From contig BTUM01000004.1 in assembly GCA_045863235.1 (NCBI GenBank), positions 88,621 to 152,620 of the forward strand: 64,000 nt of DNA, in the 5' to 3' direction. The notes under the pieces are model-generated. The model saw nothing but the letters and a program-made list of their open reading frames with translations. It searched no databases and had not been told where the DNA came from. Origin of the DNA: Candidatus Xenobia bacterium (lineage in GTDB: Bacteria > Vulcanimicrobiota > Xenobia > Xenobiales > QWHO01). Positions 1 to 64,000 of this stretch are shown here, one piece after another. Numbering within the stretch: the first letter of the stretch is position 1; each line of letters starts with the position of its first letter. The translations under genes were made by a program, and so were the position numbers.

Positions 1-1188
1 CAGCCGCCGCTCGACCTGCTCGACGAGGTGGAGCGCACCCTCGGCCTGCGAACCATCCCCATGAACTGGCCCCTGGGCAACGGGCCGTCTTTCCGAGGGG
101 TATTCGACCGGCGCACCAGGGAGGTTCACCTTTTCGAGCGCGTGGCCCACGGCTCCAAGGCCGCCTCGGTGCAGGTGATGGATCCCAACTCCCCCGAGGT
201 GGAACGACTGATGGACGACCAGAGCGCCTACAAGGCGTTCCGGGAGGAGCTCGAGCTCCTGGAGATGGCGGGCGAGGAGTTCGACGCCGAGGCTTTCGCC
301 ACCGGCCGGTTGACCCCGGTCTACTTCGGCAGCGCGGTCAGCAACTTCGGGGTGCAGCTCTTTCTGGACCAGTTCCTCGATCTGGCTCCCCAGCCGGCCG
401 CGAGGCGCACCGACGGCGAGCCGGTGCTTCCCCAGAGCCCGGAGTTCTCAGGCTTCGTGTTCAAGATCCAGGCCGACATGAACCCCCGCCATCGCGACCG
501 GGTGGCCTTCATGCGCATCTGCTCGGGCCAGTTCGAGCGCGGCATGAAGGTGCAGTGCGTGCGCACTGGGGCTACCATCCGCCTGAGCTACCCCCAGCAG
601 CTCTTTGCCCAGGAGCGACAGACCGTCGAGGAGGCCTACGCCGGCGACGTGGTGGGTCTGGTCAACTCGGGCGAACTCTATCTGGGCGACACTTTGCTGG
701 GCGGGGGGAAGAAATTCCGCTTCGAGCCCATCCCACTCTTTCCGCCCGAGCACTTCGCCCGCGTCACGCTGGTCGACCCCTCGCGGCGCAAGGCCTTCCA
801 GAGGGCCCTGGACCAGCTCAGTCACGAGGGCGCCGTGCAGATTTTCTACCTCACTGACGGCCACAGCCGAGACGTGGTCATGGGCGCGGTGGGCCGACTG
901 CAGTTCGAGGTGGTGCAGTATCGCATCAAGAACGACTACTCGGTGGACTGCCGCTTCGAGGTGCTCCCCTTCCAGCTGTGCCGCTGGCTGGAGGGGCCTC
1001 CCGACTCGCTGGCCAAGTTCTCCCCCACCCGCACCACGCGTCTGGCGGTCGATCCAGACAATCGCCCGGTGGCGCTCTTTCCGGGTCAGTGGGACCTGGA
1101 CTACACGGCCGAAAAGAACCCTGACCTCATCTTCCACTCGGTCAATCCCAAGGGGTTGCAGGCGCCCGTCACCGAGGAAGAGGACTGA
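1..1188 (+). CDS. prfC: Peptide chain release factor 3 (RF3), 5'-truncated at the window edge
   Basis: The reading frame is open from nt 1 (track ORF 28..1188 is its in-frame tail). The translation QPPLDLLDEVERTLGLRTIPMNWPLGNGPSFRGVFD... matches the conserved RF3 segment, cf. E. coli ...APITWPIGMG.... TGA stop at 1186-1188. Confidence 0.85.
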   Translation, partial: QPPLDLLDEVERTLGLRTIPMNWPLGNGPSFRGVFDRRTREVHLFERVAHGSKAASVQVMDPNSPEVERLMDDQSAYKAFREELELLEMAGEEFDAEAFATGRLTPVYFGSAVSNFGVQLFLDQFLDLAPQPAARRTDGEPVLPQSPEFSGFVFKIQADMNPRHRDRVAFMRICSGQFERGMKVQCVRTGATIRLSYPQQLFAQERQTVEEAYAGDVVGLVNSGELYLGDTLLGGGKKFRFEPIPLFPPEHFARVTLVDPSRRKAFQRALDQLSHEGAVQIFYLTDGHSRDVVMGAVGRLQFEVVQYRIKNDYSVDCRFEVLPFQLCRWLEGPPDSLAKFSPTRTTRLAVDPDNRPVALFPGQWDLDYTAEKNPDLIFHSVNPKGLQAPVTEEED

Positions 1189-1191
1189 GCT

Positions 1192-1656
1192 TTACTGCTT
1201 GAAGCTTTTGACGAACTTGGCGTGATCGCACTGGCCGGTGGTCATGATCACGAACAGCTTGTCCTTTTCGGGAGCCGGAACCACCCGGATCTTCATCTGC
1301 TGACCGTTGGCGGTCTTCCCCTCCAGGTCGACACTGGAGCCGGGGCCATTGGCCCGTTTGACCCCGGTCATCTTCTGGGTCATTCCCGTCAAGAAATCCT
1401 CGAGGTTACTCTGCTTCTCCTTGGCGCTCATCTCCTTGTAGCCAGGAAAGGACGCGTAACCGGCCATGTAGGCAAACTGTCCGGGCTCGGATAGAGCCCA
1501 CAGGTTGAAGCGGGGATCATTTGAGGCCAGGGCGGGCGTGCCGGGGAAGTCGATGCTGAAGCTCTTATCGGGGGGCTGGAACTTCGACCAGTCCTGGGCA
1601 CCGGCCGCGAGGAGCAACTGAAGGCAGAGAATCAGGCAAAGGAGTGGTCGGAGCAT
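1192..1656 (-). CDS. Hypothetical secreted protein (N-terminal signal peptide)
   Basis: 154-aa ORF with ATG at 1654-1656. The N-terminus MLRPLLCLILCLQLLLAAGAQD is a typical Sec signal peptide. Balanced composition and no recognisable domain. Confidence 0.5.
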   Translation of the reverse strand: MLRPLLCLILCLQLLLAAGAQDWSKFQPPDKSFSIDFPGTPALASNDPRFNLWALSEPGQFAYMAGYASFPGYKEMSAKEKQSNLEDFLTGMTQKMTGVKRANGPGSSVDLEGKTANGQQMKIRVVPAPEKDKLFVIMTTGQCDHAKFVKSFKQ

Positions 1657-1734
1657 GGCTTCCTCCTGACTTGCATCTTGGGGACACAGAACGTCGAGGC
1701 TCCATGCTTCAGTCAGGGCAGAGCCTTCTCCTGC

Positions 1735-2772
1735 TCAAAGGTGCCGCAGCAAACCATCCTCGGCAGCGGCGAAGTAGGGCTCCAGCGACTCGGCGTGACT
1801 GAGCATCTCGCCCTCCACGATGTCCAGGGCCAGGTCCTGGTCGTCCATGGCAAGCGAGTAAAAACGCAGCACTTTTTCAGCCAGGTAGAGGGCGGCCAGA
1901 CGGGACAGCACCGAGCTGCCCAGCAGCAGGTACTTCCGAAAGAGCAGGTGCTCGAGGTAGCGTTGGTCAGGCGCTCTGGCCAGGGGAAGCTGGGCCAGGC
2001 TGACCGGGCGCTGGGCCCGGGGAGGCTGCCAGGCCTGGCCCGCCTGCAGGATCGCGGTGCCCGCTTGCATCTCGGCCAGGTCCCTGCCTTCCAGGGCTCC
2101 CATGAGGCCGGCCATCAGCGTGGTCTCGAAGGCCTGCAGCAACTCATTCTGTTCAGGAGTGGGCAGAGTGGTCCACTCTTCCCTCAAAGTGGCTTCCCAG
2201 GGTGCCTGGCTGGCTGCCCGGGCCGGCACCGCCAGCATGCGCCAGGGGTCGGAAAGGCTCTCGCGTGCAAAGGACTCCAGCGAGAGATAGCCGGCCCAGT
2301 CAAGGAAGTGTCCTGGCGTCAAAGGGATCGGGCCCTCCCCGACCCGGGGGTACTGCCCGGTAGCCCGCAGCTCCTCGAGTTGAGGGCGGTGCACCTCCAT
2401 CGGCCGGCCCACTTGCTGCTTGACTGCCGTGCAGCGAAAGCTCAGGCCGGCGAATGGGCCGTCCGGGGTCTCCACCAGGAAGAAGGGGAACTGCCGGCAG
2501 GCGCGGGGCTTGGCTGCAGCGCCGAGCTCGGCATGCACGGCGCACAGCATGTCGGACCTGAGAAAAACGCACTTGTCATCCTCGGGCCGAAAGCCCAGGC
2601 GGTGGAGCCCGTCGTTACAGGCCACGAAGGGCTGGTAGCCCTGCTTTCTGGCCTGCTCGGCCAGCTCAGTCTTCTCCAGCCGCTGGCGGGCCTCTTCCTC
2701 CACCAGCACACGCCAGTGCCCGCAGCTCTTGCCGCACTGGATACAGTCGTAGCGGAGGGGGGGAAAGTGCAT
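1735..2772 (-). CDS. YkgJ/UPF0153-family putative Fe-S or zinc-chelating domain protein
   Basis: Internal ATG at 2770-2772 (M147 of track ORF 1735..3210). The upstream 146 codons are an Arg/Ser-rich frame extension. The product begins MHFPPLRYDCIQCGKSCGHW and continues ...FVACNDGLHRLGFRPEDDKCVFL...CAVH...CRQFPF, the cysteine pattern of the YkgJ / flagellin N-methylase-like family. Confidence 0.6.
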   Translation of the reverse strand: MHFPPLRYDCIQCGKSCGHWRVLVEEEARQRLEKTELAEQARKQGYQPFVACNDGLHRLGFRPEDDKCVFLRSDMLCAVHAELGAAAKPRACRQFPFFLVETPDGPFAGLSFRCTAVKQQVGRPMEVHRPQLEELRATGQYPRVGEGPIPLTPGHFLDWAGYLSLESFARESLSDPWRMLAVPARAASQAPWEATLREEWTTLPTPEQNELLQAFETTLMAGLMGALEGRDLAEMQAGTAILQAGQAWQPPRAQRPVSLAQLPLARAPDQRYLEHLLFRKYLLLGSSVLSRLAALYLAEKVLRFYSLAMDDQDLALDIVEGEMLSHAESLEPYFAAAEDGLLRHL

Positions 2773-2920
2773 GGTGGCTGAAAAGCGAGCTGCACCCCAT
2801 TCCGGCCAAGAAACGCAGGTGCAGCGGGAGGAGCAGTTGCGTGCCCCGCTCATCTTGTTCCGCTCGTTGAATGGCGATTCCTTCCCAGGGGAGGATTCCC
2901 CCCACGGGGAATTAATGCAA

Positions 2921-2991
2921 GCGTAGCGCGCAGCGAGCTTGCGAGCGAAGTCACGAGGTGTGCGTAGCGCGTAGCGAGCTTGCGAGCGAAG
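2921..2991 (+). repeat. Tandem direct repeat (2 x 30 nt, 29/30 identical, 11-nt spacer) in the 5' region of the AAA+ ATPase operon
   Basis: gcgtagcgcgCagcgagcttgcgagcgaag (about 2921-2950) and gcgtagcgcgTagcgagcttgcgagcgaag (about 2962-2991), ending roughly 15 nt before the SD (ggaaaaggag) and ATG at 3005. A 7-bp inverted repeat ATTCCCC-ccac-GGGGAAT lies just upstream at about 2896-2913. Confidence 0.5.
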
Positions 2992-3004
2992 GAAAAGGAG
3001 TCCC

Positions 3005-3847
3005 ATGTCGGCCGAGAAGTCCACCACCCCCCAGACCGTCGAAATCGACGGAGTGACCCTGCACCTGACCCACCCCGACGAGCTGCCCATCAAGTGGGTC
3101 GGGCAAGACGACCTGATCGCCCAACTGCTCGCCTCCTGGGTCGTGCTCGAGCAGCGCGACCTGCCTCTCAACCCGCGCCTGCTGGGCAAGCCTGGAGTGG
3201 GCAAGACCACCCTGGCCTACGCCGCCGGCAAGAAGATGGGGCGTGAGGTGTACCTGTTCCAGGCCACCATGGATACCCGCCCCGAGGACCTGATTATCTC
3301 GCCCGTGGTCTCGGCCGAGCAGTCGATCCGCTACGTAGCCAGCGCCGTGGTCACGGCCATGGTGCGCGGCGGAGTGCTGATCCTGGACGAGGGCAACCGC
3401 ATGAGCGAGAAATCGTGGGCCTCCCTGGCCCCCCTGCTGGATGCCCGCCGCTACGTCGAGTCCCTGGTGGCGGGCATCAAGGTCAAAGCCCACCCAGAAT
3501 TCCGCTTCTGTGCCACCATGAACGACGACTCCTCCACCTTCGAGCTGCCCGAGTACATCCACTCGCGCCTGCAGCCGCAGATCCTGGTGGACTTCCCCGA
3601 CAAGGACGAAGAGCTCTCGATTTTGCAGGAGAACCTGCCCTTCATGGACCTGGCCGTCCTGAGCTATGTGGCCGACTTCCTCCAGCGGGCCCACCGGGCC
3701 GACGAGCGCTACTCGGTGCGCGACGGAATCAACATCGCCCGCTACGCCGGAAAGATCGGCCGCGAGCTGGGTCTGGAGCCCCCGGTGGCCCTCAAGCGAT
3801 CGATCGCCCAGGTGCTGGGAGAAGAGGCGCTGGTGTATGGGCCGTGA
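3005..3847 (+). CDS. MoxR/CbbQ/NorQ-type AAA+ ATPase (AAA_5-like)
   Basis: 280 aa. Walker A is LLGKPGVGKTTLAYAAG, Walker B is GGVLILDEGNRM. Its size and motif spacing are typical of MoxR-class chaperone ATPases. SD ggaaaaggag lies 6 nt upstream of the ATG. Confidence 0.8.
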   Translation: MSAEKSTTPQTVEIDGVTLHLTHPDELPIKWVGQDDLIAQLLASWVVLEQRDLPLNPRLLGKPGVGKTTLAYAAGKKMGREVYLFQATMDTRPEDLIISPVVSAEQSIRYVASAVVTAMVRGGVLILDEGNRMSEKSWASLAPLLDARRYVESLVAGIKVKAHPEFRFCATMNDDSSTFELPEYIHSRLQPQILVDFPDKDEELSILQENLPFMDLAVLSYVADFLQRAHRADERYSVRDGINIARYAGKIGRELGLEPPVALKRSIAQVLGEEALVYGP

Positions 3848-6047
3848 GCCCTTTGCTCTCAAGCACGGAAAGGTACTGATCGTTCCGGTCTGCCACTACC
3901 AGATGGAGTTCGCCCAGGCGGTGCGGCAGGCCATCCGGGCCTTCCAGCCGGCCCAGATCGCCATCGAGCTGGCCCCCTTCCTTCGCCAGCGCTACCTGGA
4001 AGCGGTCCAACGGCTACCCTACCTCTCCGTGCTCGTCTACGGCACGGAGGAGGCTCCCGAGTTCATGCCCGTGGATCCCTGCGACGCCTTTACCGAGGCG
4101 GCTCGCTCGGCTCTCGAGCGCGACATCCCGCTCCACTTTGTGGATCTGGCCCTGAAGTACCCCGGGATCTTCGAGCCCATGCCCGACTCCCATGCGCTCT
4201 ACCGCATCGGTCTGGAAGAGTACTGGAACGCCTATCACGAGGCCGCCGCCAACGCTCCCAGGGCCCCCGAGGACCAGCTTCGGGAGGCCCACATGGCCTT
4301 CGAGATCGAGCGCCAGCTCGAGCAGGGCTCGCTGCTGCTCGTCTGCGGCATGGCCCACGCCGCGCGCATCCTCGAGCACCTCCAGGCGGGCACTGGGCGG
4401 CGCGAGCGCCACGACCGCGAGGACCAGGTCGAGCTCTACAACATCCACGAGGCCATGTACAGCATGCTGGGCATGGACACCCCTTTCTGCGCCACCGCCT
4501 ACCAGATCGCCCGCAACGGTTTCGGGCCCGACGAGGCCTGGGAGCCCCCTCAGGTCAAGGAGCCCCCCATCCCCGCGAGCTCCTCGCGACTCGAGCAGCT
4601 CGAGCGCAAGGATGCCATCCAATCCCTCGAGCGGTTGCTGGGTATGACCCCAAAGGACCAGAAGGCCGCCAAGAAGGACCCCCACTGGGCTCAGGAGCTC
4701 AAGCGCCTGCTGGCCCTCAAGCTGCAAGAGCTGAAAGAGCGCCAGCTGGATGTCAACTCGCTGCTAGAAGGACCGCTCGAACGTCCGGCTGAGCTCGAGA
4801 ACGCCCCCCAGGTGCCCCGCCACCTGGTGCGGGTCTTCACCTTCAAGACCTGCAAGGACCGCAAGCGCGAACTGCGCCAGACCTTCCAGAAACTGGTGGA
4901 GCAGTACTGGAGCCCGGACGGCTACCTCGACCGCCACCGCATGTTGCTCGCTCTGTGGGAGATCTCCGGGCGCCATTACGAGGACAATACCGGCGAGCAG
5001 ATCAAGAAGTGGCAGAAGCGAGTGATGCTGCAGTTCACCCGCAACTACTGCACCCTCACGGGGGGCATTCTGCCCACCCTCTACCAATCGGTGGTCGGGG
5101 CTCGCGGAGTGGCCGATGACAACTATGCCTGGGAGTTGTGGGAGCTGGGCCTCTTCTATCCCTGGGTGGACGAGAGCGGGCGCTATGAGACGATCTCGAT
5201 GGAAGGCGACGAGATCAACGTGGGTGGGCGCCGTATGCGCTTCGAGACCATCTGGTTCCACCGCCGTATCCCGCGGTTACGCGAACGCCCCTTGCCCATC
5301 AAGTCGCGCAAGAAGGAGGAGAATCCCGGCGAGTGGAGCGAGGACTTCAAGAAGGGCACGATCTGCTCGTATCCCCCGGAAGACGTGATCATCGAAGACT
5401 ACGGTCGCTATCTGCAAAAGAAGGCCATCACCGTGCTGAGCGAGGAGCGCACCCGGGTGGAGCCGTTCACCTCCAGCCTGCTCGACGGCCTGGACATGCG
5501 CGAGACTATCCGCAACTGGGCCGATGGCCAGCAGCTCTACGTGCGCGAGACCCAGAAGATCCAGGGCGGCACCGGCTCGGTGGTGCTGATCTTCGATGAG
5601 GACCTGGACGACCGGCGCTTTCCCTGGAAGATGACATGGCACGGCGAGCACGCCCAGGAATCGGACATGGCCTTCTACGCCACCCCGGCCCAGGCCAAGA
5701 TCGTAGGCCCGGGCATCGCCCGCTGCGAGTATGGCGGGCTGATGCTCACCTATCCCCCGCGACGGTTGCTCGATGTCTGGAGCGATCCCTTCTATCGAGA
5801 GCAGTGCAAGACCAAAGCCGAGATGCTGCTGCTGGCGGGCCTTGAGTACTCGGAGGACAAACACGTGGCCTACGTGGCCGCCAAGCCTCCTCGCACTTAC
5901 TTTCGCACCCTGGCCAGCCGGCTCAACCGCAAGATTGTCTACCTGCCCATCGGGCAGCTCTCGCCGGTCAGCCTCAAGAAAATTCGCGTCTTTCACGTGC
6001 TGTCCGGGCACCGGCTGCGCAAGATCGCCAAGGACTACATCTGGTAG
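3837..6047 (+). CDS. Large (736 aa) uncharacterised partner protein of the AAA+ ATPase, possibly DUF5682-like
   Basis: ATG at 3837-3839 overlaps the last 11 nt of the ATPase gene, indicating translational coupling. N-terminus is MGREPFALKHGKVLIVPVCHYQMEFAQAVRQAIRAF.... Composition is balanced (W, Y, K, N present) and there is no VWA/MIDAS motif. The DUF5682 family assignment is from memory, not from a search. Confidence 0.55.
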   Translation: MGREPFALKHGKVLIVPVCHYQMEFAQAVRQAIRAFQPAQIAIELAPFLRQRYLEAVQRLPYLSVLVYGTEEAPEFMPVDPCDAFTEAARSALERDIPLHFVDLALKYPGIFEPMPDSHALYRIGLEEYWNAYHEAAANAPRAPEDQLREAHMAFEIERQLEQGSLLLVCGMAHAARILEHLQAGTGRRERHDREDQVELYNIHEAMYSMLGMDTPFCATAYQIARNGFGPDEAWEPPQVKEPPIPASSSRLEQLERKDAIQSLERLLGMTPKDQKAAKKDPHWAQELKRLLALKLQELKERQLDVNSLLEGPLERPAELENAPQVPRHLVRVFTFKTCKDRKRELRQTFQKLVEQYWSPDGYLDRHRMLLALWEISGRHYEDNTGEQIKKWQKRVMLQFTRNYCTLTGGILPTLYQSVVGARGVADDNYAWELWELGLFYPWVDESGRYETISMEGDEINVGGRRMRFETIWFHRRIPRLRERPLPIKSRKKEENPGEWSEDFKKGTICSYPPEDVIIEDYGRYLQKKAITVLSEERTRVEPFTSSLLDGLDMRETIRNWADGQQLYVRETQKIQGGTGSVVLIFDEDLDDRRFPWKMTWHGEHAQESDMAFYATPAQAKIVGPGIARCEYGGLMLTYPPRRLLDVWSDPFYREQCKTKAEMLLLAGLEYSEDKHVAYVAAKPPRTYFRTLASRLNRKIVYLPIGQLSPVSLKKIRVFHVLSGHRLRKIAKDYIW

Positions 6048-6415
6048 TGCTCTCGCTGCGCTGGCCCCGGCTCTGCAGGCTGGTGGAGAAAGCGGGTACG
6101 ACCCCGGTCTGGCTGCACGGACGGGTGCTCCGGTTGCGCGAGGAGACGGGCGAGTACGAGGGCGACCACCAGTATGCCGGCCACCTCGACTGGCACTTTG
6201 CCGAGGTGCTGGCCCGGGTCGTGAGCCTGAGCCGGCTCACCCCCCAGGGGCCCGACGAGCCCCTGCCGGCGCCCCGAGATGTCACCGTCAACTTCGACCC
6301 CTTCCCGGACGGACTGCGCTCGGGAGTGGAGTTCCGGGTAGCCGGACGGCTCTTTCCCGACGGCCGCATCGAGCCCGTCACCGAGAGCCTGGAGCTGATC
6401 AAGCGCGAGCAGTGA
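6047..6415 (+). CDS. Small hypothetical protein (122 aa), translationally coupled to the upstream gene
   Basis: The GTG start at 6047 overlaps the TAG stop of the upstream gene by 1 nt (TAGTG). The product MLSLRWPRLCRLVEKAGTTPVWLHGRVLRLREETGEYEGDHQYAGHLDWHF... has balanced composition and no recognisable domain. Confidence 0.45.
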   Translation: MLSLRWPRLCRLVEKAGTTPVWLHGRVLRLREETGEYEGDHQYAGHLDWHFAEVLARVVSLSRLTPQGPDEPLPAPRDVTVNFDPFPDGLRSGVEFRVAGRLFPDGRIEPVTESLELIKREQ

Positions 6416-6468
6416 AGCCGAGTCCGGCAGCGAGGGGAACTCCGCGAAGAAAGCAGAACCCCGCCGGG

Positions 6469-7122
6469 ATGGAGTTCGATGACCAGCGCCTGGGTGAGCG
6501 TCTGCGCCAGGCCCGCGAGGCGCGCGGCTGGAGTCTTTCGGAGCTGGCCGCAGGGGTAGGCTACCCACCCGAGATGGTGGCCGAGTGGGAGAGCGGCCAA
6601 CGCTCCCTCAAACCCCGTCTGCTCTATCGGCTGGCCCAGGTGCTGGGTACCCCCGTGGCCCGCCTTTTCGACGAGGACGAGAACCGCTTCATCCCCTGGA
6701 ACCCCAATACCGGACGGCTGGACATCTGCCTTCACTGCGGCGCCCGCGAGCACGCCGCCGAAGCTGCCCACTGCAGCGAGTGCGGCTACCAACTGGAGAC
6801 TTCACAGTGCACTGGCGAATTGGAGGATGCCTACCTGGGCATGTCCCGGCCCTGTCTCAACCTGATCCCCCCCGGCCAGATGCACTGCCAGAACTGCGGC
6901 ACCCCCTCGCTGTGGGCCGAGCTCTCCGACCGCCTGCCCCGGCGCGGCCTGCATGCCGTGGAGGGATTGGTGGAGGCTCCCGCTCGGGGCGAGCTGGAGC
7001 TGGCCCTGGAGCGGCTCGAGGAGCTCGAGCATGGCCTTCGCGAGGTGCGCCTGCAGCTCGAGCGTCTGGCCGGCCGGCCGAGCAAGGTGGAGCGCAGTTC
7101 ACATCCTGACGCAAAGCGTTAA
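6469..7122 (+). CDS. XRE-family HTH transcriptional regulator with two zinc-ribbon motifs and a C-terminal coiled coil
   Basis: In-frame ATG at 6469 (the track ORF 5773..7122 has an Arg/Pro-rich leader artefact). The HTH region is LGERLRQAREARGWSLSELAAGVGYPPEMVAEWESGQRSL. Zinc-ribbon-like pairs are CLHCG...HCSECG and CLNL...HCQNCG. Confidence 0.7.
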   Translation: MEFDDQRLGERLRQAREARGWSLSELAAGVGYPPEMVAEWESGQRSLKPRLLYRLAQVLGTPVARLFDEDENRFIPWNPNTGRLDICLHCGAREHAAEAAHCSECGYQLETSQCTGELEDAYLGMSRPCLNLIPPGQMHCQNCGTPSLWAELSDRLPRRGLHAVEGLVEAPARGELELALERLEELEHGLREVRLQLERLAGRPSKVERSSHPDAKR

Positions 7123-7182
7123 CACGCCCCAGGCGGGTTCTGGCTTAGAGTCGCCCCATCTCAGAGAGGACGACTCAGACCA

Positions 7183-7686
7183 ATGCAGATCAGCCAGCTG
7201 ACCACCTATAACCTTCCCCGGACCGCCAACGCTCCCGTGGCGGGGAAGTCCGCGCCTCCGGTTCAGGAAGAGCCGGCGGACCGTATTGAAGCATTTTACA
7301 CCGGGGCGGCCAACACCGCCAAGTGGATGTCGCGCATCGACGGCGCCGTACTCGGCGGCGTCATCGGGCTGGCCGTGGGCGCCACCGTGGGGGCAGCCGT
7401 CTTCGGAGCCGGCGGGACCGGAATGGGCTCCTTCCTCATCGCCAGCGGTCTGGCCGTGGGCGGCGGTGCCGGCGGCTACACCGCCTTCGACCGGCTGAGC
7501 GCCTTTGGCGGCAAGATCGGCCGGGGCCTGGACGAGGGCAACGACCTGCGCGGCGAGGCTCTGGGCCGGGTGGGCGTGAACATGGGCCTCAGTCTGCTCG
7601 CGGGCAACTGGCGAGCGGTGGCCCTGAACGCCGCCATCCCGCTCGTCGGTGGTGCCGTCAACTACGCCCTGGCTGGCGATCGATAA
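7183..7686 (+). CDS. Small glycine-zipper-like membrane protein
   Basis: 167 aa with Gly/Ala-rich hydrophobic stretches (GGVIGLAVGATVGAAVFGAGGTGMG...LAVGGGAGGY). A T8 run follows the stop. Confidence 0.5.
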   Translation: MQISQLTTYNLPRTANAPVAGKSAPPVQEEPADRIEAFYTGAANTAKWMSRIDGAVLGGVIGLAVGATVGAAVFGAGGTGMGSFLIASGLAVGGGAGGYTAFDRLSAFGGKIGRGLDEGNDLRGEALGRVGVNMGLSLLAGNWRAVALNAAIPLVGGAVNYALAGDR

Positions 7687-7722
7687 GCTTTTTTTCAGTC
7701 CGGGGGGGCACACTCTGCGGGT

Positions 7723-16594: not shown

Positions 16595-17735
16595 CGCGCC
16601 GGTCGAAGGCCGGAAAGACAAGGCCGCTGGTCATCACGATCAGGGCCACGCCGCAGAACATCAGAGGATAGCCCAGGTTCTGGGCGAGCACGCCCGAGAG
16701 CACCGATCCGGCGAAGCTGCCCACGTCGATCCAGGCGGTGATCAAGGCCAGGGCCGTGCCGCGCACGGCCGCCCCCAGGCGCTGCACGGCCAGGGCCGAA
16801 AGGGCCGGATAGAGGATACCGTGCCCGGCCCCGGCCAGCAGGCCGGTGCCCACCAGAATCCAGGACTCGCCCCTGCCGAGGAGGGCGAAGAGGCCCATTC
16901 CCCCCGCCTGGAGCAAGAGCGCCGAGGGGATGATGGACTGGGGCCCGTGGCGATCGGAGGCCGAGCCCATGGCCAGGCGGATCAGCACCGAGCTGAAGGT
17001 GTAGCAGGCGAACATCAGCCCGACGCCGGTCAGCTGCTCTTTGGCCGCGAAAGGAGCGGCGAAGCCGTAGAGGCTACCGACGGCGTAGCCGAACCCGAGC
17101 GAGCCGAGGGTGACGGCGAGCATGAGCTTCGACCGCAGCAACTGGAAGAAGCGGCTGTCGTCCTGAGTTTCGTGAGGGGAGCGGTGAACTTCGGGCAGGG
17201 TCAGAAAGCCGGCCGCAGCCGTGAGGCTGAGCCCTGCGGAGAGGGAGAACATGGCCTGAAAGCTGGTCCGGTCCACCAGTAGCTCGCCCCCGACCGGACC
17301 GATGGCGCCCGCGAGCAGACCCGAGATGCCGAACAGTCCGAAGGCCTGGGCCAGCCGTCCCGGCGGCGCCTGGTCGGCGATCCAGGTGAAGAGGGCGGTG
17401 AAGTAGGTGGAGACCACGAAGCCCTGCAGCCCCCGCAGCGCCACCATGGGGATCAGCGCCACGGGAACGACGAGGAAAGCCAGGGCGGTCAGGCCGATCA
17501 GGAAGGCACCTCGAAGGATGTAGGGACGCCGACCGTGTCGGTCCACCCGGTGGGCGAGCCAGGGTTGCGAGAGCACGGCGCCCACCCAGTAGCCGCCCTC
17601 GGCGGTGCCGATCTCCCAGGGCTGCAGGCCCTGCTCGGCCAGGTAGCGGCCGGTGAGAACGAACATACTGGCGCCCGAGAGGCAGATCAGGTTGAGGAAG
17701 GTGCCCCACCAGAAGACGCGGCGATAGTCCTTCAC
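16581..17735 (-). CDS. MFS transporter
   Basis: About 12 predicted TM segments, including motif-A-like GRYLAEQG...DRHGRRPYI. The GTG start at 17733-17735 overlaps the TGA stop of the upstream gene (GTGA). The track ORF extends to 17819, but that N-terminal extension overlaps the CinA gene. Confidence 0.7.
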   Translation of the reverse strand: MKDYRRVFWWGTFLNLICLSGASMFVLTGRYLAEQGLQPWEIGTAEGGYWVGAVLSQPWLAHRVDRHGRRPYILRGAFLIGLTALAFLVVPVALIPMVALRGLQGFVVSTYFTALFTWIADQAPPGRLAQAFGLFGISGLLAGAIGPVGGELLVDRTSFQAMFSLSAGLSLTAAAGFLTLPEVHRSPHETQDDSRFFQLLRSKLMLAVTLGSLGFGYAVGSLYGFAAPFAAKEQLTGVGLMFACYTFSSVLIRLAMGSASDRHGPQSIIPSALLLQAGGMGLFALLGRGESWILVGTGLLAGAGHGILYPALSALAVQRLGAAVRGTALALITAWIDVGSFAGSVLSGVLAQNLGYPLMFCGVALIVMTSGLVFPAFDRRATRP

Positions 17736-18187
17736 TCGTCGAGAGCCTCGCGCAAGAGCTGCAGGGCGGCCTGGACGGATTGCTGGCGAATCTGGTCGCG
17801 ATCGCCCTGGAAGAGGCAACGCTTTGTCTGCGTTGTCCGCGGGCCCGCAAGGCCCAGGAAGACCAGGCCCACGGGCTTGTCAGGGGTCGCCCCGCCGGGA
17901 CCGGCGATGCCCGTAACGGACAGAGCCCAGTCGGATTCTGCTTGCCGGCGAGCACCCTCTGCCATGGCGGCGGCGCACTCGGCGCTGACGGCCCCGTGCT
18001 CTTGCAGCACTTCCTGGGGGACGTTGAGCAGGCTGGCTTTCAGCTCGTTGCAGTAAGCCAGGATGCCGCCTTTGAAGTAGGCCGAGGAACCGGCCTGGCG
18101 GGTGAGCTCGGCTCCGAGCAGGCCGCCCGTGCAAGACTCGGCCACGGCCACGGTCTGGTGGCGTTCGATCAGGCGTTGAGCGGGCAT
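17732..18187 (-). CDS. pncC: CinA C-terminal domain protein (PncC-type NMN deamidase)
   Basis: In-frame ATG at M33 of track ORF 17732..18283. The product MPAQRLIERHQTVAVAESCTGGLLGAELTRQAGSSAYFKGGILAYCNELKASLLNVPQEVLQEHGAVSAECAAAMAEGARRQ...WALSVTGIAGPGG is the stand-alone CinA_C fold. Confidence 0.75.
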   Translation of the reverse strand: MPAQRLIERHQTVAVAESCTGGLLGAELTRQAGSSAYFKGGILAYCNELKASLLNVPQEVLQEHGAVSAECAAAMAEGARRQAESDWALSVTGIAGPGGATPDKPVGLVFLGLAGPRTTQTKRCLFQGDRDQIRQQSVQAALQLLREALDE

Positions 18188-18254
18188 GACGTGTTGGTCA
18201 CGAGCTGGTGGATGCATTCGTCCCTGGTACCGGGGTGAGGCTCCGTCAAGAGAC

Positions 18255-18851
18255 TTACTTGCGCACCTTGATGCGCACGCCACCCAGGGTCACCGCGGCC
18301 TCGTCCACCTGAACCACGGTCGGGTTGCTCTTGAGACTCCCGCTGATTCCCTGGACCAGGGCGGCTTCGGCGGCCTGGACATTCTGCCTGGAGGCGGCCA
18401 CGGCGGCCTCCAGTCCCTGCTTCTCCTGCTTGAGGGCGGGCAGCACCGCTTTGTCGATCTGCATGGGCAGCACCACGTGCTTCATGGCCATGATGTAGCC
18501 GTAGGTCAGCCCGGCCCCGCCGGCCAGACCGATGATGGGGTTCATCCCGCTGAACATGGCCCAGGCACCCAACCCGGCCATCGAAAAGATGCAAAGGTGC
18601 GCGGCGATGCCGCTGTGCAGCTTGACGTTCTTATTCCACATGGCATCGCGCACCTGGTTGTTGCAGTGATGGGTGCGATGGCGCCGCGAGCTGGAGATCC
18701 AGTAGTTCGTATCGTCGAGTCGCCGCTGAAAGGTCTCGAGCTGGCTTCTGGCCGATCTCAGGTCGGACTCGGCCTTCTCCACCTCGGGGTTCTTCACCGA
18801 GCCCTCGAACAGCCCTGAGGCTCGGACAGGCAGTGTGCTGGTGAGGTTCAT
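18255..18851 (-). CDS. Hypothetical membrane protein
   Basis: ATG at M10 of the track ORF (MNLTSTLPV...). It has a hydrophobic block GIAAHLCIFSMAGLGAWAMFSGMNPIIGLAGGAGLTYGYIMAM and a coiled-coil-like N-terminal half. Confidence 0.45.
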   Translation of the reverse strand: MNLTSTLPVRASGLFEGSVKNPEVEKAESDLRSARSQLETFQRRLDDTNYWISSSRRHRTHHCNNQVRDAMWNKNVKLHSGIAAHLCIFSMAGLGAWAMFSGMNPIIGLAGGAGLTYGYIMAMKHVVLPMQIDKAVLPALKQEKQGLEAAVAASRQNVQAAEAALVQGISGSLKSNPTVVQVDEAAVTLGGVRIKVRK

Positions 18852-19073
18852 GCAGTGAGAATACCGAGGGCTCCTCAAAGAAAGCTGACACTCACTCGTT
18901 GTGGCGGTCGGCGTCGGGGGCGAGCTTCGAACGACGGATCCCGCGGTGGATCCGAACGAGCGTTCGTTTACGCCGGAAAAATCTTCTTAAATTTATCGAC
19001 AAAATCGAATATACGTTTGCCAGGGAATTCAAGAAATTTAACGAACAGGCTCCAACGAAAGGAGTCAACTCTC

Positions 19074-20468
19074 ATGGAACAACTGGCACAGTATCTCGAG
19101 CTCCCGGATGAAGAGCTCTGCCGGCAGGCAAAGACCATGCGTCGTCAGGTGGACCGCTCATTGTGGAACCTCGGGCTCTACCTGGTCGCCATTCAACAGC
19201 GAAAGCTCCACCGAGCGAGGGGCTGCAGCGGGGTCATCCAGTTCGCCGTCCGATATCTGGATCTGGCGCAGCAAAAGGCCTACGAGCTTCTGCGCGCGAC
19301 TACTTCTCTGCTTGAGACGCCTCTCCTGGCCGAGGCGTTTCGAGATGGAAAAGTTTGCTGGGGAAAGATCCGCGAGATCACCCGGGTATCCACCAGTGCG
19401 GATGAGGCTTTCTGGCTCGACTACGCCCTCCACCACGATTGTGACGAAGTCCAAAGGCGCGTTTCAGTCAGTCCGCGCCGCTTCAAAGCTCTGCGCCGCC
19501 AGTCGGACAGCCACGGCCTGCCAACCGAGAGACAGCCAGCGCAGGGTGGGCTTCTCGCCTCCGACCTGGAAGCCAACGGCGCGGCAGGCGTCCACTCAGA
19601 AGCACCCCAACCAGCTTACCAGTCACTGGCCCAACAGCAGTTCCAACCTCAGCACCATGCCCGAAACCAGCCTCCAGGCTCTGCAGAGCCACCGGTCGGG
19701 CGAGTCAAACTCGTCTTCTACCTCACTGCGGAAGAATTCGCCCTCTACGAGAGAGCCGAGGACCGGGTTCGCTCCCAGCGGGGCCGGCGCTTGCCGCGCA
19801 ACAAGGTGCTGATCGATCTGGCCGAGCATCGACTCAGCGATGCCAGGAGTGAGGCCCGAGCACGGCTGCCCATCCTGGTGCGGGTGGACGCCAGTACCGG
19901 CCAGGGATGGTATGACACCAGACTTGGTCTGCTTCCGGCCACGGCTGCACAGATCGAACAGGCATTGACCTCGGCTCTGGCGGTCACGACCGAGGGAATG
20001 CCGCCAGGCCCGGACCTTGGTGCAACAGGCCCGGACCTGCGTGCAGTGTCAGGCCATGCTCAGGGAGACAACGGCCCGATCCCTGGGACAGCCCCACCCA
20101 CTTGCCACCTGACCGATTCTGCACTCCCACAGGTGCCCGATAAACCTGACGAGGGACCTGGCCAGGCATCCAGGAAGAAACGGTCCTCCCGGAGGCGACG
20201 GAACATCAGTCTTGCGACCATACGGGCTCTGATGCTTCGCGCCGGCGGCAAGTGCGAGAAACCAGGCTGCAATCGTGGCGGTGCTCTCCACGTTCATCAC
20301 CAGAGACCGGTGAGCGAAGGTGGCCAGGACGGACTGGCCGACCTGCGCCTCTACTGCTCGTCCTGCCACGGGTTGGAGCATGAGCCCGACTTCGAGCGCA
20401 AGCCGGGCTGGCATGAGGCTCGTGAGCACAGACGTGGAGGCAAGACCGACCGCTGCGACAGCAGCTAA
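19074..20468 (+). CDS. HNH endonuclease with N-terminal DUF222-like domain (13E12-repeat family type)
   Basis: ATG at 19074 with SD aaaggag 9 nt upstream. It follows an AT-rich leader (aaaaatcttcttaaatttatcgacaaaatcgaatatacg...). The N-terminal pattern GCSGVIQFAVRYLDLAQQKAYELLRATTSLLETPLLAEAFRDGKVCWGKIREITRV resembles DUF222. The C-terminal HNH is CEKPGCNRGGALHVHHQRPVSEGGQDGLADLRLYCSSCHGLEHE. Confidence 0.7.
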   Translation: MEQLAQYLELPDEELCRQAKTMRRQVDRSLWNLGLYLVAIQQRKLHRARGCSGVIQFAVRYLDLAQQKAYELLRATTSLLETPLLAEAFRDGKVCWGKIREITRVSTSADEAFWLDYALHHDCDEVQRRVSVSPRRFKALRRQSDSHGLPTERQPAQGGLLASDLEANGAAGVHSEAPQPAYQSLAQQQFQPQHHARNQPPGSAEPPVGRVKLVFYLTAEEFALYERAEDRVRSQRGRRLPRNKVLIDLAEHRLSDARSEARARLPILVRVDASTGQGWYDTRLGLLPATAAQIEQALTSALAVTTEGMPPGPDLGATGPDLRAVSGHAQGDNGPIPGTAPPTCHLTDSALPQVPDKPDEGPGQASRKKRSSRRRRNISLATIRALMLRAGGKCEKPGCNRGGALHVHHQRPVSEGGQDGLADLRLYCSSCHGLEHEPDFERKPGWHEAREHRRGGKTDRCDSS

Positions 20469-20477
20469 AGCGAAAAC

Positions 20478-20520
20478 AAGCAAGAAAGCCGACCTGGTCG
20501 GGCCGGCCTTCTTGAAACCA
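20478..20520. terminator. GC-rich hairpin between the convergent HNH and acpP genes (candidate bidirectional terminator)
   Basis: caagaaagccgacctggtcgggccggccttcttg. The outer arms caagaa/ttcttg and the inner CCGACC/GGTCGG and GGCCGGCC are self-complementary. No clear U-tract is present. Confidence 0.3.
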
Positions 20521-20534
20521 GGCGCGCCTGAATG

Positions 20535-20783
20535 TCAGGCGGTCTGCTCGGCGACGCGCTTCTCGATGTACTCGACCGCCTCGGTGATGTTGCGGATCTT
20601 CTCGGCATCCTCATCGGGGATCTCGAGATTGAACTCGGTCTCGAAGGCCATGACCATCTCGACCGTGTCGAGCGAGTCAGCGCCCAGATCATCTACAAAC
20701 GAGGCGGTGGGAGTCACCTGCTCGGCATCCACCCCGAGCTGCTCTACGACGATTTTCGTCACCCGCTCCTGGACGCTAGCCAT
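20535..20783 (-). CDS. acpP: Acyl carrier protein
   Basis: ATG at M45 of the track ORF. The product [82 protein letters not shown] carries the phosphopantetheine-site DSLD motif. Confidence 0.9.
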
Positions 20784-20889
20784 TTCTTGTTCGTACCTCC
20801 AAAGGATTCTCGGTCTGTTGCCCGGGGGTCCCGAGCGAAAGTTCTTCAACAGCGGCCCCATCAAAGCCGCATCGTAACGCGGTTCTGGT

Positions 20890-21657
20890 CTAAGGCCGCA
20901 TGACCATTCCACCATCGACGTTAAATACCTGCCCGGTGATGTAGCCCGAGCCGGGAGCGGCCAGAAAGGCCACCAGACGGGCGACCTCCTCGGGTTCTCC
21001 CAGCCGACCGGCGGGGATCTGGCCGAGCAGGGCTTCCCTGACCTTCTCGTCGAGCACGCCGGTCATCTCGGTCTGAATGTAACCGGGCGCCACTGCGTTC
21101 ACGGTGATGTTGCGGGAGGCCACCTCCCGGGCCACCGCCATGGTAAAACCGATCAGGCCGGCCTTGGAGGCGGCGTAGTTGGCCTGGCCCGCATTCCCCA
21201 TCTGGCCCACGACGGAGGTGATGTTGATGATGCGTCCATAACGCTGCTTGAGCATGACCCGACTGGCCGCGCGAGTCAGGTAGAAGGCCGAGGTCAGATT
21301 GGTGTTCAGCACCTGAGCCCAATCCTCGTCTTTCATGCGAAGCAACAACGTATCGCGGGTGATGCCAGCATTGTTGACCAGCACGTCCAGGCGGGGCAGG
21401 GCCTTGATGCAGGCGTCCACGGCCGCTGCGTCGGTGACGTCGGCCGTGTGCACGCTGGACTTGCCCCCGATGGCAGCGATGACGCCGGCCACCTCCTCGA
21501 GCTGCGCCTGGGTGCGCGACAGCAAGGCCACATCAGCCCCCAGGCGGGCAAGCTCCAGAGCGATGGCTCGTCCGATGCCGCGACCGGCACCGGTCACCAG
21601 GGCAACCTGATCCTTCAAAATGGGCTCGGCCGCCAGGGCCAGGGTTGCGGTTTCCAT
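20890..21657 (-). CDS. fabG: 3-oxoacyl-[ACP] reductase
   Basis: ATG at M56 of the track ORF. Rossmann motif [20 protein letters not shown], and the SDR catalytic YxxxK within ...[13 protein letters not shown].... It sits between fabD and acpP. Confidence 0.9.
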
Positions 21658-21667
21658 AGAGGCCTCC

Positions 21668-22612
21668 TTACGAAACGGGGGTCTGCAAGAGCTCGAGGCT
21701 CTTCTCCAGGCTGGCCACGTCGGCCACGTTGGCGGTACGCACCTCCTTGGAGATCTTCTTGACCATGCCGCACAGGGCCGAGCCGGGGCCGACCTCCACG
21801 AAGGTGTCGATTCCGGCTGCAATCATGGTCCGCACCGAGTCCTCCCACAGCACGCGCGAGACGATCTGGAGCTTGAGGGCATGACGCAGCTCCTCGCCCG
21901 TGGTAACGGGCTGAGCGCTGTAGTTGGCGACCAGCGGCACGGCCGGGTCGGCGAAGCTGTGCCCATCCAGGTCCACCGCCAGACGCCCGGCAGCGGGCTG
22001 CATCAGCGAAGAGTGAAAAGCCCCGCTCACGGCCAACGGCATCACCCGGCGAGCGCCAAATTCCGAAGCCCGCTCGCGGGCTGCGGCCACACCCGCGGGC
22101 GAGCCCGAGAGCACGATCTGTCCTGGACAGTTCAAATTGGCCACTTCCACGACTCCGGCGGCTGAGACGGCCTGGCATAGAGCCTCCGCCTGGGCCAGCT
22201 CAATGCCCAGCAGCGCCGCCATGGTGCCAGGAAGCTCCTGGCCCGCCGCCTGCATGTGCTGACCGCGCTTTCGCACCAACATGATTGCGTCAGCCGGGGA
22301 AACCGCCCCGCAAGCCGCCAGGGCAGCATACTCGCCCACGCTGTGGCCGGCCACCATGGCAGGCGAGAGTCCGCGCTCGCGCAACACCGCCAGCGCAGCC
22401 AGGCTGTGAGCCACGATGGCCGGCTGGGTGTGCTCGGTCTGCTTGAGTTGCTCTTCCGGACCCTCGGCCATCAACTGCGAGAGAGGATAGCCCAGCCGCT
22501 GATCGGCCTCCTCGAGCACGGCGCGAGCGGCCGGGAAGGCAGCCGCCAGGTCGACGCCCATGCCGACGTATTGAGCTCCCTGACCGGGAAACACGAACGC
22601 TATGCGGGACAT
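21668..22612 (-). CDS. fabD: Malonyl CoA-ACP transacylase
   Basis: ATG at M142 of the track ORF. The product starts [19 protein letters not shown] and has the active site [14 protein letters not shown]. Confidence 0.9.
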
Positions 22613-23619
22613 AATGCCTCCTTCTTTCCCCAGCGCATGGCCACGGCTCCCCAGGAGAGCCCGCCGCCAAAGCCGACCAGCACGATCAGATCGCCATCTT
22701 TTACCCGGCCCTGCTCGCGTGCCTCCGACAGAGCCAGCGGGATGGAGCCGCAGCTGGTATTGCCAAAGCGGTCCACGTTCACGAAGACGCGCTCCATCGG
22801 CACGCCCAACCGGCGGGCGGCAGCGTCGATGATGCGCACATTGGCCTGGTGAGGGATGAACAGGTCCACGTCGTCGGGGGTGAGGCCGGCTTTGGAAACC
22901 GCGGCAGCAGCCGCCTCCCCGATGACCGAGACGGCGAATTTGAAGACCTCCTTGCCGTGCATCTGCAGGCAAAACTCCGACTTGGGAACGCCCGGCGTGC
23001 CGCCCGGAATGCGCCCTCCACCGGCCGGAACGCACAGGCTGTCTCCCCCCGAGCCATCGGCCCCGAGGTGGATCGAGAGCACGCCCTGTCCCTCCCCCAC
23101 CGGACCCAGCACCACCGCCCCCGCGCCGTCACCGAAGAGCACGCAGGTTCCGCGATCTTGCCAGTTCATCACGCGGGTCATGGTGTCAGCCCCGACCACC
23201 AGGACGTAGTCGAAGGCACCGGTACGCACGAACTGACAGCCCACCGCCATGCTGTAGGCAAAGCCCGAGCAGGCCACGTTCAAGTCGAATGCTCCCGCAT
23301 TGGTCGCCCCCAACCGGTGCTGCACCAGGCAGGCGGTGGAAGGCAGCATGGTGTCGGGGGTCATCGTGCCCACGATGATCAGACCGATCTGCTCGGGGGA
23401 GACCCCGGCGTCGGCCAGCGCCAGCAAGCTGGCCTCGACTGCGAGATCAGAGGCACAGACTTCAGGCTCGGCCATGCGTCGCTCGCGGATGCCTGTACGC
23501 GAGCGAATCCACTCATCGGTCGTGTCGAGAGTGGACTCCAGCTCCTGGTTGGTCACGATTCGGGGAGGCGCAAAATGCCCCAGCCCCACCACGCCCACCG
23601 GGCGTAGCGCGCGAGTCAC
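22600..23619 (-). CDS. fabH: 3-oxoacyl-[ACP] synthase III
   Basis: 339 aa. Active site CSGF (DLNVACSGFAYSMAVG), plus HQANVRII and the GFGGGLSWGA tail. It overlaps the fabD start by 13 nt. Confidence 0.9.
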   Translation of the reverse strand: MTRALRPVGVVGLGHFAPPRIVTNQELESTLDTTDEWIRSRTGIRERRMAEPEVCASDLAVEASLLALADAGVSPEQIGLIIVGTMTPDTMLPSTACLVQHRLGATNAGAFDLNVACSGFAYSMAVGCQFVRTGAFDYVLVVGADTMTRVMNWQDRGTCVLFGDGAGAVVLGPVGEGQGVLSIHLGADGSGGDSLCVPAGGGRIPGGTPGVPKSEFCLQMHGKEVFKFAVSVIGEAAAAAVSKAGLTPDDVDLFIPHQANVRIIDAAARRLGVPMERVFVNVDRFGNTSCGSIPLALSEAREQGRVKDGDLIVLVGFGGGLSWGAVAMRWGKKEALCPA

Positions 23620-23634
23620 CGCAAGGGAACCTGA

Positions 23635-23826
23635 TTAACCTTGAGCTTCGGCGTCGAGCTTGAAGACCTGACGGCCGTCGTAGCTGCCGCAGCTCAAGCA
23701 TACCCGGTGCGGGAGCTTGGGCTCCTTGCACTGTGGGCACTTGGTCACGTTCGGGATCTCCAGCCGCAGGTGGGAACGGCGGCGGCGGGTCTTGGACCGC
23801 GGCGTTTTGTATTTCGGATTTGGCAT
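23635..23826 (-). CDS. rpmF: 50S ribosomal protein L32
   Basis: 63 aa. [23 protein letters not shown]...[25 protein letters not shown] shows the classic L32 N-terminus and zinc-ribbon. Confidence 0.85.
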
Positions 23827-23839
23827 GGCTACCTCTCAG

Positions 23840-24367
23840 TTAGCTTCCGTTCTTCAACTTCATAAGCGGTCCCCACCGAGGATCGATCTCCTCGCTCGGA
23901 CAGCTGCAACTTCCCTGGTTCAAGTTCGTTCCGCACTGATCGCAAAGGCCCTGGCAGTCTTCCCGGCAGAGCGGCTTGACGGGAAGTGCCGCCAGGAGAT
24001 TCTGCCGCAGGATCTCATCAAACTCGATGCGATCATCGCGATAGGTAAAGATGTTCAGGTCTTCCAGCGCGACATTCTCGTCGGCCGGCACTTCACCGCT
24101 GGCTTCGTCGATGAAATGCTCGTCCACCTCCAGGTCGAGCGGCGCGACGAAGATCTCGGCGCACCGTCCGCAGCTCAGGCGCACCCGGGCGTGGAGGTCT
24201 CCGTCCACCAGAATGCGACTGCCCACGTTGGTGAGCTTGAACTTCGCCCTGACCGGCCCTTCTAGCTCGAGGCCCTCGAAGTGAACCGGTCCCTCGAACT
24301 CAAAAGGTTTCCAGAGTCCGGTTCCCCGCTTGATATCGGATACGTCCACTCGCATCTTTGGCCCCAA
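23840..24367 (-). CDS. yceD: YceD/DUF177 family protein (23S rRNA accumulation protein)
   Basis: It lies upstream of rpmF as in many bacteria. The C-terminal cysteine cluster CREDCQGLCDQCGTNLNQGSCSC is present. An alternative start is M5 at 24355. Confidence 0.8.
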   Translation of the reverse strand: MGPKMRVDVSDIKRGTGLWKPFEFEGPVHFEGLELEGPVRAKFKLTNVGSRILVDGDLHARVRLSCGRCAEIFVAPLDLEVDEHFIDEASGEVPADENVALEDLNIFTYRDDRIEFDEILRQNLLAALPVKPLCREDCQGLCDQCGTNLNQGSCSCPSEEIDPRWGPLMKLKNGS

Positions 24368-24398
24368 AGAAAAAAGGCGCGCTCAAAACGCCGAGTGG

Positions 24399-24427
24399 AT
24401 TATAGACGGGCCTGCCCGGGTTGTCAA
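24399..24427 (-). promoter_or_regulatory. Consensus sigma-70 promoter (TTGACA-17-TATAAT) driving the yceD-rpmF-fabHDG-acpP operon
   Basis: The minus strand reads cgtTTGACAacccgggcaggcccgtcTATAATccactcgg. Both hexamers are perfect, the spacer is exactly 17 nt, and it lies about 30 nt upstream of the yceD start. Coordinates are +/-2 nt. Confidence 0.55.
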
Positions 24428-24529
24428 ACGTCGTGAGTCAGCCGATACGCCGCCGCGAAACGCCAAGTCTCGTGGCTGAGTTTCGCCACTCTCCCCTAGA
24501 CCTTGAACGCCATGCTACAATAGAGCTGG

Positions 24530-25348
24530 ATGCAGGCCGAAGAAGACGAGCAGCGGGGCTGTTTCAGCCCTTCCGAAGTGGACATGTGGCGCCTTCTCGA
24601 GCGGGAACGGCTCGATTTTCGGTTCGTGCAAGATCCCGTGTTCAATCTTTCCGAGCCAGAAGAGACGCTGCTCGAGCGCCTGCGCCACTCCGGTCTCGAG
24701 TTCGGAGTGCTGCCCCGACAGGATCCGACCAGCTTTCTGTGCATCAAGGTGAAGCTCGAGGGCGTGCTGCAGCGTGTCGAGCTGGCGGTGGATGCTCGTC
24801 AGGGCTACGCCTCCTTCGTGACCCGGCGCACCCCCTTCTCCGAGCGGCTCAAGGACCGACTCGACCAGGTGTTCGGGAGCGCCAGCTTCGACCGCAGCAA
24901 GAACGTCTCCACCCGCAGCTACGTCTGGTATTCCTACTACCTCTCCGGACTGGCCCCGGCCTTTCTGCCCCGAGAGACCCGGCGCCGCAGGAGCAGTCTG
25001 TTCAATTTCGACGCCCGCGAGCGCGAGTTGCTCGATCGCCTGGAGACGGCCGTGCTGGAGATGAGCGACGTGGCCGCCCAGATCCACGTCTATCCACGCG
25101 AAACTCCTTTCGGGGGCATCGAGTTGATGCTGCAAGACCCGCACCACTCCCAGCCGGCCCGCGTGTTCGTGAAGGGGCTCTACCCGCTGGTGGTCCACCT
25201 GGTCACCGAGAACACCGCCCTGGCGCAACGGGTCCAGGGGTACTTCGACCGGGCCCTGGGCCCCGAGACCCTGGACAATGAAGCCAGTCGCTTCGAAGGA
25301 AAGTTCCTCTCGCTGGTTTACCGGCTGCGCGCCGAGCCGCGCATCTAA
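24530..25348 (+). CDS. Hypothetical protein (272 aa)
   Basis: Balanced composition (F, Y, W, N, K present), unlike the overlapping Arg/Pro-rich frame 24421..25281. No recognisable domain. Confidence 0.5.
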   Translation: MQAEEDEQRGCFSPSEVDMWRLLERERLDFRFVQDPVFNLSEPEETLLERLRHSGLEFGVLPRQDPTSFLCIKVKLEGVLQRVELAVDARQGYASFVTRRTPFSERLKDRLDQVFGSASFDRSKNVSTRSYVWYSYYLSGLAPAFLPRETRRRRSSLFNFDARERELLDRLETAVLEMSDVAAQIHVYPRETPFGGIELMLQDPHHSQPARVFVKGLYPLVVHLVTENTALAQRVQGYFDRALGPETLDNEASRFEGKFLSLVYRLRAEPRI

Positions 25349-25713
25349 CTCTGCGACTCTTTGTAGGCGCGATAGAGCTCGCTGCCGACCACGACTCCCA
25401 GAGTGACTCCGGCCGCGACGCCCAGCAGGCCACCGGCGATGATGCCGATGCGGGCGCCCTCCAGCGTATTGCCGATCAGGGCGGGAAGGCCCGCCCCTTC
25501 GGGGGTGAGCATCATCCCGATCAGCATCCCGGCGCGACCGCCGGCCTCCACGCCCAGCCAGCCGACTCCGGCTCCCAGCAGCGTTCCCCCGGCCATCTGG
25601 GAGGCGGTCTCCCAGCGGTCCACGGGGGCCGCGGGCGGCGCCGGGGGCTCGTTCTCGGCCAGAGCTGCTGTCTGGTAACGCATCGTGGGCGCGGTGGCCG
25701 TCGTAATCAACAT
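25345..25713 (-). CDS. Small glycine-zipper-like membrane protein
   Basis: ATG at M90 of the track ORF. Gly/Ala-rich TM stretches GGTLLGAGVGWLGVEAGGRAGMLIGMML...IGIIAGGLLGVAAGVTLGVVVGSELY. It resembles the 7183..7686 product in style. Confidence 0.45.
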   Translation of the reverse strand: MLITTATAPTMRYQTAALAENEPPAPPAAPVDRWETASQMAGGTLLGAGVGWLGVEAGGRAGMLIGMMLTPEGAGLPALIGNTLEGARIGIIAGGLLGVAAGVTLGVVVGSELYRAYKESQS

Positions 25714-25763
25714 GGGGACCTCCAGAATTTTCCAGCAGCTTAGCCGGTCCGAAATGGCCGATC

Positions 25764-27185
25764 GTGAACATTGCGTTAAAATGCCAGGCAAGAAACGGGA
25801 ACAATGCCCCCGAGGTGGAACCTGAGCCGTTGAAGATGGAGGAGGACCGCCAGAAAAAGCTCGAGGGGCTGCTGCGCAAAGCACGTCAGCGGATCCAGGA
25901 GCAGACCGCCGAGATCGCCCGCCTGCAAGAGCAGCTCCAGAGCCAGCAGCCGAGCGGCGGCGACCCCGAGCGCATCGCACGTTTGGAAGAGACCTGCGTC
26001 AAGGCCCGGACCCGCCTCAAGCAACTGGTAGGCCGGCTCGAGAAGCGGGAGAGCGAGCTCGAGCAGGCTCAAACCCGCATCAAGACGCTGGAAGCATCCC
26101 GCGGCGAAGGCAAGCGAGCGCCCGAGGATCAAGACCTGGCCCGCCAACTGGCCCTGGCCCAGGCCCGCATCAAGAAGCTGGAAGCGTCCCGGGCCCGTGT
26201 CAAGGAGCTGGAAGAGCAGAACGCCGACCTGGCTCGCCAGCTGGCTACAGCCAGAGCCCGCACCAGGAAGCCAGAAGCATCCGGTGGTGAGGAAAAGCAG
26301 ACCGGAGACCTGGCCAGTGCCCGTGCCCGCATCGAGGAGCTGGAAGCTGAGGCCCAGGAGCTGGCCGAAGCCCGCCTCCAGGAGCTGGAGGCGCAGGCCC
26401 AGGAACTGGCCCAAGCCAGGGCCCGCATCGAAGAGCTCGAAGCCCAGGCCGGCGGCGAAATTCTGGAATCCTGGGAAGGCACCGACTCGCTCGGCGACCT
26501 GGCCCAGGCTCTGGATGAGCTGGCCAGCGCCCGGGCCCGCATCGAGGAGTTGGAGTCAGCCCCCCGCGAGGAGGGCGATCTGGGCCAGATGCAACAGCAA
26601 CTGGCCCGAGCCCGGGTCCGCATCGAAGCGCTGGAGGCCCGCGAGCAAGATCTGGCCGACGCTTGCCAGGATCTGGTCGAGGCCAGAAAACGCATCGCCG
26701 AGTTGGAAGGACAGGCCGACCTGGAGCTGACCCGAGAGCTGGCCAGCGCTCGGGCTCGCATCGCCGAACTGGAAGGCCAGAGCCAGCAGGGCTCGGAGGT
26801 ACAAGCCCTGGAACAGCTCATCAACTGGCGCGACTCCGAGATCGCCGAGCTGAAGACCGAACTGGAGCGAGCGCGCATCGAGGCTCCCCTGCCAGCTGGC
26901 AGCCTCGACTCAGCGCGACTCAATGAGTTACTCGGACAACTCGAGGCAGCTCGGCAGGCCGCTTCCGACAACCGCGCCGCCCTGGAAGCAGCCACGGTGC
27001 GAGCCGCTGCCAACGAGCACGAGCTGCGCAACAAGTTGACTCAGCTGCAGACCGAGAGCCGGGCCCGGCTGGAGAAGGAAATGGAGCAGAACGATCTGTG
27101 CGTCGCCCGCCTCGAGCAAGAAATCAAAGAGCGCGACAGGCGCCTGGCCGAGCTGGAGCGGAAGCTGGCCAATCCGACAACCTGA
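25764..27185 (+). CDS. Coiled-coil protein with degenerate tandem repeats (A[RQ]ARIEELE...)
   Basis: Heptad-rich and almost entirely predicted helix. The repeated peptide units are ARARIEELEAEAQELAEARLQELEAQAQELAQARARIEELEAQ... with matching nucleotide repeats at about 26290-26460. The start is uncertain (GTG at 25764 or ATG at 25836). Confidence 0.5.
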   Translation: MNIALKCQARNGNNAPEVEPEPLKMEEDRQKKLEGLLRKARQRIQEQTAEIARLQEQLQSQQPSGGDPERIARLEETCVKARTRLKQLVGRLEKRESELEQAQTRIKTLEASRGEGKRAPEDQDLARQLALAQARIKKLEASRARVKELEEQNADLARQLATARARTRKPEASGGEEKQTGDLASARARIEELEAEAQELAEARLQELEAQAQELAQARARIEELEAQAGGEILESWEGTDSLGDLAQALDELASARARIEELESAPREEGDLGQMQQQLARARVRIEALEAREQDLADACQDLVEARKRIAELEGQADLELTRELASARARIAELEGQSQQGSEVQALEQLINWRDSEIAELKTELERARIEAPLPAGSLDSARLNELLGQLEAARQAASDNRAALEAATVRAAANEHELRNKLTQLQTESRARLEKEMEQNDLCVARLEQEIKERDRRLAELERKLANPTT

Positions 27186-27192
27186 CCGAGCC

Positions 27193-27525
27193 TCAGTCAG
27201 CCAGGATCTTCTGCAACTCCCAGCGATCCAGCCACATGCCCCGGCAGGTGGGGCACACATCCACCTGGGTGGAGCGCCATTCCCACTCCTTCATGACGAC
27301 GTGGCAGCGTGGGCACTTGCGCTGGCCGGGGGGAACCGTCTTGCGCGAGTCATCGAAGGCCAGCGGTTGGAGAGCGTTCTTGGGCAGCGAGGCCAGAGTG
27401 ACCAGCAGCTCCGGCTCACCGTCGTCGAACCAGAGCCCGTCGCACAGCTCGCACTCGTCGAGTACCAGGTCGCCCAATCGAACCTCGCGCAGAGGCACCA
27501 GGCAGGTGGGGCACTCGATGTTCAT
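27193..27525 (-). CDS. Zinc-ribbon protein (TFIIB-type, COG3809-like), last gene of the flotillin operon
   Basis: MNIECPTCLVPL...CELCDGLWFD and a second ribbon CPRCHVVM...CPTCRGMW. Its start overlaps the stop of the giant ATPase gene (ATGA). Confidence 0.65.
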   Translation of the reverse strand: MNIECPTCLVPLREVRLGDLVLDECELCDGLWFDDGEPELLVTLASLPKNALQPLAFDDSRKTVPPGQRKCPRCHVVMKEWEWRSTQVDVCPTCRGMWLDRWELQKILAD

Positions 27526-30500
27526 TCAGGCGACTTCCTGGGAGTTTTGGCTTTGGAGGCAGCCACCTCGGGAGGCGGCTCCTCCAGCGGGCTGAGCGCC
27601 TCCACGCACTCGGTCAGGTTGGTGGCCGCCATCAGGCCGTCGAAGACGCGCACCAGCACCGGATCCATCACCAGAGCCTTGGATTTGGGCCCGCGCACCA
27701 GCTGAGCCAGGGCCTTGAGCTGGGGCACGACGCGCACGAACGAGTCCAGGGCCCCCGGGCCGAGGTTGAGCTGGGGCACCACCTCGGGCGCCAGAACCAC
27801 GGGTTGAGAGGAGGCCACGCCCGCCACGGGAGCCGAAGCCGCCGGCCGCTCGGCCAGCCGGGCCAGAGCCTCGCTCATTTTGTCCAGCACCGGGGAGAGG
27901 TCCACGGGAGCAGCAGGGGCGGCGGCCGCCGCCGGGGGAGCCGAGGAGGCCAGCCGGTTCAAGGACTGCCCCAGCTTCTCCAGCACCGGACCCATGTCCA
28001 CCTGGGCCGGGCGCTGCTCCGCCAGCTTCTCCAGCAGGCCCGACACCGGAGCCGGTTTCTCGCTGGCATACTCGATGCTCTGGGAGATGTCGCCCAGCTT
28101 CTCGGCCAGCACGCTGAGCAAGTTCGAGATGCGCACGGCCGGGTCGTCGTCCTTGCCGCCGGTCATCTGGCGGCGCTGGTAACCGCGCTTGATCTCGTCC
28201 CAGCGGGCCAGTTGCTCGGGACTCTGGCGGCCACGCAGCTCGGCCAGCTTGAGCAGGTTCTGCTCGGCCCCCGTGGTCAGGGTCTGGGACTCGCCCTGGT
28301 AGTGGTCGTCCACCAGGCGCTCGAGCTCGTCCTCGTTCATCACCGACGAGACCTTCTCGGCCAGCTTGTTCATGTTGCGGTAGCTGCCCTGCAGCTTGAA
28401 GGCCGGCTCGGTGCGATAGGCGTCGTCCATGCTGGCGGACAGGATGTACTGCTTGTTGATACGCAGCAGCACGGCCTGGATCTTGAGCAGCTTGGTCAGC
28501 ACCGAGCGTAGCTCTTCCAGCTCGACCGGCGAATAGGAATGGCTGAGCTCGCTGGGGGGGATCATCTCCCCCTGGGCCATGCGCACCAGCTTGTACACGT
28601 CCTCGGGCTCACGCCCCGAAAGCGGTGCCAGCACGGGGTTGGAGGTCAGAGCGTTCTCCAGGTAGCTCAGCTCGAACAGCTCCTCGCGACCCGACAGCAC
28701 GTCGCCCAGGTTGTAGGTGTCGGCGCGGTTGGCCAGCATGTCGGGGATCTGAAAGCGCGCTCCCGACTCGGTGTAAGGGTTGCCGGCCATGCAGACGCAG
28801 AAGCGCTTGCCACGCAGGTCATAGGTGCGTGTGCGACCCAGCCAGACGCCCTCGATCTTGCGCTGGGCGTCGCACAGCGAGATGAACTTCTGCAAGAACT
28901 CGGGATTGGTGTGCTGGATGTCGTCGATGTAGAGCAGCACGTTGTTGCCCATCTCCAGGCCGAAGTTGACCTTCTCGACCTCCTGGCGGGCGGTCACGTT
29001 GGGGGCCTCGTTGGGGTCGAGCGAGCTGACCGCATGGCCCAGCGCCGGCCCGTTCACCTTGACGAAAATGAGGCCCAGCCGGTTGGCGATGTACTCCATC
29101 AGGGTGGTCTTGCCGTAGCCAGGGGGCGAGATCAGCAAGAGCATGCCCATCAGGTCGGTCCGCTTGGTCTCGCCTAGCGAGCCGATCTGCTTGGCCAGGT
29201 TCTCGCCGATGAGGGGCAGGTAGACGTCGTTGATGAGCTTGTTGCGCACGAAGGCGCTCATCACTTTGGGCGTGTATTCGTCCATCCGAAGGCGCGCACG
29301 CTCGCGGGCCAGCACGCCCAGCCGCTTCTCCTGATACGCCCGAAAACCGGGCACGCGCTGGCTGCGGAAGCCCCCCAGCCGGGTCAAGAACTCGTCCAGG
29401 CGAAGCTGCATGACCCGGTTCTGGATGCGCGCGTGCTGGCCCAGCAGGCCCTGAACCGTCGCCGTGGTGGCGGCGCTGACGGTCTCTCGCTCCAGGCCCG
29501 GGGTCAGCAAGAGCACGGCCATCTCTTCTTGCACGTGCTCGGCCCGGCCGGCCTCCTTGAGCCGACCGACGAAGGCTCGCACCCAGGAGAGGGCCAGCTC
29601 GTAGCGGCGGGCAGGATCGGCCTGCAGGGCGACCAGTTGCTCGCTCAGAGCGGTGTAGAGGCGCTGGCCTTCCAGGGCCTTGATGAAGGCGTCGCGCAGG
29701 GCCGCCGCGTCGCCGCTCAGGATGAAGCGGGGCTGCGGCCTGGCCAGCTCGAGCAAGAGGTAGCTGCCTGCCTGCTCGGCTTCCTGAGGCGAGAGCTCGA
29801 GCTTGTGCAGCACGCACAGCTCGCCGATGCGCTCGCCCAGCTCGCGGGCCAGCTTCTCCTCGGCCTCGCTGGGCCCGAACATCTTGCGCATCAAGGCCAG
29901 ACTCTGGGCCTGGCGATGCCAGTGCTCGCCTTCGGCGGCCTGGTTGCTCCAGAAGTAGACGCCGGCCGCCCGGGCGGCCGGCGAGAAGCGCAGCAGGCCG
30001 GCTGAGCTGTAGAGGTAGAGCAAGCTCTCCAGAATCAGGGCCGCGTCGTGGTCGTGAATACCGCGCTCGTAGCCCTCGTCGTAGCGCTCGGCCGCCACCC
30101 CCCGCACCAGCTCGAGCAGCCCCGGGTGCACGTCGCCGTCGGGCCGGGTGGCCCCCGAGCGCAGCGTGTCGTAGAGCTTGCTCATCGAGCCCTTCTCGGC
30201 CTGGCTGAGGATGCTGAAAGCCAGATACTCGCCCCGGTAGACCTGCTCCGTCTCGCTGACCAGCTGCTGCTCCCAGAACTCGCGGGTGGACTCGAAGTCG
30301 CTGTCATGCAGGCTCTGGTAGAAGTCGGTGCCGGTGATGTGCAGGTGCATCACCCCTTCGCGCGGCACCATGGTCAGCTCGACCGCCTCGGTATTGACCG
30401 AGAACTTGTGCCGACCCAGCCGGATGACGTTGGCGCCCTCCTCGTAGATCTCGGTCTTGTCTCGCAGGGTCCGGGTGGACTCCTGGCGGGCCATCTTGAG

Positions 30501-33020
30501 GCGCGAGGCCAGCTCGTCGGCCTTAACCGGATCGCCCAGCTCGCGCAGCTTCTCCTCGATGTCGCGCACCTTCATCACCATCGGGTCGCTGGCGAAGTAG
30601 GTGTTCAGATCGTCAGGCGAGGTCATGGTGCCCGAGCGGCGCACGATGCCCTCCAGAATGCGGTCGGCCGCTCCGATCAGTTGCTGGGCTCGGCGCTGAC
30701 GCTGATCCAACAGCTGCTGGCGCTTGGTGGAGAGGGTCTTGTAGACGTCCTCGCGCTTGGTGGTCAGCTCGCCCATGAACTGCTCGTACTCTCCGAAGCG
30801 AGCCTCGAGCTCCTCGAGCTGCAGCATCAGGCGTGAGAGGGCCTGATCGCACTTTTCGGGCGAGTCGGCCAGGTTGATGGCGCTGGTGACGCTCTGGCCG
30901 AAGAGCTGGAACTGCACCCCGAACTCGGCCACCGACTCCTTCTCGCCCAGCTCCTTGCGGCGGGAAGCCATGAGGGCCCGCACCCGGTTGACCTGGCCGA
31001 GTACTTCGGCGATGCGCTCGAGAATCTGGGTGCGCACGGTGGCATCCTCGATCTTGATGCTGCCCAGCACCTCGGTGAGCAGCTCCAGCCCACTCCCGAT
31101 CTTCTCCAGCTCTTCCACCAGAGGCACCAGCTCGGTGACCTTGGCCACCTTCTCCAGCCCTGAGCCCAGCTCCTCAACCCGCTTGACATAGGGGGCGAAG
31201 GCCTGCTCACCCAGCAGGAACTGAACCGCTCTGGCGCTGATCTGATCGTAATAGCCGATGGCCTCTTGCTCGAGCCGGTTCAGCTCGGCCAGGTCAGCAT
31301 AGCGCATCTCCTTGAGGGTGATCAGATGCCCACGCTGGCGGCGCAGCGAGCCCAGCGCTTCCACATAGGAGTCCACGCTGGTCCAGTCTTCCGGGCGCAG
31401 CGACTTGACCAGGTCGAGCATGGTCTGCTGGGCCTCGCGCAAGGCTTTGAGCGCCTGGCGGCGCAGGGTCTCGACTTTGTCGAACTCCTCCAGCACCAGC
31501 TTGCCGGTCTTGCCGATCTCCTTGAGCAGGGCCAGCACGTTGCCCGACTCCTCGTGGCCCAGCCAGTGGTAGAAGTCCTCGCAGCGGGCCACGGAGGCGA
31601 TCAGGTCCTCGTAGACGGTGTAGCTCGGCCTCTGCTCGTTGACCCGACGGGCGATGGAGAGGCAGTCGGAGATTCCCCGCACGAGATCGGCGTTACCGAT
31701 CTTCTCGAGGTAGCTGCCTGTCTTGCTCACCGCGCTGGCGGCCACGTCGTCGCGCAGGAAGGGGGTGCGCCAGATCTGCATCGGATGCACCCGGGCCGGC
31801 TCCTCGTTCGCCATGCGGAAGACGACGAGCAGGCCATCGGGGTAAAGGCAGTAGCCGTGGCAGTGGATGGGGGGAGCTACCTCCTTGCGGATCAGGTTGT
31901 AGCTCATCAGCGCCGTGTGGCCTTTGTCGAGATGATGGAAGGAGTAGAGAACGTCCTCCCCGTTGGGCGAGCGGATGGCCTTTTCGAGGATCATCCCGTC
32001 AAAGGAGCCCTCGAAGGTGCGCAGGGTTCCCTCCTGCAGGTAGAAGCCGCCTGGGAAGACGATGCCGTGGTCTTCAGGGAGTTGCACGCAGGCCTGCCCG
32101 ATCGCATCGATGCGGTGGACTTCCTTGGTGCGGGTGTTGAAGACCAGGTAACGCCAGACTTGCTCGCGATAGGGCAGGATCTTGAGCAAGATGAGCACGC
32201 CCACTTTGGCATACAGGATCTGAGCGTCCTGCAGCGCCTGGTTGGGATCGTCCACCTTCTCGGAGTAGATCCCCTGGCCGTCCTCGGTGTTGTTCTCGAT
32301 CTTGACGGTCAGGTCGCCCCCCACCGTCTCCACGAACACCTCGTCTAAGATGTTGACGTGGGGGTGGCGCCCGGTCACATGCTGCTCGCGGCTGGTGACC
32401 GTCCACTCGAAGTCGTGGGAGTGAGGGAAAGTATTGTCCTGCTCGCCGCGATTGTCGACGTACTCGGCCTTGCCATCGGGGGAGACCTTCCAGCGCAGAA
32501 CCCGCACGTCGGTGATCTGGCTGCCAATCACGAACACCGCCAGCACCTTGCCCAGAATCTGGCGAACATGCAGCATGCGGGCGTTCTTGTAGTATTTGAA
32601 GAGCTCCTTGAAGTCGCGCTCGAGCAGAGGGTGGTTGAGCATGGAGCCGGGCGCGTCGGGCGCTACCGGCACGAAGTCGTAGCCGCCCTCTTCGGTTCTG
32701 ACGAAGTCGTAGAGCGAGAGCACGTCGGGCAGCGGTGTCTCGGCCTTGCGACCGTACTGGACCTCGTAGCCCACCAGCAGCTGGTTGCCCACCGAGACGA
32801 TGTCGCGCGGCAGGCAGTTCTGCTCGGTGCGGATCTTCTCGTTGCCCACCACAGCCATCTCCATGCCCCCGAACAGAGCCACGCGTTTGGAGTTGAGCTC
32901 CTCCACGCGGTTCTTGAGGACTTTGGCCTGCTCCACCAGGCGGGCGCGCAGAATCTCGTAGGCGCCCTGCTCGATCTGCGGCGGAGCCTCAGGTGGGGTG
33001 GTGGTGACCTCTTCCGCCAT
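27522..33020 (-). CDS. Giant (1831 aa) AAA+-type P-loop ATPase, flotillin-associated, function unknown
   Basis: It starts 3 nt after the flotillin stop. The ATPase core sits near residue 1290: Walker A ISPPGYGKTTLMEYIA, Walker B NVLLYIDDIQH, followed by ...CMAGNPYTE.... It has long N-terminal and coiled-coil regions. Codon usage and composition are consistent with neighbouring genes. Confidence 0.7.
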   Translation of the reverse strand: MAEEVTTTPPEAPPQIEQGAYEILRARLVEQAKVLKNRVEELNSKRVALFGGMEMAVVGNEKIRTEQNCLPRDIVSVGNQLLVGYEVQYGRKAETPLPDVLSLYDFVRTEEGGYDFVPVAPDAPGSMLNHPLLERDFKELFKYYKNARMLHVRQILGKVLAVFVIGSQITDVRVLRWKVSPDGKAEYVDNRGEQDNTFPHSHDFEWTVTSREQHVTGRHPHVNILDEVFVETVGGDLTVKIENNTEDGQGIYSEKVDDPNQALQDAQILYAKVGVLILLKILPYREQVWRYLVFNTRTKEVHRIDAIGQACVQLPEDHGIVFPGGFYLQEGTLRTFEGSFDGMILEKAIRSPNGEDVLYSFHHLDKGHTALMSYNLIRKEVAPPIHCHGYCLYPDGLLVVFRMANEEPARVHPMQIWRTPFLRDDVAASAVSKTGSYLEKIGNADLVRGISDCLSIARRVNEQRPSYTVYEDLIASVARCEDFYHWLGHEESGNVLALLKEIGKTGKLVLEEFDKVETLRRQALKALREAQQTMLDLVKSLRPEDWTSVDSYVEALGSLRRQRGHLITLKEMRYADLAELNRLEQEAIGYYDQISARAVQFLLGEQAFAPYVKRVEELGSGLEKVAKVTELVPLVEELEKIGSGLELLTEVLGSIKIEDATVRTQILERIAEVLGQVNRVRALMASRRKELGEKESVAEFGVQFQLFGQSVTSAINLADSPEKCDQALSRLMLQLEELEARFGEYEQFMGELTTKREDVYKTLSTKRQQLLDQRQRRAQQLIGAADRILEGIVRRSGTMTSPDDLNTYFASDPMVMKVRDIEEKLRELGDPVKADELASRLKMARQESTRTLRDKTEIYEEGANVIRLGRHKFSVNTEAVELTMVPREGVMHLHITGTDFYQSLHDSDFESTREFWEQQLVSETEQVYRGEYLAFSILSQAEKGSMSKLYDTLRSGATRPDGDVHPGLLELVRGVAAERYDEGYERGIHDHDAALILESLLYLYSSAGLLRFSPAARAAGVYFWSNQAAEGEHWHRQAQSLALMRKMFGPSEAEEKLARELGERIGELCVLHKLELSPQEAEQAGSYLLLELARPQPRFILSGDAAALRDAFIKALEGQRLYTALSEQLVALQADPARRYELALSWVRAFVGRLKEAGRAEHVQEEMAVLLLTPGLERETVSAATTATVQGLLGQHARIQNRVMQLRLDEFLTRLGGFRSQRVPGFRAYQEKRLGVLARERARLRMDEYTPKVMSAFVRNKLINDVYLPLIGENLAKQIGSLGETKRTDLMGMLLLISPPGYGKTTLMEYIANRLGLIFVKVNGPALGHAVSSLDPNEAPNVTARQEVEKVNFGLEMGNNVLLYIDDIQHTNPEFLQKFISLCDAQRKIEGVWLGRTRTYDLRGKRFCVCMAGNPYTESGARFQIPDMLANRADTYNLGDVLSGREELFELSYLENALTSNPVLAPLSGREPEDVYKLVRMAQGEMIPPSELSHSYSPVELEELRSVLTKLLKIQAVLLRINKQYILSASMDDAYRTEPAFKLQGSYRNMNKLAEKVSSVMNEDELERLVDDHYQGESQTLTTGAEQNLLKLAELRGRQSPEQLARWDEIKRGYQRRQMTGGKDDDPAVRISNLLSVLAEKLGDISQSIEYASEKPAPVSGLLEKLAEQRPAQVDMGPVLEKLGQSLNRLASSAPPAAAAAPAAPVDLSPVLDKMSEALARLAERPAASAPVAGVASSQPVVLAPEVVPQLNLGPGALDSFVRVVPQLKALAQLVRGPKSKALVMDPVLVRVFDGLMAATNLTECVEALSPLEEPPPEVAASKAKTPRKSPE

Positions 33021-33023
33021 CGA

Positions 33024-35198
33024 TCAGCCCTGAGGCGGGGCCGGACGGGGAGCGCGCGGCGCCACCGGGGCCGCCGGGGCGGCCGGAGGCAGAGCCTCCA
33101 TGCCCAGGCTGCGGGCCAGCTCCATCAGCTTGGCCTGGTCGGTGCCCCCGCTTTTCTTGATGAGCGAAGCCAGCAGCGAGGACACGCTCAGGTTCTTGAG
33201 GTCCTCCGAGCTCATCGAGGGGTTGGACAGGATGTCCTTGAGGTCCTTGGCCAGACTCCTCTCGCCGTTCATGTAGTCGCCCAGCATGGCCTTGGCGGCG
33301 TCAGAGTGCTGCATGAAGCGGTCCATGGACTTACTCATCGAGATGGCCCCGAAGATGCGGTCGAGCATGGCCCCGTCGCCGCCCACGATGTCGATCTTGG
33401 CCGACTTGAAGACCTCGGCCATGACCTTGGCCTGGGCCTCGGCCAGCTCTTTCTGGGTCTTGAGCGACTCCAGCGCGATGATGCGCTGGTTCTCGAGCTC
33501 GAGGCGATACTCTTCGTGGCGCCGCGAGACGTCGTCTAAGGCCTTCATGGCCTTGGCCTTCTCGGACAAACCGGCCGCCTCGGCCAGCAGCTTCTTCTGG
33601 ATGGCCTGGGCGTCGGCCTCGGCCCGGGCGGCGGCCACAGAGGCTTCGGCCATGCCCACTTTGTGGCGCGACTCAGCTTCGGCTTCGGCCTGGGCCTTCT
33701 TGATGGAGGCCTCCACCATTCCCAGCTTCTCGTTGGCCGGCGCCTGAGCTTCCTTGACGCGCACCTCGGCCATGCCCTGCTTCTCGAAGGCCAGGGTCTC
33801 GGCTTCCTGAACTTTGGCTTTGGCCAGGCCCTCGGCCGCTCTCTCAGCCTGAACGCCCTCCGACATGCGCACCTTGGCCTGGGCTTCCTTGTCGGCCGCA
33901 GCCAGCTCAGCCTCGGCCAGGGTCAGGCGCTGCTTGGCCGTAAGCCGGGCCACCGCCTCGGCCGCCTCGGCCTGCTTGATCTGCTGGGTGGCCTGCTCCT
34001 CGGCCCTGGCCTCGGCGGCGATCACGACCGAATCCTTGCTGCGCTTGGACTCTTCCTGCACGCGCAGGGTCTTGATGCGCTCTTCTTCCTCGACCACGTT
34101 CTTCTCCACCGCGATACGCTGGCGAATGACCTCCTGAATCTCCTTGCGCTCTTCCTCGAGGGCCTTCTCCTTGGCGATGCGCATCAGCTCGACCTCGCGC
34201 TCTTGCTCGATGGCCTTGAGGTTGATCTCCTTCTGGGCGATCTGCTTCTCGAGGTTGACCACGCGCTGGCGATTGGCGTTGGCCACCTCGATCTCGCGGT
34301 GCTTGTTCTCCTCCATCACCTGGATCTCGCGTTCGGCCTCGATGCGAGCGGCCTCGGCCTTCTTGCGCTCCTCGGCCTGGATTTTGGCGATCTCTGCCTC
34401 GCCCCGGGCGCGAGCCGACTCGACCTCCAGGGTCTGGCGGGTCTGGGCGTCGGCCTGCAGGCGATCCTGCTCCATGATGATGGCGTTGGCCTCGACGTCC
34501 TGGGTCTTGATGCGCTTTTTCTCCTCGTTGAGCAGGTAGTTGGTCTGCACGCGCTGCTCGTGGGTGATCTCGGTGATCTTGCGAATACCCTCGGCGTCCA
34601 TGATGTTGGTCTCATCGAGCGCCGTCAGGGGCGTTTGCTCGAGGTAATCGATGGCCACGTCCTCGAGCACGTAGCCGTTCAGGTCCTCGCCGATGACACC
34701 GCGCACCATGTCGCGAAACTCGGTGCGGCGGGTGTAGAGCTCGGCGAAGTCGTGGCTCTTGCCTGCCGTCTTGAGGGCCTCGGAGAACTTGGCCTCGAAC
34801 AGGTCCTCCAGGGTGCGCGGGTCGGAGGCCCGGGCGCAACCGAGAGACTGGGCCACTTCGAGCACGTCCTCCACGGTCTTGTTGACGCGCACGAAGAACA
34901 TCACGCGGATGTCGGCCCGGATGTTGTCTTTGCAGATCAGGCCCTCTTTACCGCGGCGATCGATGTCGATGGTCTTGACCGAGATATCCATCATCTCTGC
35001 CTTATCGAACAGCGGCATCACCCGGGCGCCGGTAAAGACCACCTGCGGGTCCTTCTGGCCCTTGCGGTTGATGATCAGCGCTTTGCCCTGCTCCACCCGA
35101 ATGTAGAAGCGGGCCTCGGCCAGCGTCCACACCAGCCACAGAAAGAGCAGCGAGCCCACCAGGCCGCCCCCGATGATGAGCATGGTGATCAGTTCCAC
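33024..35198 (-). CDS. Flotillin (SPFH/band-7 domain plus long flotillin helical repeats)
   Basis: N-terminal TM segment MELITMLIIGGGLVGSLLFLWLVW. The SPFH core is ...RVMPLFDKAEMMDISVKTIDI.... An extended EA-repeat coiled coil follows (AEERKKAEAARIEAEREIQ...). Confidence 0.9.
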   Translation of the reverse strand: MELITMLIIGGGLVGSLLFLWLVWTLAEARFYIRVEQGKALIINRKGQKDPQVVFTGARVMPLFDKAEMMDISVKTIDIDRRGKEGLICKDNIRADIRVMFFVRVNKTVEDVLEVAQSLGCARASDPRTLEDLFEAKFSEALKTAGKSHDFAELYTRRTEFRDMVRGVIGEDLNGYVLEDVAIDYLEQTPLTALDETNIMDAEGIRKITEITHEQRVQTNYLLNEEKKRIKTQDVEANAIIMEQDRLQADAQTRQTLEVESARARGEAEIAKIQAEERKKAEAARIEAEREIQVMEENKHREIEVANANRQRVVNLEKQIAQKEINLKAIEQEREVELMRIAKEKALEEERKEIQEVIRQRIAVEKNVVEEEERIKTLRVQEESKRSKDSVVIAAEARAEEQATQQIKQAEAAEAVARLTAKQRLTLAEAELAAADKEAQAKVRMSEGVQAERAAEGLAKAKVQEAETLAFEKQGMAEVRVKEAQAPANEKLGMVEASIKKAQAEAEAESRHKVGMAEASVAAARAEADAQAIQKKLLAEAAGLSEKAKAMKALDDVSRRHEEYRLELENQRIIALESLKTQKELAEAQAKVMAEVFKSAKIDIVGGDGAMLDRIFGAISMSKSMDRFMQHSDAAKAMLGDYMNGERSLAKDLKDILSNPSMSSEDLKNLSVSSLLASLIKKSGGTDQAKLMELARSLGMEALPPAAPAAPVAPRAPRPAPPQG

Positions 35199-35258
35199 GT
35201 CCCCGAACCTCCCTTACCGTCTCGACAAGCATGGATCGCTTCGCGCCACCGCGAAGCC

Positions 35259-35882
35259 TCAACTCTTTCGCCGCGACTTCACCGGGGCGGCCAGGAATAC
35301 CCCCCGCCCCTCGTCATAGTCAAACAGCAGCACATCGCTTCCTGAGGAAAGCTCTTGCTCGGCATACTGCTCGCCGAGCCGCGCCTCGACCAGGATCTTC
35401 CCGCCGTCTCGAAGCTCCACCGCGCCCACGACGCTGGTGAGGCAGCCCGAGCGCACCCGACCGACTTTGCCCACCAGCGAGCGCCTCCGAGTTGCCATCG
35501 GAGCCTCGCGGCGGGGCACCATCCGGCGGGCCAGCCACACGGCCGGCCAGAGCACCCCCAGCAGCACCCCCAGCAAGACCAGGGAGCCCCAACCAGCCGA
35601 AAGGGGCCCTGCCGAGAGCGAGACCAGGCAGGTCGCCCCCCAGCCCAACAGCGCTACCAACGTCAAAACCGGCGCCAGCGGCAGAGCGGCCAGGCCCAGG
35701 TCCTCCAATAGCCGCTCCAGATGAAGGTCATGCTCGAGGAAGTCCGGGATGCCGTTGTGGTCAAGGTCAGCCGCACCAAGCAGGCCACCGAGCAGCACCA
35801 CCATCCAGTACACGAGCAACAGCGCCAGCAGGCCCGAGAAGATCACCGTCGGATAGGTCGTGACCGTCTGGAGAAGCTCCAC
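35259..35882 (-). CDS. NfeD-family membrane protein (flotillin-associated, C-terminal OB-fold)
   Basis: TM segments are followed by the NfeD beta-barrel tail GKVGRVRSGCLTSVVGAVELRDGGKILVEARLGEQYAEQELSSGSDVLLFDYDEGRGVF. It lies 60 nt upstream of flotillin, the canonical NfeD-flotillin arrangement. Confidence 0.75.
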   Translation of the reverse strand: MELLQTVTTYPTVIFSGLLALLLVYWMVVLLGGLLGAADLDHNGIPDFLEHDLHLERLLEDLGLAALPLAPVLTLVALLGWGATCLVSLSAGPLSAGWGSLVLLGVLLGVLWPAVWLARRMVPRREAPMATRRRSLVGKVGRVRSGCLTSVVGAVELRDGGKILVEARLGEQYAEQELSSGSDVLLFDYDEGRGVFLAAPVKSRRKS

Positions 35883-35903
35883 GTCTCACACCTCCCTGTC
35901 TGT

Positions 35904-35921
35904 CTGTGAGCAAACTCACAT
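35904..35921 (-). promoter_or_regulatory. Perfect CRP/FNR-type palindrome TGTGA-N6-TCACA at the NfeD-flotillin operon promoter
   Basis: cTGTGAgcaaacTCACAt is centred about 30 nt upstream of the NfeD start, just before the SD (cagggagg). It is identical to the CRP-family consensus. Coordinates are +/-2 nt. Confidence 0.45.
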
Positions 35922-36104
35922 TCAGTGTATCAGCTCGGTGGTTTCCACCCGGGGAACAGGCCGACGGACGGTTGCCCTTTCGCCTGGTGGCGTGCTCCTC
36001 CTCGCATCCTGCAGATCACTCGATCTGGACTGACGAGAAGGCTCACGAAGTTTCTGGAAGTCGCGCGGGGGGTCCTGTTGAATTTCCTTCTCGCACGGGC
36101 CCTG

Positions 36105-36719
36105 TCACACGCGGTGGAGGCTCCCGGTGTAACTCCAAAGTCGCGACCAGAACGAGATGCGGACCGGACGCTCGGGCCAGAGAAGCCTGACCACCTCGAG
36201 ATCGCTGTCATCGGGCAGGTAGCTCACCACCAACGCAGCAAATGACTCCCCCTCCCGGGCAGTGCGCCAATCGTCCTGGCTGACCCACAAGAGTCCCTCC
36301 TCGCGAAGCAGCTGGCTCTCTTTTGGACGGATGGTCAGCGAGTAGTAGTCGCGGGTGAAGCGGCCTGCGTGCTCGTTCCAATCCTCTTCTTGATGATGCT
36401 CCCTGGCCACCACGATCCCGGACAGCTCGAGGATGCGACATTCGGGCCGCATCGCCGCCGACGCTCGCGCCCGCCTGCACTCGATGATGACCGCCAGGGC
36501 CAACAGACCCAGGCATAGACCCAGGGCAATCCAACCGCCGCGGGAGCCTTCCCGCACCCACTTGAAACCATGAAAGATGCCTGGTCCGAGATACCACAGG
36601 GAGGCGAGGGCTAGAATGAACGTTCCCTGGCGGCCAGAGCGCCGGTCGCAGCCCCTTTGCATGACGCCAGCGGCTCGCTGATGATCGTGGGGAGAAAACA
36701 GGTAGGGCATCCGGGTCAC
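36105..36719 (-). CDS. Hypothetical membrane protein
   Basis: 204 aa. Two hydrophobic segments (FILALASLWYLGPGIF, WIALGLCLGLLALAVII) and a soluble C-terminal half. No recognisable domain. Confidence 0.45.
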   Translation of the reverse strand: MTRMPYLFSPHDHQRAAGVMQRGCDRRSGRQGTFILALASLWYLGPGIFHGFKWVREGSRGGWIALGLCLGLLALAVIIECRRARASAAMRPECRILELSGIVVAREHHQEEDWNEHAGRFTRDYYSLTIRPKESQLLREEGLLWVSQDDWRTAREGESFAALVVSYLPDDSDLEVVRLLWPERPVRISFWSRLWSYTGSLHRV

Positions 36720-36972
36720 CTCGACTTTCCAAGGATGACCCCGCCTCGGAGCGCTAGACCAATTTGCCCCGGGTGAGCTATGTTACCGAAATGTTAACCA
36801 GATGTCAAGAGTCCCGGGCTGCCTTCTTCAAGCGCTCGAGCTCGACCAGCCGGGTCTGGATGACTTCCAGCGACAGATTGATCCGATCCTGGCCGCAGCA
36901 GCACGGAGGCGTTGTCTCGTCGGGCGACTCCATACTCCCTGAGACAGACCGACAGGCAGAAAAGTTCCCGGT

Positions 36973-39369
36973 TCAGGAACGGCGGCGGAGGCGCACGCTG
37001 CCGACCTGGACCGCTCCCGGCTGCTCGACCACGGCTCCCCCCGGGCCGGTCGGAACCCCACCAAAACCTGCCAACACCTGCTGGCGGGCGGCCAGGGCGT
37101 CCATCCCGCCGTCCTGGAGGCCCTTCAGCTGGCGAAAGAGCTCCACAGCCTGGTCTTGCTTTTCGACCCCGACCAGGTCGAGCAAGTAACGGAAGTCCGC
37201 CATCCCTTCTCCGCGCGAGATCTGGTAGGCGGACAAAGCGGTCTCCAGAGTGGTGCCGCCTTGCTGGCAATCGAGCACCTGCCGCCAGGCCTCTTCGGGA
37301 GAGGTCACAAAGGCCGTCAGAACCGGGTGCACCTGGGCCACCCGGGTCATCGTGCGCAACTCGTCGAGCAACTCTCGCTCCCAGTCCGCAGCGTGGGCCC
37401 GATAGGCCTGCTCGAGAGGCTCGTGCGACAACCCTCCCGCGGTCGAAAGTCGGACGGCCACGGGGAGACACTCCGAGCGCTCAGCCGGGGGGGAGTCAGC
37501 TCGCCCGAACGGCTCGAGCTGCCGCTCGAGCAAGGCGACCCCCAGGTGGTCCCAGAGAAACTCGGCCGCCACTCGCTTTCCCAGGAGCAAGGCCAGGGCA
37601 TCGGGCGCCTGGGCGAGCATGGAGCGATCACGGCAGGCCTCAAAGAGCGCCTCCACCACTTCGGTGGCTTTCTCGGGAGTGAGCTGATCGCTCGGCGGCA
37701 GATTGGCCAGCAGAGCACGAGCCGAGACGGCGGCCTCAGGGTCGGGTCGATAGGCCTTCTGCCAGGCCATCATGGCCGCATCCGCCATCTGGTCGTCCAA
37801 TTCCAGGCCCTGCGACGACTCGAGCAGGCGGGCCACGACCGATCGCTGCTCGTGGCGGCCCAGGGACTGGAGCCTGGCTCCTTCCTGCTCGACGCAGGCC
37901 AGGGCCAGCCAACCCGCCGCCTGACGCGAGCGCGAAGAAAATGCCGCGGTGCCCACCTCGTGGAGCTTGTCGAGCAGGTCGGGGCCGCGCACACCCGGGC
38001 AGCGAAGCAGGGCGGCCAGCTCGTAGAGAGGCGTCAGGTCGTCGGTCACGGGGAGGCGACCCTTCAGCTGCTCGAGGTTCTCGCGCACTACAGGCTCGAG
38101 CTCGCTCACCCGCACCTGAAGAGCGTGGGGAGAGAGTGTGCTCAGCGAGCGCACCAGTGCATCCTCGGCTCCCCCCTGCACGTCCTGGAAAGGACCGCGC
38201 ATGTTGATGCCCAACCCGAACAGGTCGCGGCCGATGGCCAGGCGCTCGGCCATGGGGCCCTCGGCCCCGGCGAGCCGGGTCAGCAGGGCATCCCGCTGGG
38301 GCTCGCGCACCAGCTTGTCCACCTCGTTGCCGAGGTAGTTGCGCTCCTGAAAACGCTCGTTGGTCAAGAGGTCGACCAGCTTCTGCTTGTCGGGCGCCTC
38401 CAAAGGCAAGGAAATGAGCACCGACAGACGGGTGCGATCGACTTTGTCCATGGCCTGGCTGTGCCCGGCGCGAGCGTAGGCAGCCTCGGCGGCCTGCAAG
38501 AGGGCGGCAACCAGCGCCGGCTCCGGCCTGATCAGGCTGTAGTAGGTTTCCAGCCCGTTCCAGCTGCTCATGCCCTTCAGCAGGGCGGTCCGCTCGGAAT
38601 TGGGGTCAGGATCGTGGACCAGGCGGTCCACAAGGGCGGTGGAGAGCGAGACCATCCGGCCCCGGGTGTCGGGCAACTCCTCGCCGGCCAGAGCAGCACG
38701 GTCGGCCTTGCTCAACCCGGCCAGGAACTCGTGCAGGGGCTCGTCCTTGAACAAAGCCGCGGACTCGTCGCCCGGCGCAAAGGGCAGATAGAGCCGGGCC
38801 AACGGGTCGGGGCAGCTGGTTTCGGGCCGACCCAAAGCGAAGTTGGCCGCTCGCGCCACCAGGGGATCGTCTGACTGCGACCAGGCCACCAGAGGAGCCG
38901 CCTCCTCCTCCGAGAGCTGGCTGGCGCGATGGCGCTGCCCAAGCTCGACGAGTCGAGGCAGGATCTCACGGCGCTCAGCCTGACGCAGGCGTCGGGACCA
39001 GTCTTCGGGGGCCGAGGGGTCCTGAATTGCTCCCTCTTCGGACTGCAGCAGCGCTGGGGGAGCCGCGCTCGCGCTGGCCGCGGGCGCGCTCGGAGAGGGC
39101 GCGGCCTTCTCAGGCTTCTCCGCTTTCTGAGGAGCGCAAAGACGGGTCGAGTCGGCCGGTTCTGGAGGGTCGGGGGGCGATGCCGTCAAGGCGGCCGGGG
39201 GCGGCTGCGCGGTGGCTGGCAGGCCTGTGATTGTGACCCCCTGAATGATCATCGCCACTTGTTTCTGGGCGAGGGATTGCTGTCCCTCTGCTGGCTGCCT
39301 GCAACGCCAGGAAGGCGGCGTTGATCGCTTCCGCCAGAGACAAGCCGCCGGGCAGGAGCCCGCCCGCAA
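36973..39369 (-). CDS. Large hypothetical protein (about 760-798 aa)
   Basis: Long Leu/Ala-rich ORF with regular D/E/W content. A likely start is the ATG at 39252 (MIIQGVTITGLPATAQ...). It is divergent from the dihydropyrimidinase gene and has no recognisable domain. Confidence 0.45.
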   Translation of the reverse strand: MRAGSCPAACLWRKRSTPPSWRCRQPAEGQQSLAQKQVAMIIQGVTITGLPATAQPPPAALTASPPDPPEPADSTRLCAPQKAEKPEKAAPSPSAPAASASAAPPALLQSEEGAIQDPSAPEDWSRRLRQAERREILPRLVELGQRHRASQLSEEEAAPLVAWSQSDDPLVARAANFALGRPETSCPDPLARLYLPFAPGDESAALFKDEPLHEFLAGLSKADRAALAGEELPDTRGRMVSLSTALVDRLVHDPDPNSERTALLKGMSSWNGLETYYSLIRPEPALVAALLQAAEAAYARAGHSQAMDKVDRTRLSVLISLPLEAPDKQKLVDLLTNERFQERNYLGNEVDKLVREPQRDALLTRLAGAEGPMAERLAIGRDLFGLGINMRGPFQDVQGGAEDALVRSLSTLSPHALQVRVSELEPVVRENLEQLKGRLPVTDDLTPLYELAALLRCPGVRGPDLLDKLHEVGTAAFSSRSRQAAGWLALACVEQEGARLQSLGRHEQRSVVARLLESSQGLELDDQMADAAMMAWQKAYRPDPEAAVSARALLANLPPSDQLTPEKATEVVEALFEACRDRSMLAQAPDALALLLGKRVAAEFLWDHLGVALLERQLEPFGRADSPPAERSECLPVAVRLSTAGGLSHEPLEQAYRAHAADWERELLDELRTMTRVAQVHPVLTAFVTSPEEAWRQVLDCQQGGTTLETALSAYQISRGEGMADFRYLLDLVGVEKQDQAVELFRQLKGLQDGGMDALAARQQVLAGFGGVPTGPGGAVVEQPGAVQVGSVRLRRRS

Positions 39370-39416
39370 GGTCAGGAAAGCCCCATCACAGCAGCTTTCC
39401 CAAGGAGGACCTTCCG

Positions 39417-40814
39417 ATGCGCATCCTGATCCAGAACGGTGAAGTCGTCACCGCGTCCGACCAGTTCAAGGCCGAGGTGCTCATCGAGGGCGAGAAGGTC
39501 GTAGCCGTGGGCCAGAACCTGGGAGTCACCAACGCCGACAAGGTCTACGACGCCACCGGCCACCTGGTCATCCCGGGAGGCATCGACGTCCACTGTCACC
39601 TGGACATGCCGTTCATGGGCACGCGCAGCAAGGACGACTTCTTCACCGGCACGAGGGCCGCCATCTCGGGCGGCACCACCTCCATCATCGAGTTTTGCAT
39701 CCCGACCAAAGGCGGCACCATCAAGCAGGCGCTGGCTGACTGGGATGCCAAGAGCGCCCCCAAAGCCTGCTGCGACTATTCCTTCCACATGGCCATCGTG
39801 GACTGGAACGAGGGCATCCGCAAGGAGCTCGACGCGGTCTTCGAGCGGGGCATCACCAGCTTCAAAGTATTCACCGCCTACAAGGGCGCCCTGATGCTCT
39901 CCGACGAGGAGATCTTCCGCCTGATGCTGGAGGTCAAGGCCCGAGGCGGCCTGGTCACGGCCCACGCCGTCAACGGTGATGTTTTGACCGTGCTGGCCGA
40001 CAAGTTCGCCGCCGAGGGCAAGCTGACCCCGCACTATCACCCCCTCTGCCAGCCCGGCTACGCCGAGGGCGAGGCCACCGGGCGCATCCTCGAGCTCGGC
40101 AACCTGGCCGGACAACCCGCCTACATCGTCCACATGACCGCCAAGGAAGCGGTGGAGGAGCTGGTGCGGGCCCGCGCTCGCGGCTGGGAGTCGTTCGGGG
40201 AGGTGTGCACTCAGCACCTCACCCTGGACGACAGCCTCTATGATCTGCCCGACTTCGAGGGCGCCAAGTACGTGATGAGCCCTCCCCTTCGCAAGAAGGC
40301 CGACCAGGAAGCGTTGTGGGCCGCTCTGGCCAACGGCACCATCCAGGTGGTGGGCACCGACCACTGCACCTTCGACTTCAAGGGCGGCAAGGACATGGGC
40401 AAGGACGACTTCCGCAAGATCCCCAACGGGCTCAACGGCATCGAGGAGCGGATGAACATGCTCTTCAGCTACGGGGTCAAGTCGGGCAAGATCCCCATGA
40501 CCAGATTCGTCGAGGTGACCGCCACCAACCCGGCCAAGATCTTCGGGCTCTACCCCCAGAAGGGGCACATCTCCCCCGGAGCCGACGCCGACGTGGTCAT
40601 CTACAACCCCAACAAGGAAGGCGTGATCTCCGCCAAGACCCACAATTCGGCCTGCGACTACAACGTTTACGAGGGCTGGAAGATCCTGGGCGCCCCTCAC
40701 ACCGTCTTCGTGCGCGGCAAGGTGGCCTACGAGAACGGCAAGTTCGTGGGCGAGGCAGGCAACGGCAAGTTCCTGGCCCGGGCCGCCGGCAAACCCCAAC
40801 TGGCCATGGTCTAA
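39417..40814 (+). CDS. hydA: Dihydropyrimidinase / D-hydantoinase (cyclic amidohydrolase)
   Basis: ATG at 39417 with SD aaggagg. Metal-binding HxH (GGIDVHCHLDMPF), the carboxylated-Lys motif (ITSFKVFTAYKGALM), later His ligands (AHAVNGD, YIVHMT) and GTDHCTF. Confidence 0.85.
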   Translation: MRILIQNGEVVTASDQFKAEVLIEGEKVVAVGQNLGVTNADKVYDATGHLVIPGGIDVHCHLDMPFMGTRSKDDFFTGTRAAISGGTTSIIEFCIPTKGGTIKQALADWDAKSAPKACCDYSFHMAIVDWNEGIRKELDAVFERGITSFKVFTAYKGALMLSDEEIFRLMLEVKARGGLVTAHAVNGDVLTVLADKFAAEGKLTPHYHPLCQPGYAEGEATGRILELGNLAGQPAYIVHMTAKEAVEELVRARARGWESFGEVCTQHLTLDDSLYDLPDFEGAKYVMSPPLRKKADQEALWAALANGTIQVVGTDHCTFDFKGGKDMGKDDFRKIPNGLNGIEERMNMLFSYGVKSGKIPMTRFVEVTATNPAKIFGLYPQKGHISPGADADVVIYNPNKEGVISAKTHNSACDYNVYEGWKILGAPHTVFVRGKVAYENGKFVGEAGNGKFLARAAGKPQLAMV

Positions 40815-41611
40815 GGCACGGGCTGGCTGTCGATGGTGGGCTCGCTGCCGGGCACCCAACCCGGCACCGAGTCGTCGGCCGGCACGCTCTGCACCGGAGC
40901 CTGAGGGGGCGCCGCGTTGGGATCGGGCGGCAGCCAGCTGGGCTCGGTGTTGTCGTCGGGCGGCACCGGCTGGTTGCTGGCATCCTTCCACACCGACCCG
41001 TCAGGATTGGGCATGGGCACCGTGGCGGCCGGAGGCTCGGAAGCCGGAGGCGGCCCGTCGGCCGCCGGTGGCGTGTCCTCGGGCACCGGAGCCTCCTCCT
41101 CGGTGACCACCTCCTCGTCGGCAGGCACGCTCTCCTCGCCTCCCGCGGTGGCCTCGGGCACCGGGTCGTCCCCGGAGTCTTCCGACTGCTCGCCATCGAG
41201 CATCTTGACCTTGACGTTCACCTTGACCTTGACGTAGGCCTCGGGCTTCTTGCGAAACTCGGCCAGGCACTCGGCGTGGGCAAAATACAGGGTCTTGCCG
41301 TAGTGGTCGGTGCGGTAGGGGGCGGTGTCGTCCACCGGAGCCCCGCAGACCAGGTCGATGAGCGGCGTGCCGTCGGCTGAAAGGGGCACCTCACGAGGGC
41401 GCGAGACATTGGGAGGGGCGGGCGTGAGGGCCACCGCCGCCCCCTGCGTGGCAGGCTTGCCCCCCAGCAAGGTGGCGCAATAGACGGCCAGTCCCAGCAC
41501 CAGGCCCCCCGTGGCCAGAAGCGCCCAGCGCTGGTGAGGCTTGAGGGGCGGCTCGTTGGAGGGCATGCGCTTAATGCGCACCTTCAGGGTTTCATCGCTC
41601 AGCGGGGGCAC
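40811..41611 (-). CDS. YHS-domain membrane protein with acidic/Pro-rich C-terminal tail
   Basis: An N-terminal TM segment, then the YHS/TRASH-like metal-binding domain (LVCGAPVDDTAPYRTDHYGKTLYFAHAECLAEFRKKPEAYV). It continues with a KVKVNVKVK repeat and a long D/E/P-rich tail. Confidence 0.6.
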   Translation of the reverse strand: MPPLSDETLKVRIKRMPSNEPPLKPHQRWALLATGGLVLGLAVYCATLLGGKPATQGAAVALTPAPPNVSRPREVPLSADGTPLIDLVCGAPVDDTAPYRTDHYGKTLYFAHAECLAEFRKKPEAYVKVKVNVKVKMLDGEQSEDSGDDPVPEATAGGEESVPADEEVVTEEEAPVPEDTPPAADGPPPASEPPAATVPMPNPDGSVWKDASNQPVPPDDNTEPSWLPPDPNAAPPQAPVQSVPADDSVPGWVPGSEPTIDSQPVP

Positions 41612-41662
41612 AGGTCTATGAATTCGCGGCCCTGAGAGCCGCTCCTGTGAGCGCCGCTCTGC

Positions 41663-42481
41663 TCAGGACTCGAGCTCTTTGAGAGCGGCCTGTTGGGCTG
41701 AGCGCGACTCTTGCAAGAGGACGCGCGAGACCCGCCGCAGACGGCTGAGCGAGTCGGGAGACGGGTCCTGGCCCATCAGCGCGATGGCCTCGGCCACCCT
41801 TTGCAGGGCCTCGAGCTCGCCCAGGTAAGCCTTATGGGCCGCTCCCCCTTTCACCGCGCCGGCCTCCTTGCGAAGCTTGGAGACCTCACGCGTGAGCTTC
41901 TCCCCCTCCCGGGCCAGCAGGCCCAGATCGGGCTCTTTGGTGTTGCCCTGGTAGACCAGCTGTTGCAAGCGACCCGAAAGCTCGGCCTCGCGCCGCTGGA
42001 TGGGGAGGATCCTGGCCTGCCAGGCATAGTAGCCGGCCGGCCCGCCCGGCGAAAGACGGGGAAGCCACTGCTGGCGGGCGCTCAGCCAGTCCAGCTGAGC
42101 CAGGCTCAGGATGCGGTTGAGCTCGTGCGAAAAGACCTGCACGCTGGCGCGATCGGACTTGCCGGCCTGCAGGAAGGTGGCGATGCGTTTCAGAGCCTGC
42201 AGGTGGGCCTTGGAGCGGGCCAGGGCGGCCATCCGGTAGCCGACCAGGGACTTGTGAAAGGGGGCCCGGCTCAGCTTGTCCTGGTATGCCAGCACCGCTT
42301 CCTCGCGCACCTTCAGCTTCTCCAACGCTTTAGGGGCGGAGATCCGGCCGCTCAACCAATCTTCCAGCAGGTTGCCACTCTCGGCCACGGCTTCGGCCTG
42401 CCCGTCCACGAAGCGCTGCACGGCGAGGTCGTAGCGCCAGGCGGGCGTCTGGGCCAGCGCCAGGGGGGCCAGCAGCAGCAC
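41663..42481 (-). CDS. Hypothetical secreted protein
   Basis: GTG start. The short hydrophobic N-terminus MLLLAPLALAQTP has a possible AxA cleavage site. Helical and Leu/Ala/Gln-rich. Confidence 0.4.
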   Translation of the reverse strand: MLLLAPLALAQTPAWRYDLAVQRFVDGQAEAVAESGNLLEDWLSGRISAPKALEKLKVREEAVLAYQDKLSRAPFHKSLVGYRMAALARSKAHLQALKRIATFLQAGKSDRASVQVFSHELNRILSLAQLDWLSARQQWLPRLSPGGPAGYYAWQARILPIQRREAELSGRLQQLVYQGNTKEPDLGLLAREGEKLTREVSKLRKEAGAVKGGAAHKAYLGELEALQRVAEAIALMGQDPSPDSLSRLRRVSRVLLQESRSAQQAALKELES

Positions 42482-42494
42482 CAGGACCAGGGCT

Positions 42495-43856
42495 CTAATT
42501 GGTCAACCCCTGCAAAGGCGAAGGGATGCGTCCCCCCCGCAGCACGAATTCGCGGGCTGCAAAGCGGTGAACCGGCAGGATGGGCGAGGCTCCCAGCAGG
42601 CCGCCGTAGTCGACCGACTCGCCGGCCCGCTTGCCAGGCACGGGCAGCAGACGGACGGCGGTGGTCTTGTTGTTCACCATGCCGATGACCATCTCGTCGG
42701 CCATGATGGCCGACAGCGTCTCGGGTGTGGTGTCGCCAGGCACCACCACCATGTCCAGGCCCACCGAGCAGACCGCGGTCATGGCCTCGAGCTTGTCGAT
42801 GGTCAGGGCGCCCATGCTGACCGAGCGGGCCATCTCGGCGTCCTCGCTGACGGGAATGAAAGCACCGCTCAGCCCGCCCACGCTGGAGGAGGCCATGGCC
42901 CCGCCCCGCTTGACGGCGTCGTTGAGCAGGGCCAGCGCGGCCGTAGTGCCGTGGGTGCCGCACTTCTCCAGGCCCATGGCCTCCAGCACCTCGGCCACCG
43001 AGTCTCCCGCGGCCGGGGTGGGAGCCAGCGACAGGTCCACGATGCCGAAGCGCACGCCCAGGCGACGCGAGACCTCGCGGCCCACCAGCTCGCCCATGCG
43101 GGTGATCTTGAAAGCGGTGCGCTTGATGGTTTCAGCCAGATCCTGCAGGGGAGCACCGTGCATCTGGCGCACCGCCGCAGCCACCACGCCCGGACCGCTG
43201 ATGCCCACGTTGATGGAGATCTCGGCCTCGCCGGTGCCGTGCATGGCCCCGGCAATGAAAGGGTTGTCCTCGGGCTGGTTGCAGAACGTGACCAGCCGGG
43301 CGCAGGGGCCGCCCTGCAGCTCGGGGCGCAGGTGGGCGGTGCGGTGGATCACCTGGCCCATGTGCAACACCGCATCCATGTTCACACCGGCCCGGGTGGA
43401 GGCCACCGAGATCGAGGAGCACACGCGAGAGGTGGCGTTGAGGGCCTCGGGCAGCGAATCGATCAACACCCGATCGCCGTCCTTGTAGCCTTTGTGGACC
43501 TGAGCCGAGAAGCCGCCCAGGTAGTCGATGCCCACCGCTTCGGCGGCCCGATCCAGGGCCAGGGCCAGGGGGGTGTAGTCCCTGGCGCCCGTGGAGGCGG
43601 CGATGTAGGCCGCCGGCGAGATGGAGACCCGCTTGTTGACGATGGGGATGCCGAACTCTTCCGACACCGCCTCCACCGTGGGCACCAGCTTCTCGGCCGA
43701 GCGCAGGATCTTGCGCACCACCCGCTCGCACACGGAGCGCATGTCGGTGGCGCAGCAATCGAACAGGCTGATGCCCATCGTGACGGTGCGCACGTCGAGG
43801 TGCTGCTCCTCGAACATGCGCAGGGTTTCAAGAATCTCTTCGGAGGACAACCACAT
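42495..43856 (-). CDS. UPF0210 (DUF711/COG2848) family protein
   Basis: ATG at M61 of the track ORF. The product MWLSSEEILETLRMFEEQHLDVRTVTMGISLFDCCATD... carries the hallmark TITMGISLxDC motif of UPF0210 proteins. About 453 aa. Confidence 0.8.
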   Translation of the reverse strand: MWLSSEEILETLRMFEEQHLDVRTVTMGISLFDCCATDMRSVCERVVRKILRSAEKLVPTVEAVSEEFGIPIVNKRVSISPAAYIAASTGARDYTPLALALDRAAEAVGIDYLGGFSAQVHKGYKDGDRVLIDSLPEALNATSRVCSSISVASTRAGVNMDAVLHMGQVIHRTAHLRPELQGGPCARLVTFCNQPEDNPFIAGAMHGTGEAEISINVGISGPGVVAAAVRQMHGAPLQDLAETIKRTAFKITRMGELVGREVSRRLGVRFGIVDLSLAPTPAAGDSVAEVLEAMGLEKCGTHGTTAALALLNDAVKRGGAMASSSVGGLSGAFIPVSEDAEMARSVSMGALTIDKLEAMTAVCSVGLDMVVVPGDTTPETLSAIMADEMVIGMVNNKTTAVRLLPVPGKRAGESVDYGGLLGASPILPVHRFAAREFVLRGGRIPSPLQGLTN

Positions 43857-43972
43857 GGCGCACCCGGCTTCGCGAACGGGGACCGGAGGCCTGCCTGGGG
43901 GATGCTGGGCACCATGGAGGCTCTGGCCAGGCGGCTTCGAAAGCTGCAAGCATCCCCGGAAAGGAGCCCAGA

Positions 43973-44341
43973 ATGGTAAGACGGATCGGATTGAGCCTGT
44001 CCTGCCTGCTGCTGCTGGCGATCCCCGCCATGGCACAGGTGGTGGACCTGCCCGCCGGAGCCGACAAGGTGGAAAAGCACCTGGTTTCCGGCAAGACCAC
44101 CATCGTGGAGTTCTACGCCGACTGGTGAGGGCCGTGTAAGAGAATGGCCCCCAGTTTGGAGGCCTACGCCAAGAATTCCGCCAACAAGACCGCCCTGCTC
44201 AAGATCAACGTTGACAACCACAGCGATCTGAGCGACAACATGGGAGTGCGTTCCATTCCCGCCTTCTTCATCTATGACGCCAAAGGCAAGCTGATCAAGC
44301 AGGGGCCTGACGCGCGCAGCTGGGTCGAGGAGAAGATCTGA
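43973..44341 (+). CDS. Secreted thioredoxin-like protein with in-frame TGA in the active site (W-TGA-GPC): candidate selenoprotein, otherwise a pseudogene
   Basis: ATG at 43973 with SD aaaggag. The signal peptide is MVRRIGLSLSCLLLLAIPAMA. The thioredoxin core reads ...KTTIVEFYADW[TGA 44126-44128]GPCKRMAPSLEAYAK.... The reading frame continues uninterrupted into track ORF 44144..44341 (...GVRSIPAFFIYDAKGKLIKQ...). The hairpin GGGCCgtgtaagagaatGGCCC starts immediately 3' of the TGA. Confidence 0.55.
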
Positions 44342-44375
44342 CCCTGGCGGTGCTCAGGCAGCGCCTGGGCACCGC

Positions 44376-44732
44376 TCAGATCCGGTGCATGTAGGCGAAG
44401 ATCTCCTCGCGCTGCAGGCGAAAGCGCACCCCCAGCGGACGAGACTCGACCTCCAGGCGCTCGCGCAGCTCAGCCAGGTTGGCCGCCGAGCAGTTGTCCA
44501 CCTCGGCCGACAGAATCAGGGTGAAGCACTTTTGCTGCTCCACCGTGTCGGCCCGCAACACCCGCACCCCGTTGCGGGCCAGCAGATCGTGCACCCGGGT
44601 GGCCAGATCGGCGTGAGCCTGCGAGCCGACCTGATAGCGAGCCTCTCCCAGCACGATGTGGCGCGGTTCGGCGGCCGGGTAGCAGAGCCCGTCCGGCCCG
44701 TAGACCGCCAGTATCAGTCGGCATCCATTCAT
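44376..44732 (-). CDS. Hypothetical protein (118 aa)
   Basis: Balanced composition. It sits directly downstream of mutS2 on the same strand. No confident family assignment. Confidence 0.4.
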   Translation of the reverse strand: MNGCRLILAVYGPDGLCYPAAEPRHIVLGEARYQVGSQAHADLATRVHDLLARNGVRVLRADTVEQQKCFTLILSAEVDNCSAANLAELRERLEVESRPLGVRFRLQREEIFAYMHRI

Positions 44733-44781
44733 GGGGCGGGGACCTTCCCCATCGCGCGCTTCTCCCCTGCCCGGCGGGGCA

Positions 44782-47376
44782 TCAGCGCTTCACGCGCACC
44801 ACGGTGACCCCCCAACCTCCCTCGTGCACCTCGCCCAGGCGGTGCTCGAGCACCATGGGGTGCCCTTTCAGGTGGCGCTGGATCGCCTGGCGCAAGGCGC
44901 CGGTTCCCTTGCCGTGGATCAGCTCCACCCTCTCGGCCCCGGCCATGGAGGCGCTGTCGAGGTAACGATCCACCTCCATCAGCGCCTCGTCCGCCGTCAA
45001 CCCGCGCAGGTCCAGCCGGGTGCTCAGGGTGGCCGCACGCGACTCGGGCAGGTGGCCCACCTGACCCTGACTCTTCGTCTCGACCGGATCGCACTCGTCG
45101 CGCGGCACGGTAATGCGCACCGCCCCCACGCGGACTTCCACCTTGTCGTCCTTGCTCGTGAGCACCGTGCCCTCCTGGCCGAAACGGCGCACGTAGACGG
45201 TGGTTCCCGGCTCCAGTGGACCGCCCTCGGCCGGGGTCGGCTTGATGCGCAGCGGAGCCAGCTCGCTGACCAGCGCGTTGAGCTCCATCTGCAGCGCTCG
45301 GGCGTCAGCCCTCACCTCTTCGTCCACCTCGTCGGGAGGCGGCAACTCAGGCCGCGGGGGCTCGGGAGTCTCGGTGCTGGTGGGCAGGTCCTCCTCCTCC
45401 CAGGGGGTCTCGGGGTCCTCGTGGGGGGCCACCCGGGCCCGCTCAGCGGCCACCTCGGCCACCAGCCTGGCGGCCTCGGCCGACAGCTCCTCCACATCGG
45501 TCGAATCGCTCACCAGCCGGGCGGCCAGCTCGCGAGCCAGCCTGCGTGACTCTTCCAGCGCCTCCTTGCGGGCCTGGCCCAGAGCGGCCAGCTTCTTGCG
45601 AAAGTCGGCCAGCAAGCCCTGCACGTTGTCGCGCGCTTCGCTGAGCAGCTTCTCGGCCTGGCGGGCGGCCTCGTCCAGCTTCTCCTTCTTCTCCTGCTCC
45701 ACCAGCGCCAGGCGCGCTTCGTACTCCTGGCGCAGGCGGGTCACCTGGCTCGACTCCTGCTCGAGCTGTTGGCCCAGCCTGTGGGCCGTCTCGCGCTCTT
45801 GCTCGAGGTCGTCGAGCAGCCCTTCCACCTCGTCGTGGCTCTGCCCCAAAAGCTCTCTCGCGCGGCGCAGCACGCTGGCCGGCAGGCCCAGCTGGCTTGC
45901 GATCTGAAGGGCGTTGGAGCGTCCCGGGACGCCCATCAGCACGCGGTAGGTGGGCTGCAGCGACCGGGTATCGAACTCGACGGCGGCGTTCTCCATCCCC
46001 TCGGTCTGGGCCGCGAAGGCCTTCAGCTCGGAGAGGTGGGTGGTCACGACGGTGCGCGTGCCGCGCCCGTGCAGGTACTCCAGCAAGGCCATCCCCAGCG
46101 CTCCGCCCTCGGAGGGGTCGGTGCCCGCCCCCAGCTCGTCGAGCAGCACCAGCGTCTCGGGTCCGGCCGCCGGGAGGATGCGCAGAATCTGGGTCAGGTG
46201 GGCCGAGAAAGTGGACAGGCTCTGGGCGATGGACTGCTCGTCGCCGATGTCGGCCCACACCGCTCGCAGAAACGGGATGCTCGAACCCGAGGCGCAGGGC
46301 ACCGGGCAACCTGACAGGCCCATCAGCACCGACAGGCCCACGCATTTGAGGGTGACCGTCTTGCCACCCGTGTTGGGGCCGGTGACCACCAGGGTATCGA
46401 ACCCCTGGCCCACCTCGATGGAGATGGGGATGACGTGCCCTCTGAGCAGGGGATGGCGGGCCTGGTTGAGCCGGATCGTGCCCTCCTGGTTGATCTCGGG
46501 CAGCTGGGCCCGGGCGTCCTGGGCGTAGCGCCCCAGCCCGCAGAGAAAGTCGAAGTGACCCAGCTCGTCGCAGGCCATGGCCAGCTCGTCGGCGTGGTAG
46601 CCCACCAGGGCCGACAGGCGGGCCAGGATGGCCTCCATCTCCTTCTTCTCGGCCAACCGCACCGAGCGCAGCTGGTTGCCCTGCTCCACCAGGGAGAATG
46701 GCTCCATGAAGAGGGTGGCGCCGCTGGCCGACTGGTCGATCACAAGTCCCGGAAAGGCGCTGCGATACTCCGACTTGACCGGCACCACGTGCCGCCCCAT
46801 GCGCTGGGTGATGATGGGCTCCTGCAGCATCTTGGCCAGGTCGCTCTCGCGCAAAATGGCGCCCAGGCTGCGCTGCATGCGCGCCTCCAGAGAGCGGATC
46901 TCCTCGCGCAGGGCTCGCAGCTTCGGGCTGGCCGAGTCGAGCATGCGGGCGTCGGGACCGAAGCAGCGGGCCACCTCGGACTCGATCTTGGGGAAGGGGA
47001 TCAGCACCACGCCCCGGTCAGCCAGGCGCGGAAAGCGGTCGGCCCGCTCTTTCAGGGCCCGCCCGACCTGCCGGCTCACTCCGGCCACCTCGCGGATCTG
47101 CATGAGCACCTCTGGCTCGAGGGAGGAGCCAAGCTGGGCCTGCTGGATGGCCGGGCGCACGTCCTCGAGCCCGCCCAGGGGGGGGTTGTAGCCCTCGTCG
47201 AGCAGCCGGATGGCCTCGGCCACGTCGTTCTGGCGCTCTTGCAGCTCGTCGAGCGAGGTGGCCGGCAACAGAGCCTCCATGCGCTCGCGCCCGGGCGGCC
47301 AGTGGGTCTTGCCCGCCAGGATCTCGAGCACGGCCGGGAACTCCAGCACGCGCAGGGTTTGCAGGTCTTGCAGCAT
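44782..47376 (-). CDS. mutS2: Endonuclease MutS2 (MutS domains plus C-terminal Smr)
   Basis: ATG at M216 of track ORF 44782..48021. The product starts MLQDLQTLRVLEFPAVLEILAG.... Walker A is GPNTGGKTVTLK and the ABC signature is ...LLDELGAGTDPSEG.... The charged KE-rich linker is followed by the Smr domain ...ERVELIHGKGTGALRQAIQRHL.... Confidence 0.85.
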   Translation of the reverse strand: MLQDLQTLRVLEFPAVLEILAGKTHWPPGRERMEALLPATSLDELQERQNDVAEAIRLLDEGYNPPLGGLEDVRPAIQQAQLGSSLEPEVLMQIREVAGVSRQVGRALKERADRFPRLADRGVVLIPFPKIESEVARCFGPDARMLDSASPKLRALREEIRSLEARMQRSLGAILRESDLAKMLQEPIITQRMGRHVVPVKSEYRSAFPGLVIDQSASGATLFMEPFSLVEQGNQLRSVRLAEKKEMEAILARLSALVGYHADELAMACDELGHFDFLCGLGRYAQDARAQLPEINQEGTIRLNQARHPLLRGHVIPISIEVGQGFDTLVVTGPNTGGKTVTLKCVGLSVLMGLSGCPVPCASGSSIPFLRAVWADIGDEQSIAQSLSTFSAHLTQILRILPAAGPETLVLLDELGAGTDPSEGGALGMALLEYLHGRGTRTVVTTHLSELKAFAAQTEGMENAAVEFDTRSLQPTYRVLMGVPGRSNALQIASQLGLPASVLRRARELLGQSHDEVEGLLDDLEQERETAHRLGQQLEQESSQVTRLRQEYEARLALVEQEKKEKLDEAARQAEKLLSEARDNVQGLLADFRKKLAALGQARKEALEESRRLARELAARLVSDSTDVEELSAEAARLVAEVAAERARVAPHEDPETPWEEEDLPTSTETPEPPRPELPPPDEVDEEVRADARALQMELNALVSELAPLRIKPTPAEGGPLEPGTTVYVRRFGQEGTVLTSKDDKVEVRVGAVRITVPRDECDPVETKSQGQVGHLPESRAATLSTRLDLRGLTADEALMEVDRYLDSASMAGAERVELIHGKGTGALRQAIQRHLKGHPMVLEHRLGEVHEGGWGVTVVRVKR

Positions 47377-47452
47377 CGCGCTCGGAGATTCTCGCCGGAG
47401 GGGTGGATTTCCGCCTGGCACGGCCAAGTCGAGAACGGAACTGGCGTTAGAG

Positions 47453-47494
47453 CGTTCTGTGAGGCTTTCACGGAGGCGAAACTCCTGCCGAACA
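47453..47494 (+). repeat. Copy A of a repeated ~42-nt intergenic motif (gcgttctgtgaNNNctttcacggaggcgaaactcctgccgaaca)
   Basis: gcgttctgtgaggctttcacggaggcgaaactcctgccgaaca lies about 50 nt upstream of the ATG at 47542. It is near-identical to the copy at about 61036-61079, and a partial copy ctttcacggaggcga is at about 49402-49416. Confidence 0.5.
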
Positions 47495-47541
47495 ACGAGG
47501 CGGTGAGGGAGGGACGTGCCCACCGGCGAACCAGACGATCG

Positions 47542-49395
47542 ATGCAGCTGCGAGAGAGAGCAAGGTGCGGCTATCCCGATGCGATGGCAGCCCTGGCCGA
47601 GGCCGGGGAGGACCTGAGCTTTCTTTCTGCCGAGCAGCGGGCCTATGGCTGGTGCCACACGTTCCACCCACGGTTGGCCGAGGAGCTGGTCGTGTGCCGG
47701 GCGACCCCGCACTGCCTGGTCGTGAGCTCGCTGAAGCTGGGTCAGCCCCTCGAGCTCGACTCTCGGCTCGCTCCTTCCTTCCTGGAGGCCAGCGCCTGCC
47801 CCGATCCAGAGGTCTCGGCCCGGGCCCTGGAGGCCCTGAAAGCCACCGACCTGGTCGACCTCCTGTGCGACTACGCGCTGTCGAGGGACTGCTCGCCGGC
47901 CGCCAGGGAGGTCTGGGTGGCTTTGGGCTTGCTTCCCAGCGCCCCCCATCGGCGCCAGATCTACCTGATCAGGATGGGAAGGACGGACCTTGCCGAGGAG
48001 CTCGATCCGCAGGGCGAGCACCTGACGCTGGGAGCCCTGGAGCTACGCCCCTCCTGGCGCCTGGCTCTGGCGGCCCATTTGCGCGAGCGCGGCCGGGGCC
48101 ACCTGGTACCCCGCATGCTGGGCATCGTCCGCGAGAGAGTGCAACTCGACGGGCCCATGCTGGCCGAGATGCTACGCCAGGCCCAGTTCGAGGCACTGTG
48201 GACTCTGTGCCCCTTCCTGTCTGCCGAGCGCGCCCGGGAGGTCATCCTGGGACTGGCCGAGAGGGGCTTCGCGGGGGGGGCTGACTTCGCGCAAGCCGTG
48301 GACCTGGCCCGGGTCGAGCCGATCCGGCGGCCTGTCTATCGCACGCGCGGGAAATGGGTGGGCTGGGGCGGGCGCCGCCTGCTGGTCAGCCGCAATCGGA
48401 GCGTGAGAGCCATCGATTGGGAGGAGGATCGCGTCGCCTGGCAGGTGGGAGGGAGTTGTCAGGGTGCGGTGCTCTCGCCGGACGGCAGGTGGGCCGCTCT
48501 TTCGCGCCAGCGGCACTACCATCTGCACGATCACGAGGGCCGAATGGTACACGCGAATCGAGCCGTGATGCCCAGTTTCTCGCCCTGCTCGAATTACTTC
48601 GCTTTTCGCGAGGGGCGCTGGCAGCTCTGGCGCCTCTCCCCGCTCGAGCTGCTCGAGTCATCCCAAAACTGCAAGTTCGAGTGGCTGGAGCCAGGCCAGG
48701 TGATCGTCAGCGAGGTGGGAGGACTGCGCATCCGCGATCTGGCCAGCGGGACCACCCGCCTGGAGCCGCCCCTGGCCAGTGAGCCGAACACCTCCAAGTG
48801 GAGGAGGTCTGCCCGGGGCGCGCGCTGGGTGGCCCGCCGAAACCCGCTGATGGCGTTGAGCACGGGCACCCCCGAAAGCCTGATCGTGGAATCGGACGGA
48901 AGCTGCCAGGTCGTGCCGAGCAGGGTCGTGCTGCTCGACGACGAGCGCGTGCTGTGCACCAAAGACTGGAAGATCTGGGACGGTCGCATGCTGCGGCCGC
49001 TCCCCAGGCCAGAGGCGGCTTCGTTTCAGATCGATCCCCGGGGGGCGCGACTCGTGACCGAGAAGGAAGGCTTCACCGCGCTGGTGCGCCTGGGCGACCG
49101 CCTGCCCTACCGAGAGCTGCCCGGCACTTTTCTCGCGATCCATCCCACCGAGCCTTACCTGGCAACTTTGCTTGAGGGAGAGATCTGCATCTGGCAGGTG
49201 CCCCACGAGGTCGACCTGGGTCCTGCGCTGCTCGAGGACAACGCCGAGCGACTCGAGCAACACCTGCGCCCACTGGCCCTCTTTCTCTTGCACCGACGAT
49301 TCCGCCACGAGGTGGCGCTGGAAGAGGGTCTGGAGCTCTCCCCAGCGCACGAAATCCAACTCGACGACGATGAGGCTCGCGTTTATGGAGGGTAA
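47542..49395 (+). CDS. Hypothetical protein with probable beta-propeller (WD40/PQQ-like) C-terminal region
   Basis: First in-frame ATG (MQLRERARCGYPDAMAALAEAG...) of track ORF 46435..49395. The upstream part of that ORF is antisense to mutS2. The C-terminal half has repeated W/G/S beta-strand-like segments (...VAWQVGGSCQGAVLSPDGRWAAL...). Confidence 0.5.
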   Translation: MQLRERARCGYPDAMAALAEAGEDLSFLSAEQRAYGWCHTFHPRLAEELVVCRATPHCLVVSSLKLGQPLELDSRLAPSFLEASACPDPEVSARALEALKATDLVDLLCDYALSRDCSPAAREVWVALGLLPSAPHRRQIYLIRMGRTDLAEELDPQGEHLTLGALELRPSWRLALAAHLRERGRGHLVPRMLGIVRERVQLDGPMLAEMLRQAQFEALWTLCPFLSAERAREVILGLAERGFAGGADFAQAVDLARVEPIRRPVYRTRGKWVGWGGRRLLVSRNRSVRAIDWEEDRVAWQVGGSCQGAVLSPDGRWAALSRQRHYHLHDHEGRMVHANRAVMPSFSPCSNYFAFREGRWQLWRLSPLELLESSQNCKFEWLEPGQVIVSEVGGLRIRDLASGTTRLEPPLASEPNTSKWRRSARGARWVARRNPLMALSTGTPESLIVESDGSCQVVPSRVVLLDDERVLCTKDWKIWDGRMLRPLPRPEAASFQIDPRGARLVTEKEGFTALVRLGDRLPYRELPGTFLAIHPTEPYLATLLEGEICIWQVPHEVDLGPALLEDNAERLEQHLRPLALFLLHRRFRHEVALEEGLELSPAHEIQLDDDEARVYGG

Positions 49396-49421
49396 CGCTC
49401 CCTTTCACGGAGGCGACGTGC

Positions 49422-52049
49422 TCAGGTCTGAGGATCAGCGACCTGGCCACCCTGAAGGCGCCGGTCGATCACGTGCCGCAGCTTGCCGCTGCGCGGGTTG
49501 CGCTCCAGCTCTCCCGGACTGACGACCTCTACCACCAGTTCGGCCAGCAAGCCCTGCTCGAGCCGCTCACCGAGCACAGGCAGGCGCTCGAGCAGCCTTT
49601 CTCGTACCCTCTCACTGGAGGCCGGGCCTTCCACCCGCACCCGCAGCCGATCGAGCAGGTCCCGCTTCTCGGCTACCAGTTGCACGGCGCCCGCCAGGCC
49701 GACCAGAGCTTCGGCCACGTCTTGCCAGGAAGTGTTGGTGCTGGCCAGGCAGAGCAGGTCGTCAGAGCGGCCAAGCAGCTCGAAGCGAGGAGTGGTCCGA
49801 CCGCAGGGGCAGGGCTCTTGCAGCCAGCGGGCTCGATCCCCCAATCGATAGCGAATCAGCGGCATCAACCGGCGCTGCAGGCAGGTGATCACGACCTCTC
49901 CCTCCGGGGCCGGTCTGCCTTGCGCGTCCAGTAGCTCCATCCACACCTGGTCGCTGGCCAGGTGGTGCACCGAGCCCGGGCAATGGGCGCACTGGTAGCC
50001 GATGGGTCCGCCGTCGTTGGCGCCCAGAATCGAGCCCAGCCGGGTCAATCCGAAGCGTTCGCGCAAGAGCTTCTGCTCGCCCGGGGGCAGGGGCTCGCCC
50101 CCGTAGACCACCGTCTTGATGGGGGGGCGAGCCTGGCGCTCGTGGAGGTCGGAGAACAGGCGGGTGAGCTGAGACGAGACCCCCAGCACCACCCCCACTT
50201 CGAAGCGCTCGAAGTGCAGCATCAGGCTCTCGAGGGGGGCCGAGGCGGTGAAGGGGAGGTTGACCACGCCGGCTTCCTCCAGCACTCGGTGGATGCTCAG
50301 GAAACTGCCGTAGAGGTCGCCCGAGAGGAAGAGGTTGGCGCAGCGGTCCCCCGGGCGAACGCCCAGGGCGCGCAGCATCTTGACGCCGGCCAGGACGTCG
50401 GCGCGATAGTCCTCCGGGCTCAAGAAGCAGTACTTGGGGTCGCCGGTGGAGCCGCCGCTGCGCAGCACCACGGCGTCCTTGAGAGGCGCGGTCAAGAGCT
50501 CGGCGGACTGAAGGTGCAGCACCGAGCGCTCCAGCAACGGCTGGCCCTGGAAGTCCTCCGGGAGGCAGACCGGGGTAAGGCGCTCGCGGTAGTAGGGCGA
50601 GCGAGCGCGCACGAACTCGATCAGGTCGAGCAGCCGCTCCCAGCTGATGGCCTCGGCCTCGGCGGCGGGGCGGGTCTCCCAGTCGTGGCTGATGCCCTCG
50701 GGGGCGTCGGCGGTCAAACTCACCCAGCGCACCAGGGGTTGCAGGCCGAGACGGCCGTCGTGGGGCTCGCCGGGCTGCCCCCCTGCCATCTCGCCGAGGC
50801 GGCAGATGCGGGTGGCTCCCGCCGCGGTCAGCAGCCGGCCCAGGTGGCGCGAGCGATAGAGCCCGGCCTCCAGGCCCACGGTCTGAAGGAAGCTGCGCCA
50901 GGGCTCGAGCAGAACCGGCAGCTCGCGCTCGGGTTGCTCCACCGTCTTGATGATCAGCGTGCGGTGCAAGGGCGAGGAGCGAAGCTCGCTCTCGTCGCTC
51001 TCGTAGATCAACGTCCAGGCCAGGGGACGCCTGGAGGTCAGCAGTCGCACCGGTCGCACGGCCTGGTCAAAAAGAGCCATCTGGCGCTCCTTGGTGACCT
51101 CGATGGCGGTATCGAAGGCGGGCTCGGCAGACGGCAGCTCGGCCTCCACCTCCTCCAGCGCCCGGGCCAGCGGCTCGAGCAGCCGCTCGGCGTTCTCGGC
51201 TCCCTCCACGTAGAGCACCTGGGGCGAGGAGCAGGCGTGTTGATCCCACATCGACACGTCGCGGGCCAGGCGGCCCGCCAGCTCGGGCAGATCCTGCCAG
51301 CCCGGGGCGTCGGCGGTGAGCACGGCCAGCGACAGCTTGGGCCCGTAATCCACCACCTCCACGTGGGGATCGACCCCCTGATGGTAGCGGCGCACGGCCT
51401 CCTCGCCCCCGGTGATGACGATGGCGTCACAGCCTGCTTTGAAGAGCGACTCCAGGCTCTCGTCGCCTCCCGACCAGGAGAGCACGGCGGTGGAGCGGGT
51501 CAGCTCGCCATCCTCTTCGAAGGCGGCCAGGCTCTCCACGAAGAGCCGGGCAAACAGCGGGTCACCGCTGGAGGCCTTCAGCAGAGTCACGTTGCCGGTC
51601 AGCAGAGACTCGGCCAGGAGGATGGCGGCGCCCACGAAGACATTGCCCGAGGCCACCGTCAGCACCACCCCGCGGGGACGAGCCCGCAGGTACTCCCCGA
51701 TGCTCTTGCGCGGAGTCCAACGATCGAGCAGGTCAGCCGGCCCCAACTCGCGCTCGATGCGCATCTCCAGGACGTCGCGTCGCAGGGCGTTCCCCATCAT
51801 CGTGAGGGATTGCGCCACCATGGGCCGGGACATGCCCACCAGGTCGGGGATCTCTTGCTCAGCCCGGCGTCGGGGGGGGAACTCGGGGTCGACCCAGGCA
51901 GCTCCGGCCCGATCCAGAATGCGCATGATGCGCCGCACCGAGATGCGCTCGTAGCTCAGGGTGCGCTCGCGAGCCCGGCCCAGCACCTCACGGACCCGCT
52001 CGGCGGTGAGCGGGCCGCTCCAGGTCTCCCCCAGCACGAAGTGGCTCAT
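49422..52049 (-). CDS. Fusion protein: LuxC-type acyl-CoA reductase (N-terminal) + PaaK/F390-synthetase-like adenylate-forming enzyme (C-terminal)
   Basis: ATG at M58 of the track ORF, overlapping the luxE-like stop (ATGA). The N-terminal half matches LuxC hallmarks (VVLTVASGNVFVGAAILLAESLLTGNVTLLKASSGDPLF ... AGCDAIVITGGEEAV; cf. LuxC HLLAGNVPLSG...IKTSSTDPF...DVIVAWGG). The C-terminal half has ...VVLRSGGSTGDPKYCF... and the CPCGR motif, paralogous to 58537..59814. Confidence 0.7.
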   Translation of the reverse strand: MSHFVLGETWSGPLTAERVREVLGRARERTLSYERISVRRIMRILDRAGAAWVDPEFPPRRRAEQEIPDLVGMSRPMVAQSLTMMGNALRRDVLEMRIERELGPADLLDRWTPRKSIGEYLRARPRGVVLTVASGNVFVGAAILLAESLLTGNVTLLKASSGDPLFARLFVESLAAFEEDGELTRSTAVLSWSGGDESLESLFKAGCDAIVITGGEEAVRRYHQGVDPHVEVVDYGPKLSLAVLTADAPGWQDLPELAGRLARDVSMWDQHACSSPQVLYVEGAENAERLLEPLARALEEVEAELPSAEPAFDTAIEVTKERQMALFDQAVRPVRLLTSRRPLAWTLIYESDESELRSSPLHRTLIIKTVEQPERELPVLLEPWRSFLQTVGLEAGLYRSRHLGRLLTAAGATRICRLGEMAGGQPGEPHDGRLGLQPLVRWVSLTADAPEGISHDWETRPAAEAEAISWERLLDLIEFVRARSPYYRERLTPVCLPEDFQGQPLLERSVLHLQSAELLTAPLKDAVVLRSGGSTGDPKYCFLSPEDYRADVLAGVKMLRALGVRPGDRCANLFLSGDLYGSFLSIHRVLEEAGVVNLPFTASAPLESLMLHFERFEVGVVLGVSSQLTRLFSDLHERQARPPIKTVVYGGEPLPPGEQKLLRERFGLTRLGSILGANDGGPIGYQCAHCPGSVHHLASDQVWMELLDAQGRPAPEGEVVITCLQRRLMPLIRYRLGDRARWLQEPCPCGRTTPRFELLGRSDDLLCLASTNTSWQDVAEALVGLAGAVQLVAEKRDLLDRLRVRVEGPASSERVRERLLERLPVLGERLEQGLLAELVVEVVSPGELERNPRSGKLRHVIDRRLQGGQVADPQT

Positions 52050-53131
52050 TCCAGCAGCCTCGCGGCCGCAATGGCGCAGCCGGCGTGCTTGCGCGTGCCG
52101 CCCCGGCCCAGAAAGCGAAGCGCAGGGGCCTGACGCCCGCACGGGCAACCCTCCTCCAGGGCCGCCAGGTCGCTGGTCAGCAGGCTGAGGTTGGGCACAC
52201 TGGTCAGAAACGGGGTGCACAGCTGCAACAGACCTGGCTCACCCGGAGCGAGCGGCCGAAGATCGAGGGGATGACGGATCAGCGCCCGGCAGAACACCGG
52301 AACATGGAAGCGGTGGGCCGGGCACTCGACGTAGGGGGCGCCGTGCTCGACCATGCCATAGTTGTCGCGCTGGCGCTCGGGGGGCACAGCCAGCTTCTGG
52401 CTGACCAGCTGGAGAAACTCCTCGCGAGGGATGGCCTGCTCGGCCTGGCCCTTCCAGCCCCCGCCGGTCAGCACCCAGCTGCCCTCAGCCAGCCTGACCG
52501 GGGCGTGCAGCCGCGTCATCAGACGGTGCAAGAAGGAGGGGAAGCCCACGATGCGCGTGGGGAACGGGCTTTGAGCCAGCCGCACCAGAGCCTCGAGCGC
52601 CCCTTCCTCGTCGAAGAAGAACCCCTCCGGGCCCTTTTGAAGGGCGTAGAACACCTCGGCCTGGCGGGTGAAACGGGTCCAGTTGGAGGAGCTGAAGGCC
52701 GCCCCCGAATCGGGAGCTTCAGCCGGGTCGTAGGAGAAAAGCAGCGAGTTGGTTGTCTCGTCGGGGGCCACCAGCCCCTGGTCGGCAAAGACCGTCTCGA
52801 GCATGGCCTGGGCCCGATCGAGCGAAGCCTGGTCGAAGAAAGTCTGGCTCTTTTGCCCCGAGGTCCCACTGGAGCGAACGTGCAGCACGACCTGGCTCTT
52901 CTCCACGCTGAGGAGCTCGTAGCGCTTGAACACGTTGACGAAGACGAAGGGGGCATCCTCCAGGCGCCCCAGGCGCTGAAAGCCCTGCTGCTCGCAAAAC
53001 CGGCCGAACTCGGGGCAGGAGCGGCGGTGGTGGGCAAACGCCTCCTGCATGGCCTCGTGAAAGAGCAGCTCGCGCTCATCGTCGAGGTCATAAGGGCGAT
53101 CAAGGCGACAGAGGCGGTCGATAGCTTGCAT
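52046..53131 (-). CDS. LuxE-like acyl-protein synthetase
   Basis: 361 aa. Adenylation motif VRSSGTSGQKSQTFF and a LuxE-type architecture. It lies immediately upstream of, and translationally coupled to, the LuxC fusion. Confidence 0.65.
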   Translation of the reverse strand: MQAIDRLCRLDRPYDLDDERELLFHEAMQEAFAHHRRSCPEFGRFCEQQGFQRLGRLEDAPFVFVNVFKRYELLSVEKSQVVLHVRSSGTSGQKSQTFFDQASLDRAQAMLETVFADQGLVAPDETTNSLLFSYDPAEAPDSGAAFSSSNWTRFTRQAEVFYALQKGPEGFFFDEEGALEALVRLAQSPFPTRIVGFPSFLHRLMTRLHAPVRLAEGSWVLTGGGWKGQAEQAIPREEFLQLVSQKLAVPPERQRDNYGMVEHGAPYVECPAHRFHVPVFCRALIRHPLDLRPLAPGEPGLLQLCTPFLTSVPNLSLLTSDLAALEEGCPCGRQAPALRFLGRGGTRKHAGCAIAAARLLE

Positions 53132-53264
53132 CCTGGAGGGCCCCGTTTCTCACCGGCGGCGGCCGGCCCTGCTCTGCGCACTGATATCCTTCTGTCCATA
53201 CTGCGGCAACAATCCTGGGACCAGCCGCGCGTAAACTCAGGGCGGTGCGCAAACAGGAGACCTC

Positions 53265-54827
53265 ATGCTCACGGCAGTCCAGCCCGCTTGCGGGCACAGC
53301 ATAAAACATCGCTACTTCAGCCAGGACCCCCTGACCGAGCAGCTCATGACGACCAGCATGCCTGCCGATGGCGTGTCGCTTGGCCCTGAGAACGCTCGCT
53401 TGAAGGTCGACGACCCCGGTCAGCCGGTGGCTGCCCCGGACGAGAACGGCAACATGCTCTATGTGCCGACCGACCCTCGCTTTGCCCAGGTGCAGACCTT
53501 CGTGGCCGCCGACCGCTCGCTTCGCTTCTTCGAGCGCCACCTGCAGCGCAAGCTCGACTGGGCTTTCGGGCGCGAGCAGATGCTGATCCACCCCCACGCC
53601 GGCAACACCATCAACGCCTTCTACAACCGTCAGGAAGGCTCCATCAACTTCTACACCTTCAACGCCCAGGAGCTGGGCAAGACCATCAACTCCGGACACT
53701 CGGCCGAGATCGTCGCCCACGAGTCGGGCCACGCGCTGCTCGACGGGGTGCGGCCCGAATGGATCAACTGCCTGGAGGACGCCACGGGGGGATTCCACGA
53801 GGCTTTCGGCGACATCCTGGCCTTCCTGGTGGCCCTGGAGGAGCCGCGCAACCTCGACAAGGTGCTGGCCGAGACCGGGGGCGACCTCAAGCGCCCTAAC
53901 TCGGTGGCCCGACTGGCCGAGGAGGTTTCCCGGGCCCTGTGGGACGAGCTCGACATGGAGCGCCCCCACCACGACTACCTGCGCAATGCCAACAACGCGC
54001 TGGTGAACGCTGACCCCACCACCCTGCCCCCCGATCCGCCCAACGAGAGCGAGCTCGGCCGGGCCGTGCACAACTACTCGCGGGTGATGACCGGAGCGGC
54101 TTGGGACGTACTCGATTCGTTCCACCGCCAGTATCAGGCCCAGGGGTTCGGCGTGCGCCAGAGCCTGGAGAAGGCCCGCGAGACGGTGGGAGCGCTGGTC
54201 ATCCGCAGCCTGGACTTCTGCCCGGTGGGTCACTTGCCGTCGTACGGCGACTTCGCCCGGGCTCTGCTCGAGGTGGATCGGCGCGACTTCGACGGCCAGC
54301 ACCGCGAGATGCTCACCAATCTGATGCAGGCCCGCAACATCCACCCGCCGGAGCAGCAACCGGTGCCCGCGCTGACTCTGCCCGAGGACGGCACGACGCC
54401 GTTTGGAGCCCAGCGTTTCCTGGAGCTGCACAGAGACGAGCTGGGCATCGCTCCCGAGGTGCCTCTGACCTTCGAGCGTTCCTACGCCAATGAGCTGGGC
54501 GAGCGGTTCGTCCTCTATCGCTACGATCGCAACGTGGCCGTGCGAGAGGACCTGAGCGCGGTGGCCCAGGGTGGGCTGTTGCTGGTCTTCGATGGGGACG
54601 GGAGCTTGAGCTACCGGCACTTCAACGAGCTGACCCCGGCCGCCGAGGGGCGCCTTCGCGAGGCGGCTCTGTCCCAGCTAGCGGCCGGGCAGATCCGCAC
54701 CGACAGCGTGCTCTCGGGCGAGGTGGACCTGTCTGGCATGCTGCAAGAGGACGGTCAGCCCTACCAGGGCTACCTGTCGGTGGAGCCGCAGGGCACAGTC
54801 ATCAAGGCCAGCCCGGTTCGCGCCTGA
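53265..54827 (+). CDS. Putative zinc metalloprotease (HExxH)
   Basis: 520 aa. The zinc-binding motif is EIVAHESGHALLDG, with a downstream EAFGDILAF as a possible third ligand. Balanced composition, unlike the antisense ORF 53100..54620. No obvious signal peptide. The start could be at MTTSM. Confidence 0.6.
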   Translation: MLTAVQPACGHSIKHRYFSQDPLTEQLMTTSMPADGVSLGPENARLKVDDPGQPVAAPDENGNMLYVPTDPRFAQVQTFVAADRSLRFFERHLQRKLDWAFGREQMLIHPHAGNTINAFYNRQEGSINFYTFNAQELGKTINSGHSAEIVAHESGHALLDGVRPEWINCLEDATGGFHEAFGDILAFLVALEEPRNLDKVLAETGGDLKRPNSVARLAEEVSRALWDELDMERPHHDYLRNANNALVNADPTTLPPDPPNESELGRAVHNYSRVMTGAAWDVLDSFHRQYQAQGFGVRQSLEKARETVGALVIRSLDFCPVGHLPSYGDFARALLEVDRRDFDGQHREMLTNLMQARNIHPPEQQPVPALTLPEDGTTPFGAQRFLELHRDELGIAPEVPLTFERSYANELGERFVLYRYDRNVAVREDLSAVAQGGLLLVFDGDGSLSYRHFNELTPAAEGRLREAALSQLAAGQIRTDSVLSGEVDLSGMLQEDGQPYQGYLSVEPQGTVIKASPVRA

Positions 54828-56019
54828 CCCCGGGCACCTGTTCGCGTGACAGGAGGCCATAGCCCAGTGCAGCCACGCCCAGCGTGGCGCAGCCCAGCCC
54901 CAGCAGCATGGCGCGGGGGCCGACCAGGCCCACCAGGGGAGAGGCCAGCGTCACCCCGAGCGGTGCCGCCAGGCCCACCATGGCGAACAGGCTGGAGAAG
55001 ACGCGACCGTGCATCTGCGGGGGAGTCGTGCGCTGCACCAGGGTGATCACCACGGCGTTGCCGGGCGCGACCCCGAAGCCCGCCAGCGCAGCCAGCAGCA
55101 CGCTCACGGGCAGGTTGGGGGCAACCGACATCAGGGCGAAGGCCGCTCCCAGGAGGCCCATGCCGGCGTAGATCACAGTGGCCGGTCGCAGCCGGCGAGC
55201 CAGGGGAGCGGCGGCCAGAGAGCCCAGCACCATGCCGGCGCCCACTCCGCCCATGAGCCAGCCGAAGCCCTGCGGGCCGGCCCTCAACGCGCGCTCGGAG
55301 AAGACAGGGAAGAGCACCGCAAAGGGCATGGCCAGGAAATTCCCCGCCATGGCGGTCAGAAAGACCAGCCTCAAGAAGCGGCTGCGCAAGAGGTAGCTCA
55401 GTCCCTCGCGGGCCTCGGCCAACAGCTTTCGAAGCGTCAGGGGAGAGGTAGCTCCCGGCTCGGGCCGCCCGCGCATGAAGGCCAGAGCCAGGGCCGAGAC
55501 GACGAAGGAGGCGGCGTCGATGTAGAGGACGTGTACGGGGCTGCTCAACCAGGCCACCAGCAGTCCGGCCAGCACCGGCCCGAACAGGGAAGCCGCCTGG
55601 GCGGTCATCTCGGCGTAGGCGTTGGCCTCGGTCAGGTCGTCCTCCTCCACCAGCCGGGGGATGAGCGATTTCTCGGCCGAGTAGAACATCAGGCTGAGGC
55701 TGGAGACCAGGAAGGTCACGGGAAAGATGATCCAGGTCTGAGCGGTCAGGGGGATGAGCAGCACGAGCAGCCCGCGCAGCAGGTCCACTGCGATCATCAA
55801 GGCCCGGCGCGGGAAGCGGTCGACCACCACTCCGGCCCACCACCCGAAGAGCGCGTTGGGAAGGATCTGGGCCAGGAAGACTCCCCCGGTAAGAGTGGTG
55901 GAGCCGGTGGTGGTCAGCACCAGCCAGGCCAGAGCCACGTAGTTGAGCTGGTTGCCGAGCTGGGAGACCAGCTGGCCGATCCACAAAAGACCGAAATCGC
56001 GCCGCCGCAGCAGGATCAT
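54802..56019 (-). CDS. MFS transporter (EntS/DHA-like exporter)
   Basis: 405 aa with 12 predicted TM segments, including ...VVDRFPRRALMIAVDLLRG.... Its start overlaps the stop of the upstream gene (ATGA). Confidence 0.8.
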   Translation of the reverse strand: MILLRRRDFGLLWIGQLVSQLGNQLNYVALAWLVLTTTGSTTLTGGVFLAQILPNALFGWWAGVVVDRFPRRALMIAVDLLRGLLVLLIPLTAQTWIIFPVTFLVSSLSLMFYSAEKSLIPRLVEEDDLTEANAYAEMTAQAASLFGPVLAGLLVAWLSSPVHVLYIDAASFVVSALALAFMRGRPEPGATSPLTLRKLLAEAREGLSYLLRSRFLRLVFLTAMAGNFLAMPFAVLFPVFSERALRAGPQGFGWLMGGVGAGMVLGSLAAAPLARRLRPATVIYAGMGLLGAAFALMSVAPNLPVSVLLAALAGFGVAPGNAVVITLVQRTTPPQMHGRVFSSLFAMVGLAAPLGVTLASPLVGLVGPRAMLLGLGCATLGVAALGYGLLSREQVPGVRREPGWP

Positions 56020-57146
56020 GGCGAGTGACGGGCGGCGGTGGCGATGAGCTCGGGCCAGCGCGAGAGCAGCTCGAGATGGCGCGCAGCGCCCTCATCCACG
56101 GCCGCCAGGCAGTCCTCTTTCTCCGACTCGATACGGGCCGCCAGGTCGCGCTCGGGGTAGAGCCGGGACAAGAAGGCCGCGAATCGCTCTTGCAGCTCGA
56201 GACGGGGGGCGCGGTCCTCTGCCCGGGGCGCGCTGCCAACCAGGCGGGCCAGCTCCTCGGGACCTTGTGGGCGCTCCTGGCGCACAGCCTGGAACACAGG
56301 CGCGTAGAGGGCGTTGTAGTCGATGGCCCGGGCCAGGCGCCACCAGTAGACGCTGTCGTCGCGGCCAGGGGGATGGCGGTGCTCGAGCACGCGTCCGTGG
56401 GCCCCCAGCGCCCAGCCGGCGCCCAGGGCCAGGGCCACGGGAAGGTTGTCCACGTCGGGGGTCTCCTCGGCCGGGGCCACCGGGAGGTGGCGAAACAGTC
56501 CCCGGTCGGTGCAAAGCCCGGGGTAAACGCTCTGGCCGGGAGCCACCCGAGCCCAGTCCTCCATGCGCGCGGGAGGTGGATGCTTGAGCGCTGCCTTGAC
56601 GGCCGGGTCGGCGAAATCAAGCTCCAGGCCCAGCAAGCGGCCGAGCTCGGCCATCAGCTCGCTCCCCCCGGTCCGATAGATGCGGTCTACATCGCAATCA
56701 CAGTCGCCAAAGTGGACCGTGCCGGCCAGATAGGGAGCCTCGGGACCGGTCAGCAAGGCGACCTCTCGCTCCACCGGGAACCACCAGCCACCCTCGGCCC
56801 GAGCCACCAGCAGCTCGTCGGCATCGCGCCGGCTGAGAGTGGTGGCTCCCAGAGCCGCCCCCACCAGGGCCACCAGGTTGGCCACCTTGCCGTAGTTGGC
56901 CACGGGCCCGGGCTGCAGGCTGGCCGAAAGCGACCCGCCCACCGCCAGGCAGAAATCGAGCAGCCAGGGCAGGGTCAGATGGCGGGCTCGAGGCAGTTCC
57001 CCCACCCGGGCCGCGTTGGGCTCCGGATCGGGGCTGCTGTCGAGCAGCACGAAGGTCAGCTCGGGAAAAGCCTCAAGCTCGGCCGACAGGGGCTCGAGCG
57101 GGCTCTCCCAGGCCCGGTTGGTGGGCACCACCAGAATGTGGCTCAT
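56016..57146 (-). CDS. Hypothetical protein (376 aa)
   Basis: ATG at 57144-57146 (MSHILVVPTNRAWESPLEPL...). The track ORF extends upstream as an Arg/Gly/Pro-rich artefact. It overlaps its neighbours by 4 nt at both ends. No recognisable domain. Confidence 0.5.
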   Translation of the reverse strand: MSHILVVPTNRAWESPLEPLSAELEAFPELTFVLLDSSPDPEPNAARVGELPRARHLTLPWLLDFCLAVGGSLSASLQPGPVANYGKVANLVALVGAALGATTLSRRDADELLVARAEGGWWFPVEREVALLTGPEAPYLAGTVHFGDCDCDVDRIYRTGGSELMAELGRLLGLELDFADPAVKAALKHPPPARMEDWARVAPGQSVYPGLCTDRGLFRHLPVAPAEETPDVDNLPVALALGAGWALGAHGRVLEHRHPPGRDDSVYWWRLARAIDYNALYAPVFQAVRQERPQGPEELARLVGSAPRAEDRAPRLELQERFAAFLSRLYPERDLAARIESEKEDCLAAVDEGAARHLELLSRWPELIATAARHSP

Positions 57147-58540
57147 CCTCGCCGATCCTCCAGCACGAAATCGAGCAGCTCCTGGCCCCAGGGAGAGGCG
57201 ACCTGAATCAGATCGGCTCTCACAGGCTCTCCCAGTCGCTGCATCCGCAAGAGATCCCCCTGGCCGCCCAGCCCCGGGAAGAAGCCGCAGTATCCGAACC
57301 CTCGCTCGCGCAAGAGGTCGATCACCGTGTCGGTGTGGGGGTCGGCCAGCTCCAGGTCGACGAGTTGCACGGGAGCCTGAATCTCGTTGAGGCAGCGCCC
57401 CAGCTCGCGCGGGGTGTTGCGGCCCACCCGCTCGACGTGGAACAGAGCCCGGCGTGAGGCGGCCTGCAACCCCCAGGTCAGGGCTCCCTGGAGTGGAGGC
57501 CGGTTGGAGGCAGGCTCGTGCAGGCGACGCTGCAGGCCCAGCTTCTCCATGGTGCGGGTCAAAATGGCGGCGTAGCCTGGTGGAAGGTGCAGCCGGCTCT
57601 CCTTCTCGGGCGTCAGCGAGCGCACCGCGATCATCAGGCTGCTGGGCTCGGGATGGGTCTCCTCGGGCCCTACCGCCCCCAGCATCAGCGCGCTCTCGCA
57701 AAAGCCAAGATCGAGCACCACCTTCTGGGCGAAGAGGTGGCTGGTCACCGGATCGGCATAGAGCTTTCGCAACTGCCGCAGCCTGGCTTGCTCCACCAGG
57801 AAGCTGACCAGCTGGCGCAAGAGGCCCTGACCTCGGTAACGGGGCACCACCGCTCCCTGGCCCATTTCGTAGATGGGGCGATCGTCGAGCATGCGGACCA
57901 GGGCGGTATGGCCCACCACCTCCCCCGAGTCGGTCACGGCCACGGCCGAGATCAAGCGGCCCTGGCGGTTCATCTCGCGCACCCACTCGGGGCGGTAGAC
58001 GTTCTCATAGCCGGTATAGCTGTAACCATAGGCCTGGTAGAGACAGCGCGAGACTCCCACCGCCTCTTCGGGCTGCACCAGCCGCACGGTGACCGGCTCG
58101 AGTGGCTCCTCGGAGACTTTCTCTTGCTTGCGCACCCGGCTGCTGAAGCGAGCCTTGAGTCGCTTCACCAGGACGATCTCGTTGCCCTGACGACCCCGGT
58201 TGATGAGCCGCACCTCGTCCATCAGGGCCCGCATGATGACCAGCCCCAGCGTGCGCGGATCGGGTCCCGGCTCGAGGCGCGAAAGCTCGTCCGAGTCCAC
58301 CGGCAGATTGCGGTCGGTCAGGCGAATGCTGAGTCCATGCCCCCCCAGCTCGAACTTGATGGTGAAGGTCTGCTCGGGGTCGAGAGCGCGCTGCACCACG
58401 AAAGAGCATGCCTCGTCCACGGCCGCCCGGATGGCCTGGCTCTCGGCCGCGGCAAAGCCCGAGCGCTCGGCGAGCTCGGCTGCGAAGGCGGCTGCGGCGC
58501 CCACGTAGAGGGGATGGGAAGGAAGCTCGAGGCGGCTCAC
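57143..58540 (-). CDS. Two-domain protein: anti-sigma-factor-like histidine-kinase-type ATPase (RsbW-like) + GNAT acetyltransferase
   Basis: GTG start overlapping the PaaK-like stop (GTGA). The N-terminus shows an HATPase_c-like pattern (...CSFVVQRALDPEQTFTIKFELGGHGLSIRLTDRN...GLVIMRALMDEVRL). The C-terminus has the GNAT motif A (VVPRYRGQGLLRQLVSFLVEQAR). Confidence 0.5.
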   Translation of the reverse strand: MSRLELPSHPLYVGAAAAFAAELAERSGFAAAESQAIRAAVDEACSFVVQRALDPEQTFTIKFELGGHGLSIRLTDRNLPVDSDELSRLEPGPDPRTLGLVIMRALMDEVRLINRGRQGNEIVLVKRLKARFSSRVRKQEKVSEEPLEPVTVRLVQPEEAVGVSRCLYQAYGYSYTGYENVYRPEWVREMNRQGRLISAVAVTDSGEVVGHTALVRMLDDRPIYEMGQGAVVPRYRGQGLLRQLVSFLVEQARLRQLRKLYADPVTSHLFAQKVVLDLGFCESALMLGAVGPEETHPEPSSLMIAVRSLTPEKESRLHLPPGYAAILTRTMEKLGLQRRLHEPASNRPPLQGALTWGLQAASRRALFHVERVGRNTPRELGRCLNEIQAPVQLVDLELADPHTDTVIDLLRERGFGYCGFFPGLGGQGDLLRMQRLGEPVRADLIQVASPWGQELLDFVLEDRRG

Positions 58541-59814
58541 AGGCTCTCGTCTCGCACCCGGCGCAGCTTGCCGCTGTGAGCCCGACGCTCGAGCCGATCC
58601 ACGCGCTCCACCCGGACCGGGTGGGTATAGCCCTGGCGCACGTGCTCGGCCAGGTTGGGCTTGCGCTGCAAGAGCAAGGCCACCACCTGCTCTTCGCTCA
58701 CGGGCTGCTCCACCTGGATCAAGAGCAGATCCCGGCCCTCAGGGCGGCGCTTGATCATCGTGAAGCTGGCCACACCTCCCAGGGCCATCCGCACGTCTTC
58801 CCAGGTCACATTCTCGTAGCCGATGCGCAGCACGTCGTCGCCCCGCCCGAGCAGCTCGAATCGAGGCGAGGCCCGACCGCAGGGGCAGTCCCCGGCCACC
58901 CAGCGTCCCAGATCGCCTACCCGGTATCGAATGACCGGCATCAGCAACCGCTCGAGGTTGGTGACCACCAGGTGCCCGGTCACTCCCGGCTCGCGAATGG
59001 GCCGGTCCTCCTCGTCCACCAGCTCCACGATCACCACCCCACCCAGCGCGTGGTGCACCCCCCCCTGGCACGAGGGGCACTGATAGCCGATCATCCCCAC
59101 GTCCACGGCTCCGTAGCCGGCCGTGGCCACCACCTCCAGGCCCAGCCCATCCACCAGCTTCCGGCGATCTTCCGGGAAGAGGTGCTCGGCGGCATAAAAG
59201 AGCTTGTTGACGCGGGTTCGGCCGCTGGCCATCAAGGCCTCTCCCAGGGCCACCATCTGGGTGGCCAGGCCCATCACCACGTTGATGGAGAAGGGCTCGA
59301 GGCAGGCCAGCACCTGCTCACGGGGGGCGTGAAAGGTGAAGGGGAACGAGGTCGCTCCCACCTCCTCCAGACCGCGATGGATGGTCAAGAAACTGGCGTA
59401 GAGCTCGCCCACGGCGAACATGTTGGCGCAGCGGTCCTGGGGACGAAGCCCCGGAGCCCACAGCGTGCGGCCGGTACTGCGCGACAAACGCCGATAGTCG
59501 GCGTGGCTGTAAAGGCTGTACTTCGGTTTGCCGGTGGTGCCCCCGCTCTGGAAGACAACCGCGCGCTCCAGGGGACCGGTCAGCAGGGCTCGAGAGCGGG
59601 GCGGGCCGTGCTCCACCAGGTCCTGGCGGGTGAGGAAGGGCAGCTCCTCCAGGCGACCACTGAGGCGCTCGCGAAAGAAGCTCGCCCGCCGGGCTCGCTG
59701 CAAGAGCTGCCGAAGTCGCGCGGACTCCAGTGCCCCGAGCTGGTCAGCCGAAAGGCCATCCAGCTGATCGAAAGGATGCTCGACCCGGGAAGACATAGCC
59801 CGTAGCATACTCAC
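58537..59814 (-). CDS. Phenylacetate-CoA ligase (PaaK)/F390 synthetase-like adenylate-forming enzyme
   Basis: 425 aa. VVFQSGGTTGKPKYSLYS (P-loop-like AMP motif), ...YGAVDVGMIGYQCPSCQGGVHH... and CPCGRASPRFELLGRGDDV. It is clearly paralogous to the C-terminal half of 49422..52049. Confidence 0.75.
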   Translation of the reverse strand: MSMLRAMSSRVEHPFDQLDGLSADQLGALESARLRQLLQRARRASFFRERLSGRLEELPFLTRQDLVEHGPPRSRALLTGPLERAVVFQSGGTTGKPKYSLYSHADYRRLSRSTGRTLWAPGLRPQDRCANMFAVGELYASFLTIHRGLEEVGATSFPFTFHAPREQVLACLEPFSINVVMGLATQMVALGEALMASGRTRVNKLFYAAEHLFPEDRRKLVDGLGLEVVATAGYGAVDVGMIGYQCPSCQGGVHHALGGVVIVELVDEEDRPIREPGVTGHLVVTNLERLLMPVIRYRVGDLGRWVAGDCPCGRASPRFELLGRGDDVLRIGYENVTWEDVRMALGGVASFTMIKRRPEGRDLLLIQVEQPVSEEQVVALLLQRKPNLAEHVRQGYTHPVRVERVDRLERRAHSGKLRRVRDESL

Positions 59815-59918
59815 ATTCGGCCCTCTGGTCTATGATCGAGGACAGGGAGGGCCATGCAAAGATCTTGCTAAACTGCGCCGAGTACCTTTGGGGCATCCAC
59901 TTCGCTCTGGAGGACCCC

Positions 59919-60938
59919 ATGCAGATCCCGCCCATCGAAACCCGGTGCAACCCGCTGGTCTGTTTCTTGCCCGCTCCGATCCTGGGGCAGCCGTCCTCTG
60001 GAACCATTGCGGGGGACTTGAACGTGCTCAGCCCCGACGTCCTCCAGATGGGCAGCTTCCTCAACGCTCCCGGTGCCCTCCAGCCCGAGCCCCAGATGGG
60101 CGGTTTCCTCAACGCCCTGGCGGCCAACTATGCCCCTCCCCAGGCGCAGGTCATGGCCCTGATACAGGGATTGCTGGCCCTGTGCCAGCTCCTGGCTGGC
60201 TGGCAGGGCTTTGCCGGCGGAGCAACCCCGCCCGGGATCCTCCCATGGCCAACCGGAATGGGCAACGCATGGCCAACCGGGACGGCCAATGGCAACGTCA
60301 GCGCTGGGATCGTGCCGGTGCTTCCCTACGACGGACAGCCCACCGGCGGCGGCATGGACCCCGAGCGCATCCATATGACCCAGGTCTTCGACCGCAAATA
60401 CAATCGTGGGGGCGCTCCTCGCAGCGCCGACTGCGGCCCGACCTCGCTGGCCATGGGGCTGGAAGCTCTGGGCTTGAATCCGCGCGGTTCGGTGCAAGAC
60501 AAGATCGATGCTGCACGCCTGGCAATGTTTCGCGGGGCGGACGCCTCCAGGGACGGATTCGACGTGGCCGGCAACAAGAGCCAGGCTGAGCACGGAACCT
60601 CCACCAACATCAGCGACTGGCGCCGAGGCGCACGCGCCGCCGGAGCCCGCAGCCGGGACGTGCGCAGCGTGGCCGACGTGGCCCGCGAGGTAAGTCAGGG
60701 GCACCCGGTCATGCTGGCCGGTCGCAACGCGGGTAACATTTATGGCCGCGGACACGGGATCTCCTTCAACGGGGGCCACGCCATCCTGGTATCCGGCTAC
60801 GACCGGGCCAGCGGCACGTTCATCCTCAACGATCCGCTCGCCCACGGGGGGCCCATCCGCGTCAATCGGGCCCAGCTGGCAGCTTTCCTCTGGGATGGTG
60901 ACGGGGGAGGCGTGGACGGGATTGCCCTGATGCGCTGA
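59919..60938 (+). CDS. Peptidase C39-like (papain-fold) domain protein with Gly/Pro-rich N-terminal region
   Basis: ATG at 59919 with SD ggagga. The C-terminal domain has the catalytic Cys in RSADCGPTSLAMGLEALG and the His in NGGHAILVSGYD. No ABC-transporter domain is attached. Confidence 0.55.
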   Translation: MQIPPIETRCNPLVCFLPAPILGQPSSGTIAGDLNVLSPDVLQMGSFLNAPGALQPEPQMGGFLNALAANYAPPQAQVMALIQGLLALCQLLAGWQGFAGGATPPGILPWPTGMGNAWPTGTANGNVSAGIVPVLPYDGQPTGGGMDPERIHMTQVFDRKYNRGGAPRSADCGPTSLAMGLEALGLNPRGSVQDKIDAARLAMFRGADASRDGFDVAGNKSQAEHGTSTNISDWRRGARAAGARSRDVRSVADVAREVSQGHPVMLAGRNAGNIYGRGHGISFNGGHAILVSGYDRASGTFILNDPLAHGGPIRVNRAQLAAFLWDGDGGGVDGIALMR

Positions 60939-61035
60939 ACCTGGCCTCCTGGCAATCTGATGTTCGTTTCCGGGGAGCACGTTTTTCCGGCGGAAACGAA
61001 AACCTGCCGAACAAAGAAGAGAAAAGCCCACCAGG

Positions 61036-61079
61036 GCGTTCTGTGAAAACTTTCACGGAGGCGAAACTCCTGCCGAACA
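61036..61079 (+). repeat. Copy B of the repeated ~42-nt intergenic motif, containing TGTGA-N6-TCACg
   Basis: gcgttctgtgaaaactttcacggaggcgaaactcctgccgaaca. It is preceded at about 60975-61010 by a hairpin tcgtttccg...cggaaacga. It lies 15-45 nt upstream of the lipoprotein gene start. Confidence 0.5.
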
Positions 61080-61092
61080 CAAGGGGGCAGGA

Positions 61093-62364
61093 GTGTGCGT
61101 TCATGCCCGCGCAACCACCCGGATGAAAAACTTCCTCTTGACCTGCTCGATGCTGCTCGCGATGGGATGCAGCGGTTCCGAAACCCTGACCGGCGGCCCG
61201 CCCGTAGTGGACAACCTGCCGCCCCAGGCCCTCCTCCCGCCGGCCGCCCCGCTCACCCTGGAGAGCAGGCCCAACCTGGGCCGCATGCCGGTTATCGCGG
61301 AGCTGGGGGAGATTCCACCCGCTCCCTTGCCTCCCAATGCTCCACCGCCGGCGGGAGCCACCTTCACCCCGCTGGGCACTCTCCGTGGAGGCGATTCCGA
61401 GGCCTACGCCATCTCGGCCGATGGCTCAACGCTGACGGGGGCGTCCATCGACCCGGCCGGAAATCGGGACGCGTTCGTCTGGACCAGGGCTTCCGGGATG
61501 CAGGCGCTGCCGAACTCGCCGCGCAAGCCACAGAGCGAAGGCCACGCACTCAACAGCAATGGCAGCAAGGTCGGTGGCCTGGGAATCCTGTTCGACATCC
61601 TGGCGGCTCAGACATGGACCGACCAGGGCGTCTTCACGCTGCCGGGGTCGGTAGCACCCAACCTGCCGCCCCAGGTCGTTTCCGACCTCTCGCTCGACGG
61701 CACCGTGGCCGTGGGAACCGCGGGTACGGGCTTCCTCGGCTATCAAGGCTTTCGCTGGATCCAGGGGGCCCCGCAGCCGCACGGTCTGGGCACGCTGGGA
61801 GCCCCTCCCGGACAGCAGCCCGGCAGCGAGGGACACGGGAGTTCGGGCGACGGCTCCGTGATCACCGGCATTAGCACCAACAAAGCCGGCGGGCTTTCGG
61901 CCTACCGCTGGGTGGCGGGCACCATGTCGGCGCTTCCGACGCTCGGAAACCTCGCCTTTAGCGATGGCTGGGAGGTGTCCGCTGACGGCAGCAGTATCGT
62001 GGGCTGGAGCTCCAATCAGCCCAATCTCGTCCCCGCCCAGGCCACGCTCTGGAATGCCAGCGGGGCGGTCTCGCTGGGCACGCTCGCCGGCTTTGAGTTC
62101 AGCTCACAGGCCTACGGGGCCTCCTCCGATGGCTCGGTCGTCGTGGGCGCGGCCGCCAGTGGTCAGAATTTCCACTCCCAGGCCGCTTTCGTGTGGGACC
62201 AGGCCAACGGCATGCGGCGCCTGCAGGACCTGCTCGGCTCGGCGGTGCCCGCCGGGTGGAACTTGCTCGTCGCCACCGCCGTCTCAGACGACGGCCAGAC
62301 TGTGGCCGGCTTCGGGCTCAACCCGCAGGGCGCGGTGGAGGCCTTCAGCGCTCAGTTGCCCTGA
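61093..62364 (+). CDS. HAF-family extracellular repeat lipoprotein
   Basis: Lipoprotein signal MKNFLLTCSMLLAMGCSG (ATG at 61123; the track start GTG 61093 is also possible). Repeated units resemble the HAF repeat (...AYAISADGSTLTGAS...DAFVWTRASGMQALP..., ...AYGASSDGSVVVGAA...AAFVWDQANGMRRLQDL...). Confidence 0.65.
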   Translation: MCVHARATTRMKNFLLTCSMLLAMGCSGSETLTGGPPVVDNLPPQALLPPAAPLTLESRPNLGRMPVIAELGEIPPAPLPPNAPPPAGATFTPLGTLRGGDSEAYAISADGSTLTGASIDPAGNRDAFVWTRASGMQALPNSPRKPQSEGHALNSNGSKVGGLGILFDILAAQTWTDQGVFTLPGSVAPNLPPQVVSDLSLDGTVAVGTAGTGFLGYQGFRWIQGAPQPHGLGTLGAPPGQQPGSEGHGSSGDGSVITGISTNKAGGLSAYRWVAGTMSALPTLGNLAFSDGWEVSADGSSIVGWSSNQPNLVPAQATLWNASGAVSLGTLAGFEFSSQAYGASSDGSVVVGAAASGQNFHSQAAFVWDQANGMRRLQDLLGSAVPAGWNLLVATAVSDDGQTVAGFGLNPQGAVEAFSAQLP

Positions 62365-62372
62365 GCACTCGG

Positions 62373-62843
62373 TCAGGCGGTCAGGAAGCGATAGGCCTTC
62401 AGATAGCGGCGCAGGCGCTCGACCGCCCTGTCGTCCAGCTCTTGCAGGCGGGTGAGGTCCATGTTGTCAAGCAGGTCAGCCAGCTTGACAGCCCGGGCTA
62501 CCGGGTGGGCGGCGCAGCGGGCCACGAACTCCTCGTAGCTGTCGCTCTCGCGCCGGGTGACCAGTTCCACCGCCTCCAACACCGGGGTCGGAAAGCCCTC
62601 CTCGCGCAAACGCTCGAGAGTCCACTCCGAGTCCTCCACCACGTCGTGCAGGAGGGCGGCCATGCGCTCGTGCTCCGAGCGCACCCTGCCCATCACCCGG
62701 ATGGGATGCAGCGCATAGGGCTGGCCGGTCTTGTCTTGTTGGGAGGCGTGGGCCTCGAGCATGATCTCCAGAGCACGTTGCACGGTAGCCACAGGGCCCG
62801 CTTCGGCGCATAGCGAACTTTGCCTTGTGCGGGGGGTGCTCAC
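62373..62843 (-). CDS. HD-domain phosphohydrolase (small stand-alone HD protein)
   Basis: HD motif ...YALHPIRVMG...ALLHDVVEDS.... The likely start is the internal M (MLEAHASQQDK) at about 62762. Confidence 0.6.
   Translation of the reverse strand: MSTPRTRQSSLCAEAGPVATVQRALEIMLEAHASQQDKTGQPYALHPIRVMGRVRSEHERMAALLHDVVEDSEWTLERLREEGFPTPVLEAVELVTRRESDSYEEFVARCAAHPVARAVKLADLLDNMDLTRLQELDDRAVERLRRYLKAYRFLTA

Positions 62844-64000: not shown

Follow-up and report, generated by a model that had tools for sequence, protein, structure and literature searches.

The locus studied here lies in a stretch of 64,000 nucleotides (the window) from a Candidatus Xenobia bacterium, and it raises a twofold question: which of its four closely packed genes form a conserved unit, and what does an ATPase of the MoxR type do beside a large partner that bears no VWA domain? 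MoxR ATPases serve as chaperone-like maturation factors working with a partner (PMC3893208), and the initial annotation of this locus had described a self-contained four-gene module with a defence-like appearance.

Layout of the locus

The features of the locus are collected in Table 1. The TGA of the ATPase gene (3845-3847) follows the ATG of the partner gene at 3837, giving an overlap of 11 nt; the TAG of the partner (6045-6047) and the GTG of the small ORF (6047) have their G in common (TAGTG); and the end of the small ORF (6415) is separated by 53 nt from the ATG of the XRE gene (6469). The coordinates and both overlaps therefore stand as first annotated, and only the last gap, given as 54 nt, has to be corrected. 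The four genes are thus spaced in an operon-like packing. Moreover, their homologues in relatives keep the order of all four genes with 62-99% identity and the indels among them are multiples of three, which shows that the four ORFs are real genes rather than chance ORFs. Just 5' of the ribosome-binding site of the ATPase gene, the upstream region proved to be repeat-containing as had been noticed, with two 30-nt copies (2921-2950 and 2962-2991) that are 97% identical.

Table 1. Coordinates of the features of the locus, as positions of the window
Feature	Coordinates	Strand	Basis or remark
30-nt direct repeat, two copies	2921..2991		repeat search; GCGTAGCGCG[C/T]AGCGAGCTTGCGAGCGAAG
MoxR-class AAA+ ATPase, 280 aa	3005..3847	+	Pfam AAA_5, E 9e-18
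Partner, 736 aa, whole ORF	3837..6047	+
Partner N-terminal domain, residues 1-235	3837..4541	+	TraB/ChaN/erythromycin-esterase (Tiki superfamily) fold
Partner variable charged insert, residues 236-342	4542..4862	+	pLDDT 45-72, mostly low-confidence/disordered
Partner helical middle domain (343-440), beta-hairpin (452-468) and basic loop (~470-498)	4863..5336	+	secondary structure, pLDDT
Partner C-terminal domain, residues 501-736	5337..6047	+	invariant or near-invariant alignment columns
122-aa lineage-restricted protein	6047..6415	+	GTG start overlapping partner TAG
XRE-family regulator, 217 aa	6469..7122	+	HTH_3, two Cys4-type zinc ribbons, heptad-rich C-terminal segment

A conserved pair and its lineage-restricted companions

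Upstream sequence is available for 86 loci. At 74 of them the ATPase gene adjoins the partner gene, at 5 more inserted genes are all that separates the two, and at about 7 the partner has no ATPase gene in the 2-6 kb or so upstream of it. Relatives of the partner occur in at least 592 species genomes, with carriers in Desulfuromonadales/Geobacteraceae, Acidobacteriota, Eremiobacterota/Vulcanimicrobiota and other Desulfobacterota, as well as in Omnitrophota, Nitrospirota, Fimbriimonadaceae, Acidimicrobiia and others; the family profile matches 1809 clusters (50% identity), 525 of them at E <= 1e-30. Neither the 122-aa protein nor the window-type XRE protein is present at any of 80 genome loci, where partner identity is 56% at best, or at L004-L007 and L090 (39-60%). 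Since the quartet is absent outside one narrow clade, the four-gene module proposed at first is not the conserved unit; the conserved unit is the pair of ATPase and partner.

The surroundings of this pair were surveyed over 149 flanking genes from about 75 genomes. These genes match 167 different Pfam families, none of them more than four times and mostly housekeeping, for example SelB, ferrochelatase, FtsJ, DAHP synthase and ribosomal S1. Among them there is no recurrent third gene beside the pair, no VWA protein, and no adjoining client operon such as nor or cbb.

The small protein and the XRE protein, on the other hand, are add-ons limited to one narrow clade, which is probably related to Eremiobacterota. 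The 122-aa protein has no family match in Pfam, NCBIfam or PADLOC, and a search of 5.8 billion sequences gives just 7 clusters of it, none below 62% identity; its gene lies directly 3' of the partner gene in L001, L088, L089, L092 and L094. As to the XRE protein, an HTH_3 domain is detected at residues 12-64 (6e-14, 52.2 bits against a cut-off of 23), its zinc ribbons give weak DZR and Zn_Ribbon_1 matches, and relatives keep both the Cys pairs and the heptad-like segment at the C-terminus, in line with the HTH-XRE protein with two zinc ribbons and a coiled coil proposed at first. The six independent loci of the clade all encode it, with 78-99% identity.

Could the two added genes be mere neighbours of the pair, kept through recent common ancestry without a functional tie to it? 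In every other lineage the pair does without them, the six carrying loci are fairly close kin (68-95% partner identity), and in L092 the small gene is parted from the XRE gene by an unrelated, inserted DUF4013 gene. We nevertheless consider this explanation unlikely, as start and stop codons overlap or adjoin, with -1 to +3 nt at the junction of partner and small gene and, in L088, L089 and L094, -14 to +1 nt at that of small gene and XRE gene, and the small protein occurs nowhere else. Moreover, both genes are kept at 6/6 independent loci although their surroundings have been rearranged, the order of ATPase, partner, small protein and XRE staying constant while the surrounding genes (CxxCxxCC and a 167-aa/800-aa pair) were moved and inverted. 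The 122-aa protein would then be an accessory subunit or adaptor, and the XRE/zinc-ribbon protein would regulate transcription of the operon, its position at the operon end fitting an autoregulator. In its canonical HTH_3 it resembles the HTH_3 XRE regulators with C-terminal zinc ribbons. The upstream repeat may be a candidate operator; however, it is present as a single copy in L001 and is missing from L088 and L089, and this lack of conservation in relatives with an 82-86% identical XRE protein sets the case apart from the known XRE regulators.

The ATPase and the architecture of its partner

AAA+ ATPases of the MoxR class are characterised by a hexameric ring carrying a helix-2 insert (clade 7). 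In the window ATPase, the Pfam AAA_5 domain covers residues 59-188 with 65 bits against a cut-off of 22, and the Walker A (GKPGVGKT), Walker B (LILDEGN) and sensor 1 (ATMND) motifs are all found; GKPGVGKT, ILDEGN and TMN[DE] are kept in 80-81 of the 81 ATPase homologues from other loci. The closest PDB sequence matches are the midasin AAA modules, NorQ (8.5e-6) and CbbQ (3.7e-4), in agreement with the MoxR/CbbQ type assigned initially, and the GvpN model reaches only 29.8 bits against its cut-off of 266.8. Judged from its sequence, the protein is a catalytically intact MoxR-class (AAA_5) enzyme, and its relatives from many phyla are 60-86% identical.

The 736-aa partner, in contrast to what is usual beside such ATPases, has neither a VWA domain nor a DxSxS MIDAS motif, and no VWA match appears in 73 relatives either. 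It has no sequence match in Pfam, NCBIfam, PADLOC or PDB, and thus the earlier observation of a partner without MIDAS motif or recognisable domain holds at the sequence level. Its N-terminal domain, nevertheless, is established to have the fold and motifs of the Tiki superfamily, which is defined by two GxxH-type motifs and conserved acidic residues. The fold fits the superfamily of Tiki, RRSP, erythromycin esterases and TraB, and the domain contains two xxH motifs (PVCH20 and GMAH174) together with conserved E24, E44, E87, R90, D117 and E150. In an alignment of 144 members, H20 is kept in 116, G171-x-x-H174 in 107-114, E44 in 124, E87 in 130, R90 in 137 and D117 in 140. The following insert (residues 236-342) is variable, with a mean consensus frequency of 0.09; it is short or missing in many members and falls into alignment gaps in those of 610-660 aa. 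Further downstream, a conserved basic loop (RRIPRLRERPLPIKSRKKEENPGEW, residues ~470-498) has a median K+R fraction of 0.33 over the 144 members, and by analogy with NorD and McrC it could be the finger that enters the pore of the ATPase.

The most conserved region of the partner is its C-terminal domain, where the consensus frequency is 0.52-0.61 and the motifs CSYPPED, LLDGIDxRETxRNW, VVxIFDED, GEHxQESDMAFYAT, GPGIxRCEYGG and a terminal ...AKDYIW are found; 83 of the 144 members end at one common alignment column. No Pfam match was obtained in this domain for 73 members, and no PDB match by sequence or by Foldseek; it has no detectable relatives.

With such an N-terminal domain, the pair might be an ATP-dependent hydrolase, in which the partner is a Tiki/TraB-like metalloprotease or esterase and the AAA+ ring delivers or unfolds its substrates. 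This narrower form of our preferred explanation fits the superfamily fold, and it fits the conservation of two xxH motifs and of acidic residues that is seen in about 80% of the members. However, ChaN has the same fold and is a haem-binding protein rather than an enzyme; about 20% of the members, including the Bryobacter group, lack both xxH motifs and keep the remainder, which means that catalysis by the N-domain cannot be universal; and conservation peaks in the C-domain instead of at the putative catalytic site. No MoxR-class ATPase is known to feed a protease, and altogether a hydrolase of this kind seems quite unlikely.

The partner had also been likened to the DUF5682 family, and this likeness stands for the N-terminal ~190 residues and fails for the rest. 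The window partner itself does not match PF18934 (DUF5682) even at E <= 1, while 29 of 73 diverse relatives do so at that threshold (best 4.9e-8), and two homologues scanned individually exceed the cut-off of 26 bits with 29.5 and 32.1 bits, though their matches span only positions 1-83 and 164-214 of the 727 in the model. Similarly, hhalign aligns the partner with E. coli YehM at a probability of 91.8% over residues 14-189 only, whereas YehM matches DUF5682 over its full length (2.4e-98). By sequence comparison, the N-domain is the sole region of the partner common to DUF5682/YehM. One may therefore ask whether the pair is an ordinary divergent system of the DUF5682/YehLMPQ type, with the partner as YehM orthologue and with the VWA (YehP-like) and SWIM (YehQ-like) subunits encoded elsewhere, or with a degenerate VWA hidden in the C-domain. 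For the latter there is a weak alignment of partner residues 518-571 with the YehP segment just before the MIDAS strand, in which VVLIFDEDLDD of the partner falls opposite LVLLVDQSGSM. Like YehL-YehM-YehP-YehQ of E. coli, the pair consists of an AAA_5 ATPase followed by a protein of about the same size (~750 aa in YehM) with a homologous N-terminal part. Unlike it, the pair has no YehP-type VWA or YehQ-type SWIM gene in the window flanks or among the 149 flanking genes elsewhere, only the N-domain is in common, and YehL represents its own MoxR subfamily, to which the window ATPase shows no likeness by BLASTP. An origin of this sort is in our view very unlikely. The Yeh system is itself uncharacterised: a full-text literature search returned no paper mentioning DUF5682, and the papers listed by a search on yehM/yehL include none characterising these genes.

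A proposed remodelling machine and its relation to known systems

A defence role had been suggested as well, and PADLOC-DB 2.0 was used as the source of defence models. The partner and the small protein remain unmatched, a weak match to TRIP13 (1.5e-7) is all that was obtained for the ATPase, and the XRE protein gives only generic HTH matches, capH and RmrA (E 2.5e-9 and weaker); among the 149 flanking genes, most of the listed families are matched by one gene, with several kinase/helicase models. An anti-phage or conflict system, composed of an AAA_5 NTPase as in McrB, an effector partner and an XRE switch of the CapH type or as in other XRE-controlled operons, would be in line with these HTH matches, with McrB-type NTPases being also AAA_5 and McrC a non-VWA partner (PMC13036017), with an antitoxin gene near the pair in L090, with a few neighbours elsewhere matching AbiEii, DpdE/ZorD-like helicases and PDC-S22, and with L004, an exception to the non-island setting, where the pair has PIN/MazE genes, a PycTM protein and an integrase as neighbours. 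It is nonetheless highly improbable, for neither a nuclease nor a TIR, protease or pore-forming domain can be recognised, the XRE gene is missing at every locus outside the narrow clade, and the occurrence in many phyla, with a well-conserved ATPase and varied, mostly housekeeping surroundings, is unlike that of patchy, fast-evolving defence islands; a defence role of the pair is not supported.

The reading that we favour, and hold to be somewhat probable, is a two-gene remodelling machine of the MoxR type with a non-VWA adaptor, which is extended in the window's lineage by an accessory subunit and a regulator. Its core would be the MoxR-class ATPase with a dedicated partner of 600-800 aa replacing the usual VWA/MIDAS adaptor, though a VWA protein may be encoded elsewhere in the genome. 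If the analogy with NorQ-NorD, CbbQ-CbbO and McrB-McrC holds, the ATPase would form a hexamer, on which the partner would dock, possibly via the basic loop as a pore finger and via the conserved C-terminal ...DYIW tail, and ATP hydrolysis would drive remodelling of the partner itself or of a client protein bound to it. The TraB/ChaN/EreA-like N-domain, whose His/Glu/Arg/Asp constellation is kept in about 80% of members, may supply a putative hydrolytic or ligand-binding (metal/tetrapyrrole) site, while the new C-domain may supply the family-specific function. In the window lineage, the operon would have gained the translationally coupled 122-aa protein and the XRE/zinc-ribbon protein. The wide distribution, the strong conservation and the housekeeping genes nearby point to a chaperone or maturation factor, serving a cellular client that is itself widespread, rather than to a part in immunity. 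More tentatively, the pair may represent a new and widespread class of MoxR-type AAA+ machines, in which a TraB/ChaN-like (Tiki superfamily) domain and an unrecognised conserved C-domain replace the VWA/MIDAS adaptor, and which, in Geobacteraceae/Desulfuromonadales, Acidobacteriota, Eremiobacterota and other phyla, would carry out maturation or remodelling as a housekeeping task, its client possibly containing a metal or a tetrapyrrole.

In the Tiki/EreA-ChaN-like superfamily (TraB/PrgY/GumN, ChaN, erythromycin esterase, Tiki, RRSP and HopBA1), the known members act alone, be it as enzymes, as binding proteins or as domains of toxins. None has been described as partnering an AAA+ ATPase, and a literature search on MoxR, TraB and Tiki yielded nothing that pairs MoxR with them. 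McrB-McrC likewise joins an AAA_5 NTPase with a non-VWA partner, and the McrC finger enters the ring pore (PMC13036017); however, the window ATPase lacks the N-terminal DNA-reader domain of McrB, in the window partner a PD-(D/E)xK nuclease cannot be recognised and matches to McrC or PADLOC models are absent, and window-type pairs are distributed like housekeeping genes instead of restriction systems. NorQ and CbbQ are the nearest solved stand-alone relatives of the ATPase, even though the similarity is weak. As in NorQ-NorD and CbbQ-CbbO, the gene for a short AAA_5 ATPase (~270-280 aa) lies directly 5' of that for a large dedicated partner and is coupled to it. The window-type pair differs from them in having no adjoining client operon, and its partner differs from NorD/CbbO in having, instead of VWA/MIDAS, an N-domain like that of TraB/ChaN and a C-domain that has no detectable relatives. 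The mode of NorQD, namely a finger-in-pore contact together with docking of the partner's C-terminus, is common to McrBC, whose partner has no VWA (PMC13036017), and the contacts of NorD described there are paralleled in the window partner by its conserved C-terminus and its candidate pore-inserting loop.

Gene layout and the narrow clade around the window

The four open reading frames claimed by the initial annotation are present as described, in a stretch whose GC content is about 62-73% in 500-nt windows over its first 14 kb, and the ATPase, its partner, the small 122-aa protein and the XRE regulator are real genes, since other assemblies contain homologues of all four in unchanged order. 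The stop codon TGA of the ATPase (3845-3847) falls 11 nt within the partner gene, which starts with ATG at 3837; the G of the partner TAG (6045-6047) doubles as the first base of the GTG start of the 122-aa frame, and 53 nt separate the end of this frame from the XRE start. On the plus strand, the search of 2500-7800 found no promoter-like or terminator-like sites. A 30-nt direct repeat is located 5' of the ATPase (copies at 2921-2950 and 2962-2991); it may be an operator, and the repeats are not kept in relatives with 82-86% identical XRE proteins. Several loci of the clade, though not L094, carry an imperfect palindrome centred on GGA(A/T)TCC a short way 5' of where ATPase translation starts; it may act as a protein-binding site or form a hairpin close to the ribosome-binding site. 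The window opens within prfC, the gene for peptide chain release factor 3, and the synteny of prfC, a 154-aa lipoprotein gene and the CxxCxxCC gene is common to the window and the relative locus L001.

In 5.8 billion sequences, the small protein is represented by 7 clusters only, with identities of 62% or more, and its gene is always immediately 3' of the partner. Together with the XRE gene, it is found in six independent loci, namely the window and the relatives L001, L088, L092, L094 and L089 (partner identity 95%, 74%, 73%, 72% and 68%), and neither occurs in L090, the next relative (60%, annotated as Candidatus Eremiobacterota), or in any of the 80 genome loci; the source bacterium is uncultured, and the best species-level genome matches are UBP9 and Vulcanimicrobiota MAGs. 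The order ATPase-partner-small-XRE is constant in this clade, with codons overlapping or abutting, and in L092 a DUF4013 gene is inserted ahead of the XRE gene, which was located at 10145-10771 by tblastn. Meanwhile the CxxCxxCC/FliB-like gene and the pair of 167-aa and 800-aa genes have shifted position and orientation. That these neighbours are rearranged while the four-gene order is kept speaks for the small protein and the XRE regulator being functionally linked to the ATPase-partner pair there, though the clade is narrow, and it seems rather unlikely that the two are mere neighbours of the pair. The self-contained, defence-like four-gene module supposed at first sight is better described as a housekeeping-looking pair that has been elaborated in one lineage.

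As for the rearranged genes themselves, four of the other five clade loci have the CxxCxxCC gene beside the module (56-87% identical), and L092 lacks it; in the window, L001, L088 and L089 it is upstream and divergent, in L094 downstream and co-directional. All six loci have the 167-aa/800-aa pair close to the module, downstream of it in the window, L088 and L092, upstream in L094, and in inverted orientation in L089.

Besides these genes, the intergenic region 2773-3004 contains a noncoding element, present in one copy in the window, with a 65-nt core that reads on the minus strand as GGGGCACGCAACTGCTCCTC[C/T]CGCTGCACCTGCGTTTCTTGGCCGGAATG[G/A]GGTGCAGCTCGCTT; two linked positions vary and the rest is invariant in six loci, where the flanking proteins are 56-86% identical. 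In five of the six loci, L088 (where it overlaps the called start) among them, the element ends 5-20 nt ahead of a same-strand start codon, and the gene that follows is the CxxCxxCC gene in four of these and a DUF3060-like gene in L092. It has no Rfam match. A paralogous copy occurs in sister MAGs in a different context, with the predicted two-hairpin fold kept, the stem sequences changed and the apical CGUUUC-UUGGCC-GGAAUG stem-loop identical. The idea that the element serves the ATPase operon as promoter or leader was dropped, because the element is relocated together with the CxxCxxCC gene in L094 and its paralogue is found elsewhere; a sigma-54 promoter was rejected by eye, the GG-to-GC spacing being one base short. 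The element is a candidate for a structured RNA or regulatory hairpin of this lineage, and it appears not to be tied to the ATPase module in particular.

Coordinates of features in the window, in relative loci (L-handles) and in the partner protein
Feature	Location	Strand	Remark
prfC	window 28-1188	+	
CxxCxxCC (PF03692) gene, 345 aa	window 1735-2772	-	divergent; FliB flagellin lysine-N-methylase sub-threshold, 45 bits vs cut-off 85
Element with 65-nt core	window 2781-2853	-	
Element with 65-nt core	L001 8960-9033; L088 1141-1206; L089 1181-1251; L092 5828-5894; L094 ~7545-7610; L095 1340-1410; L098 ~2330-2400		
GGA(A/T)TCC-centred imperfect palindrome	window 2876-2912; L088 ~1225-1250; L092 5911-5935		e.g. 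CCCGGGAAGGAATCCCTCCCGG
ATPase gene	window 3005-3847	+	
Partner gene	window 3837-6047	+	
122-aa protein gene	window 6047-6415	+	
XRE regulator gene	window 6469-7122	+	
167-aa Gly/Ala-rich protein gene	window 7183-7686	+	no family match
800-aa protein gene	window 7723-10125	+	no family match
Ser/Thr kinase gene	window 10150-12006		after 800-aa gene
Charged insert of partner	residues 236-342		variable, poorly predicted
Helical domain of partner	residues 343-440		
Hairpin and conserved basic loop of partner	residues 441-500 (basic loop ~470-498)		
C-terminal alpha/beta domain of partner	residues 501-736		
~1170-aa gene between ATPase and partner	L053 2493-5993; L082 2391-5900		some Geobacteraceae (MAGs)
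PycTM-domain gene, PIN/MazE toxin-antitoxin genes and phage-type integrase fragment flanking pair	L004 6413-6928 and 10795-11259		GCA_037975395.1
Tetrapyrrole genes near pair: hemA, hemC, cobA-hemD, cytochrome c assembly, sirohaem-type reductase	L007 10263-14684		Bryobacter aggregatus

The partner protein and its relation to DUF5682

The 280-aa ATPase matches Pfam AAA_5 with 65 bits, and among solved structures its sequence is closest to the AAA modules of midasin, followed by NorQ (8.5e-6) and CbbQ (3.7e-4). Walker A (GKPGVGKT), Walker B (ILDEGN) and sensor 1 (TMN[DE]) are retained in practically every one of the 81 homologues compared. The usual view of MoxR-class ATPases is based on partners with a VWA/MIDAS domain. 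For the 736-aa partner, no match was obtained in Pfam, NCBIfam, PADLOC or PDB sequences, no curated family covers it, and none of 73 partner family members has a Pfam VWA match. The strand VVLIFDED, preceded by LLDGIDxRETxRNW, was considered as part of a degenerate VWA domain; this reading is unsupported and was rejected, since hhalign gave only 9.8% probability against YehP, in a segment ahead of the YehP MIDAS strand, Pfam gave no VWA match, and the order of secondary structures is unlike VWA, leaving a weak lead.

The most conserved region of the family is the C-terminal domain, in which G551, E604, H720 and R728 are invariant and several long motifs are found besides; no relatives of this domain were identified by Pfam (73 diverse members), a PDB profile search or Foldseek. 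A first AlphaFold model of the partner, built on 24 sequences with a pLDDT of 68 and a poor C-terminal half, was superseded by a model from 144 sequences. Against the PDB, Foldseek returned no matches for the former and nothing at E < 0.001 for the latter, the query being the whole partner model and the residues matched not being given by the output, and the profile search of PDB sequences with the partner family likewise had no matches.

The resemblance to DUF5682 proposed in the initial annotation holds for the N-domain, as aligned by hhalign, and fails for the remainder of the protein. In the profile comparison of the partner family with E. coli YehM, a full-length DUF5682 protein (2.4e-98), only residues 14-189 are aligned, with a probability of 91.8%. 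Moreover, PF18934 is matched at E <= 1 by 29 of 73 family members, the matches of homologues spanning model positions 1-83 and 164-214 of 727, and TraB_PrgY_gumN is also matched by 9 of 73. As the alignment is confined to the N-domain, a TraB/ChaN-like N-domain is shared and nothing else is detectable. By the same comparison, the N-terminus of DUF5682/YehM belongs to the TraB/ChaN/EreA fold, and the assignment of the partner N-domain serves as a handle on DUF5682/YehM. The E. coli gene order is yehL (AAA_5)-yehM-yehP (VWA)-yehQ (SWIM), and despite the shared N-domain it is unlikely that our pair is a plain Yeh-type DUF5682 system, because the homology is limited to this domain and the VWA and SWIM partners are absent. 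BLASTP detected no significant similarity of the ATPase to E. coli YehL. Our full-text searches of the literature found no mention of DUF5682 and no pairing of MoxR with DUF4132, and gave no useful paper for yehM/yehL or for MoxR together with TraB/Tiki.

Distribution and neighbourhood of the pair

A word-index search found 25 partner relatives, and its repetition with an alignment (A1) gave none beyond those known, while 1809 clusters at 50% identity came out of an exhaustive profile search, of which 525 reach E <= 1e-30. Scanning one genome per species, partner relatives are present in at least 592 genomes, including Desulfuromonadales/Geobacteraceae, other Desulfobacterota, Acidobacteriota (Bryobacterales, Blastocatellia), Eremiobacterota/Vulcanimicrobiota, Omnitrophota, Nitrospirota, Fimbriimonadaceae, Acidimicrobiia, Wallbacteria and others. 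Cultured carriers exist, namely Pelotalea chapellei, Geomonas edaphica and Geotalea toluenoxydans from the species scan and Bryobacter aggregatus from the word-index search, so the function is open to genetic testing.

The ATPase gene is directly 5' of the partner in 74 of the 86 loci with enough upstream sequence, usually overlapping it or within about 40 nt; inserted genes part the two in 5 loci, and about 7 have no ATPase within the flank. Where present, the ATPase is 60-86% identical across loci, exceeding the identity of the partner. When all ORFs of 90 loci were clustered, no third family was spread over more than about 11 loci; response regulators or antisense artefacts made up the larger clusters, and the ORFs directly 3' of the partner showed lineage-level synteny only, for example a 197-aa gene, TetR-like by reading its sequence, in five Vulcanimicrobiota-type loci. 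The Pfam matches of the 149 immediate flanking genes from about 75 genomes are spread over 167 families, each with 4 matches at most (for example SelB, response regulators, methyltransferases, ferrochelatase, FtsJ, DAHP synthase and S1), and of the PADLOC families listed, most are matched by one gene each. Since nothing besides the ATPase and the partner recurs, the conserved unit is the pair, in surroundings of housekeeping type. That the pair is a defence system is unlikely, for toxin-antitoxin or mobile-element neighbours are seen in L004 and L090 only, the specific proteins have no PADLOC match and no recognisable effector domain, and the pair is widespread, strongly conserved and neighboured by housekeeping genes.

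Several individual neighbourhoods deserve mention. The locus L004, a 53%-identical relative, is the sole clearly mobile or defence-like context found. One strong DpdE/ZorD-like SNF2 helicase match was obtained among the scanned neighbours, and may be the ~1170-aa Geobacteraceae insert. In Bryobacter aggregatus the pair lies near tetrapyrrole genes, and ferrochelatase directly adjoins it in three further loci; such neighbours are noteworthy as the partner N-domain has a ChaN-like (haem-binding) fold, and they could also be a matter of chance or lineage synteny.

Proposed mechanism and comparison with known systems

In the mechanism we propose, ATP would be used to remodel either the partner or a client that it binds. 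The TraB/ChaN-like domain may offer a putative His/Glu site for hydrolysis or for binding a ligand such as a metal or haem, and an AAA+-assisted hydrolase is possible as a refinement of this explanation; both His motifs are lost in a Bryobacter-type subgroup, which argues that catalysis by the N-domain is not the universal core. The C-terminal domain may carry the family-specific activity. Within the narrow clade, the small protein would serve as an accessory subunit produced in concert with the partner, and the XRE/zinc-ribbon protein would act as a transcriptional regulator.

The general logic of a MoxR-type ATPase with a dedicated partner is already known, and the non-VWA architecture of this partner and its wide distribution are not described in the literature searched. 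An intact MoxR-type ATPase with a non-VWA partner in so many species would broaden the known modes of client recognition and remodelling. Together with a dedicated partner, MoxR-class ATPases act as maturation factors in a chaperone-like manner (PMC3893208). In NorQD, a finger of the partner enters the pore of the ring and the partner C-terminus docks on the post-sensor-1 loops, and McrBC uses the same finger-in-pore mode with a partner that has no VWA domain (PMC13036017). In our family, the partner C-terminus is at one common alignment column in 83 of 144 members, most often ending ...DYIW. By analogy with NorQD and McrBC, the conserved basic loop together with this common C-terminus leads us to propose that the ATPase hexamer may grip the partner, the loop being likened to the NorQD finger and the C-terminal end to its C-terminal docking.

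Follow-up and report, generated by a model that had tools for sequence, protein, structure and literature searches.

The 464-aa HNH nuclease gene that lies convergent to acpP in a 64-kb stretch of Candidatus Xenobia DNA (hereafter the window, i.e., the whole stretch that was analyzed) is best explained as an old, conserved, low-copy and vertically inherited gene, which is kept by purifying selection in its Xenobia clade and which is probably repressed by LexA and inducible by DNA damage. According to this explanation, the gene would have entered the spacer between acpP and cinA before the species of the clade diverged, either jointly with a gene for a 198-aa protein or beside it, and its AT-rich leader would represent its own promoter/operator region, moving with the gene, rather than a compositional scar. 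The explanation as a whole is given a probability of roughly 55%, and within it we infer LexA as the binding protein and DNA damage as the inducing event.

Genomic position of the HNH gene

The operon yceD-rpmF-fabH-fabD-fabG-acpP occupies the minus strand, as recognized by Pfam matches and orthologous gene calls, with yceD at positions 23840–24367, fabH at 22600–23619, fabD at 21668–22600, fabG at 20890–21660 and acpP, the last gene, at 20535–20783. The preliminary description of this operon as lacking fabF was confirmed by tblastn with an E. coli FabF query, which found no KAS I/II gene in the 64 kb, and its placement of an HNH gene convergent with acpP was likewise correct, the corresponding ORF being located on the plus strand at 19074–20468. 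The two genes are separated by the acpP terminator (20481–20514, minus strand), a G+C-rich hairpin (14 pairs) that runs into a T-rich tail. On its other side, the HNH gene is flanked by a divergent gene for a hypothetical membrane protein of 198 aa (18255–18851, minus strand) and then by cinA (17732–18187, minus strand), encoding the C-terminal, PncC-type domain (Pfam CinA, 1e-60).

In two more distant Xenobia genomes serving as outgroups (loci L023/L024 and L025), the order is fabD-fabG-acpP-cinA with a gap of 60–85 bp and with neither fabF nor an HNH gene, and compared with them the acpP–cinA interval of the window is longer by about 2.3–2.35 kb, an extra block that holds the HNH gene and the 198-aa gene. 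Because the outgroups also have no fabF after acpP, fabF was not displaced from this site and never stood there in the Xenobia lineage; the earlier premise that fabF normally follows acpP does not apply to the outgroup operons, where this place is taken by cinA. The contigs of intermediate relatives stop inside fabG. The 198-aa gene is confined to the clade of the window (94 and 84% identity) and is missing from the outgroups. The acpP–HNH arrangement is common to L013/L014 (98% protein identity), L001–L006 (75%) and L007 (64%); the HNH gene was present at the site in all four related lineages seen and absent from the acpP–cinA junction of the two distant outgroups. Complete or near-complete assemblies containing the locus are GCA_963169765.1, GCA_013328895.1, GCA_964471395.1, GCA_039809865.1 and GCA_020063305.1. 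Such sharing among relatives goes largely against the preliminary interpretation of the gene as a selfish insertion. As seen from the fab operon, the locus is ordinary: the acpP–HNH order is the norm of the clade and nothing was displaced.

The extra DNA relative to the outgroup junction would nevertheless fit a homing-type endonuclease gene standing on its own, or a repeat of the REP13E12 kind, which was acquired horizontally, inserted after acpP and persists by mobility. We consider this alternative unlikely on account of the conservation, copy number and codon usage of the gene.

Conservation, copy number and codon usage

The position after acpP has been kept across a dS of about 1 (the HNH orthologues have dS values of about 0.34 and about 1.18) and all three folded domains of the protein are under purifying selection (dN/dS 0.07–0.30), both arguing against persistence by mobility. 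A point in favor of the latter is that the gene evolves faster than its neighbors, with 84/70% nucleotide identity against 91–99 and 85–87%. Contrary to the multi-copy element assumed in the preliminary description, no paralogue was found within the 64-kb window, the related MAGs that were scanned had one or two HNH copies each, and clade-specific patterns retrieved only 4 loci among 185,579 species genomes. On the other hand, the gene is found in no fewer than two distinct genomic settings within Xenobia, and one MAG has two copies, which would suit a mobile gene. The same is true for observations made farther away in the family, where more distant members look multi-copy and are located near recombinase remnants or struck by an IS element; copies from another subfamily are present on four contigs of a single sample, some of them sharing an upstream serine-recombinase remnant. 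Neither a target-site duplication nor terminal repeats were found, however, and the search for direct or inverted repeats flanking positions 18852–20534 yielded only short matches at chance level (e.g., 12 nt at 92%), so that the direct repeats envisaged earlier were not substantiated. The gene is free-standing, with no intron or intein host. No relatives of the protein were found in the viral contigs of IMG/VR, which does not favor a mobile element either; a phage origin was rejected on this ground and because the PHROG matches were restricted to the HNH domain.

The HNH gene has both the lowest GC3 (0.68 vs. 0.74–0.90) and the lowest CAI (0.44 vs. 0.54–0.73) among 17 neighboring genes, and to this extent the compositional break noted earlier is real and compatible with a mobile origin. 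The low GC3, however, was found in every HNH orthologue and paralogue with no drift to the host value and is, therefore, a property of the HNH gene and not a sign of recent arrival. Furthermore, the codon usage of the 198-aa gene, the other member of the extra block, is like that of the host (GC3 0.87), and the leader behaves as a conserved regulatory region. The proposed horizontal insertion can thus be retained in part: the block that is extra to the outgroups and the atypical codons speak for it, but the arrangement is old, being shared by the relatives listed above.

Domain structure and family relationship of the HNH protein

The HNH gene starts with an ATG preceded, 9 nt upstream, by AAAGGAG (19058–19064) as ribosome-binding site. 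Its product consists of three folded modules with disordered linkers between them and would be a nuclease combining a ParB/KorB-type helix-turn-helix with a CCCC-zinc-finger HNH domain and, between the two, a conserved middle domain. The helical DNA-binding domain covers residues 1–146 (nt 19074–19511), the middle alpha/beta domain residues 205–300 (nt 19686–19973) and the HNH domain residues 375–461 (nt 20196–20456), the latter including C394, C399, H408, H409, C428, C431, H432 and H436. The Pfam HNH profile (PF01844) matches residues 394–436 with a score of 32.6 bits, above the curated cut-off (21.4), and is also matched by 59 of the 63 relatives of the protein. A beta-beta-alpha-metal fold, the catalytic His and a zinc site of the CxxC/CxxC type are all present. 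The catalytic competence predicted for the clade of the window is uncertain, because the Asn of the GGxN motif, present in most of the family, is replaced by Asp (GGQD); variation was also seen at the position that precedes LxLxC.

The N-terminal domain matches structurally the solved DNA-binding domains of ParB, Spo0J, KorB and SopB. With ParB, Spo0J, KorB and Noc it shares a sequence identity of just 9–18%, and the match is limited to the DNA-binding domain; the N-terminal CTP-binding domain of ParB was not recognized in the window protein, whose ParB-like domain, unlike in those proteins, is fused to a nuclease. This architecture bears on a further alternative, namely that the protein is a type IV (McrA-like) restriction enzyme or another anti-phage defense nuclease. 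P0001 and P0008 were named "5-methylcytosine-specific restriction endonuclease McrA" by one source and the HNH domain does resemble those of EcoKMcrA and ScoMcrA, yet the likeness to McrA is restricted to this domain, while the N-terminal domain is ParB-like and not a modified-base reader as in McrA. The N-terminal modules of EcoKMcrA, ScoMcrA, GVE2 HNH and Gme HNH all differ from that of the window protein and, in contrast to McrA-type and phage HNH endonucleases, the window gene has neither a modified-base reader domain nor a phage terminase/cos context. Together with the lack of a PADLOC match and of defense-island neighbors at the examined loci, this makes a defense function very improbable.

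The assignment of the protein to DUF222 in the preliminary description could not be upheld in its direct form. PF02720 gave no match to the window protein at E ≤ 0.01 and, even at E ≤ 10, none to the first 300 residues of it, while 12 of the 63 family members matched it at E ≤ 0.01 (best 2.9e-6). In paralogue P0004, residues 18–140 align to profile positions 6–126 with 16.5 bits, the cut-off being 24.4. Judging from sequence, the relationship to DUF222 is only transitive, and the family of the window protein appears to form a remote branch of the DUF222-HNH group. This family is large and mostly unannotated; full-length matches comprise over 130 clusters (50% identity), and thousands more are related at a greater distance.

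The closest described counterparts are the REP13E12/DUF222-HNH proteins of M. tuberculosis (Rv0515, Rv0336, Rv1702c, Rv2100, Rv1588c and others). Both types have about 400–500 aa, with a helical N-terminal region and a C-terminal zinc-finger HNH domain, and in both a GAAC-N4-GTTC type SOS box is located upstream, which in M. tuberculosis is LexA-bound according to ChIP-seq (PMC3381160). The differences are that REP13E12 belongs to Actinomycetota and the window gene to Vulcanimicrobiota, that REP13E12 is a repeat family of about 10 members while the window gene is single or low copy with a conserved chromosomal position, and that the window protein has a distinct conserved middle domain and long disordered linkers. 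The phylum Vulcanimicrobiota, which includes Candidatus Xenobia, was formerly known as Eremiobacterota.

The AT-rich leader and its palindromes

As described earlier, no other 120 nt of the window are as AT-rich as those of the leader (18977–19096, plus strand), with 36.7% GC against 66.7% overall and 45% in the next lowest stretch; the leader presumably comprises the promoter and the 5' UTR of the HNH gene. Two palindromes are found here. Box 1 (CGAACGAGCGTTCG, 18953–18966), located 121 nt upstream of the ATG, is a perfect palindrome CGAAC-GAGC-GTTCG and the sole perfect match to CGAAC-N4-GTTCG in the 64 kb. Box 2 (19006–19019), located 68 nt upstream of the ATG, is a degenerate palindrome CGAAT-ATAC-GTTTG with two mismatches and forms the center of an inverted repeat, TTAAATTTATCGA (18987–18999) and TCAAGAAATTTAA (19029–19041). 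Counterparts of box 1 were found in L001 (CGAACCTGTGTTCG), L007 (AGAACAAGCGTTCG), L008 (CGAACGCTTGCTCG) and L012 (CGAACACCTGTTTG), and those of box 2 in L001 and L007 (AGAATATACGTTTG), L008 (AGAACAAGTGCTCG) and L012 (AGAACGTTCTTTTG). Substitutions in the arms of box 1 affect 3 of 50 positions; the 4-nt spacer, in contrast, is different in every lineage. All three occurrences of the perfect core GAAC-N4-GTTC in 212 kb of DNA from the Xenobia lineage are located in leaders of HNH genes.

The leader is also conserved beside paralogues of about 40% identity in unrelated contexts (L008 and L012). Among the other paralogues, L018 retains no more than a degenerate site, and L010/L011 has lost the leader. 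Across loci whose proteins are 38–98% identical, the invariant columns form the additional blocks AA.TT, AAAAT.GAA, T.G..A.GG and A.TTT..CGAA (AAATTTAACGAA at 19034–19045). A second subfamily (about 30% identical, from an organism with about 56% GC) has the motif GTGAAC-N4-GTTCAC with at most two mismatches; within 49 kb, this motif occurs exclusively at –80 to –90. An apparently independent copy 2.7 kb upstream in L031 was recognized as the same leader, since an IS21-type element interrupts the gene there.

A consensus sigma-70 promoter was not detected in the leader, and promoter candidates read by hand (e.g., TTGCCA-N17-AACGAA, whose spacing is conserved across loci) were not convincing. 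The leader was also rejected as an RNA element, with no Rfam match, a folding z-score of –0.28 and no compensatory changes. The only consensus stem corresponds to the palindrome of box 1, which is not an RNA stem, because changes in its arms break the palindrome instead of compensating.

Possible control by LexA

Xenobia are placed within Bacillati, to which Bacillus and Mycobacterium also belong. The LexA consensus of M. tuberculosis, TCGAAC(N4)GTTCGA, resembles that of B. subtilis, and the M. tuberculosis LexA ChIP-seq placed 6 of its 25 peaks at 13E12-family genes (PMC3381160). Box 1 is identical to the LexA/Cheo-box consensus CGAAC-N4-GTTCG, which derives from these two organisms and may not be that of the host. 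The combination of the perfect box at –121 with the two-mismatch box at –68 is of the LexA type, and the constrained arms and free spacer among orthologues are those of a conserved operator. A point against control by LexA is that neither lexA nor recA was detected by tblastn in the window or at the loci compared here (B. subtilis LexA and E. coli RecA as queries) and that no SOS genes were found by Pfam among 20 further ORFs of the window. The missing sigma-70 consensus and the exceptions among the paralogues (L018 and L010/L011) weigh against it as well. The literature search found no paper linking Eremiobacterota with LexA.

The palindromes could instead belong to the HNH protein itself, because ParB/KorB-type domains, such as those matched by its N-terminal fold, bind palindromic sites; they would then serve in a KorB-style self-repression or as a recognition/nicking site. 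This possibility gains from the occurrence of the motif exclusively in the leaders of the gene (in the 212 and 49 kb), from its change between subfamilies along with the protein, and from the further conserved leader blocks, which the LexA boxes do not explain. The lack of further sites in the 212 kb favors neither reading, since a regulon with 10–30 sites per genome would not be expected to recur in so short a length of DNA. Against autoregulation is the exact agreement of the Xenobia motif with the Bacillus/Mycobacterium LexA consensus, together with the experimentally demonstrated binding of LexA at the distantly related 13E12 genes, which would otherwise be a striking coincidence, and we regard it as quite unlikely.

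With LexA as the preferred regulator, its dimers on the leader operators would hold the nuclease gene off until DNA damage activates RecA, whereupon self-cleavage of LexA would allow the nuclease to be made, and the ParB-like domain would then steer the HNH domain to its presumed DNA target. Tight repression of this kind is proposed as the reason for the weak codon adaptation of the gene. The nuclease genes regulated by LexA through tandem SOS boxes include the HNH DNase colicins E2, E7 and E9, and the window likewise has an HNH nuclease gene behind two candidate operators of the LexA type. It differs from these colicins in being chromosomal, in having no immunity or lysis gene and in the absence of translocation and receptor-binding domains. 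The colicin-like logic is that of a dangerous nuclease kept silent until DNA damage occurs.

Implications for the 13E12-type nucleases

In M. tuberculosis, the 13E12/DUF222-HNH genes rank near the top both for LexA binding and for induction by damage, yet to our knowledge they have no known function. The window gene appears to be a divergent relative from an uncultured phylum with the same design of a nuclease behind an SOS-type box, and box 1 provides a first candidate LexA operator for Vulcanimicrobiota. The operator-bearing leader, conserved among paralogues and between subfamilies, the ParB/KorB-like domain and the parallel with M. tuberculosis together suggest that control by damage is both ancestral and essential to the family. 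A broader and more tentative possibility, which we hold to be doubtful at present, is that the ParB-HTH/HNH proteins make up a widespread unrecognized superfamily of SOS-induced, site-directed nucleases extending across phyla, with DUF222/13E12 as its actinobacterial branch and the GAAC-N4-GTTC operator in a portable leader as its defining trait. If so, its role could be either in recombination/repair triggered by damage or in a selfish spread timed by the SOS response. The DNA-binding domain and its candidate sites would offer a handle on what the 13E12-type nucleases do.

Position and composition of the HNH gene

The interval between 18852 and 20534 represented the entire gap between two minus-strand genes, one coding for a 198-aa hypothetical membrane protein (18255–18851) and the other being acpP (20535–20783). 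Its sole real gene, located on the plus strand at 19074–20468, encoded a 464-aa protein with a Pfam HNH domain at residues 394–436 and had an ATG start codon with AAAGGAG ahead. It was convergent with acpP, and the two were separated by a G+C-rich 14-bp hairpin (20481–20514) that, on the strand of acpP, ended in a T-rich tail. On the minus strand, acpP was preceded at its 5' side by fabG, fabD, fabH, rpmF and yceD, with fabH being the only condensing-enzyme gene detected in the 64 kb by tblastn with an E. coli FabF query. No paralogue of the HNH protein was present within the window. The lowest-GC 120 nt of the window (18977–19096; 36.7% vs. 66.7% overall) marked the AT-rich leader of the HNH gene. 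The preliminary description was accurate in these sequence observations.

The second most AT-rich 120 nt (15101–15220, 45% GC) covered a short spacer from the end of a 652-aa gene (13098–15056, minus strand) to a hexapeptide-transferase gene (15205–15750, minus strand). Elsewhere in the window, 27522–33020 encoded a 1,832-aa protein with DUF3686/DUF7902/AAA in its orthologue, and the MutS2 at 44782–48021 was unusually long (1,079 aa; MutS_V, MSSS and Smr).

Family membership and predicted structure

The DUF222 label initially given to the protein was not confirmed directly: PF02720 gave no match even at E ≤ 10 with the N-terminal 300 residues. When 5.8 billion proteins were searched with a word index, only eight related clusters were recovered, including one under the name Candidatus Xenobia; searching 1.84 billion representatives with a profile produced 137 matches at E ≤ 1e-30 (mostly full-length) and 2,347 at E ≤ 1e-10. 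The HNH domain was matched by 59 of the 63 aligned members and DUF222 by 12 of them (best 2.9e-6); in the paralogue P0004, residues 18–140 aligned to DUF222 positions 6–126 with 16.5 bits, below the cut-off of 24.4. The family is, therefore, a remote offshoot of the DUF222-HNH proteins rather than a recognised member.

The 63-sequence alignment was used to build an AlphaFold2 model (pLDDT 80, pTM 0.70), which included three confident modules (residues 1–146, 205–300 and 375–461) joined by disordered linkers. A 21-nt tandem duplication (CAGGCCCGGACCTTGGTGCA / CAGGCCCGGACCTGCGTGCA) was located at 20005–20045 within linker 2, precisely where the 98% identical protein P0001 was shorter by 7 residues; this length difference is a polymorphism of the indel type, and the linker that holds it is nearly neutral.

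Conservation and age of the locus

Exact-protein look-ups demonstrated that the position convergent with acpP was common to homologues with 98% (L013/L014), 75% (L001–L006, six contigs from several samples) and 64% (L007) identity, whose flanks also matched (the 198-aa gene, cinA, an MFS transporter gene and further neighbours). The dS between the window and these loci reached 0.34 and 1.18, and the dN/dS was 0.07–0.30 in the three folded modules and 0.5–0.8 in the linkers; therefore, the HNH gene has been kept by selection over a long period. The proposed selfish element in the place of fabF was, thus, mostly a wrong explanation for this locus. Neither terminal repeats nor a target duplication were found around the gene, no relative was found in viral contigs, and a defence catalogue gave no match.

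In the outgroups found by FabD-guided look-ups, Candidatus Xenobium sp. (L023/L024) and GCA_022839105.1 (L025), with FabD 54–55% identical, cinA came directly after fabD-fabG-acpP at a distance of 60–85 bp, and both fabF and the HNH gene were missing there. Therefore, fabF after acpP does not occur in this lineage at all and was not displaced. The fab cluster of Candidatus Xenobium (L023/L024, 7083–10774) had the order yceD-rpmF-fabD-fabG-acpP-cinA and also lacked fabH. Compared to the outgroups, the window's clade had 2.35 kb extra between acpP and cinA, consisting of the HNH gene and the 198-aa gene, the latter seen in this clade only. An insertion, as suggested previously, is plausible, but it would be old; a deletion in the outgroups might also account for the difference.

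The HNH gene had the lowest GC3 (0.68) and CAI (0.44) among 17 genes. The same dip was present in every orthologue and paralogue (GC3 of 0.69, 0.71, 0.76 and 0.78 vs. approximately 0.8–0.9 in the neighbours). Since it persisted after a dS of about 1, when a foreign signature should have faded toward that of the host, it is better explained by a property of the gene itself, such as expression at a very low level. In addition, the rate of evolution of the gene exceeded that of its neighbours, chiefly in the linkers.

Contigs of several independent assemblies began within the HNH leader, 136 bp 5' of the ATG (position 1 of L013/L014), and others stopped inside fabG (ends of L019–L022). Assembly breaks were, thus, clustered at this locus, possibly from a coverage drop in the AT-rich DNA or strain variation. 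In L007 (10001–10096) and L016, a 501-aa gene model ran through the leader, the homologous start being at 10094; their contig, CAYYHB010000087.1, labelled 'uncultured Burkholderiales' yet syntenic with Eremiobacterota loci, probably stems from a MAG that was mis-binned or mislabelled.

The leader and its palindromes

Alignment of the upstream regions showed that the AT-rich leader was conserved across the orthologous loci and was also kept 5' of paralogues with only about 40% identity in unrelated contexts, next to PfaD/PKS-like genes in L008 and to Met-gamma-lyase and Exo_endo_phos genes in L012. Therefore, the leader goes with the HNH gene rather than with its location. The first of the conserved leader blocks, box 1 (18953–18966, CGAACGAGCGTTCG), was the only perfect CGAAC-N4-GTTCG match in the window, with the counterparts CGAACCTGTGTTCG (L001), AGAACAAGCGTTCG (L007), CGAACGCTTGCTCG (L008) and CGAACACCTGTTTG (L012). 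The arms were almost invariant and the four spacer bases differed in each lineage, as would be expected for an operator bound by a protein. Where the arms did change, in a few cases, the palindrome was disrupted and no change was compensatory; neither a signal of RNA structure nor an Rfam match was detected in the leader. A degenerate palindrome, box 2 (19006–19019, CGAATATACGTTTG), was also conserved 53 bp downstream of box 1, and a third one was present in the L008 and L012 leaders. The perfect GAAC-N4-GTTC core occurred three times in 212 kb of Xenobia-lineage DNA, in all cases in HNH leaders.

No consensus sigma-70 promoter was called in the leader. A spacing of 16–17 nt from TTG(C/G)(C/G)A to a conserved (A/G)CGAA(G/C) block, which did not fit a sigma-70 −10 element, was maintained across the subfamilies (19017–19045 and its equivalents in L001, L007, L008, L012, L027, L029 and L035); this pair may represent another type of promoter or an additional half-site of an operator.

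In the paralogue loci L010 (9560–9925) and L011, the operator part of the leader was missing, its place being taken by the end of a block of six hypothetical genes that lay upstream on the minus strand, and the called start in L010 (10001) was too far downstream, with a homologous ATG near 9923. The distant paralogues in L008 (347–8561) and L010–L012 adjoined an Exo_endo_phos gene, and those in L010–L012 also a Met-gamma-lyase gene. With its PfaD-like enoyl reductase gene and the gene of a 2,200-aa KS-AT-ACP-KR synthase, L008 is a second neighbourhood of lipid-synthesis genes, which is probably coincidental.

Subfamily 2

The metagenomic relatives with about 30% identity (subfamily 2; host GC about 56%) had GTGAAC-N4-GTTCAC, with up to 2 mismatches, between −80 and −90 relative to the start codon; this motif was otherwise absent from 49 kb of their DNA. 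An apparent extra site proved to be the same leader, which an IS21-type element had cut off from its gene. In L031 (324–2976; also in L032 and L039), this element, encoding IstA-like (526 aa, 1226–2806, minus strand) and IstB-like (251 aa, 481–1236, minus strand) proteins and having several terminal repeats containing GATCGACTT, split the HNH gene after approximately codon 19, leaving the leader and first codons 2.7 kb upstream of the remainder. Several copies (L027, 100–250; L028; L031, 100–170; L035) shared an upstream flank encoding what is left of a serine recombinase at its C-terminal end (..ILATFAEFEADLIRHRTREGMAIAR). Four contigs from the Ga0208701 sample had one copy each. In this organism, the unit has the appearance of a dispersed repeat similar to REP13E12. 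The wider family, thus, does include copies that are multiple, associated with a recombinase or hit by an IS element.

Probable SOS control

By taxonomy, Xenobia is placed in the Bacillati, which also include Bacillus and Mycobacterium. The 13E12-family genes of M. tuberculosis are its DUF222-HNH genes. The LexA consensus in M. tuberculosis is TCGAAC(N4)GTTCGA and resembles the one known from B. subtilis, and 6 of 25 LexA ChIP-seq peaks were at DNA damage-inducible 13E12-family genes (Smollett et al., PMC3381160). The CGAAC-N4-GTTCG of the leader is identical to the LexA operator of Bacillus and Mycobacterium, although the own LexA motif of Xenobia may differ. Together with the placement in the Bacillati, this identity argues for an SOS-type promoter/operator. 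The HNH gene is, most probably, under SOS control: LexA would repress it at the leader palindromes, and DNA damage would induce the nuclease. The same design has been established experimentally for the mycobacterial 13E12 relatives, whereas here it is deduced from sequence. Neither lexA nor recA nor other SOS genes were found in the 64-kb window or in the compared loci.

The main rival explanation is binding of the palindromes by the protein's own ParB/KorB-like domain, in the way KorB binds its operators. It is favored by further invariant leader blocks not explained by LexA (AA.TT, AAAAT.GAA, T.G..A.GG and A.TTT..CGAA). The subfamily-2 leaders of L027, L029, L035 and L038 had a distal palindrome at about −140 from the start codon (CTCAC-ACAA-GTGAG; GTCACACGTGTGAC), which is not LexA-like, resembles the centre of parS (CACGTG) and could be a site for this domain.

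Overall, the gene at this locus is conserved and low in copy number, codes for a ParB-HTH/HNH nuclease and has a portable leader of its own that bears operators. If repressed by LexA and induced by DNA damage, it would be a variant of an already known kind, the LexA-controlled DUF222-type HNH genes.

Follow-up and report, generated by a model that had tools for sequence, protein, structure and literature searches.

A giant AAA+ ATPase encoded beside a YqiK-type flotillin in a Candidatus Xenobia bacterium and its conserved linkage across bacterial phyla

To our knowledge, HflK/C–FtsH is the only established pairing of SPFH proteins with an AAA+ protein. PspA is a bacterial membrane-repair protein of the ESCRT-III type. 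In B. subtilis an SPFH protein brings PspA to the membrane (PMC8581546; also a preprint), and the pspA–ydjGHI (samGHI) genes of this bacterium encode an SPFH protein together with a two-zinc-ribbon protein, in membrane stress with PspA (PMC11237479; preprint). The HflK/C–FtsH pairing is cited in PMC13086221, and a 2025 review describes bacteria as being without a Vps4-like ATPase (PMC7619361). The operon closest to the one analyzed here was described by comparative genomics by Ravi et al. (mSystems 2024) and has the order YqiJ/YuaF, Band-7+coiled-coil+flotillin, beta-propeller+coiled-coil+AAA+ (PMC11237479). In full it reads CesT/Tir(DUF2170)–PspA–YqiJ/YuaF–Band-7/flotillin–(beta-propeller+coiled-coil+AAA+)–PLD, and that paper covers both the PspA-linked form and abbreviated operons lacking PspA, for which it offers a chaperone or remodelling reading as a contextual prediction only, with no structure or experiment. 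The stretch of 64,000 nucleotides from Candidatus Xenobia bacterium that we analyzed (the window) agrees with this operon, as listed in supplementary Table S3 of PMC11237479, in the order and the domain make-up of the core trio, and adds a translationally coupled double zinc-ribbon gene which is unreported there. Neither pspA nor the CesT/Tir–PspA pair is present in the 64-kb window, so this locus is an abbreviated form of the operon. The core arrangement is already known from the 2024 work and is not new. The preliminary description had called it unusual, a view that does not hold for a giant gene carried by at least 571 species of the genome collection and an operon already in print (PMC11237479).

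An ORF check placed the four genes of the operon on the minus strand at the coordinates first proposed for them, with GC3 of 0.82-0.90 across the four reading frames. The gap between gene 1 and the flotillin gene (gene 2) is 60 nt, with GGGAGG ahead of the GTG start of the latter; the flotillin and giant genes are separated by 3 nt (TGA-TCG-ATG); and the stop of the giant gene overlaps the start of the zinc-ribbon gene by four nucleotides (ATGA, -4 nt), as read in GAATGAAC. The tight four-gene operon of the preliminary description, with all of its junctions, was in this way read directly from the DNA. Upstream lies a non-coding leader of 222 nt (35883..36104, minus strand) without an ORF in a high-GC3 frame, which is the probable promoter region of gene 1; a sigma-70 consensus scan of this leader found no promoter, and AGGGAGGTG stands immediately 5' of the gene 1 GTG start. 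A convergent gene stops 8 nt past gene 4. Because of this gene end and the non-coding stretch before gene 1, the four genes are a bounded unit. Its neighbors in the window are housekeeping genes (FabH, YceD, MutS2, RF3).

YqiJ is the NfeD-like partner of YqiK. Gene 1 (35259..35882, minus strand) encodes a YqiJ/YuaF-type (NfeD-like) membrane protein of 207 aa, recognized by hydropathy and by a family-profile match to YqiJ. It has three hydrophobic, putatively transmembrane (TM) segments (residues 6-41, 58-91 and 92-119), an Arg-rich stretch after the third of them and an acidic loop, and its C-terminal domain is rich in beta structure (OB-like). Pairwise BLAST against YqiJ was not significant; an alignment of the gene 1 family with E. 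coli YqiJ gave an hhalign probability of 91.5% (E 8.8e-7, 132 columns), and this homology to the YqiJ (DUF1449) profile spans both the TM segments and the C-terminal beta domain. Pfam YqiJ_N was matched by one of 30 family members and Pfam NfeD (PF01957) by none of the 30, nor did the window protein match NfeD at E <= 10. Both YuaF and YqiJ count as NfeD-like partners with an OB fold (PMC2636767). Gene 2 (33024..35198, minus strand) encodes a YqiK-type flotillin of 724 aa, with a single hydrophobic TM segment at residues 1-27 (hydropathy) with basic residues after it, an SPFH domain at 34-186, a coiled coil at about 200-600 which is Glu/Ala/Lys-rich and heptad-like as read from the sequence, and a C-terminal region with a Pro-rich tail. 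The Band_7 match (PF01145; E 1.1e-11, 45.6 bits against a cut-off of 23.6, on residues 1-234) appears only in a scan restricted to this N-terminal part and is missed by a full-length Pfam scan, while the C-terminal Flot domain (PF15975) was matched at E <= 10 neither by the C-terminal 134 residues nor by the full-length protein. Identity to E. coli YqiK is 30% over 440 aa (BLASTP, E 1e-36), and homologues carry the names flotillin family or YqiK (COG2268). The pair had been presented as the canonical one of NfeD and flotillin; the YqiJ-profile match, the 60-nt gap and the SPFH domain bear out the pairing, while the Pfam NfeD family itself is not matched. The order of these two genes is that of E. 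coli yqiJ–yqiK and B. subtilis yuaF–floT, but the window flotillin is about 170 residues longer and in E. coli no giant ATPase follows yqiK.

Gene 3 (27522..33020, minus strand) encodes the giant cytoplasmic AAA+ ATPase, a protein of about 200 kDa that is 100% identical to the NCBI protein AMXMBFR33_09030. Its length is 1832 aa, one residue more than the 1831 aa first counted. In Pfam it matches DUF3686 (PF12458, E 4e-191), DUF7902 (PF25472, E 1e-28) and AAA (E 1e-6); it has no match to a characterized family, and the literature, searched for DUF3686, PF12458 and DUF7902, yielded nothing. Residues 56-418 (31767..32855, minus strand) form a predicted beta-propeller of about 26 strands with pLDDT of about 90 (AF2 model m3ccc21b789fe), whose Foldseek matches are beta-propeller proteins (IFT-A, Nup, clathrin terminal domain, PON1) and which is N-terminal in every case among the 723 representative clusters. 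It is followed by a long helical/coiled-coil region at 424-861 (30438..31751, minus strand; long helices by DSSP on the model), with DUF7902 at 606-690 inside it, and by a strongly conserved orphan domain at 866-1030 (29931..30425, minus strand) modelled as a small beta sheet plus helices. The latter has no Pfam match and no PDB profile match, and in alignments of 68 and 11 sequences its residues H871, E982, G983, Y984, R986, H989, D990 and D992 are invariant. The protein ends in a Pro/Ala-rich low-complexity tail (1656-1832; 27525..28055, minus strand) with low pLDDT from about residue 1655, which is variable across homologues and carries short amphipathic motifs; the motif LxPxLxxLxxxLxxL at residue 1708 recurs in the tails of 10 of 15 homologues. 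No hydrophobic TM segment was found by hydropathy. Owing to the TM topology of flotillin and the gene 1 protein, and the lack of such segments in the giant and the zinc-ribbon protein, all soluble parts could meet in the cytoplasm.

The single AAA+ module (residues 1260-1460; 28641..29243, minus strand) has Walker A at 1298-1305 (SPPGYGKT) and Walker B at 1361-1367 (VLLYIDD, with D-D instead of D-E), close to residue 1290 where the preliminary description had located it. Together with a pre-sensor-1 beta-hairpin at 1388-1401, sensor-1 N1414, an arginine after beta4-alpha4 (R1432) and an alpha/beta core plus lid, these are the features of an AAA+ protein, and none of Walker A, Walker B, sensor-1 and R1432 varies across 68 homologues. 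Its nearest folds are NorQ/CbbQ (MoxR), midasin, dynein and ClpA/B, which are motors or remodellers of proteins. Judged by motifs and model, the module is catalytically intact and a member of the pre-sensor-1-hairpin superclade, closest to the MoxR-type NorQ/CbbQ. Identity to the MoxR family (NorQ, CbbQ, RavA) and to midasin/dynein modules is only about 15%, and in comparison with MoxR proteins the giant has about six times their size, carries a propeller and a coiled coil in addition, and has the D-D Walker B. More precise assignments of the module were considered and rejected. As RuvB it scores 21.7 bits against an NCBIfam equivalog cut-off of 282, aligned only in the P-loop region. Its similarity to the MoxR family is at fold level only, with no helix-2 insert hairpin (the AF2 model has no strand pair between beta2, 1318-1323, and alpha2, 1342-1357) and no VWA partner, no VWA gene occurring among the conserved neighbor clusters of giant loci. 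It is also not a Vps4/classical-clade AAA protein, having a pre-sensor-1 hairpin and no MIT domain.

The module bears on two other readings of the locus. In one of them the giant would process clients in the manner of HflK/C–FtsH, the flotillin cage corralling an AAA+ machine that extracts or unfolds damaged membrane proteins, while the cage would not be its substrate. This has an established precedent, it is equally compatible with the conserved synteny described below, and ClpA, ClpB and Lon are among the structural neighbors; both systems couple an SPFH scaffold to an AAA+ machine at the inner membrane. However, FtsH is a membrane-integral, classical-clade protease while the giant is soluble, with neither TM segment nor protease domain, its closest folds are MoxR-type rather than FtsH or Clp, and HflK/C faces the periplasm whereas the window flotillin and the giant both face the cytoplasm. 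Moreover, the pore-loop-1 position (1324-1341) has no aromatic residue and lacks the aromatic-hydrophobic-Gly motif of threading unfoldases; because of this and the D-D Walker B the module may work as a slow ATPase or as a switch, and not by threading and unfolding substrates. We consider client processing unlikely. The other reading, a motor of DNA repair or recombination with the zinc ribbon as its nucleic-acid-binding partner, follows the database annotation: Pfam describes the family as 'ATPase involved in DNA repair', PGAP names the protein "DNA repair ATPase", there are sub-threshold RuvB_N matches, and JGI calls the zinc-ribbon homologues 'Zn-finger nucleic acid-binding protein'. The best Foldseek matches include RuvB and MCM, and the pre-sensor-1 hairpin is very basic, which makes nucleic-acid binding possible. 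Neither ruvA nor ruvC is among the window neighbors of the giant gene. A DNA repair motor seems very improbable, and the database name, though widespread, is unsupported and most likely a misnomer.

To what extent the giant and the flotillin belong together was judged from 80 loci in genomes of several phyla (Myxococcota, Actinomycetota, Gamma- and Betaproteobacteria, Acidobacteriota, Planctomycetota and others), 77 of which had enough flanking sequence. A flotillin homologue was upstream of the giant in all 77 (42-55% identity over near full length, gene order and strand kept), and directly adjoining it in 75; in L013 and L062 unrelated genes are inserted between the two. A YqiJ-like gene precedes flotillin in 69 of the 80 loci, and reverse look-ups from two flotillin homologues met the giant immediately downstream both times. 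Pairwise identities of flotillin and giant are correlated with r = 0.95, a value reached in 0 of 999 Mantel permutations. The giant has more than 5798 homologues, with 51-60% identity across phyla. Among 1.84 billion representatives it makes up only 723 clusters at 50% identity, and the triad is present in the tractable organisms Myxococcus, Streptomyces, Pseudomonas (including plasmid pQBR103) and Proteus. These results support the pairing of flotillin and giant as a conserved functional linkage, and on this comparative evidence the core trio is passed on as one unit in different phyla. That a large ATPase gene merely sits beside a flotillin operon with no functional link is scarcely credible when linkage is 77/77 with order and strand kept, the window spacings are 3 nt and -4 nt and the identity matrices agree so closely; mere adjacency is refuted as far as comparative genomics allows.

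Distribution and gene context also bear on a role in anti-phage defence or abortive infection, in which the propeller ATPase would sense infection and the flotillin and PLD partners would damage the membrane. The giant is distributed patchily, in a way that resembles horizontal transfer and includes megaplasmids such as pQBR103; a PLD (HKD) gene is attached downstream in nine loci, and there are weak PADLOC IetA matches confined to the Walker A region. However, PADLOC 2.0 matched only IetA and mad8, over about 30 residues at Walker A with E of 5e-4 or worse, no homologue was found in 50,697 phage records or in IMG/VR, the cross-phylum conservation is very high for a defence gene, and the window neighbors are housekeeping genes. 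The recurrent partner is PspA rather than nucleases or toxins: a DUF2170–PspA_IM30 pair lies directly upstream of the triad in 15 of the 80 loci, proteobacterial triads of Pseudomonas and Lysobacter carry DUF2170, PspA and PLD extensions, on pQBR103 the triad is fused to a PspA–polyamine operon that precedes it, and L091 has PspA plus a second AAA protein downstream. A defence function is thus quite unlikely.

Gene 4 (27193..27525, minus strand) encodes a soluble protein of 110 aa with two TFIIB-type zinc ribbons (PF13453 twice, E 3e-25; CPTC..CELC and CPRC..CPTC) and no TM segment by hydropathy. The same 4-nt overlap with the giant gene occurs in L081 and L088, and a zinc ribbon downstream of the giant was found only in close Eremiobacterota relatives. 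No more than 10 homologues came to light, all in Eremiobacterota-type MAGs and some of them elsewhere in the genome, and none of the 80 multi-phylum loci has such a gene next to the giant. By its distribution the zinc-ribbon gene is a lineage-specific addition outside the conserved system, of which the preliminary description had made it a member. The likeness to B. subtilis ydjGHI suggested there is a thematic parallel, SPFH and zinc-ribbon proteins around PspA, and not a homologous gene arrangement. The double zinc-ribbon protein YdjG has a membrane anchor and an NTF2-like domain whereas the window protein is soluble and limited to one lineage; the SPFH protein YdjI lacks a TM segment and includes a zinc ribbon whereas the window flotillin has a TM segment and no zinc ribbon; and YdjH (TPM) and PspA belong to the core of that operon, which has no giant ATPase, while neither a PspA nor a TPM gene lies near the window operon.

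From synteny, co-inheritance, topology, the ATPase module and the link to PspA taken together we propose as the most likely reading, with a probability of roughly one half, that the giant is a membrane-associated cytoplasmic protein-remodelling ATPase that helps to handle envelope stress together with the flotillin scaffold. On the inner side of the membrane, flotillin and the YqiJ-like protein would build this SPFH scaffold or cage. The giant would oligomerize through its AAA+ module, by analogy as a hexamer of about 1.2 MDa, and dock on the scaffold or on clients through propeller and coiled coil; gene order and co-inheritance are the only grounds for presuming that giant and flotillin touch. 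Its use of ATP would then remodel the scaffold assemblies, by assembling, opening or disassembling them, in envelope stress or membrane maintenance, with the zinc-ribbon protein, coupled only in Eremiobacterota/Xenobia, as a possible accessory such as an adaptor or regulator. A more specific and rather tentative version is that a flotillin/SPFH cage has in the giant its first dedicated remodeller driven by ATP, which may also act on PspA polymers where pspA is fused and would then be a bacterial functional analogue of Vps4 or NSF. The possible analogy with Vps4/ESCRT-III of archaea and eukaryotes is that of an AAA+ enzyme recycling a membrane-bound polymer, PspA of the ESCRT-III superfamily being present in the extended operons; the two enzymes differ in clade and architecture, because the giant is not of the classical clade and has no MIT domain. 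Under such a reading the core is MoxR-like, and the propeller with its helical 'coat-like' arm would read the state of the scaffold.

This system bears on the question of how SPFH/flotillin cages are opened or recycled, or coupled to membrane repair. Since it is locked to flotillin–YqiJ in 571 species or more and recurs in fusion with pspA operons, the slowly evolving giant is a concrete and testable candidate for the missing energy-dependent step.

The four minus-strand ORFs read in the window lie at exactly the positions given in the preliminary description: gene 1 (35882-35259, 207 aa), the flotillin gene 2 (35198-33024, 724 aa), gene 3, which encodes the giant AAA+ protein (33020-27522, 1832 aa), and gene 4, which encodes a zinc-ribbon protein (27525-27193, 110 aa). 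Read from the DNA, 60 nt separate genes 1 and 2, 3 nt separate genes 2 and 3 (TGA TCG ATG), and genes 3 and 4 overlap in ATGA. Since 222 nt of non-coding DNA lie in front of gene 1 and a convergent gene stops 8 nt past the end of gene 4, the four genes form a bounded unit. The window is a high-GC chromosome fragment (about 66% GC), GC3 of 0.82-0.90 in all four genes is at the level of real genes in this genome, and the giant is 100% identical to AMXMBFR33_09030 from a 'Candidatus Xenobia bacterium' MAG. Scans for Rfam families, tandem repeats, promoters and terminators over the operon region gave nothing informative. The convergent gene (25764-27185, plus strand) carries degenerate 30- and 45-nt repeats (ARARIEELEAQ-type) and encodes a 473-aa coiled-coil protein rich in Glu, Ala, Arg and Leu and without a Pfam match. 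Two more minus-strand genes precede the operon and encode a 204-aa membrane protein (36105-36719) and a 798-aa protein (36973-39369), also without Pfam matches; they are placed outside the conserved unit because an amidohydrolase gene takes their place in the close relative L081. Elsewhere in the window a minus-strand MutS2 gene (44782-48021, 1079 aa) has a long N-terminal half without a recognised domain, its MutS_V, MSSS and Smr domains starting only at residue 545; a 932-aa fusion of a LuxC-type acyl-CoA reductase with an AMP-binding (LuxE-like) enzyme is encoded at 49422-52220 (minus strand) and a further AMP-binding gene lies at 58537-59814.

Gene 1 encodes a protein with three hydrophobic segments, whose C-terminal domain is rich in beta structure. 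Scanned at full length against Pfam and NCBIfam it gave no match, most members of its family are likewise without a Pfam match, and pairwise BLAST against E. coli YqiJ was not significant; only profile comparison, with an alignment of 30 family members, joined it to YqiJ (probability 91.5%, E 9e-7). YqiK and FloT each have an NfeD-like OB-fold partner, YqiJ and YuaF respectively (PMC2636767). The name NfeD, given to this gene earlier, is therefore correct in the broad sense and wrong as a Pfam family assignment. Gene 2 encodes a YqiK-type flotillin with a single N-terminal TM segment; over 440 residues it shares 30% identity with E. coli YqiK (E 1e-36). Its SPFH domain (Pfam Band_7) was detected with E 1e-11 only once the coiled coil had been cut away, while the full-length protein gave no Band_7 or other match in Pfam (E up to 10) or NCBIfam and no match in a PDB sequence search. 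The protein database gives no precomputed Pfam domain for most homologues either, so this clade of flotillins is under-annotated. TM prediction and positive-inside residues allow the soluble domains of all the operon's proteins to face the cytoplasm.

A pattern scan with one genome per species gave at least 571 relatives, so that the arrangement is not the unusual one it had been taken for. The scan returned 80 loci, which span Myxococcota, Actinomycetota, Gamma- and Betaproteobacteria, Acidobacteriota, Planctomycetota and one Clostridia MAG. By tblastn and ORF clustering a full-length flotillin gene lies 5' of the giant in 77 of them, the upstream DNA of the other three being shorter than 320 nt, and a YqiJ-like gene is present in 69; in two loci (L013 and L062) unrelated inserted genes separate flotillin and giant. 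In the reverse test, a DUF3686 giant follows both flotillin homologues from which we started (P0143 and P0213), and at least 18 flotillin matches are on contigs of the same size as giant matches. Pairwise identities of flotillin and giant in 70 loci correlate with r = 0.95, a value reached in none of 999 Mantel permutations, and mean identities are 56% and 54%, respectively. The coupling of flotillin and giant proposed beforehand is thus real, and its conservation is strong: both genes stay together across genomes and evolve slowly, at the same rate, and with the YqiJ-like gene they make up a co-inherited three-gene unit (triad). This slow evolution speaks against an anti-phage system, and PADLOC matched the giant only at the P-loop. 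No homologue turned up by tblastn against phages or among the viral contigs of IMG/VR, and the operon's neighbours in the window are housekeeping genes; a defence role is therefore improbable. Among 72,556 plasmid records the giant occurs in only 13, mostly megaplasmids, chromids or mislabelled chromosomes.

In Pfam the giant matches PF12458 (DUF3686, 'ATPase involved in DNA repair', E 4e-191), PF25472 (DUF7902) and AAA; no TM segment was found in it. A motor acting in DNA repair, as the database name would have it, is the least probable of the functions considered here, for membrane partners accompany the giant in every genome and its RuvB score is far below the cut-off. The name 'DNA repair ATPase' is unsupported for this family. 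Two AlphaFold2 models from 68-sequence alignments (pLDDT 83.7 and 86.3) predict a helix (residues 20-50), a beta-propeller (56-418), long helices including DUF7902 (424-861), a small beta unit (866-903), a helical domain (907-1250), the AAA+ core (about 1260-1460), a lid and helical C-terminal domain up to about residue 1655 and a disordered Pro/Ala-rich tail (1656-1832, window 27525-28055). The PDB structures matched by the N-terminal model are beta-propeller proteins; a coat-like fold of propeller and solenoid, as in IFT-A, Nup or clathrin, was rejected as generic (Foldseek TM-scores 0.07-0.13). In a set of 1.84 billion representatives the propeller accounts for just 723 clusters at 50% identity; it is always N-terminal, and the complete proteins that bear it are 1590-2036 aa long. 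Pfam searches with five sub-regions of the giant revealed no additional domain. Residues 866-1030 (window 29931-30425) are very conserved in the alignments, with H871, W916, E982-G-Y-x-R-G-x-H-D-x-D992, R1011 and R1017 near-invariant, and residues 858-1035 have no match in Pfam or in a PDB profile search; this orphan domain could serve in catalysis or ligand binding. The tail has a short amphipathic motif, LxP[YV]LxxLxxxLxxL, strictly matched at residue 1708 and more loosely near residues 1661 and 1677; among 15 distant homologues, 10 carry it in their tails, and it may act as a peptide that binds a partner or the membrane.

The ATPase site is intact: the 68 sequences all agree at Walker A, Walker B, sensor-1 N1414 and R1432. 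In a PDB sequence search, relatives aligned over no more than about 40 residues at Walker A. Since the modelled module has a pre-sensor-1 beta-hairpin (1388-1401) and lacks a helix-2 insert, it belongs to the pre-sensor-1-hairpin superclade, in no named family. From a standard threading unfoldase it departs in three respects: all 68 aligned homologues have D-D and not D-E at Walker B (residues 1361-1367, window 28920-28940); the pore-loop-1 position (residues 1324-1341, window 28998-29051), PALGHAVSSLDPNEAPNV, is highly conserved and has no aromatic residue; and the pre-sensor-1 hairpin is strongly basic. The D-D motif and the non-aromatic loop suggest a switch-like or non-threading ATPase. 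The fold neighbours of the module are protein remodellers; that the giant extracts clients beside its SPFH partner, in the manner of HflKC–FtsH, is unlikely, if somewhat less so than a defence function.

Gene 4, with two TFIIB-type zinc ribbons (PF13453), had been counted as part of the system. This did not hold: tblastn and phmmer found it in none of the 80 loci, by which it is rejected as a core member, and it is absent from an Armatimonadota relative. Only 10 homologues were present in a set of 5.8 billion proteins, all in Eremiobacterota-type MAGs. It lies 3' of the giant with a 4-nt overlap both in L081 (giant 85% identical) and in a second related locus, L088 (zinc ribbon 65% identical). 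Gene 4 is an accessory specific to its lineage and lies outside the core. More distant homologues of 52-58% identity (L085 10001-10327 and L087 10001-10330) are not beside a giant; they lie divergent to a FabH-like/MFS block and precede a phosphoglycerate mutase (iPGM) gene. Because these adjoin a FabH-like block, and FabH is encoded in the window itself (22600-23619) about 4 kb from gene 4, the operon may have acquired the zinc-ribbon gene within the Xenobia lineage.

The triad is the system of Ravi et al. (mSystems 2024, PMC11237479), whose listed members are CesT/Tir–PspA, a YqiJ/YuaF 3-TM protein and sometimes an HKD phospholipase D, with widespread abbreviated operons without PspA; it is not rare, and its computational description dates from 2024. 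Beyond that study we found no literature on DUF3686/PF12458, DUF7902/PF25472 or flotillin with a DNA repair ATPase. Fusion of the triad with PspA systems has occurred repeatedly. DUF2170 (YjfI-like) and PspA_IM30 genes precede it in 15 of the 80 loci, all proteobacterial, and a PLD-family gene follows it in nine. In a metagenomic genome (L091 15557-18044) a PspA_IM30 gene comes after the giant, together with the gene for a 579-aa classical AAA protein, which may be the PspA-associated two-AAA-domain protein of Ravi et al. On the P. fluorescens SBW25 megaplasmid pQBR103 (NC_009444.1 85112-97641) the triad stands behind a PspA block on one strand, in the order PspA–rhomboid–DUF2491–DUF350–DUF1190–glutathionylspermidine synthase–YqiJ-like–SPFH–giant. 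Experimental support for SPFH–PspA coupling comes from B. subtilis YdjI/SamI (PMC8581546, and a preprint), and a Vps4-like ATPase is seemingly absent from bacteria according to a 2025 review (PMC7619361). Our general reading, with a probability of roughly one half, is that the giant docks on a flotillin scaffold and uses ATP for remodelling in membrane stress. Flotillin and the YqiJ-like protein would build the membrane scaffold, the giant would dock through its propeller and coiled coil, its AAA+ module would drive oligomerisation (a hexamer, assumed by analogy, would be about 1.2 MDa), and ATP would be spent on remodelling the scaffold or its clients. The window adds to the known system an Eremiobacterota member in abbreviated form with a lineage-specific zinc-ribbon gene. 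Also new are the giant's structural outline, the placing of its AAA+ core near MoxR-type modules, the quantified synteny and co-inheritance and the finding on the family's database name, and the well-studied pQBR103 offers a tractable system for the triad.

Follow-up and report, generated by a model that had tools for sequence, protein, structure and literature searches.

A conserved CRP-type palindrome over the predicted start site of an NfeD-flotillin-AAA operon in Xenobia

The 5′ control region of a four-gene flotillin operon in Candidatus Xenobia bacterium contains a CRP-type palindrome that, judged by comparison with its relatives, is a real, selected and clade-specific element. We consider it fairly probable, taking the explanation as a whole, that the palindrome is an operator for a dimeric helix-turn-helix regulator, probably of the CRP subfamily, which would repress the operon. 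The case is built on the retention of the half-sites in orthologous loci and on their fixed position relative to a -10-like element.

Results

A single perfect palindrome upstream of the operon

The window, by which we mean the whole 64-kb stretch of DNA analysed, contains one exact match to TGTGA-N6-TCACA, against 0.01 expected from dinucleotide-preserving shuffles of the same sequence. The match, TGTGAgcaaacTCACA, is a 16-base perfect palindrome, in agreement with the original prediction made from this DNA (TGTGAGCAAACTCACA, here found to be the unique exact match). Its centre, at 35912.5, lies about 30 nt upstream of the GTG start codon (35882-35880) of the first gene, which encodes an NfeD-like protein, and this distance too had been correctly given. 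The operon is on the minus strand, and in that direction the control region reads GCTGATACACTGAA-TGTGAGTTTGCTCACA-GACAGACAGGGAGGTGTGAGAC-GTG. The site had also been described as overlapping both the promoter and the ribosome-binding site. The first part stands, as the palindrome covers the predicted transcription start, whereas the second does not: nine bases separate the palindrome from the Shine-Dalgarno sequence GGGAGG, where GAGGT is invariant across the ortholog alignment.

Matches with up to two mismatches are not in general excess in the window (6 observed, 14.5 expected), and extrapolation from the window shuffles gives about one perfect site by chance in a genome of ~5 Mb. The sequence match alone is therefore little proof, and the decisive evidence is the retention of the palindrome in orthologous loci. 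Both figures would suit a chance match without function. This reading is hardly credible, however, and is already strongly disfavoured by the phylogenetic footprint, in which the half-sites are kept across lineages whose flanks have diverged and whose spacers are all different.

Table 1 Features of the operon and its control region, and versions of the palindrome in related loci
Feature	Position in window	Strand	Basis or sequence
Shine-Dalgarno sequence GGGAGG	35891-35896	-	8 nt upstream of GTG 35882; read from the sequence
CRP-type palindrome TGTGA-N6-TCACA, putative operator	35905-35920	.	sole perfect match in window and kept half-sites
Predicted transcription start	35916-35919	-	~7 nt after the -10 hexamer, inside the promoter-proximal half-site
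Predicted extended -10 element TGaTACACT (TGnTAnnnT)	35924-35932	-	hexamer TACACT at 35929-35924; inferred role
Second palindrome CAGATC-N4-GATCTG	36012-36027	.	~100 bp upstream of the CRP-type site; unique in window
Conserved block CCAGAAACTTCGTGaGCCTT (also written CCAGAAAnTTCGTGnGCCTT)	36038-36057	-	ortholog alignment
Conserved block TTCAACAGGACC, upstream edge of conserved control region	36071-36082	-	present in 6 of 7 aligned sequences
Gene 1, 207-aa NfeD-like membrane protein, C-terminal beta-barrel	35259-35882	-	fold matches of the AF2 model
Gene 2, 724-aa flotillin-type SPFH protein	33024-35198	-	SPFH domain, then long Glu/Ala-rich coiled coil
Gene 3, 1832-aa DUF3686 + DUF7902 + AAA ATPase	27522-33020	-	Pfam
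Gene 4, 110-aa protein with two Zn_ribbon_TFIIB domains	27193-27525	-	Pfam; start overlaps gene 3 stop
Palindrome version, window, L001-L003, L020 and L021			TGTGAgtttgcTCACA
Palindrome version, L004 and L017			TGTGAcataaaTCACA
Palindrome version, L009			TGTGAgtaacaTCACA
Palindrome version, L016			TGTGAtcgataTCACA
Palindrome version, L013			cGTGAaattcaTCACA

The half-sites are retained while the spacer is free

Orthologous loci were picked by protein similarity, and the motif played no part in the choice. A genome collection supplied L001-L008 and exact-protein look-ups of gene 1 homologues supplied L009-L019; a metagenome collection yielded two close relatives only, L020 and L021. The palindrome was found at the same place in every Xenobia-clade orthologue collected, over a range of gene 1 identity of 57-100%. 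Five diverged Xenobia (Eremiobacterota) lineages keep GTGA-N6-TCACA with a different six-base spacer in each; four of them have the exact half-sites TGTGA/TCACA and the remaining one reads cGTGA. Across the five lineages 9 of the 10 half-site columns are invariant, as against none of the 6 spacer columns (binomial P ~5e-4 against a background invariance of 35% in the intergenic alignment). Within the window clade we counted no differences in the 58 nt that span the -10, the operator and the Shine-Dalgarno sequence, compared with 15-22% in the 160 nt upstream, and between clades ~40-50% of aligned positions differ in the flanking intergenic DNA. The right flank of the palindrome, TCACAGAC, shows asymmetric conservation in the alignment.

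The control block stays with the operon although the genes upstream of it vary between lineages. In L004, L009, L013, L016 and L017 the upstream neighbour is a divergently transcribed amidohydrolase gene, whereas the window clade has gained one or two other genes here by insertion, and its amidohydrolase gene is now 3.4 kb off, at 39321-40814. Half-sites that are kept around a free spacer while the neighbouring genes change point to the binding site of a dimeric protein, and neither to an RNA hairpin nor to chance. The palindrome is absent from the distant homologous operons (L006 and L007 from Nannocystis, L005, L018 and L019), which suggests that it was acquired specifically within the Xenobia clade.

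The gene content of the interval upstream of the control block (36105-39369) was compared with that of L002, L003, L020, L004 and L009, and proved variable even at 87-99% identity between relatives. In the window it includes ORFs of 204 and 798 aa; some relatives have one of these and others neither, the amidohydrolase gene then being adjacent. The interval has the appearance of a local insertion hotspot.

The palindrome is anchored to a predicted extended -10 promoter

Directly upstream of the palindrome all lineages carry GCTG(G/A)TAnnCTG, in which TG, TA and CT are invariant (TGnTAnnCT). In every lineage exactly 3 nt lie between the -10-like hexamer and TGTGA, whereas the palindrome stands at varying distances from the start codon (18 to 29 nt). 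This indicates that its position follows that of the promoter rather than that of the ribosome-binding site. The element has the features of an extended -10 sigma-70 promoter, for which no -35 is needed: it matches TGnTAnnnT, it is conserved, and it lies within the range of 20-80 nt upstream of the start codon expected of such promoters. Consensus promoter scans of the window and three orthologues detected no -35/-10 pair.

TGnTAnnnT occurs eight times in the window, and five of these occurrences fall within the 8.4% of the sequence that is non-coding (binomial P ~2e-4). Four of the five are 9-75 nt upstream of gene starts on the same strand. This enrichment upstream of genes makes the motif a credible promoter signal in this organism, and suggests that -35-independent extended -10 promoters may be common in this Xenobia genome. 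Its occurrences, among them those near 24513, 15087, 53182 and 35924, are nearly restricted to the non-coding DNA just upstream of genes.

Given how far start sites usually lie from a -10 element, transcription is predicted to begin within the promoter-proximal half-site (Table 1), which would place the palindrome at about -3 to +13, with its centre at about +5. CRP-family proteins are known to repress when bound at or downstream of the -10, and a palindrome over the predicted start would be in a repressor position, suited to steric repression. The centre is not near -41.5, -61.5 or -71.5, as in activator geometry, a feature that defines the mode of action and not membership of the family; with the start codon only 30 nt from the palindrome centre, class I or class II activation of this operon is ruled out. 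Repression had been suggested earlier, and it is indeed the most plausible mode, given that the palindrome covers the predicted start and follows a conserved extended -10 element at a distance of 3 nt.

The same bases can also be read as a sigma-54 promoter, with CTGGTAT-N4-TTGT as the -24/-12 element, CAGATC-N4-GATCTG as the enhancer, and the TGTGA palindrome overlapping the -12 and modulating it. Four lineages read TGGTAn-N5-(T/C)(T/C)GT with sigma-54 spacing, the CAGATC-N4-GATCTG palindrome is conserved at an enhancer-like distance of ~100 bp upstream, and homologous operons of Nannocystis have a good TGGCAC-N5-TCGC just upstream of gene 1. However, every lineage has GT where the -12 should have its near-invariant GC, and the window clade throughout has GA for the invariant GG, despite the strong constraint on the region there. 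The conserved CTG would fall in the unconstrained spacer of a sigma-54 promoter, but fits a -10 hexamer. On the GG and GC positions we rejected a sigma-54 promoter (GG at -24, GC at -12, 10-nt spacing), and we regard this arrangement as very improbable.

A further alternative is that the palindrome acts in the mRNA, as a 5′ stem-loop of 5-6 bp, extendable by CUG/CAG flanks, that would serve as a stabiliser or as the target of a translational regulator. The hairpin is foldable in all orthologues, at -3.0 to -5.9 kcal/mol (-6.5 to -13 with the flanks), and it falls within the leader or at its border, 9 nt away from the Shine-Dalgarno sequence. Against this, the stem shows no more covariation than shuffles do, and the loop is free to vary. 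Six core stem pairs were tested, of which four never vary. The outermost does not pair in L013; the innermost has one compensatory change, but in 3 of the 7 sequences its bases do not pair. Furthermore, with the predicted start the 5′ arm would be only partly transcribed, and the position of the palindrome is fixed with respect to the -10 element but variable with respect to the Shine-Dalgarno sequence and start codon. A role in the mRNA is thus improbable. An Rfam scan of the leader region gave no match at E up to 5. The palindrome is not followed by a U-tract and hence is not a terminator, and terminator scans of the window and three orthologues found nothing.

A second palindrome and two further conserved blocks

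In the second palindrome, CAGATC-N4-GATCTG, all 12 half-site columns are invariant in the five lineages whilst the centre varies, and it is possibly the site of a second regulator. In some lineages its centre reads aaac and in others gttt, the reverse complement. The TTCAACAGGACC and CAGAAAnTTCGTG blocks are located far upstream of the predicted start, and the genes that neighbour the TTCAACAGGACC block on its upstream side differ between relatives. Together, the second palindrome and the two conserved blocks suggest that the operon may receive at least one further regulatory input.

The sequence points to a probable CRP-family regulator

TGTGA-N6-TCACA is the consensus of the CRP subfamily (CRP, GlxR, Vfr and SyCRP1), and the outermost T is the least constrained position of CRP sites. 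It is also the only half-site position that varies among the Xenobia lineages. The inverted TGTGA/TCACA half-sites are matched exactly in the window, and a spacer fixed at 6 bp but free in sequence is found in all five lineages. The consensus of FNR-type sites, in contrast, is TTGAT-N4-ATCAA, from which the palindrome differs in both half-site and spacing. We therefore rejected an FNR-type site, and the redox/FNR reading that had been proposed for this element finds no backing in the sequence. Given the exact match in both half-sites and in spacing, a CRP-family member is the best single guess for the regulator.

Some results weigh against this identification. Searches with E. coli CRP and FNR (phmmer) found no CRP/FNR-family gene in the 64-kb window, the best E being 1, and Pfam scans of ~45 ORFs returned one XRE-type helix-turn-helix protein only and no CRP/FNR. 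A regulon scan of ~160 kb of clade DNA, made up of the window (~64 kb) and a further ~100 kb of related sequence, found one conserved site; the sole other GTGA-N6-TCAC core, at 61043, is not conserved. The paper on the first cultured Eremiobacterota makes no mention of Crp or FNR.

These results bear on an alternative in which a dedicated local regulator from outside the CRP/FNR superfamily (XRE, MarR, TetR or PadR, for example) binds an operator of this kind over the start site, the match to the CRP consensus then being a coincidence. The zinc-ribbon protein of the operon itself would be one candidate. A single conserved site in all the DNA examined, with no sign of a global regulon, would be expected of such a regulator, as would the lack of a nearby CRP gene in the window; the asymmetric conservation of the TCACAGAC flank is atypical of CRP sites, a small gene encoding two Zn_ribbon_TFIIB domains is conserved in the operon, and other regulator families can evolve the same half-site. 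On the other hand, an arbitrary palindrome would have a prior of only ~1 in 1000 of showing exact CRP half-sites with 6-nt spacing, and no helix-turn-helix regulator gene is linked to the operon in any locus. To our knowledge, Zn_ribbon_TFIIB proteins do not bind palindromes, which counts against the zinc-ribbon candidate. We regard a local regulator as doubtful, but as an alternative to be taken seriously.

The operon adds an AAA ATPase and a zinc-ribbon protein to an NfeD-flotillin pair

The operon consists of four minus-strand genes (27193-35882) that encode an NfeD-like protein, a flotillin-type SPFH protein, a DUF3686-AAA ATPase and a zinc-ribbon protein. It had been labelled an NfeD/flotillin operon from the sequence, and the domain and fold matches of its first two genes support the label.

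The protein encoded by gene 1 is 100% identical to AMXMBFR33_09050. Single-sequence and profile searches with its 207 residues gave no match in Pfam, NCBIfam, PADLOC or the PDB sequences. An AlphaFold model of moderate confidence (pLDDT 69) shows membrane helices and a C-terminal beta-barrel. Its best fold matches are to YbbJ in the E. coli QmcA-YbbJ SPFH-NfeD complex (8z5g, E 2.5e-5) and to the NfeD soluble domain 3cp0 (TM 0.81, rmsd 2.7). NfeD proteins have transmembrane helices and a C-terminal OB-fold; with these fold matches, and with its gene immediately upstream of an SPFH gene, the protein can be classed as NfeD-like on this predicted structure.

Residues 1-230 of the gene 2 protein match Band_7 (PF01145) at 1.1e-11 and 45.6 bits, over residues 34-186, and its homologues, 58-72% identical, carry the names flotillin, YqiK or SPFH. 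With the full-length protein, no Pfam match was obtained even at E=10, and searches of NCBIfam, PADLOC and the PDB sequences were also empty. The long Glu/Ala coiled coil appears to suppress the full-length Band_7 match, which is a pitfall for annotation.

Gene 3 comes after the flotillin gene in L003, L004, L006, L009, L013 and L018, and in L003 and L004 gene 4 in turn follows the AAA gene directly. No papers on DUF3686 turned up in a literature search. This four-gene flotillin/AAA module is a more unusual feature than the operator that would control it.

Look-alike sites belong to a 45-nt repeat

The original prediction had noted that the same architecture recurs in the window. Motifs are indeed present at 61043 and 47458, but they are not the same kind of site: they differ in spacing (N6 and N5) and are part of a lineage-specific repeat. 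The window has GTGA-N6-TCAC at two places, 35906 and 61043. The second occurrence is contained in TGTGAAAACTTTCACG (61042-61057), which has one mismatch to TGTGA-N6-TCACA, while TGTGAggcttTCAC, at ~47458, has an N5 spacer. Both look-alikes lie within a 45-nt repeat, gcgttcTGTGA(N5/6)TCACggaggcGAAACTCCTGCCGAACA, with copies at 47453-47497 and 61036-61080 and a conserved core GAAAC(T)CCTGCCGAACA. There are three occurrences of the core CCTGCCGAACA against 0.02 expected, all of them in intergenic DNA, the third at 61003-61013. The repeat copies are upstream of two plus-strand genes, one at 47542-49395 and the other encoding a HAF-repeat lipoprotein (61123-62364). In three orthologues of the lipoprotein gene (L022-L024; 78%, 68% and 60% identity) neither the repeat nor a palindrome was found upstream. 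We rejected both look-alikes as members of a regulon with the operator, on the difference between N6 and N5 spacing and on the lack of sites in L022-L024. The repeat may serve as a shared promoter or a shared site for a regulator; alternatively, it may be a small repeat element.

A separate AT-rich palindrome, TGTAAaaattgTTACA, was seen at 15115-15130, where the intergenic DNA is unusually rich in AT. One TGnTAnnnT motif overlaps it and another adjoins it on the opposite strand, and it may be a regulator site at a divergent promoter.

Discussion

In the explanation that we favour, a dimeric helix-turn-helix regulator, most probably a CRP-subfamily member of the CRP/FNR superfamily, would recognise TGTGA-N6-TCACA. 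The operator would sit 3 nt downstream of an extended -10 promoter (TGnTAnnCT) that has no -35, so that the bound dimer would block RNA polymerase and keep the NfeD-like/flotillin/DUF3686-AAA/zinc-ribbon operon repressed until the signal of the regulator, possibly an effector molecule, released the operator. Most likely, the operator is an ordinary and already well-known kind of element, here in an unstudied phylum.

CRP-subfamily proteins repress from comparable positions elsewhere: E. coli CRP at cyaA and crp, and Corynebacterium GlxR and Mycobacterium Crp at sites at or downstream of the -10. The Xenobia palindrome resembles these sites in its 16-bp TGTGA-N6-TCACA core, in which GTGA is the most constrained part and the spacer is free, and in its overlap with the predicted -10/+1 region, which by analogy would imply steric repression. 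It differs from them in the conserved 3′ flank GAC, which makes the Xenobia site asymmetric, and in that the ~160 kb of clade DNA showed no further conserved site and no regulon. FNR-type sites belong to the same regulator superfamily and are also dyad-symmetric, but their half-site sequence and spacing set them apart from the Xenobia site. We know of no regulon described for the uncultured Eremiobacterota (Xenobia) lineage to which the host belongs.

The analysis provides a concrete cis-regulatory map for one operon of Xenobia, a bacterial class without a cultured member, which comprises a predicted extended -10 element, a putative operator over the start site and an upstream palindrome. The result also suggests use of the CRP-type recognition code TGTGA-N6-TCACA in Eremiobacterota. 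In mechanistic terms the operator would be conventional, and the value of the map lies in annotation and in guiding experiments, not in a new principle.

A more ambitious reading, to which we give only a slim chance, combines the CRP-type operator with CAGATC-N4-GATCTG and the two further blocks into a dedicated two-input switch, in which a cyclic-nucleotide-sensing repressor would silence an uncharacterised membrane machine until a stress or infection signal arrived. If true, this would provide the first regulatory handle both on the module and, for the uncultured class Xenobia, on how genes are regulated.

Different bacteria appear to control NfeD-SPFH genes by different promoters. The yuaFGI operon of B. 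subtilis is driven by the ECF sigma factor SigW, whereas the Xenobia operon has a predicted extended -10 element and a putative operator. The homologous operon of Nannocystis has a sigma-54-like promoter in place of the extended -10 element and palindrome, which suggests that the two clades wire the same module differently. The Nannocystis TGGCAC-N5-TCGC motif is located at ~5123-5137 of L006 and ~5122-5136 of L007, ~25 nt upstream of the first ATG.

Operons in which an NfeD gene is paired with an SPFH gene are known from E. coli (yqiJK and ybbJ-qmcA) and B. subtilis (yuaF-floT) (PMC2636767; structure 8z5g), and the order in Xenobia, NfeD-like and then SPFH/flotillin, is the same. Unlike the classical pair (PMC2636767), the Xenobia unit adds an 1832-aa DUF3686/DUF7902/AAA ATPase and a double zinc-ribbon protein, and our analysis flags this NfeD-flotillin-DUF3686 AAA-zinc ribbon arrangement as a conserved four-gene module. 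The pairing of flotillin with the AAA protein was also found in Nannocystis and in other MAGs.

Follow-up and report, generated by a model that had tools for sequence, protein, structure and literature searches.

The 64-kb stretch of DNA analyzed here (the window) contains on its plus strand a gene at 43973-44341 whose 122-codon thioredoxin frame is interrupted only once, by a TGA codon at 44126-44128 located at the first Cys of the WCGPC motif. Upstream of this codon the frame reads from ATG 43973 as MVRRIGLSLSCLLLLAIPAMAQVV...IVEFYADW (in a longer rendering, MVRRIGLSLSCLLLLAIPAMAQVVDLPAGADKVEKHLVSGKTTIVEFYADW), and after the TGA it continues in the same frame as GPCKRMAPSLEAY... (GPCKRMAPSLEAYAKNS...SWVEEKI), ending at the TGA stop codon 44339-44341. 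The features of the gene are listed below, with the basis of each assignment in brackets.

43961-43966, plus strand: AAGGAG, a Shine-Dalgarno-like sequence 6 nt 5' of the start codon (sequence reading)
43973-44341, plus strand: complete gene of 122 codons, including one predicted selenocysteine (Sec) codon, plus the TGA stop (frame reading and orthologues)
43973-44035, plus strand: predicted Sec-type signal peptide MVRRIGLSLSCLLLLAIPAMA, with cleavage before Q22 (basic N-terminus, hydrophobic core, A-x-A)
44126-44128, plus strand: codon 52, an in-frame TGA predicted to encode Sec as the nucleophile of W-U-G-P-C (13/13 loci; alignment with Pfam, PDB and L023 sequences)
44129-44137, plus strand: codons of Gly53-Pro54-Cys55, 3' of the TGA and 5' of the internal ATG (same residues, synonymous codons)
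44252-44260, plus strand: Ser-Ile-Pro, residues 94-96, presumed cis-proline loop (GV[RK][ST]IP kept in all orthologues)

The initial annotation of this DNA had placed the start at ATG 43973 behind a good Shine-Dalgarno sequence, with an open reading frame running to ...IVEFYADW, as borne out by the AAGGAG listed above, and its positioning of TGA 44126-44128 at the nucleophilic Cys of WCGPC with the frame open to 44341 also agrees with the sequence. The downstream frame had been taken directly as an ORF from 44144, but five codons (GPCKR) actually separate the TGA from this internal ATG, which encodes Met58. Full-length orthologues of like architecture were found at nine of the related loci described below (L001, L007, L010-L013 and L016-L018).

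Family membership of the predicted read-through product was assessed using Cys in place of the TGA. The protein matched the Thioredoxin profile PF00085 with 71.9 bits (E 5e-20; gathering score 23.5), residues 37-105 aligning to positions 14-83 of the 103 in the profile, and in the PDB it matched 239 chains of thioredoxins or PDIs at E < 1e-5. In the Pfam and PDB thioredoxins, the residue aligned with the TGA is the first Cys of CGPC/CGHC (e.g., the CGHC of PDB 8eky), giving an active site W-[TGA]-G-P-C at residues 51-55 in which the first Cys is replaced by a UGA codon. Against TIGR01068, the NCBIfam TrxA equivalog model with a cut-off of 96.8, the window protein scored 73.8 bits and the L001 orthologue 74.6; the window protein belongs to the thioredoxin family, yet is no TrxA equivalog. 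Thioredoxin_2 and AhpC-TSA gave only 32-34 bits, every match to the NCBIfam TlpA, ResA, DsbE and DsbD models was far under cut-off, and no NCBIfam equivalog model, nor any of the NCBIfam selenoprotein-specific models, matched at cut-off. The read-through product would be expected to adopt a thioredoxin fold, with Cys55 proposed as the resolving cysteine and Ser-Ile-Pro 94-96 taken to be the cis-Pro loop from general knowledge of thioredoxins and the range of the Pfam alignment.

The hydrophobic core of the predicted signal peptide has a maximum 11-residue Kyte-Doolittle score of 2.73. An equivalent hydrophobic N-terminus is found in all full-length orthologues (e.g., MKKLLLVAALASAGWA followed by ETV), always in the order basic, hydrophobic and small-x-small (AMA before Q in the window, GWA before E in others), and since this arrangement is general to them it suggests export by the Sec translocon of a mature protein of ~100 residues, with the putative cleavage site at the positions given. 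A reading as a lipoprotein was rejected, as the Cys of 'LSLSC' is Ser in L010 and the signal peptide of most orthologues has no Cys.

The nearest database proteins were 65-69-residue fragments, all beginning MAPSLEAY, with no full thioredoxins among them. Using the DNA of these fragment proteins together with scans of genome and metagenome collections, 13 distinct loci were recovered, all of which (13/13) carry a TGA at the identical codon, after ...LVEFYADW and before GPC. The loci are independent assemblies covering at least seven lineages, with a locus GC content of 43-68% and protein identity values of 57-99%. Six of them (L010, L011, L012, L014, L015 and L016) retain synteny with the window, to which they are 89-99.6% identical in nucleotides, while the others (L001/L013, L007, L009, L017, L018 and L019; locus GC 43-64%) have this gene alone in common with the window and differ in their flanks. 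No further stops and no frameshifts were present in the recovered orthologues, lesions that the initial annotation had named as the mark of a pseudogene, and dN was well below dS on both sides of the TGA (for the window versus L001, 0.41/1.10 upstream and 0.34/1.19 downstream). The earlier argument that conservation of the downstream thioredoxin motifs speaks against decay is in line with the dN/dS below 1 in this part of the gene and with the presence of the TGA at every locus.

An alignment with homologues had also been proposed as a check on the TGA, and here the outcome was favorable: P0003 (in L023), a signal-peptide-bearing homologue sharing 55% identity, has an intact WCGPC with TGT (Cys) at the TGA position, and about 100 further WCGPC homologues have Cys aligned with the UGA. 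In an exhaustive profile search of 1.84 billion cluster representatives only three strong matches (114-140 bits) were obtained, all of them TGA-split fragments, and the next match scored 81 bits; the clade is therefore small. No close Cys orthologue was found in this profile search, and every recovered member of the clade carries the TGA.

Two overlapping, mutually exclusive hairpins lie 3' of the TGA:

44129-44150, plus strand: hairpin GGGCC(12 nt)GGCCC proposed in the initial annotation (lowest-energy fold of the window)
44146-44164, plus strand: best SECIS candidate, GGCC-C-CCA-[GUU]-UGG-A-GGCC; apical loop 44154-44156, spaced 25 nt from the UGA (pairing, energy and invariance)

The first of these, reported earlier as a hairpin directly 3' of the TGA, is indeed present as the minimum free energy (MFE) fold, and its stem can be lengthened to GGGCCGU/AUGGCCC and joined by an outer CUGG/CCAG helix. 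Its proposed role as the SECIS is probably wrong, and it was set aside: its loop lies 7 nt after the UGA, too near compared with the 16-37 nt of the bSECIS model, and L009, L017 and L018 have lost its third pair with no compensating change, leaving a core energy of 0 to -2.5 kcal/mol. The overlapping hairpin 44146-44164 is the better candidate. The bSECIS model describes a loop of 3-9 nt with G followed by G/U near the loop start, an upper stem of 4-16 bp, a loop located 16-37 nt after the UGA and an MFE of -7.5 kcal/mol or lower (PMC13188914). The candidate has a GUU loop and a spacing of 25 nt (44129-44153), and it folds at -10.4 kcal/mol in 10 lineages (z about -2.2) and at -8.3 in L009, all within these ranges; agreement of the upper stem is doubtful, its seven pairs being split by a C·A mismatch that leaves 3 bp on the loop side and 4 bp beneath. 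The loop, closed by A44153-U44157 (A-G-U-U-U), is invariant in all 11 lineages, the distance of the hairpin from the UGA is fixed in all lineages, and the seven pairs all form in 8/8 aligned sequences.

Constraint on this hairpin is also visible at the nucleotide level. The 19-nt candidate is essentially frozen across loci ranging from 43% to 68% GC, and at invariant residues within codons 58-65 the third-position pairwise difference is 0.10, versus 0.44 at invariant residues in the rest of the gene, with Pro always encoded by CCC, Ser by AGT and Leu by TTG, even at the locus with 43% GC. The Cys homologue P0003 has no equivalent of the hairpin (-3.4 kcal/mol, z = 0.1). A double change from C-G to U-A in L009 is compensatory, but it is a single event in one lineage and the covariation score was equalled in 55/500 shuffles; because covariation is thin, the case for 44146-44164 rests mainly on invariance, geometry and absence from the Cys form. 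Further copies, sought in the window and the related loci with the CCAGTTTGG 9-nt core and with the 19-mer at up to 3 mismatches, were confined to this gene. There was no Rfam match in the window at gathering thresholds, nor in 44090-44220 at E values up to 10, as is to be expected given that, to our knowledge, Rfam holds no general bacterial SECIS model.

Taken together, these data point to gene 43973-44341 encoding a small exported thioredoxin with Sec as the attacking active-site residue (W-U-G-P-C), a reading to which we assign a probability of about 0.85. The earlier proposal of a selenoprotein thioredoxin is thus retained in part: the Sec position is strongly supported by the TGA at all 13 loci, by purifying selection on both sides of it and by the Cys homologue, while hairpin 44129-44150 is given up as its SECIS. 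The conserved UGA, the coding constraint downstream and the conserved hairpin demonstrate, as comparative evidence, that recoding occurs, but they do so without specifying the residue, so that programmed read-through of the UGA by a near-cognate tRNA inserting a standard residue (Trp, Cys or Arg), stimulated by the RNA structure, has to be considered. This alternative, with which the lack of a Sec machinery in the sequence searched is also in keeping, is improbable, as the UGA occupies the catalytic Cys of CGPC, which is the classic Sec/Cys exchange site of UxxC proteins (PMC1088965). Trp or Arg at this position would abolish activity, and Cys would more simply be encoded by TGY, as it is in P0003; moreover, the G-U apical loop and its spacing are typical of a SelB-dependent bSECIS. 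The inserted residue would accordingly be Sec in the preferred reading, with SelB predicted to bind hairpin 44146-44164.

A second alternative is a split gene, in which translation would stop at the UGA to give a 51-residue secreted peptide and restart at ATG 44144 to give a 65-residue polypeptide, the conserved nucleotides around 44138-44146 then being a ribosome-binding or re-initiation site. Gene callers predict exactly these two ORFs, the gene being split in every assembly examined, and ATG 44144 is invariant with a purine-rich AAGAGA/AAGAAA 5' of it in most lineages. Against this, AAGAGA is replaced by CGCAGC in L009 and by CGCAAA in L017, with loss of the purine tract, and the strongest nucleotide constraint lies 3' of the ATG (44146-44164) and not 5', where a ribosome-binding site would be. 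The downstream piece would also be left without signal peptide and nucleophile. In addition, the five codons from the TGA to the ATG carry the signature of coding evolution in the same frame: across 11 sequences the residues of GPC are invariant and are encoded by three synonymous codons for Gly, four for Pro and two for Cys. The fixed residues with synonymously varying codons show, by comparative reasoning, that ribosomes read through the TGA in frame, and they would exclude simple stop-and-restart as well as a pseudogene or a sequencing error. The split-gene explanation is very unlikely on these grounds.

It is still less likely that hairpin 44146-44164 is the minus-strand intrinsic terminator of the convergent gene 44376-44732 and no SECIS. 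A terminator consensus scan does flag the reverse complement, with an 8-pair stem followed by ATTCTCTTAC; this tail is, however, a poor U-run, the hairpin would lie >200 nt past the stop codon of gene 44376-44732, its distance from the UGA is always fixed, and it is invariant at loci where the downstream neighbours differ wholly or share the strand (L001, L007, L017 and L018).

A pseudogene or an assembly error, i.e. a nonsense mutation or a miscalled base in an ordinary thioredoxin gene, would agree with the truncated public annotation (GMU51767.1, a 65-aa 'hypothetical protein', and MCE7870600.1, a 65-aa 'thioredoxin') and with the Sec machinery not being found in the window. It is extremely unlikely in view of the same TGA recurring in 13 independent assemblies from at least seven lineages diverged to 57% protein identity, together with the intact frames and the purifying selection downstream of the TGA; a version invoking a chimera from a single contaminant is contradicted by the related loci, which differ in flanks and GC content. 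Genome-wide reassignment of UGA to sense, as in codes 4 or 25, has a negligible likelihood, the in-frame TGA itself being all that favors it, since TGA is the commonest ordinary stop in the window (terminating 25 of 39 confident genes, this one included) and 44126-44128 is the sole in-frame, non-shadow TGA in 64 kb that is flanked on either side by coding-like sequence of one and the same frame. A search for a second selenoprotein gene, as another coding-flanked in-frame TGA, gave none in the window or in the related loci.

Under the selenoprotein reading, translation would begin at ATG 43973 and proceed until UGA 44126-44128 enters the A site, where the ribosome would melt the pairing of the first ~15 downstream nt, including hairpin 44129-44150, so that hairpin 44146-44164 with its G-U apical loop would sit just beyond the ribosome. 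The ribosome footprint is such that, once the A site is occupied by the UGA, the 5' competing helix is expected to be melted and 44146-44164 exposed. The exposed hairpin would recruit SelB-GTP-Sec-tRNA(Sec), leading to Sec insertion in place of termination, and elongation would go on to the stop codon 44339-44341. The signal peptide would direct export of the still unfolded chain from the cytoplasm and be cut after Ala21, yielding a mature ~100-residue protein that may act in the cell envelope as a strongly reducing selenol/thiol oxidoreductase; W-U-G-P-C is, by its sequence, a reducing motif of the classical thioredoxin type. The selenolate would attack disulfides or sulfenates of the substrate, and the intermediate so formed would be resolved by Cys55. 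As for likely physiological partners, re-reduction would presumably be carried out by a DsbD/CcdA-type membrane electron carrier; across the related loci there was no conserved gene neighbourhood pointing to a particular substrate.

In naked RNA, the competing hairpin 44129-44150 is thermodynamically preferred in 8/11 lineages, and in most lineages the UGA flank and the SECIS loop pair with each other in a more stable alternative helix. If the alternative helix acts as a switch, Sec insertion would depend on ribosome position or on conditions.

The preferred reading implies that the organism can decode Sec. Searched with ARAGORN, Rfam and Pfam, neither the 64 kb of the window nor the ~150 kb of related loci yielded selA, selB, selD or tRNA-Sec, and Pfam annotation of about 45 window genes returned no sel genes. 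The gene content of the window is that of an ordinary chromosome (prfC, a fabH/fabG/acpP cluster, rpmF, MutS2, DUF711 and others). Long tRNA calls were made by ARAGORN in the window (a 95-nt 'tRNA-Val', 55563-55657), in L001 (a 95-nt 'tRNA-Gly') and in L013 (a 93-nt 'tRNA-Leu'); the three were rejected as tRNA-Sec, 55563-55657 being inside a coding ORF and none having an Rfam tRNA match.

By the comparative criteria that define bacterial selenoproteins, the gene qualifies on its sequence as one of them, and such proteins are already known. The Thioredoxin family PF00085 with UxxC is among the experimentally verified bacterial selenoproteins, an example being the Sec thioredoxin WP_010956703.1 of Treponema denticola (PMC13188914, PMC9312934), and marine metagenomes are rich in UxxC selenoproteins of the 'Trx' and 'Trx-like 1' kinds (PMC1088965, PMC2398784). 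By description, the window protein resembles the T. denticola type in its Pfam family, in UGPC with Sec in the first position of CxxC, in having widespread Cys homologues and in a SECIS within the coding region just 3' of the UGA. It differs from these proteins in its N-terminal signal peptide and predicted extracytoplasmic location, in the small clade whose recovered members all carry the TGA, with no close Cys orthologue found, and in its host, which is Candidatus Xenobia / Eremiobacterota.

Exported UxxC oxidoreductases have also been predicted as selenoproteins through comparative genomics, including DsbA-like, DsbG-like and PF13098 thiol:disulfide interchange proteins, a Prx-like thiol:disulfide oxidoreductase and a UGC-containing TlpA family (PMC1088965, PMC9312934, PMC13188914). 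The window protein shares with them a thioredoxin fold (predicted in its case) and UxxC, as well as the criteria by which they were found, namely conservation of the UGA, the existence of Cys homologues and a bSECIS; most members of this group are probably located in the envelope. In contrast to this group, it scores best on the classical thioredoxin family PF00085 (71.9 bits) and has a reducing WCGPC-type motif. The closest solved bacterial relatives by sequence are PDB 3hxs/3hyp (~140 residues; E 5e-17 over query residues 17-85 of the mature protein), which have a classical thioredoxin active site like that of the window protein but Cys in place of Sec. We take these structures to be TrxP, a periplasmic thioredoxin of Bacteroides fragilis.

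The SECIS of Escherichia coli fdhF is a short SelB-binding hairpin in the coding sequence 3' of the UGA, with a G-U apical loop closed by A-U. Candidate 44146-44164 resembles it in being a coding-sequence hairpin at a fixed distance from the UGA with a G-U loop and an A-U closing pair. Whereas the fdhF loop is GGUC with a bulged U, that of the candidate is a 3-nt GUU with a C·A mismatch in the stem; the distance from the UGA to the candidate loop is 25 nt, and in its case SelB binding is a prediction.

What sets the gene apart is its predicted signal peptide, the lack of a close Cys orthologue in the profile search, its host lineage and the very strongly conserved candidate SECIS. If correct, the assignment would add an extracytoplasmic (predicted) classical WCGPC-type thioredoxin to the Sec-dependent redox proteins and would imply the use of selenium in proteins by the poorly known, mostly uncultured Candidatus Xenobia / Eremiobacterota, leaving the current understanding of Sec decoding unchanged. 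Among the papers searched, none joined Eremiobacterota with selenocysteine. That this TGA-only clade of exported thioredoxins provides the first evidence of Sec decoding in Candidatus Xenobia/Eremiobacterota (Vulcanimicrobiota), with a frozen 19-nt SECIS and an alternative-helix switch, is a tentative and rather doubtful proposition. The compact and very well-defined candidate SECIS at 44146-44164 could be used to hunt for further selenoproteins in these genomes.

The assignment would also correct a recurring misannotation: the database entries for this gene give a fragment of 65 residues, named 'hypothetical protein' or 'thioredoxin'. In GenBank, the exact 65-residue fragment GMU51767.1 and two neighbour proteins are found in a Candidatus Xenobia MAG (locus tags AMXMBFR33_09130 and AMXMBFR33_09140; contig of 210,981 bp), with near-identical copies under 'bacterium CPR1' (MCE7870600.1). 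The phylum Vulcanimicrobiota, alias Eremiobacterota, includes Candidatus Xenobia as one of its classes. At L001, the nearest named homologues of a neighbour gene come from Vulcanimicrobiota/Eremiobacteraeota MAGs at ~60% identity, which is only suggestive of lineage.

The minimum-free-energy fold around the UGA of the Sec-thioredoxin gene paired GACUGG, immediately 5' of this codon, with CCAGUU in eight of the 11 lineages compared (window 44121-44156). As CCAGUU forms a portion of the stem and loop of the SECIS candidate hairpin (44146-44164), this pairing masks the candidate's loop, and it encloses both the UGA and the overlapping hairpin proposed in the initial annotation. The fold was missing in the distant loci L009, L017 and L018; it could act in regulation as an alternative structure or be a mere by-product of the sequence. 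In a consensus scan, the reverse complement of the SECIS candidate scored as intrinsic-terminator-like on the minus strand, a resemblance judged coincidental because the hairpin is conserved across loci with different neighbors.

In all assemblies examined, gene callers had broken the Sec-thioredoxin gene into ORFs of 45-51 aa and 65-69 aa. Public records annotate solely the 65-residue part 3' of the TGA (window 44144-44341; GMU51767.1, MCE7870600.1), under the product name "hypothetical protein" or "thioredoxin"; JGI lists it as "thioredoxin-like negative regulator of GroEL". The records of the related loci L011 and L012 (CAZWUN01 and CAYYHB01) are titled "uncultured Burkholderiales bacterium"; both loci share synteny and ~90% nucleotide identity with the Candidatus Xenobia window, and these labels look wrong.

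In two distant lineages, homologous ORFs of 87 residues lie directly 3' of the Sec-thioredoxin gene:

L009, 355-618: 87-residue ORF
L017, 2092-2355: 87-residue ORF

They begin MQA[DE]SK[ED]LSL[ST]EIVDLIQ..., gave no Pfam match and are not present in the window lineage.

ARAGORN returned unusually long tRNA calls (93-95 nt) in the window and in the distant loci L001 and L013 (the latter from record CAZYPN01):

Window 55563-55657, minus strand: long tRNA call
L001, 18364-18458: long tRNA call
L013, 12051-12143: long tRNA call

These are probably false positives, since none matches the Rfam tRNA or tRNA-Sec models; the window call sits within an MFS-transporter ORF.

Elsewhere in the window, long ORFs of 793, 800, 371 and 652 aa with strong coding signal and no Pfam match occupy positions 3666-15056, where they flank a PEGA-domain Ser/Thr kinase. 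Two further groups of genes are encoded on the opposite strand to the Sec-thioredoxin gene:

Window 27193-35198, minus strand: three-gene block
Window 49422-53149, minus strand: LuxC-type acyl-CoA reductase carrying a fused AMP-binding domain (~930 aa), adjoining a LuxE-type acyl-protein synthetase

The three-gene block codes for a DUF3686 ("ATPase involved in DNA repair")/DUF7902/AAA protein of 1,832 residues, for a 724-residue protein that matched no Pfam family, and for a small TFIIB-type zinc-ribbon protein; 3 nt separate the stop codon of the 724-residue ORF from the start of the gene that follows it. The adjacency of the LuxC-type/AMP-binding fusion to the LuxE-type synthetase suggests a pathway forming fatty aldehyde or fatty alcohol.
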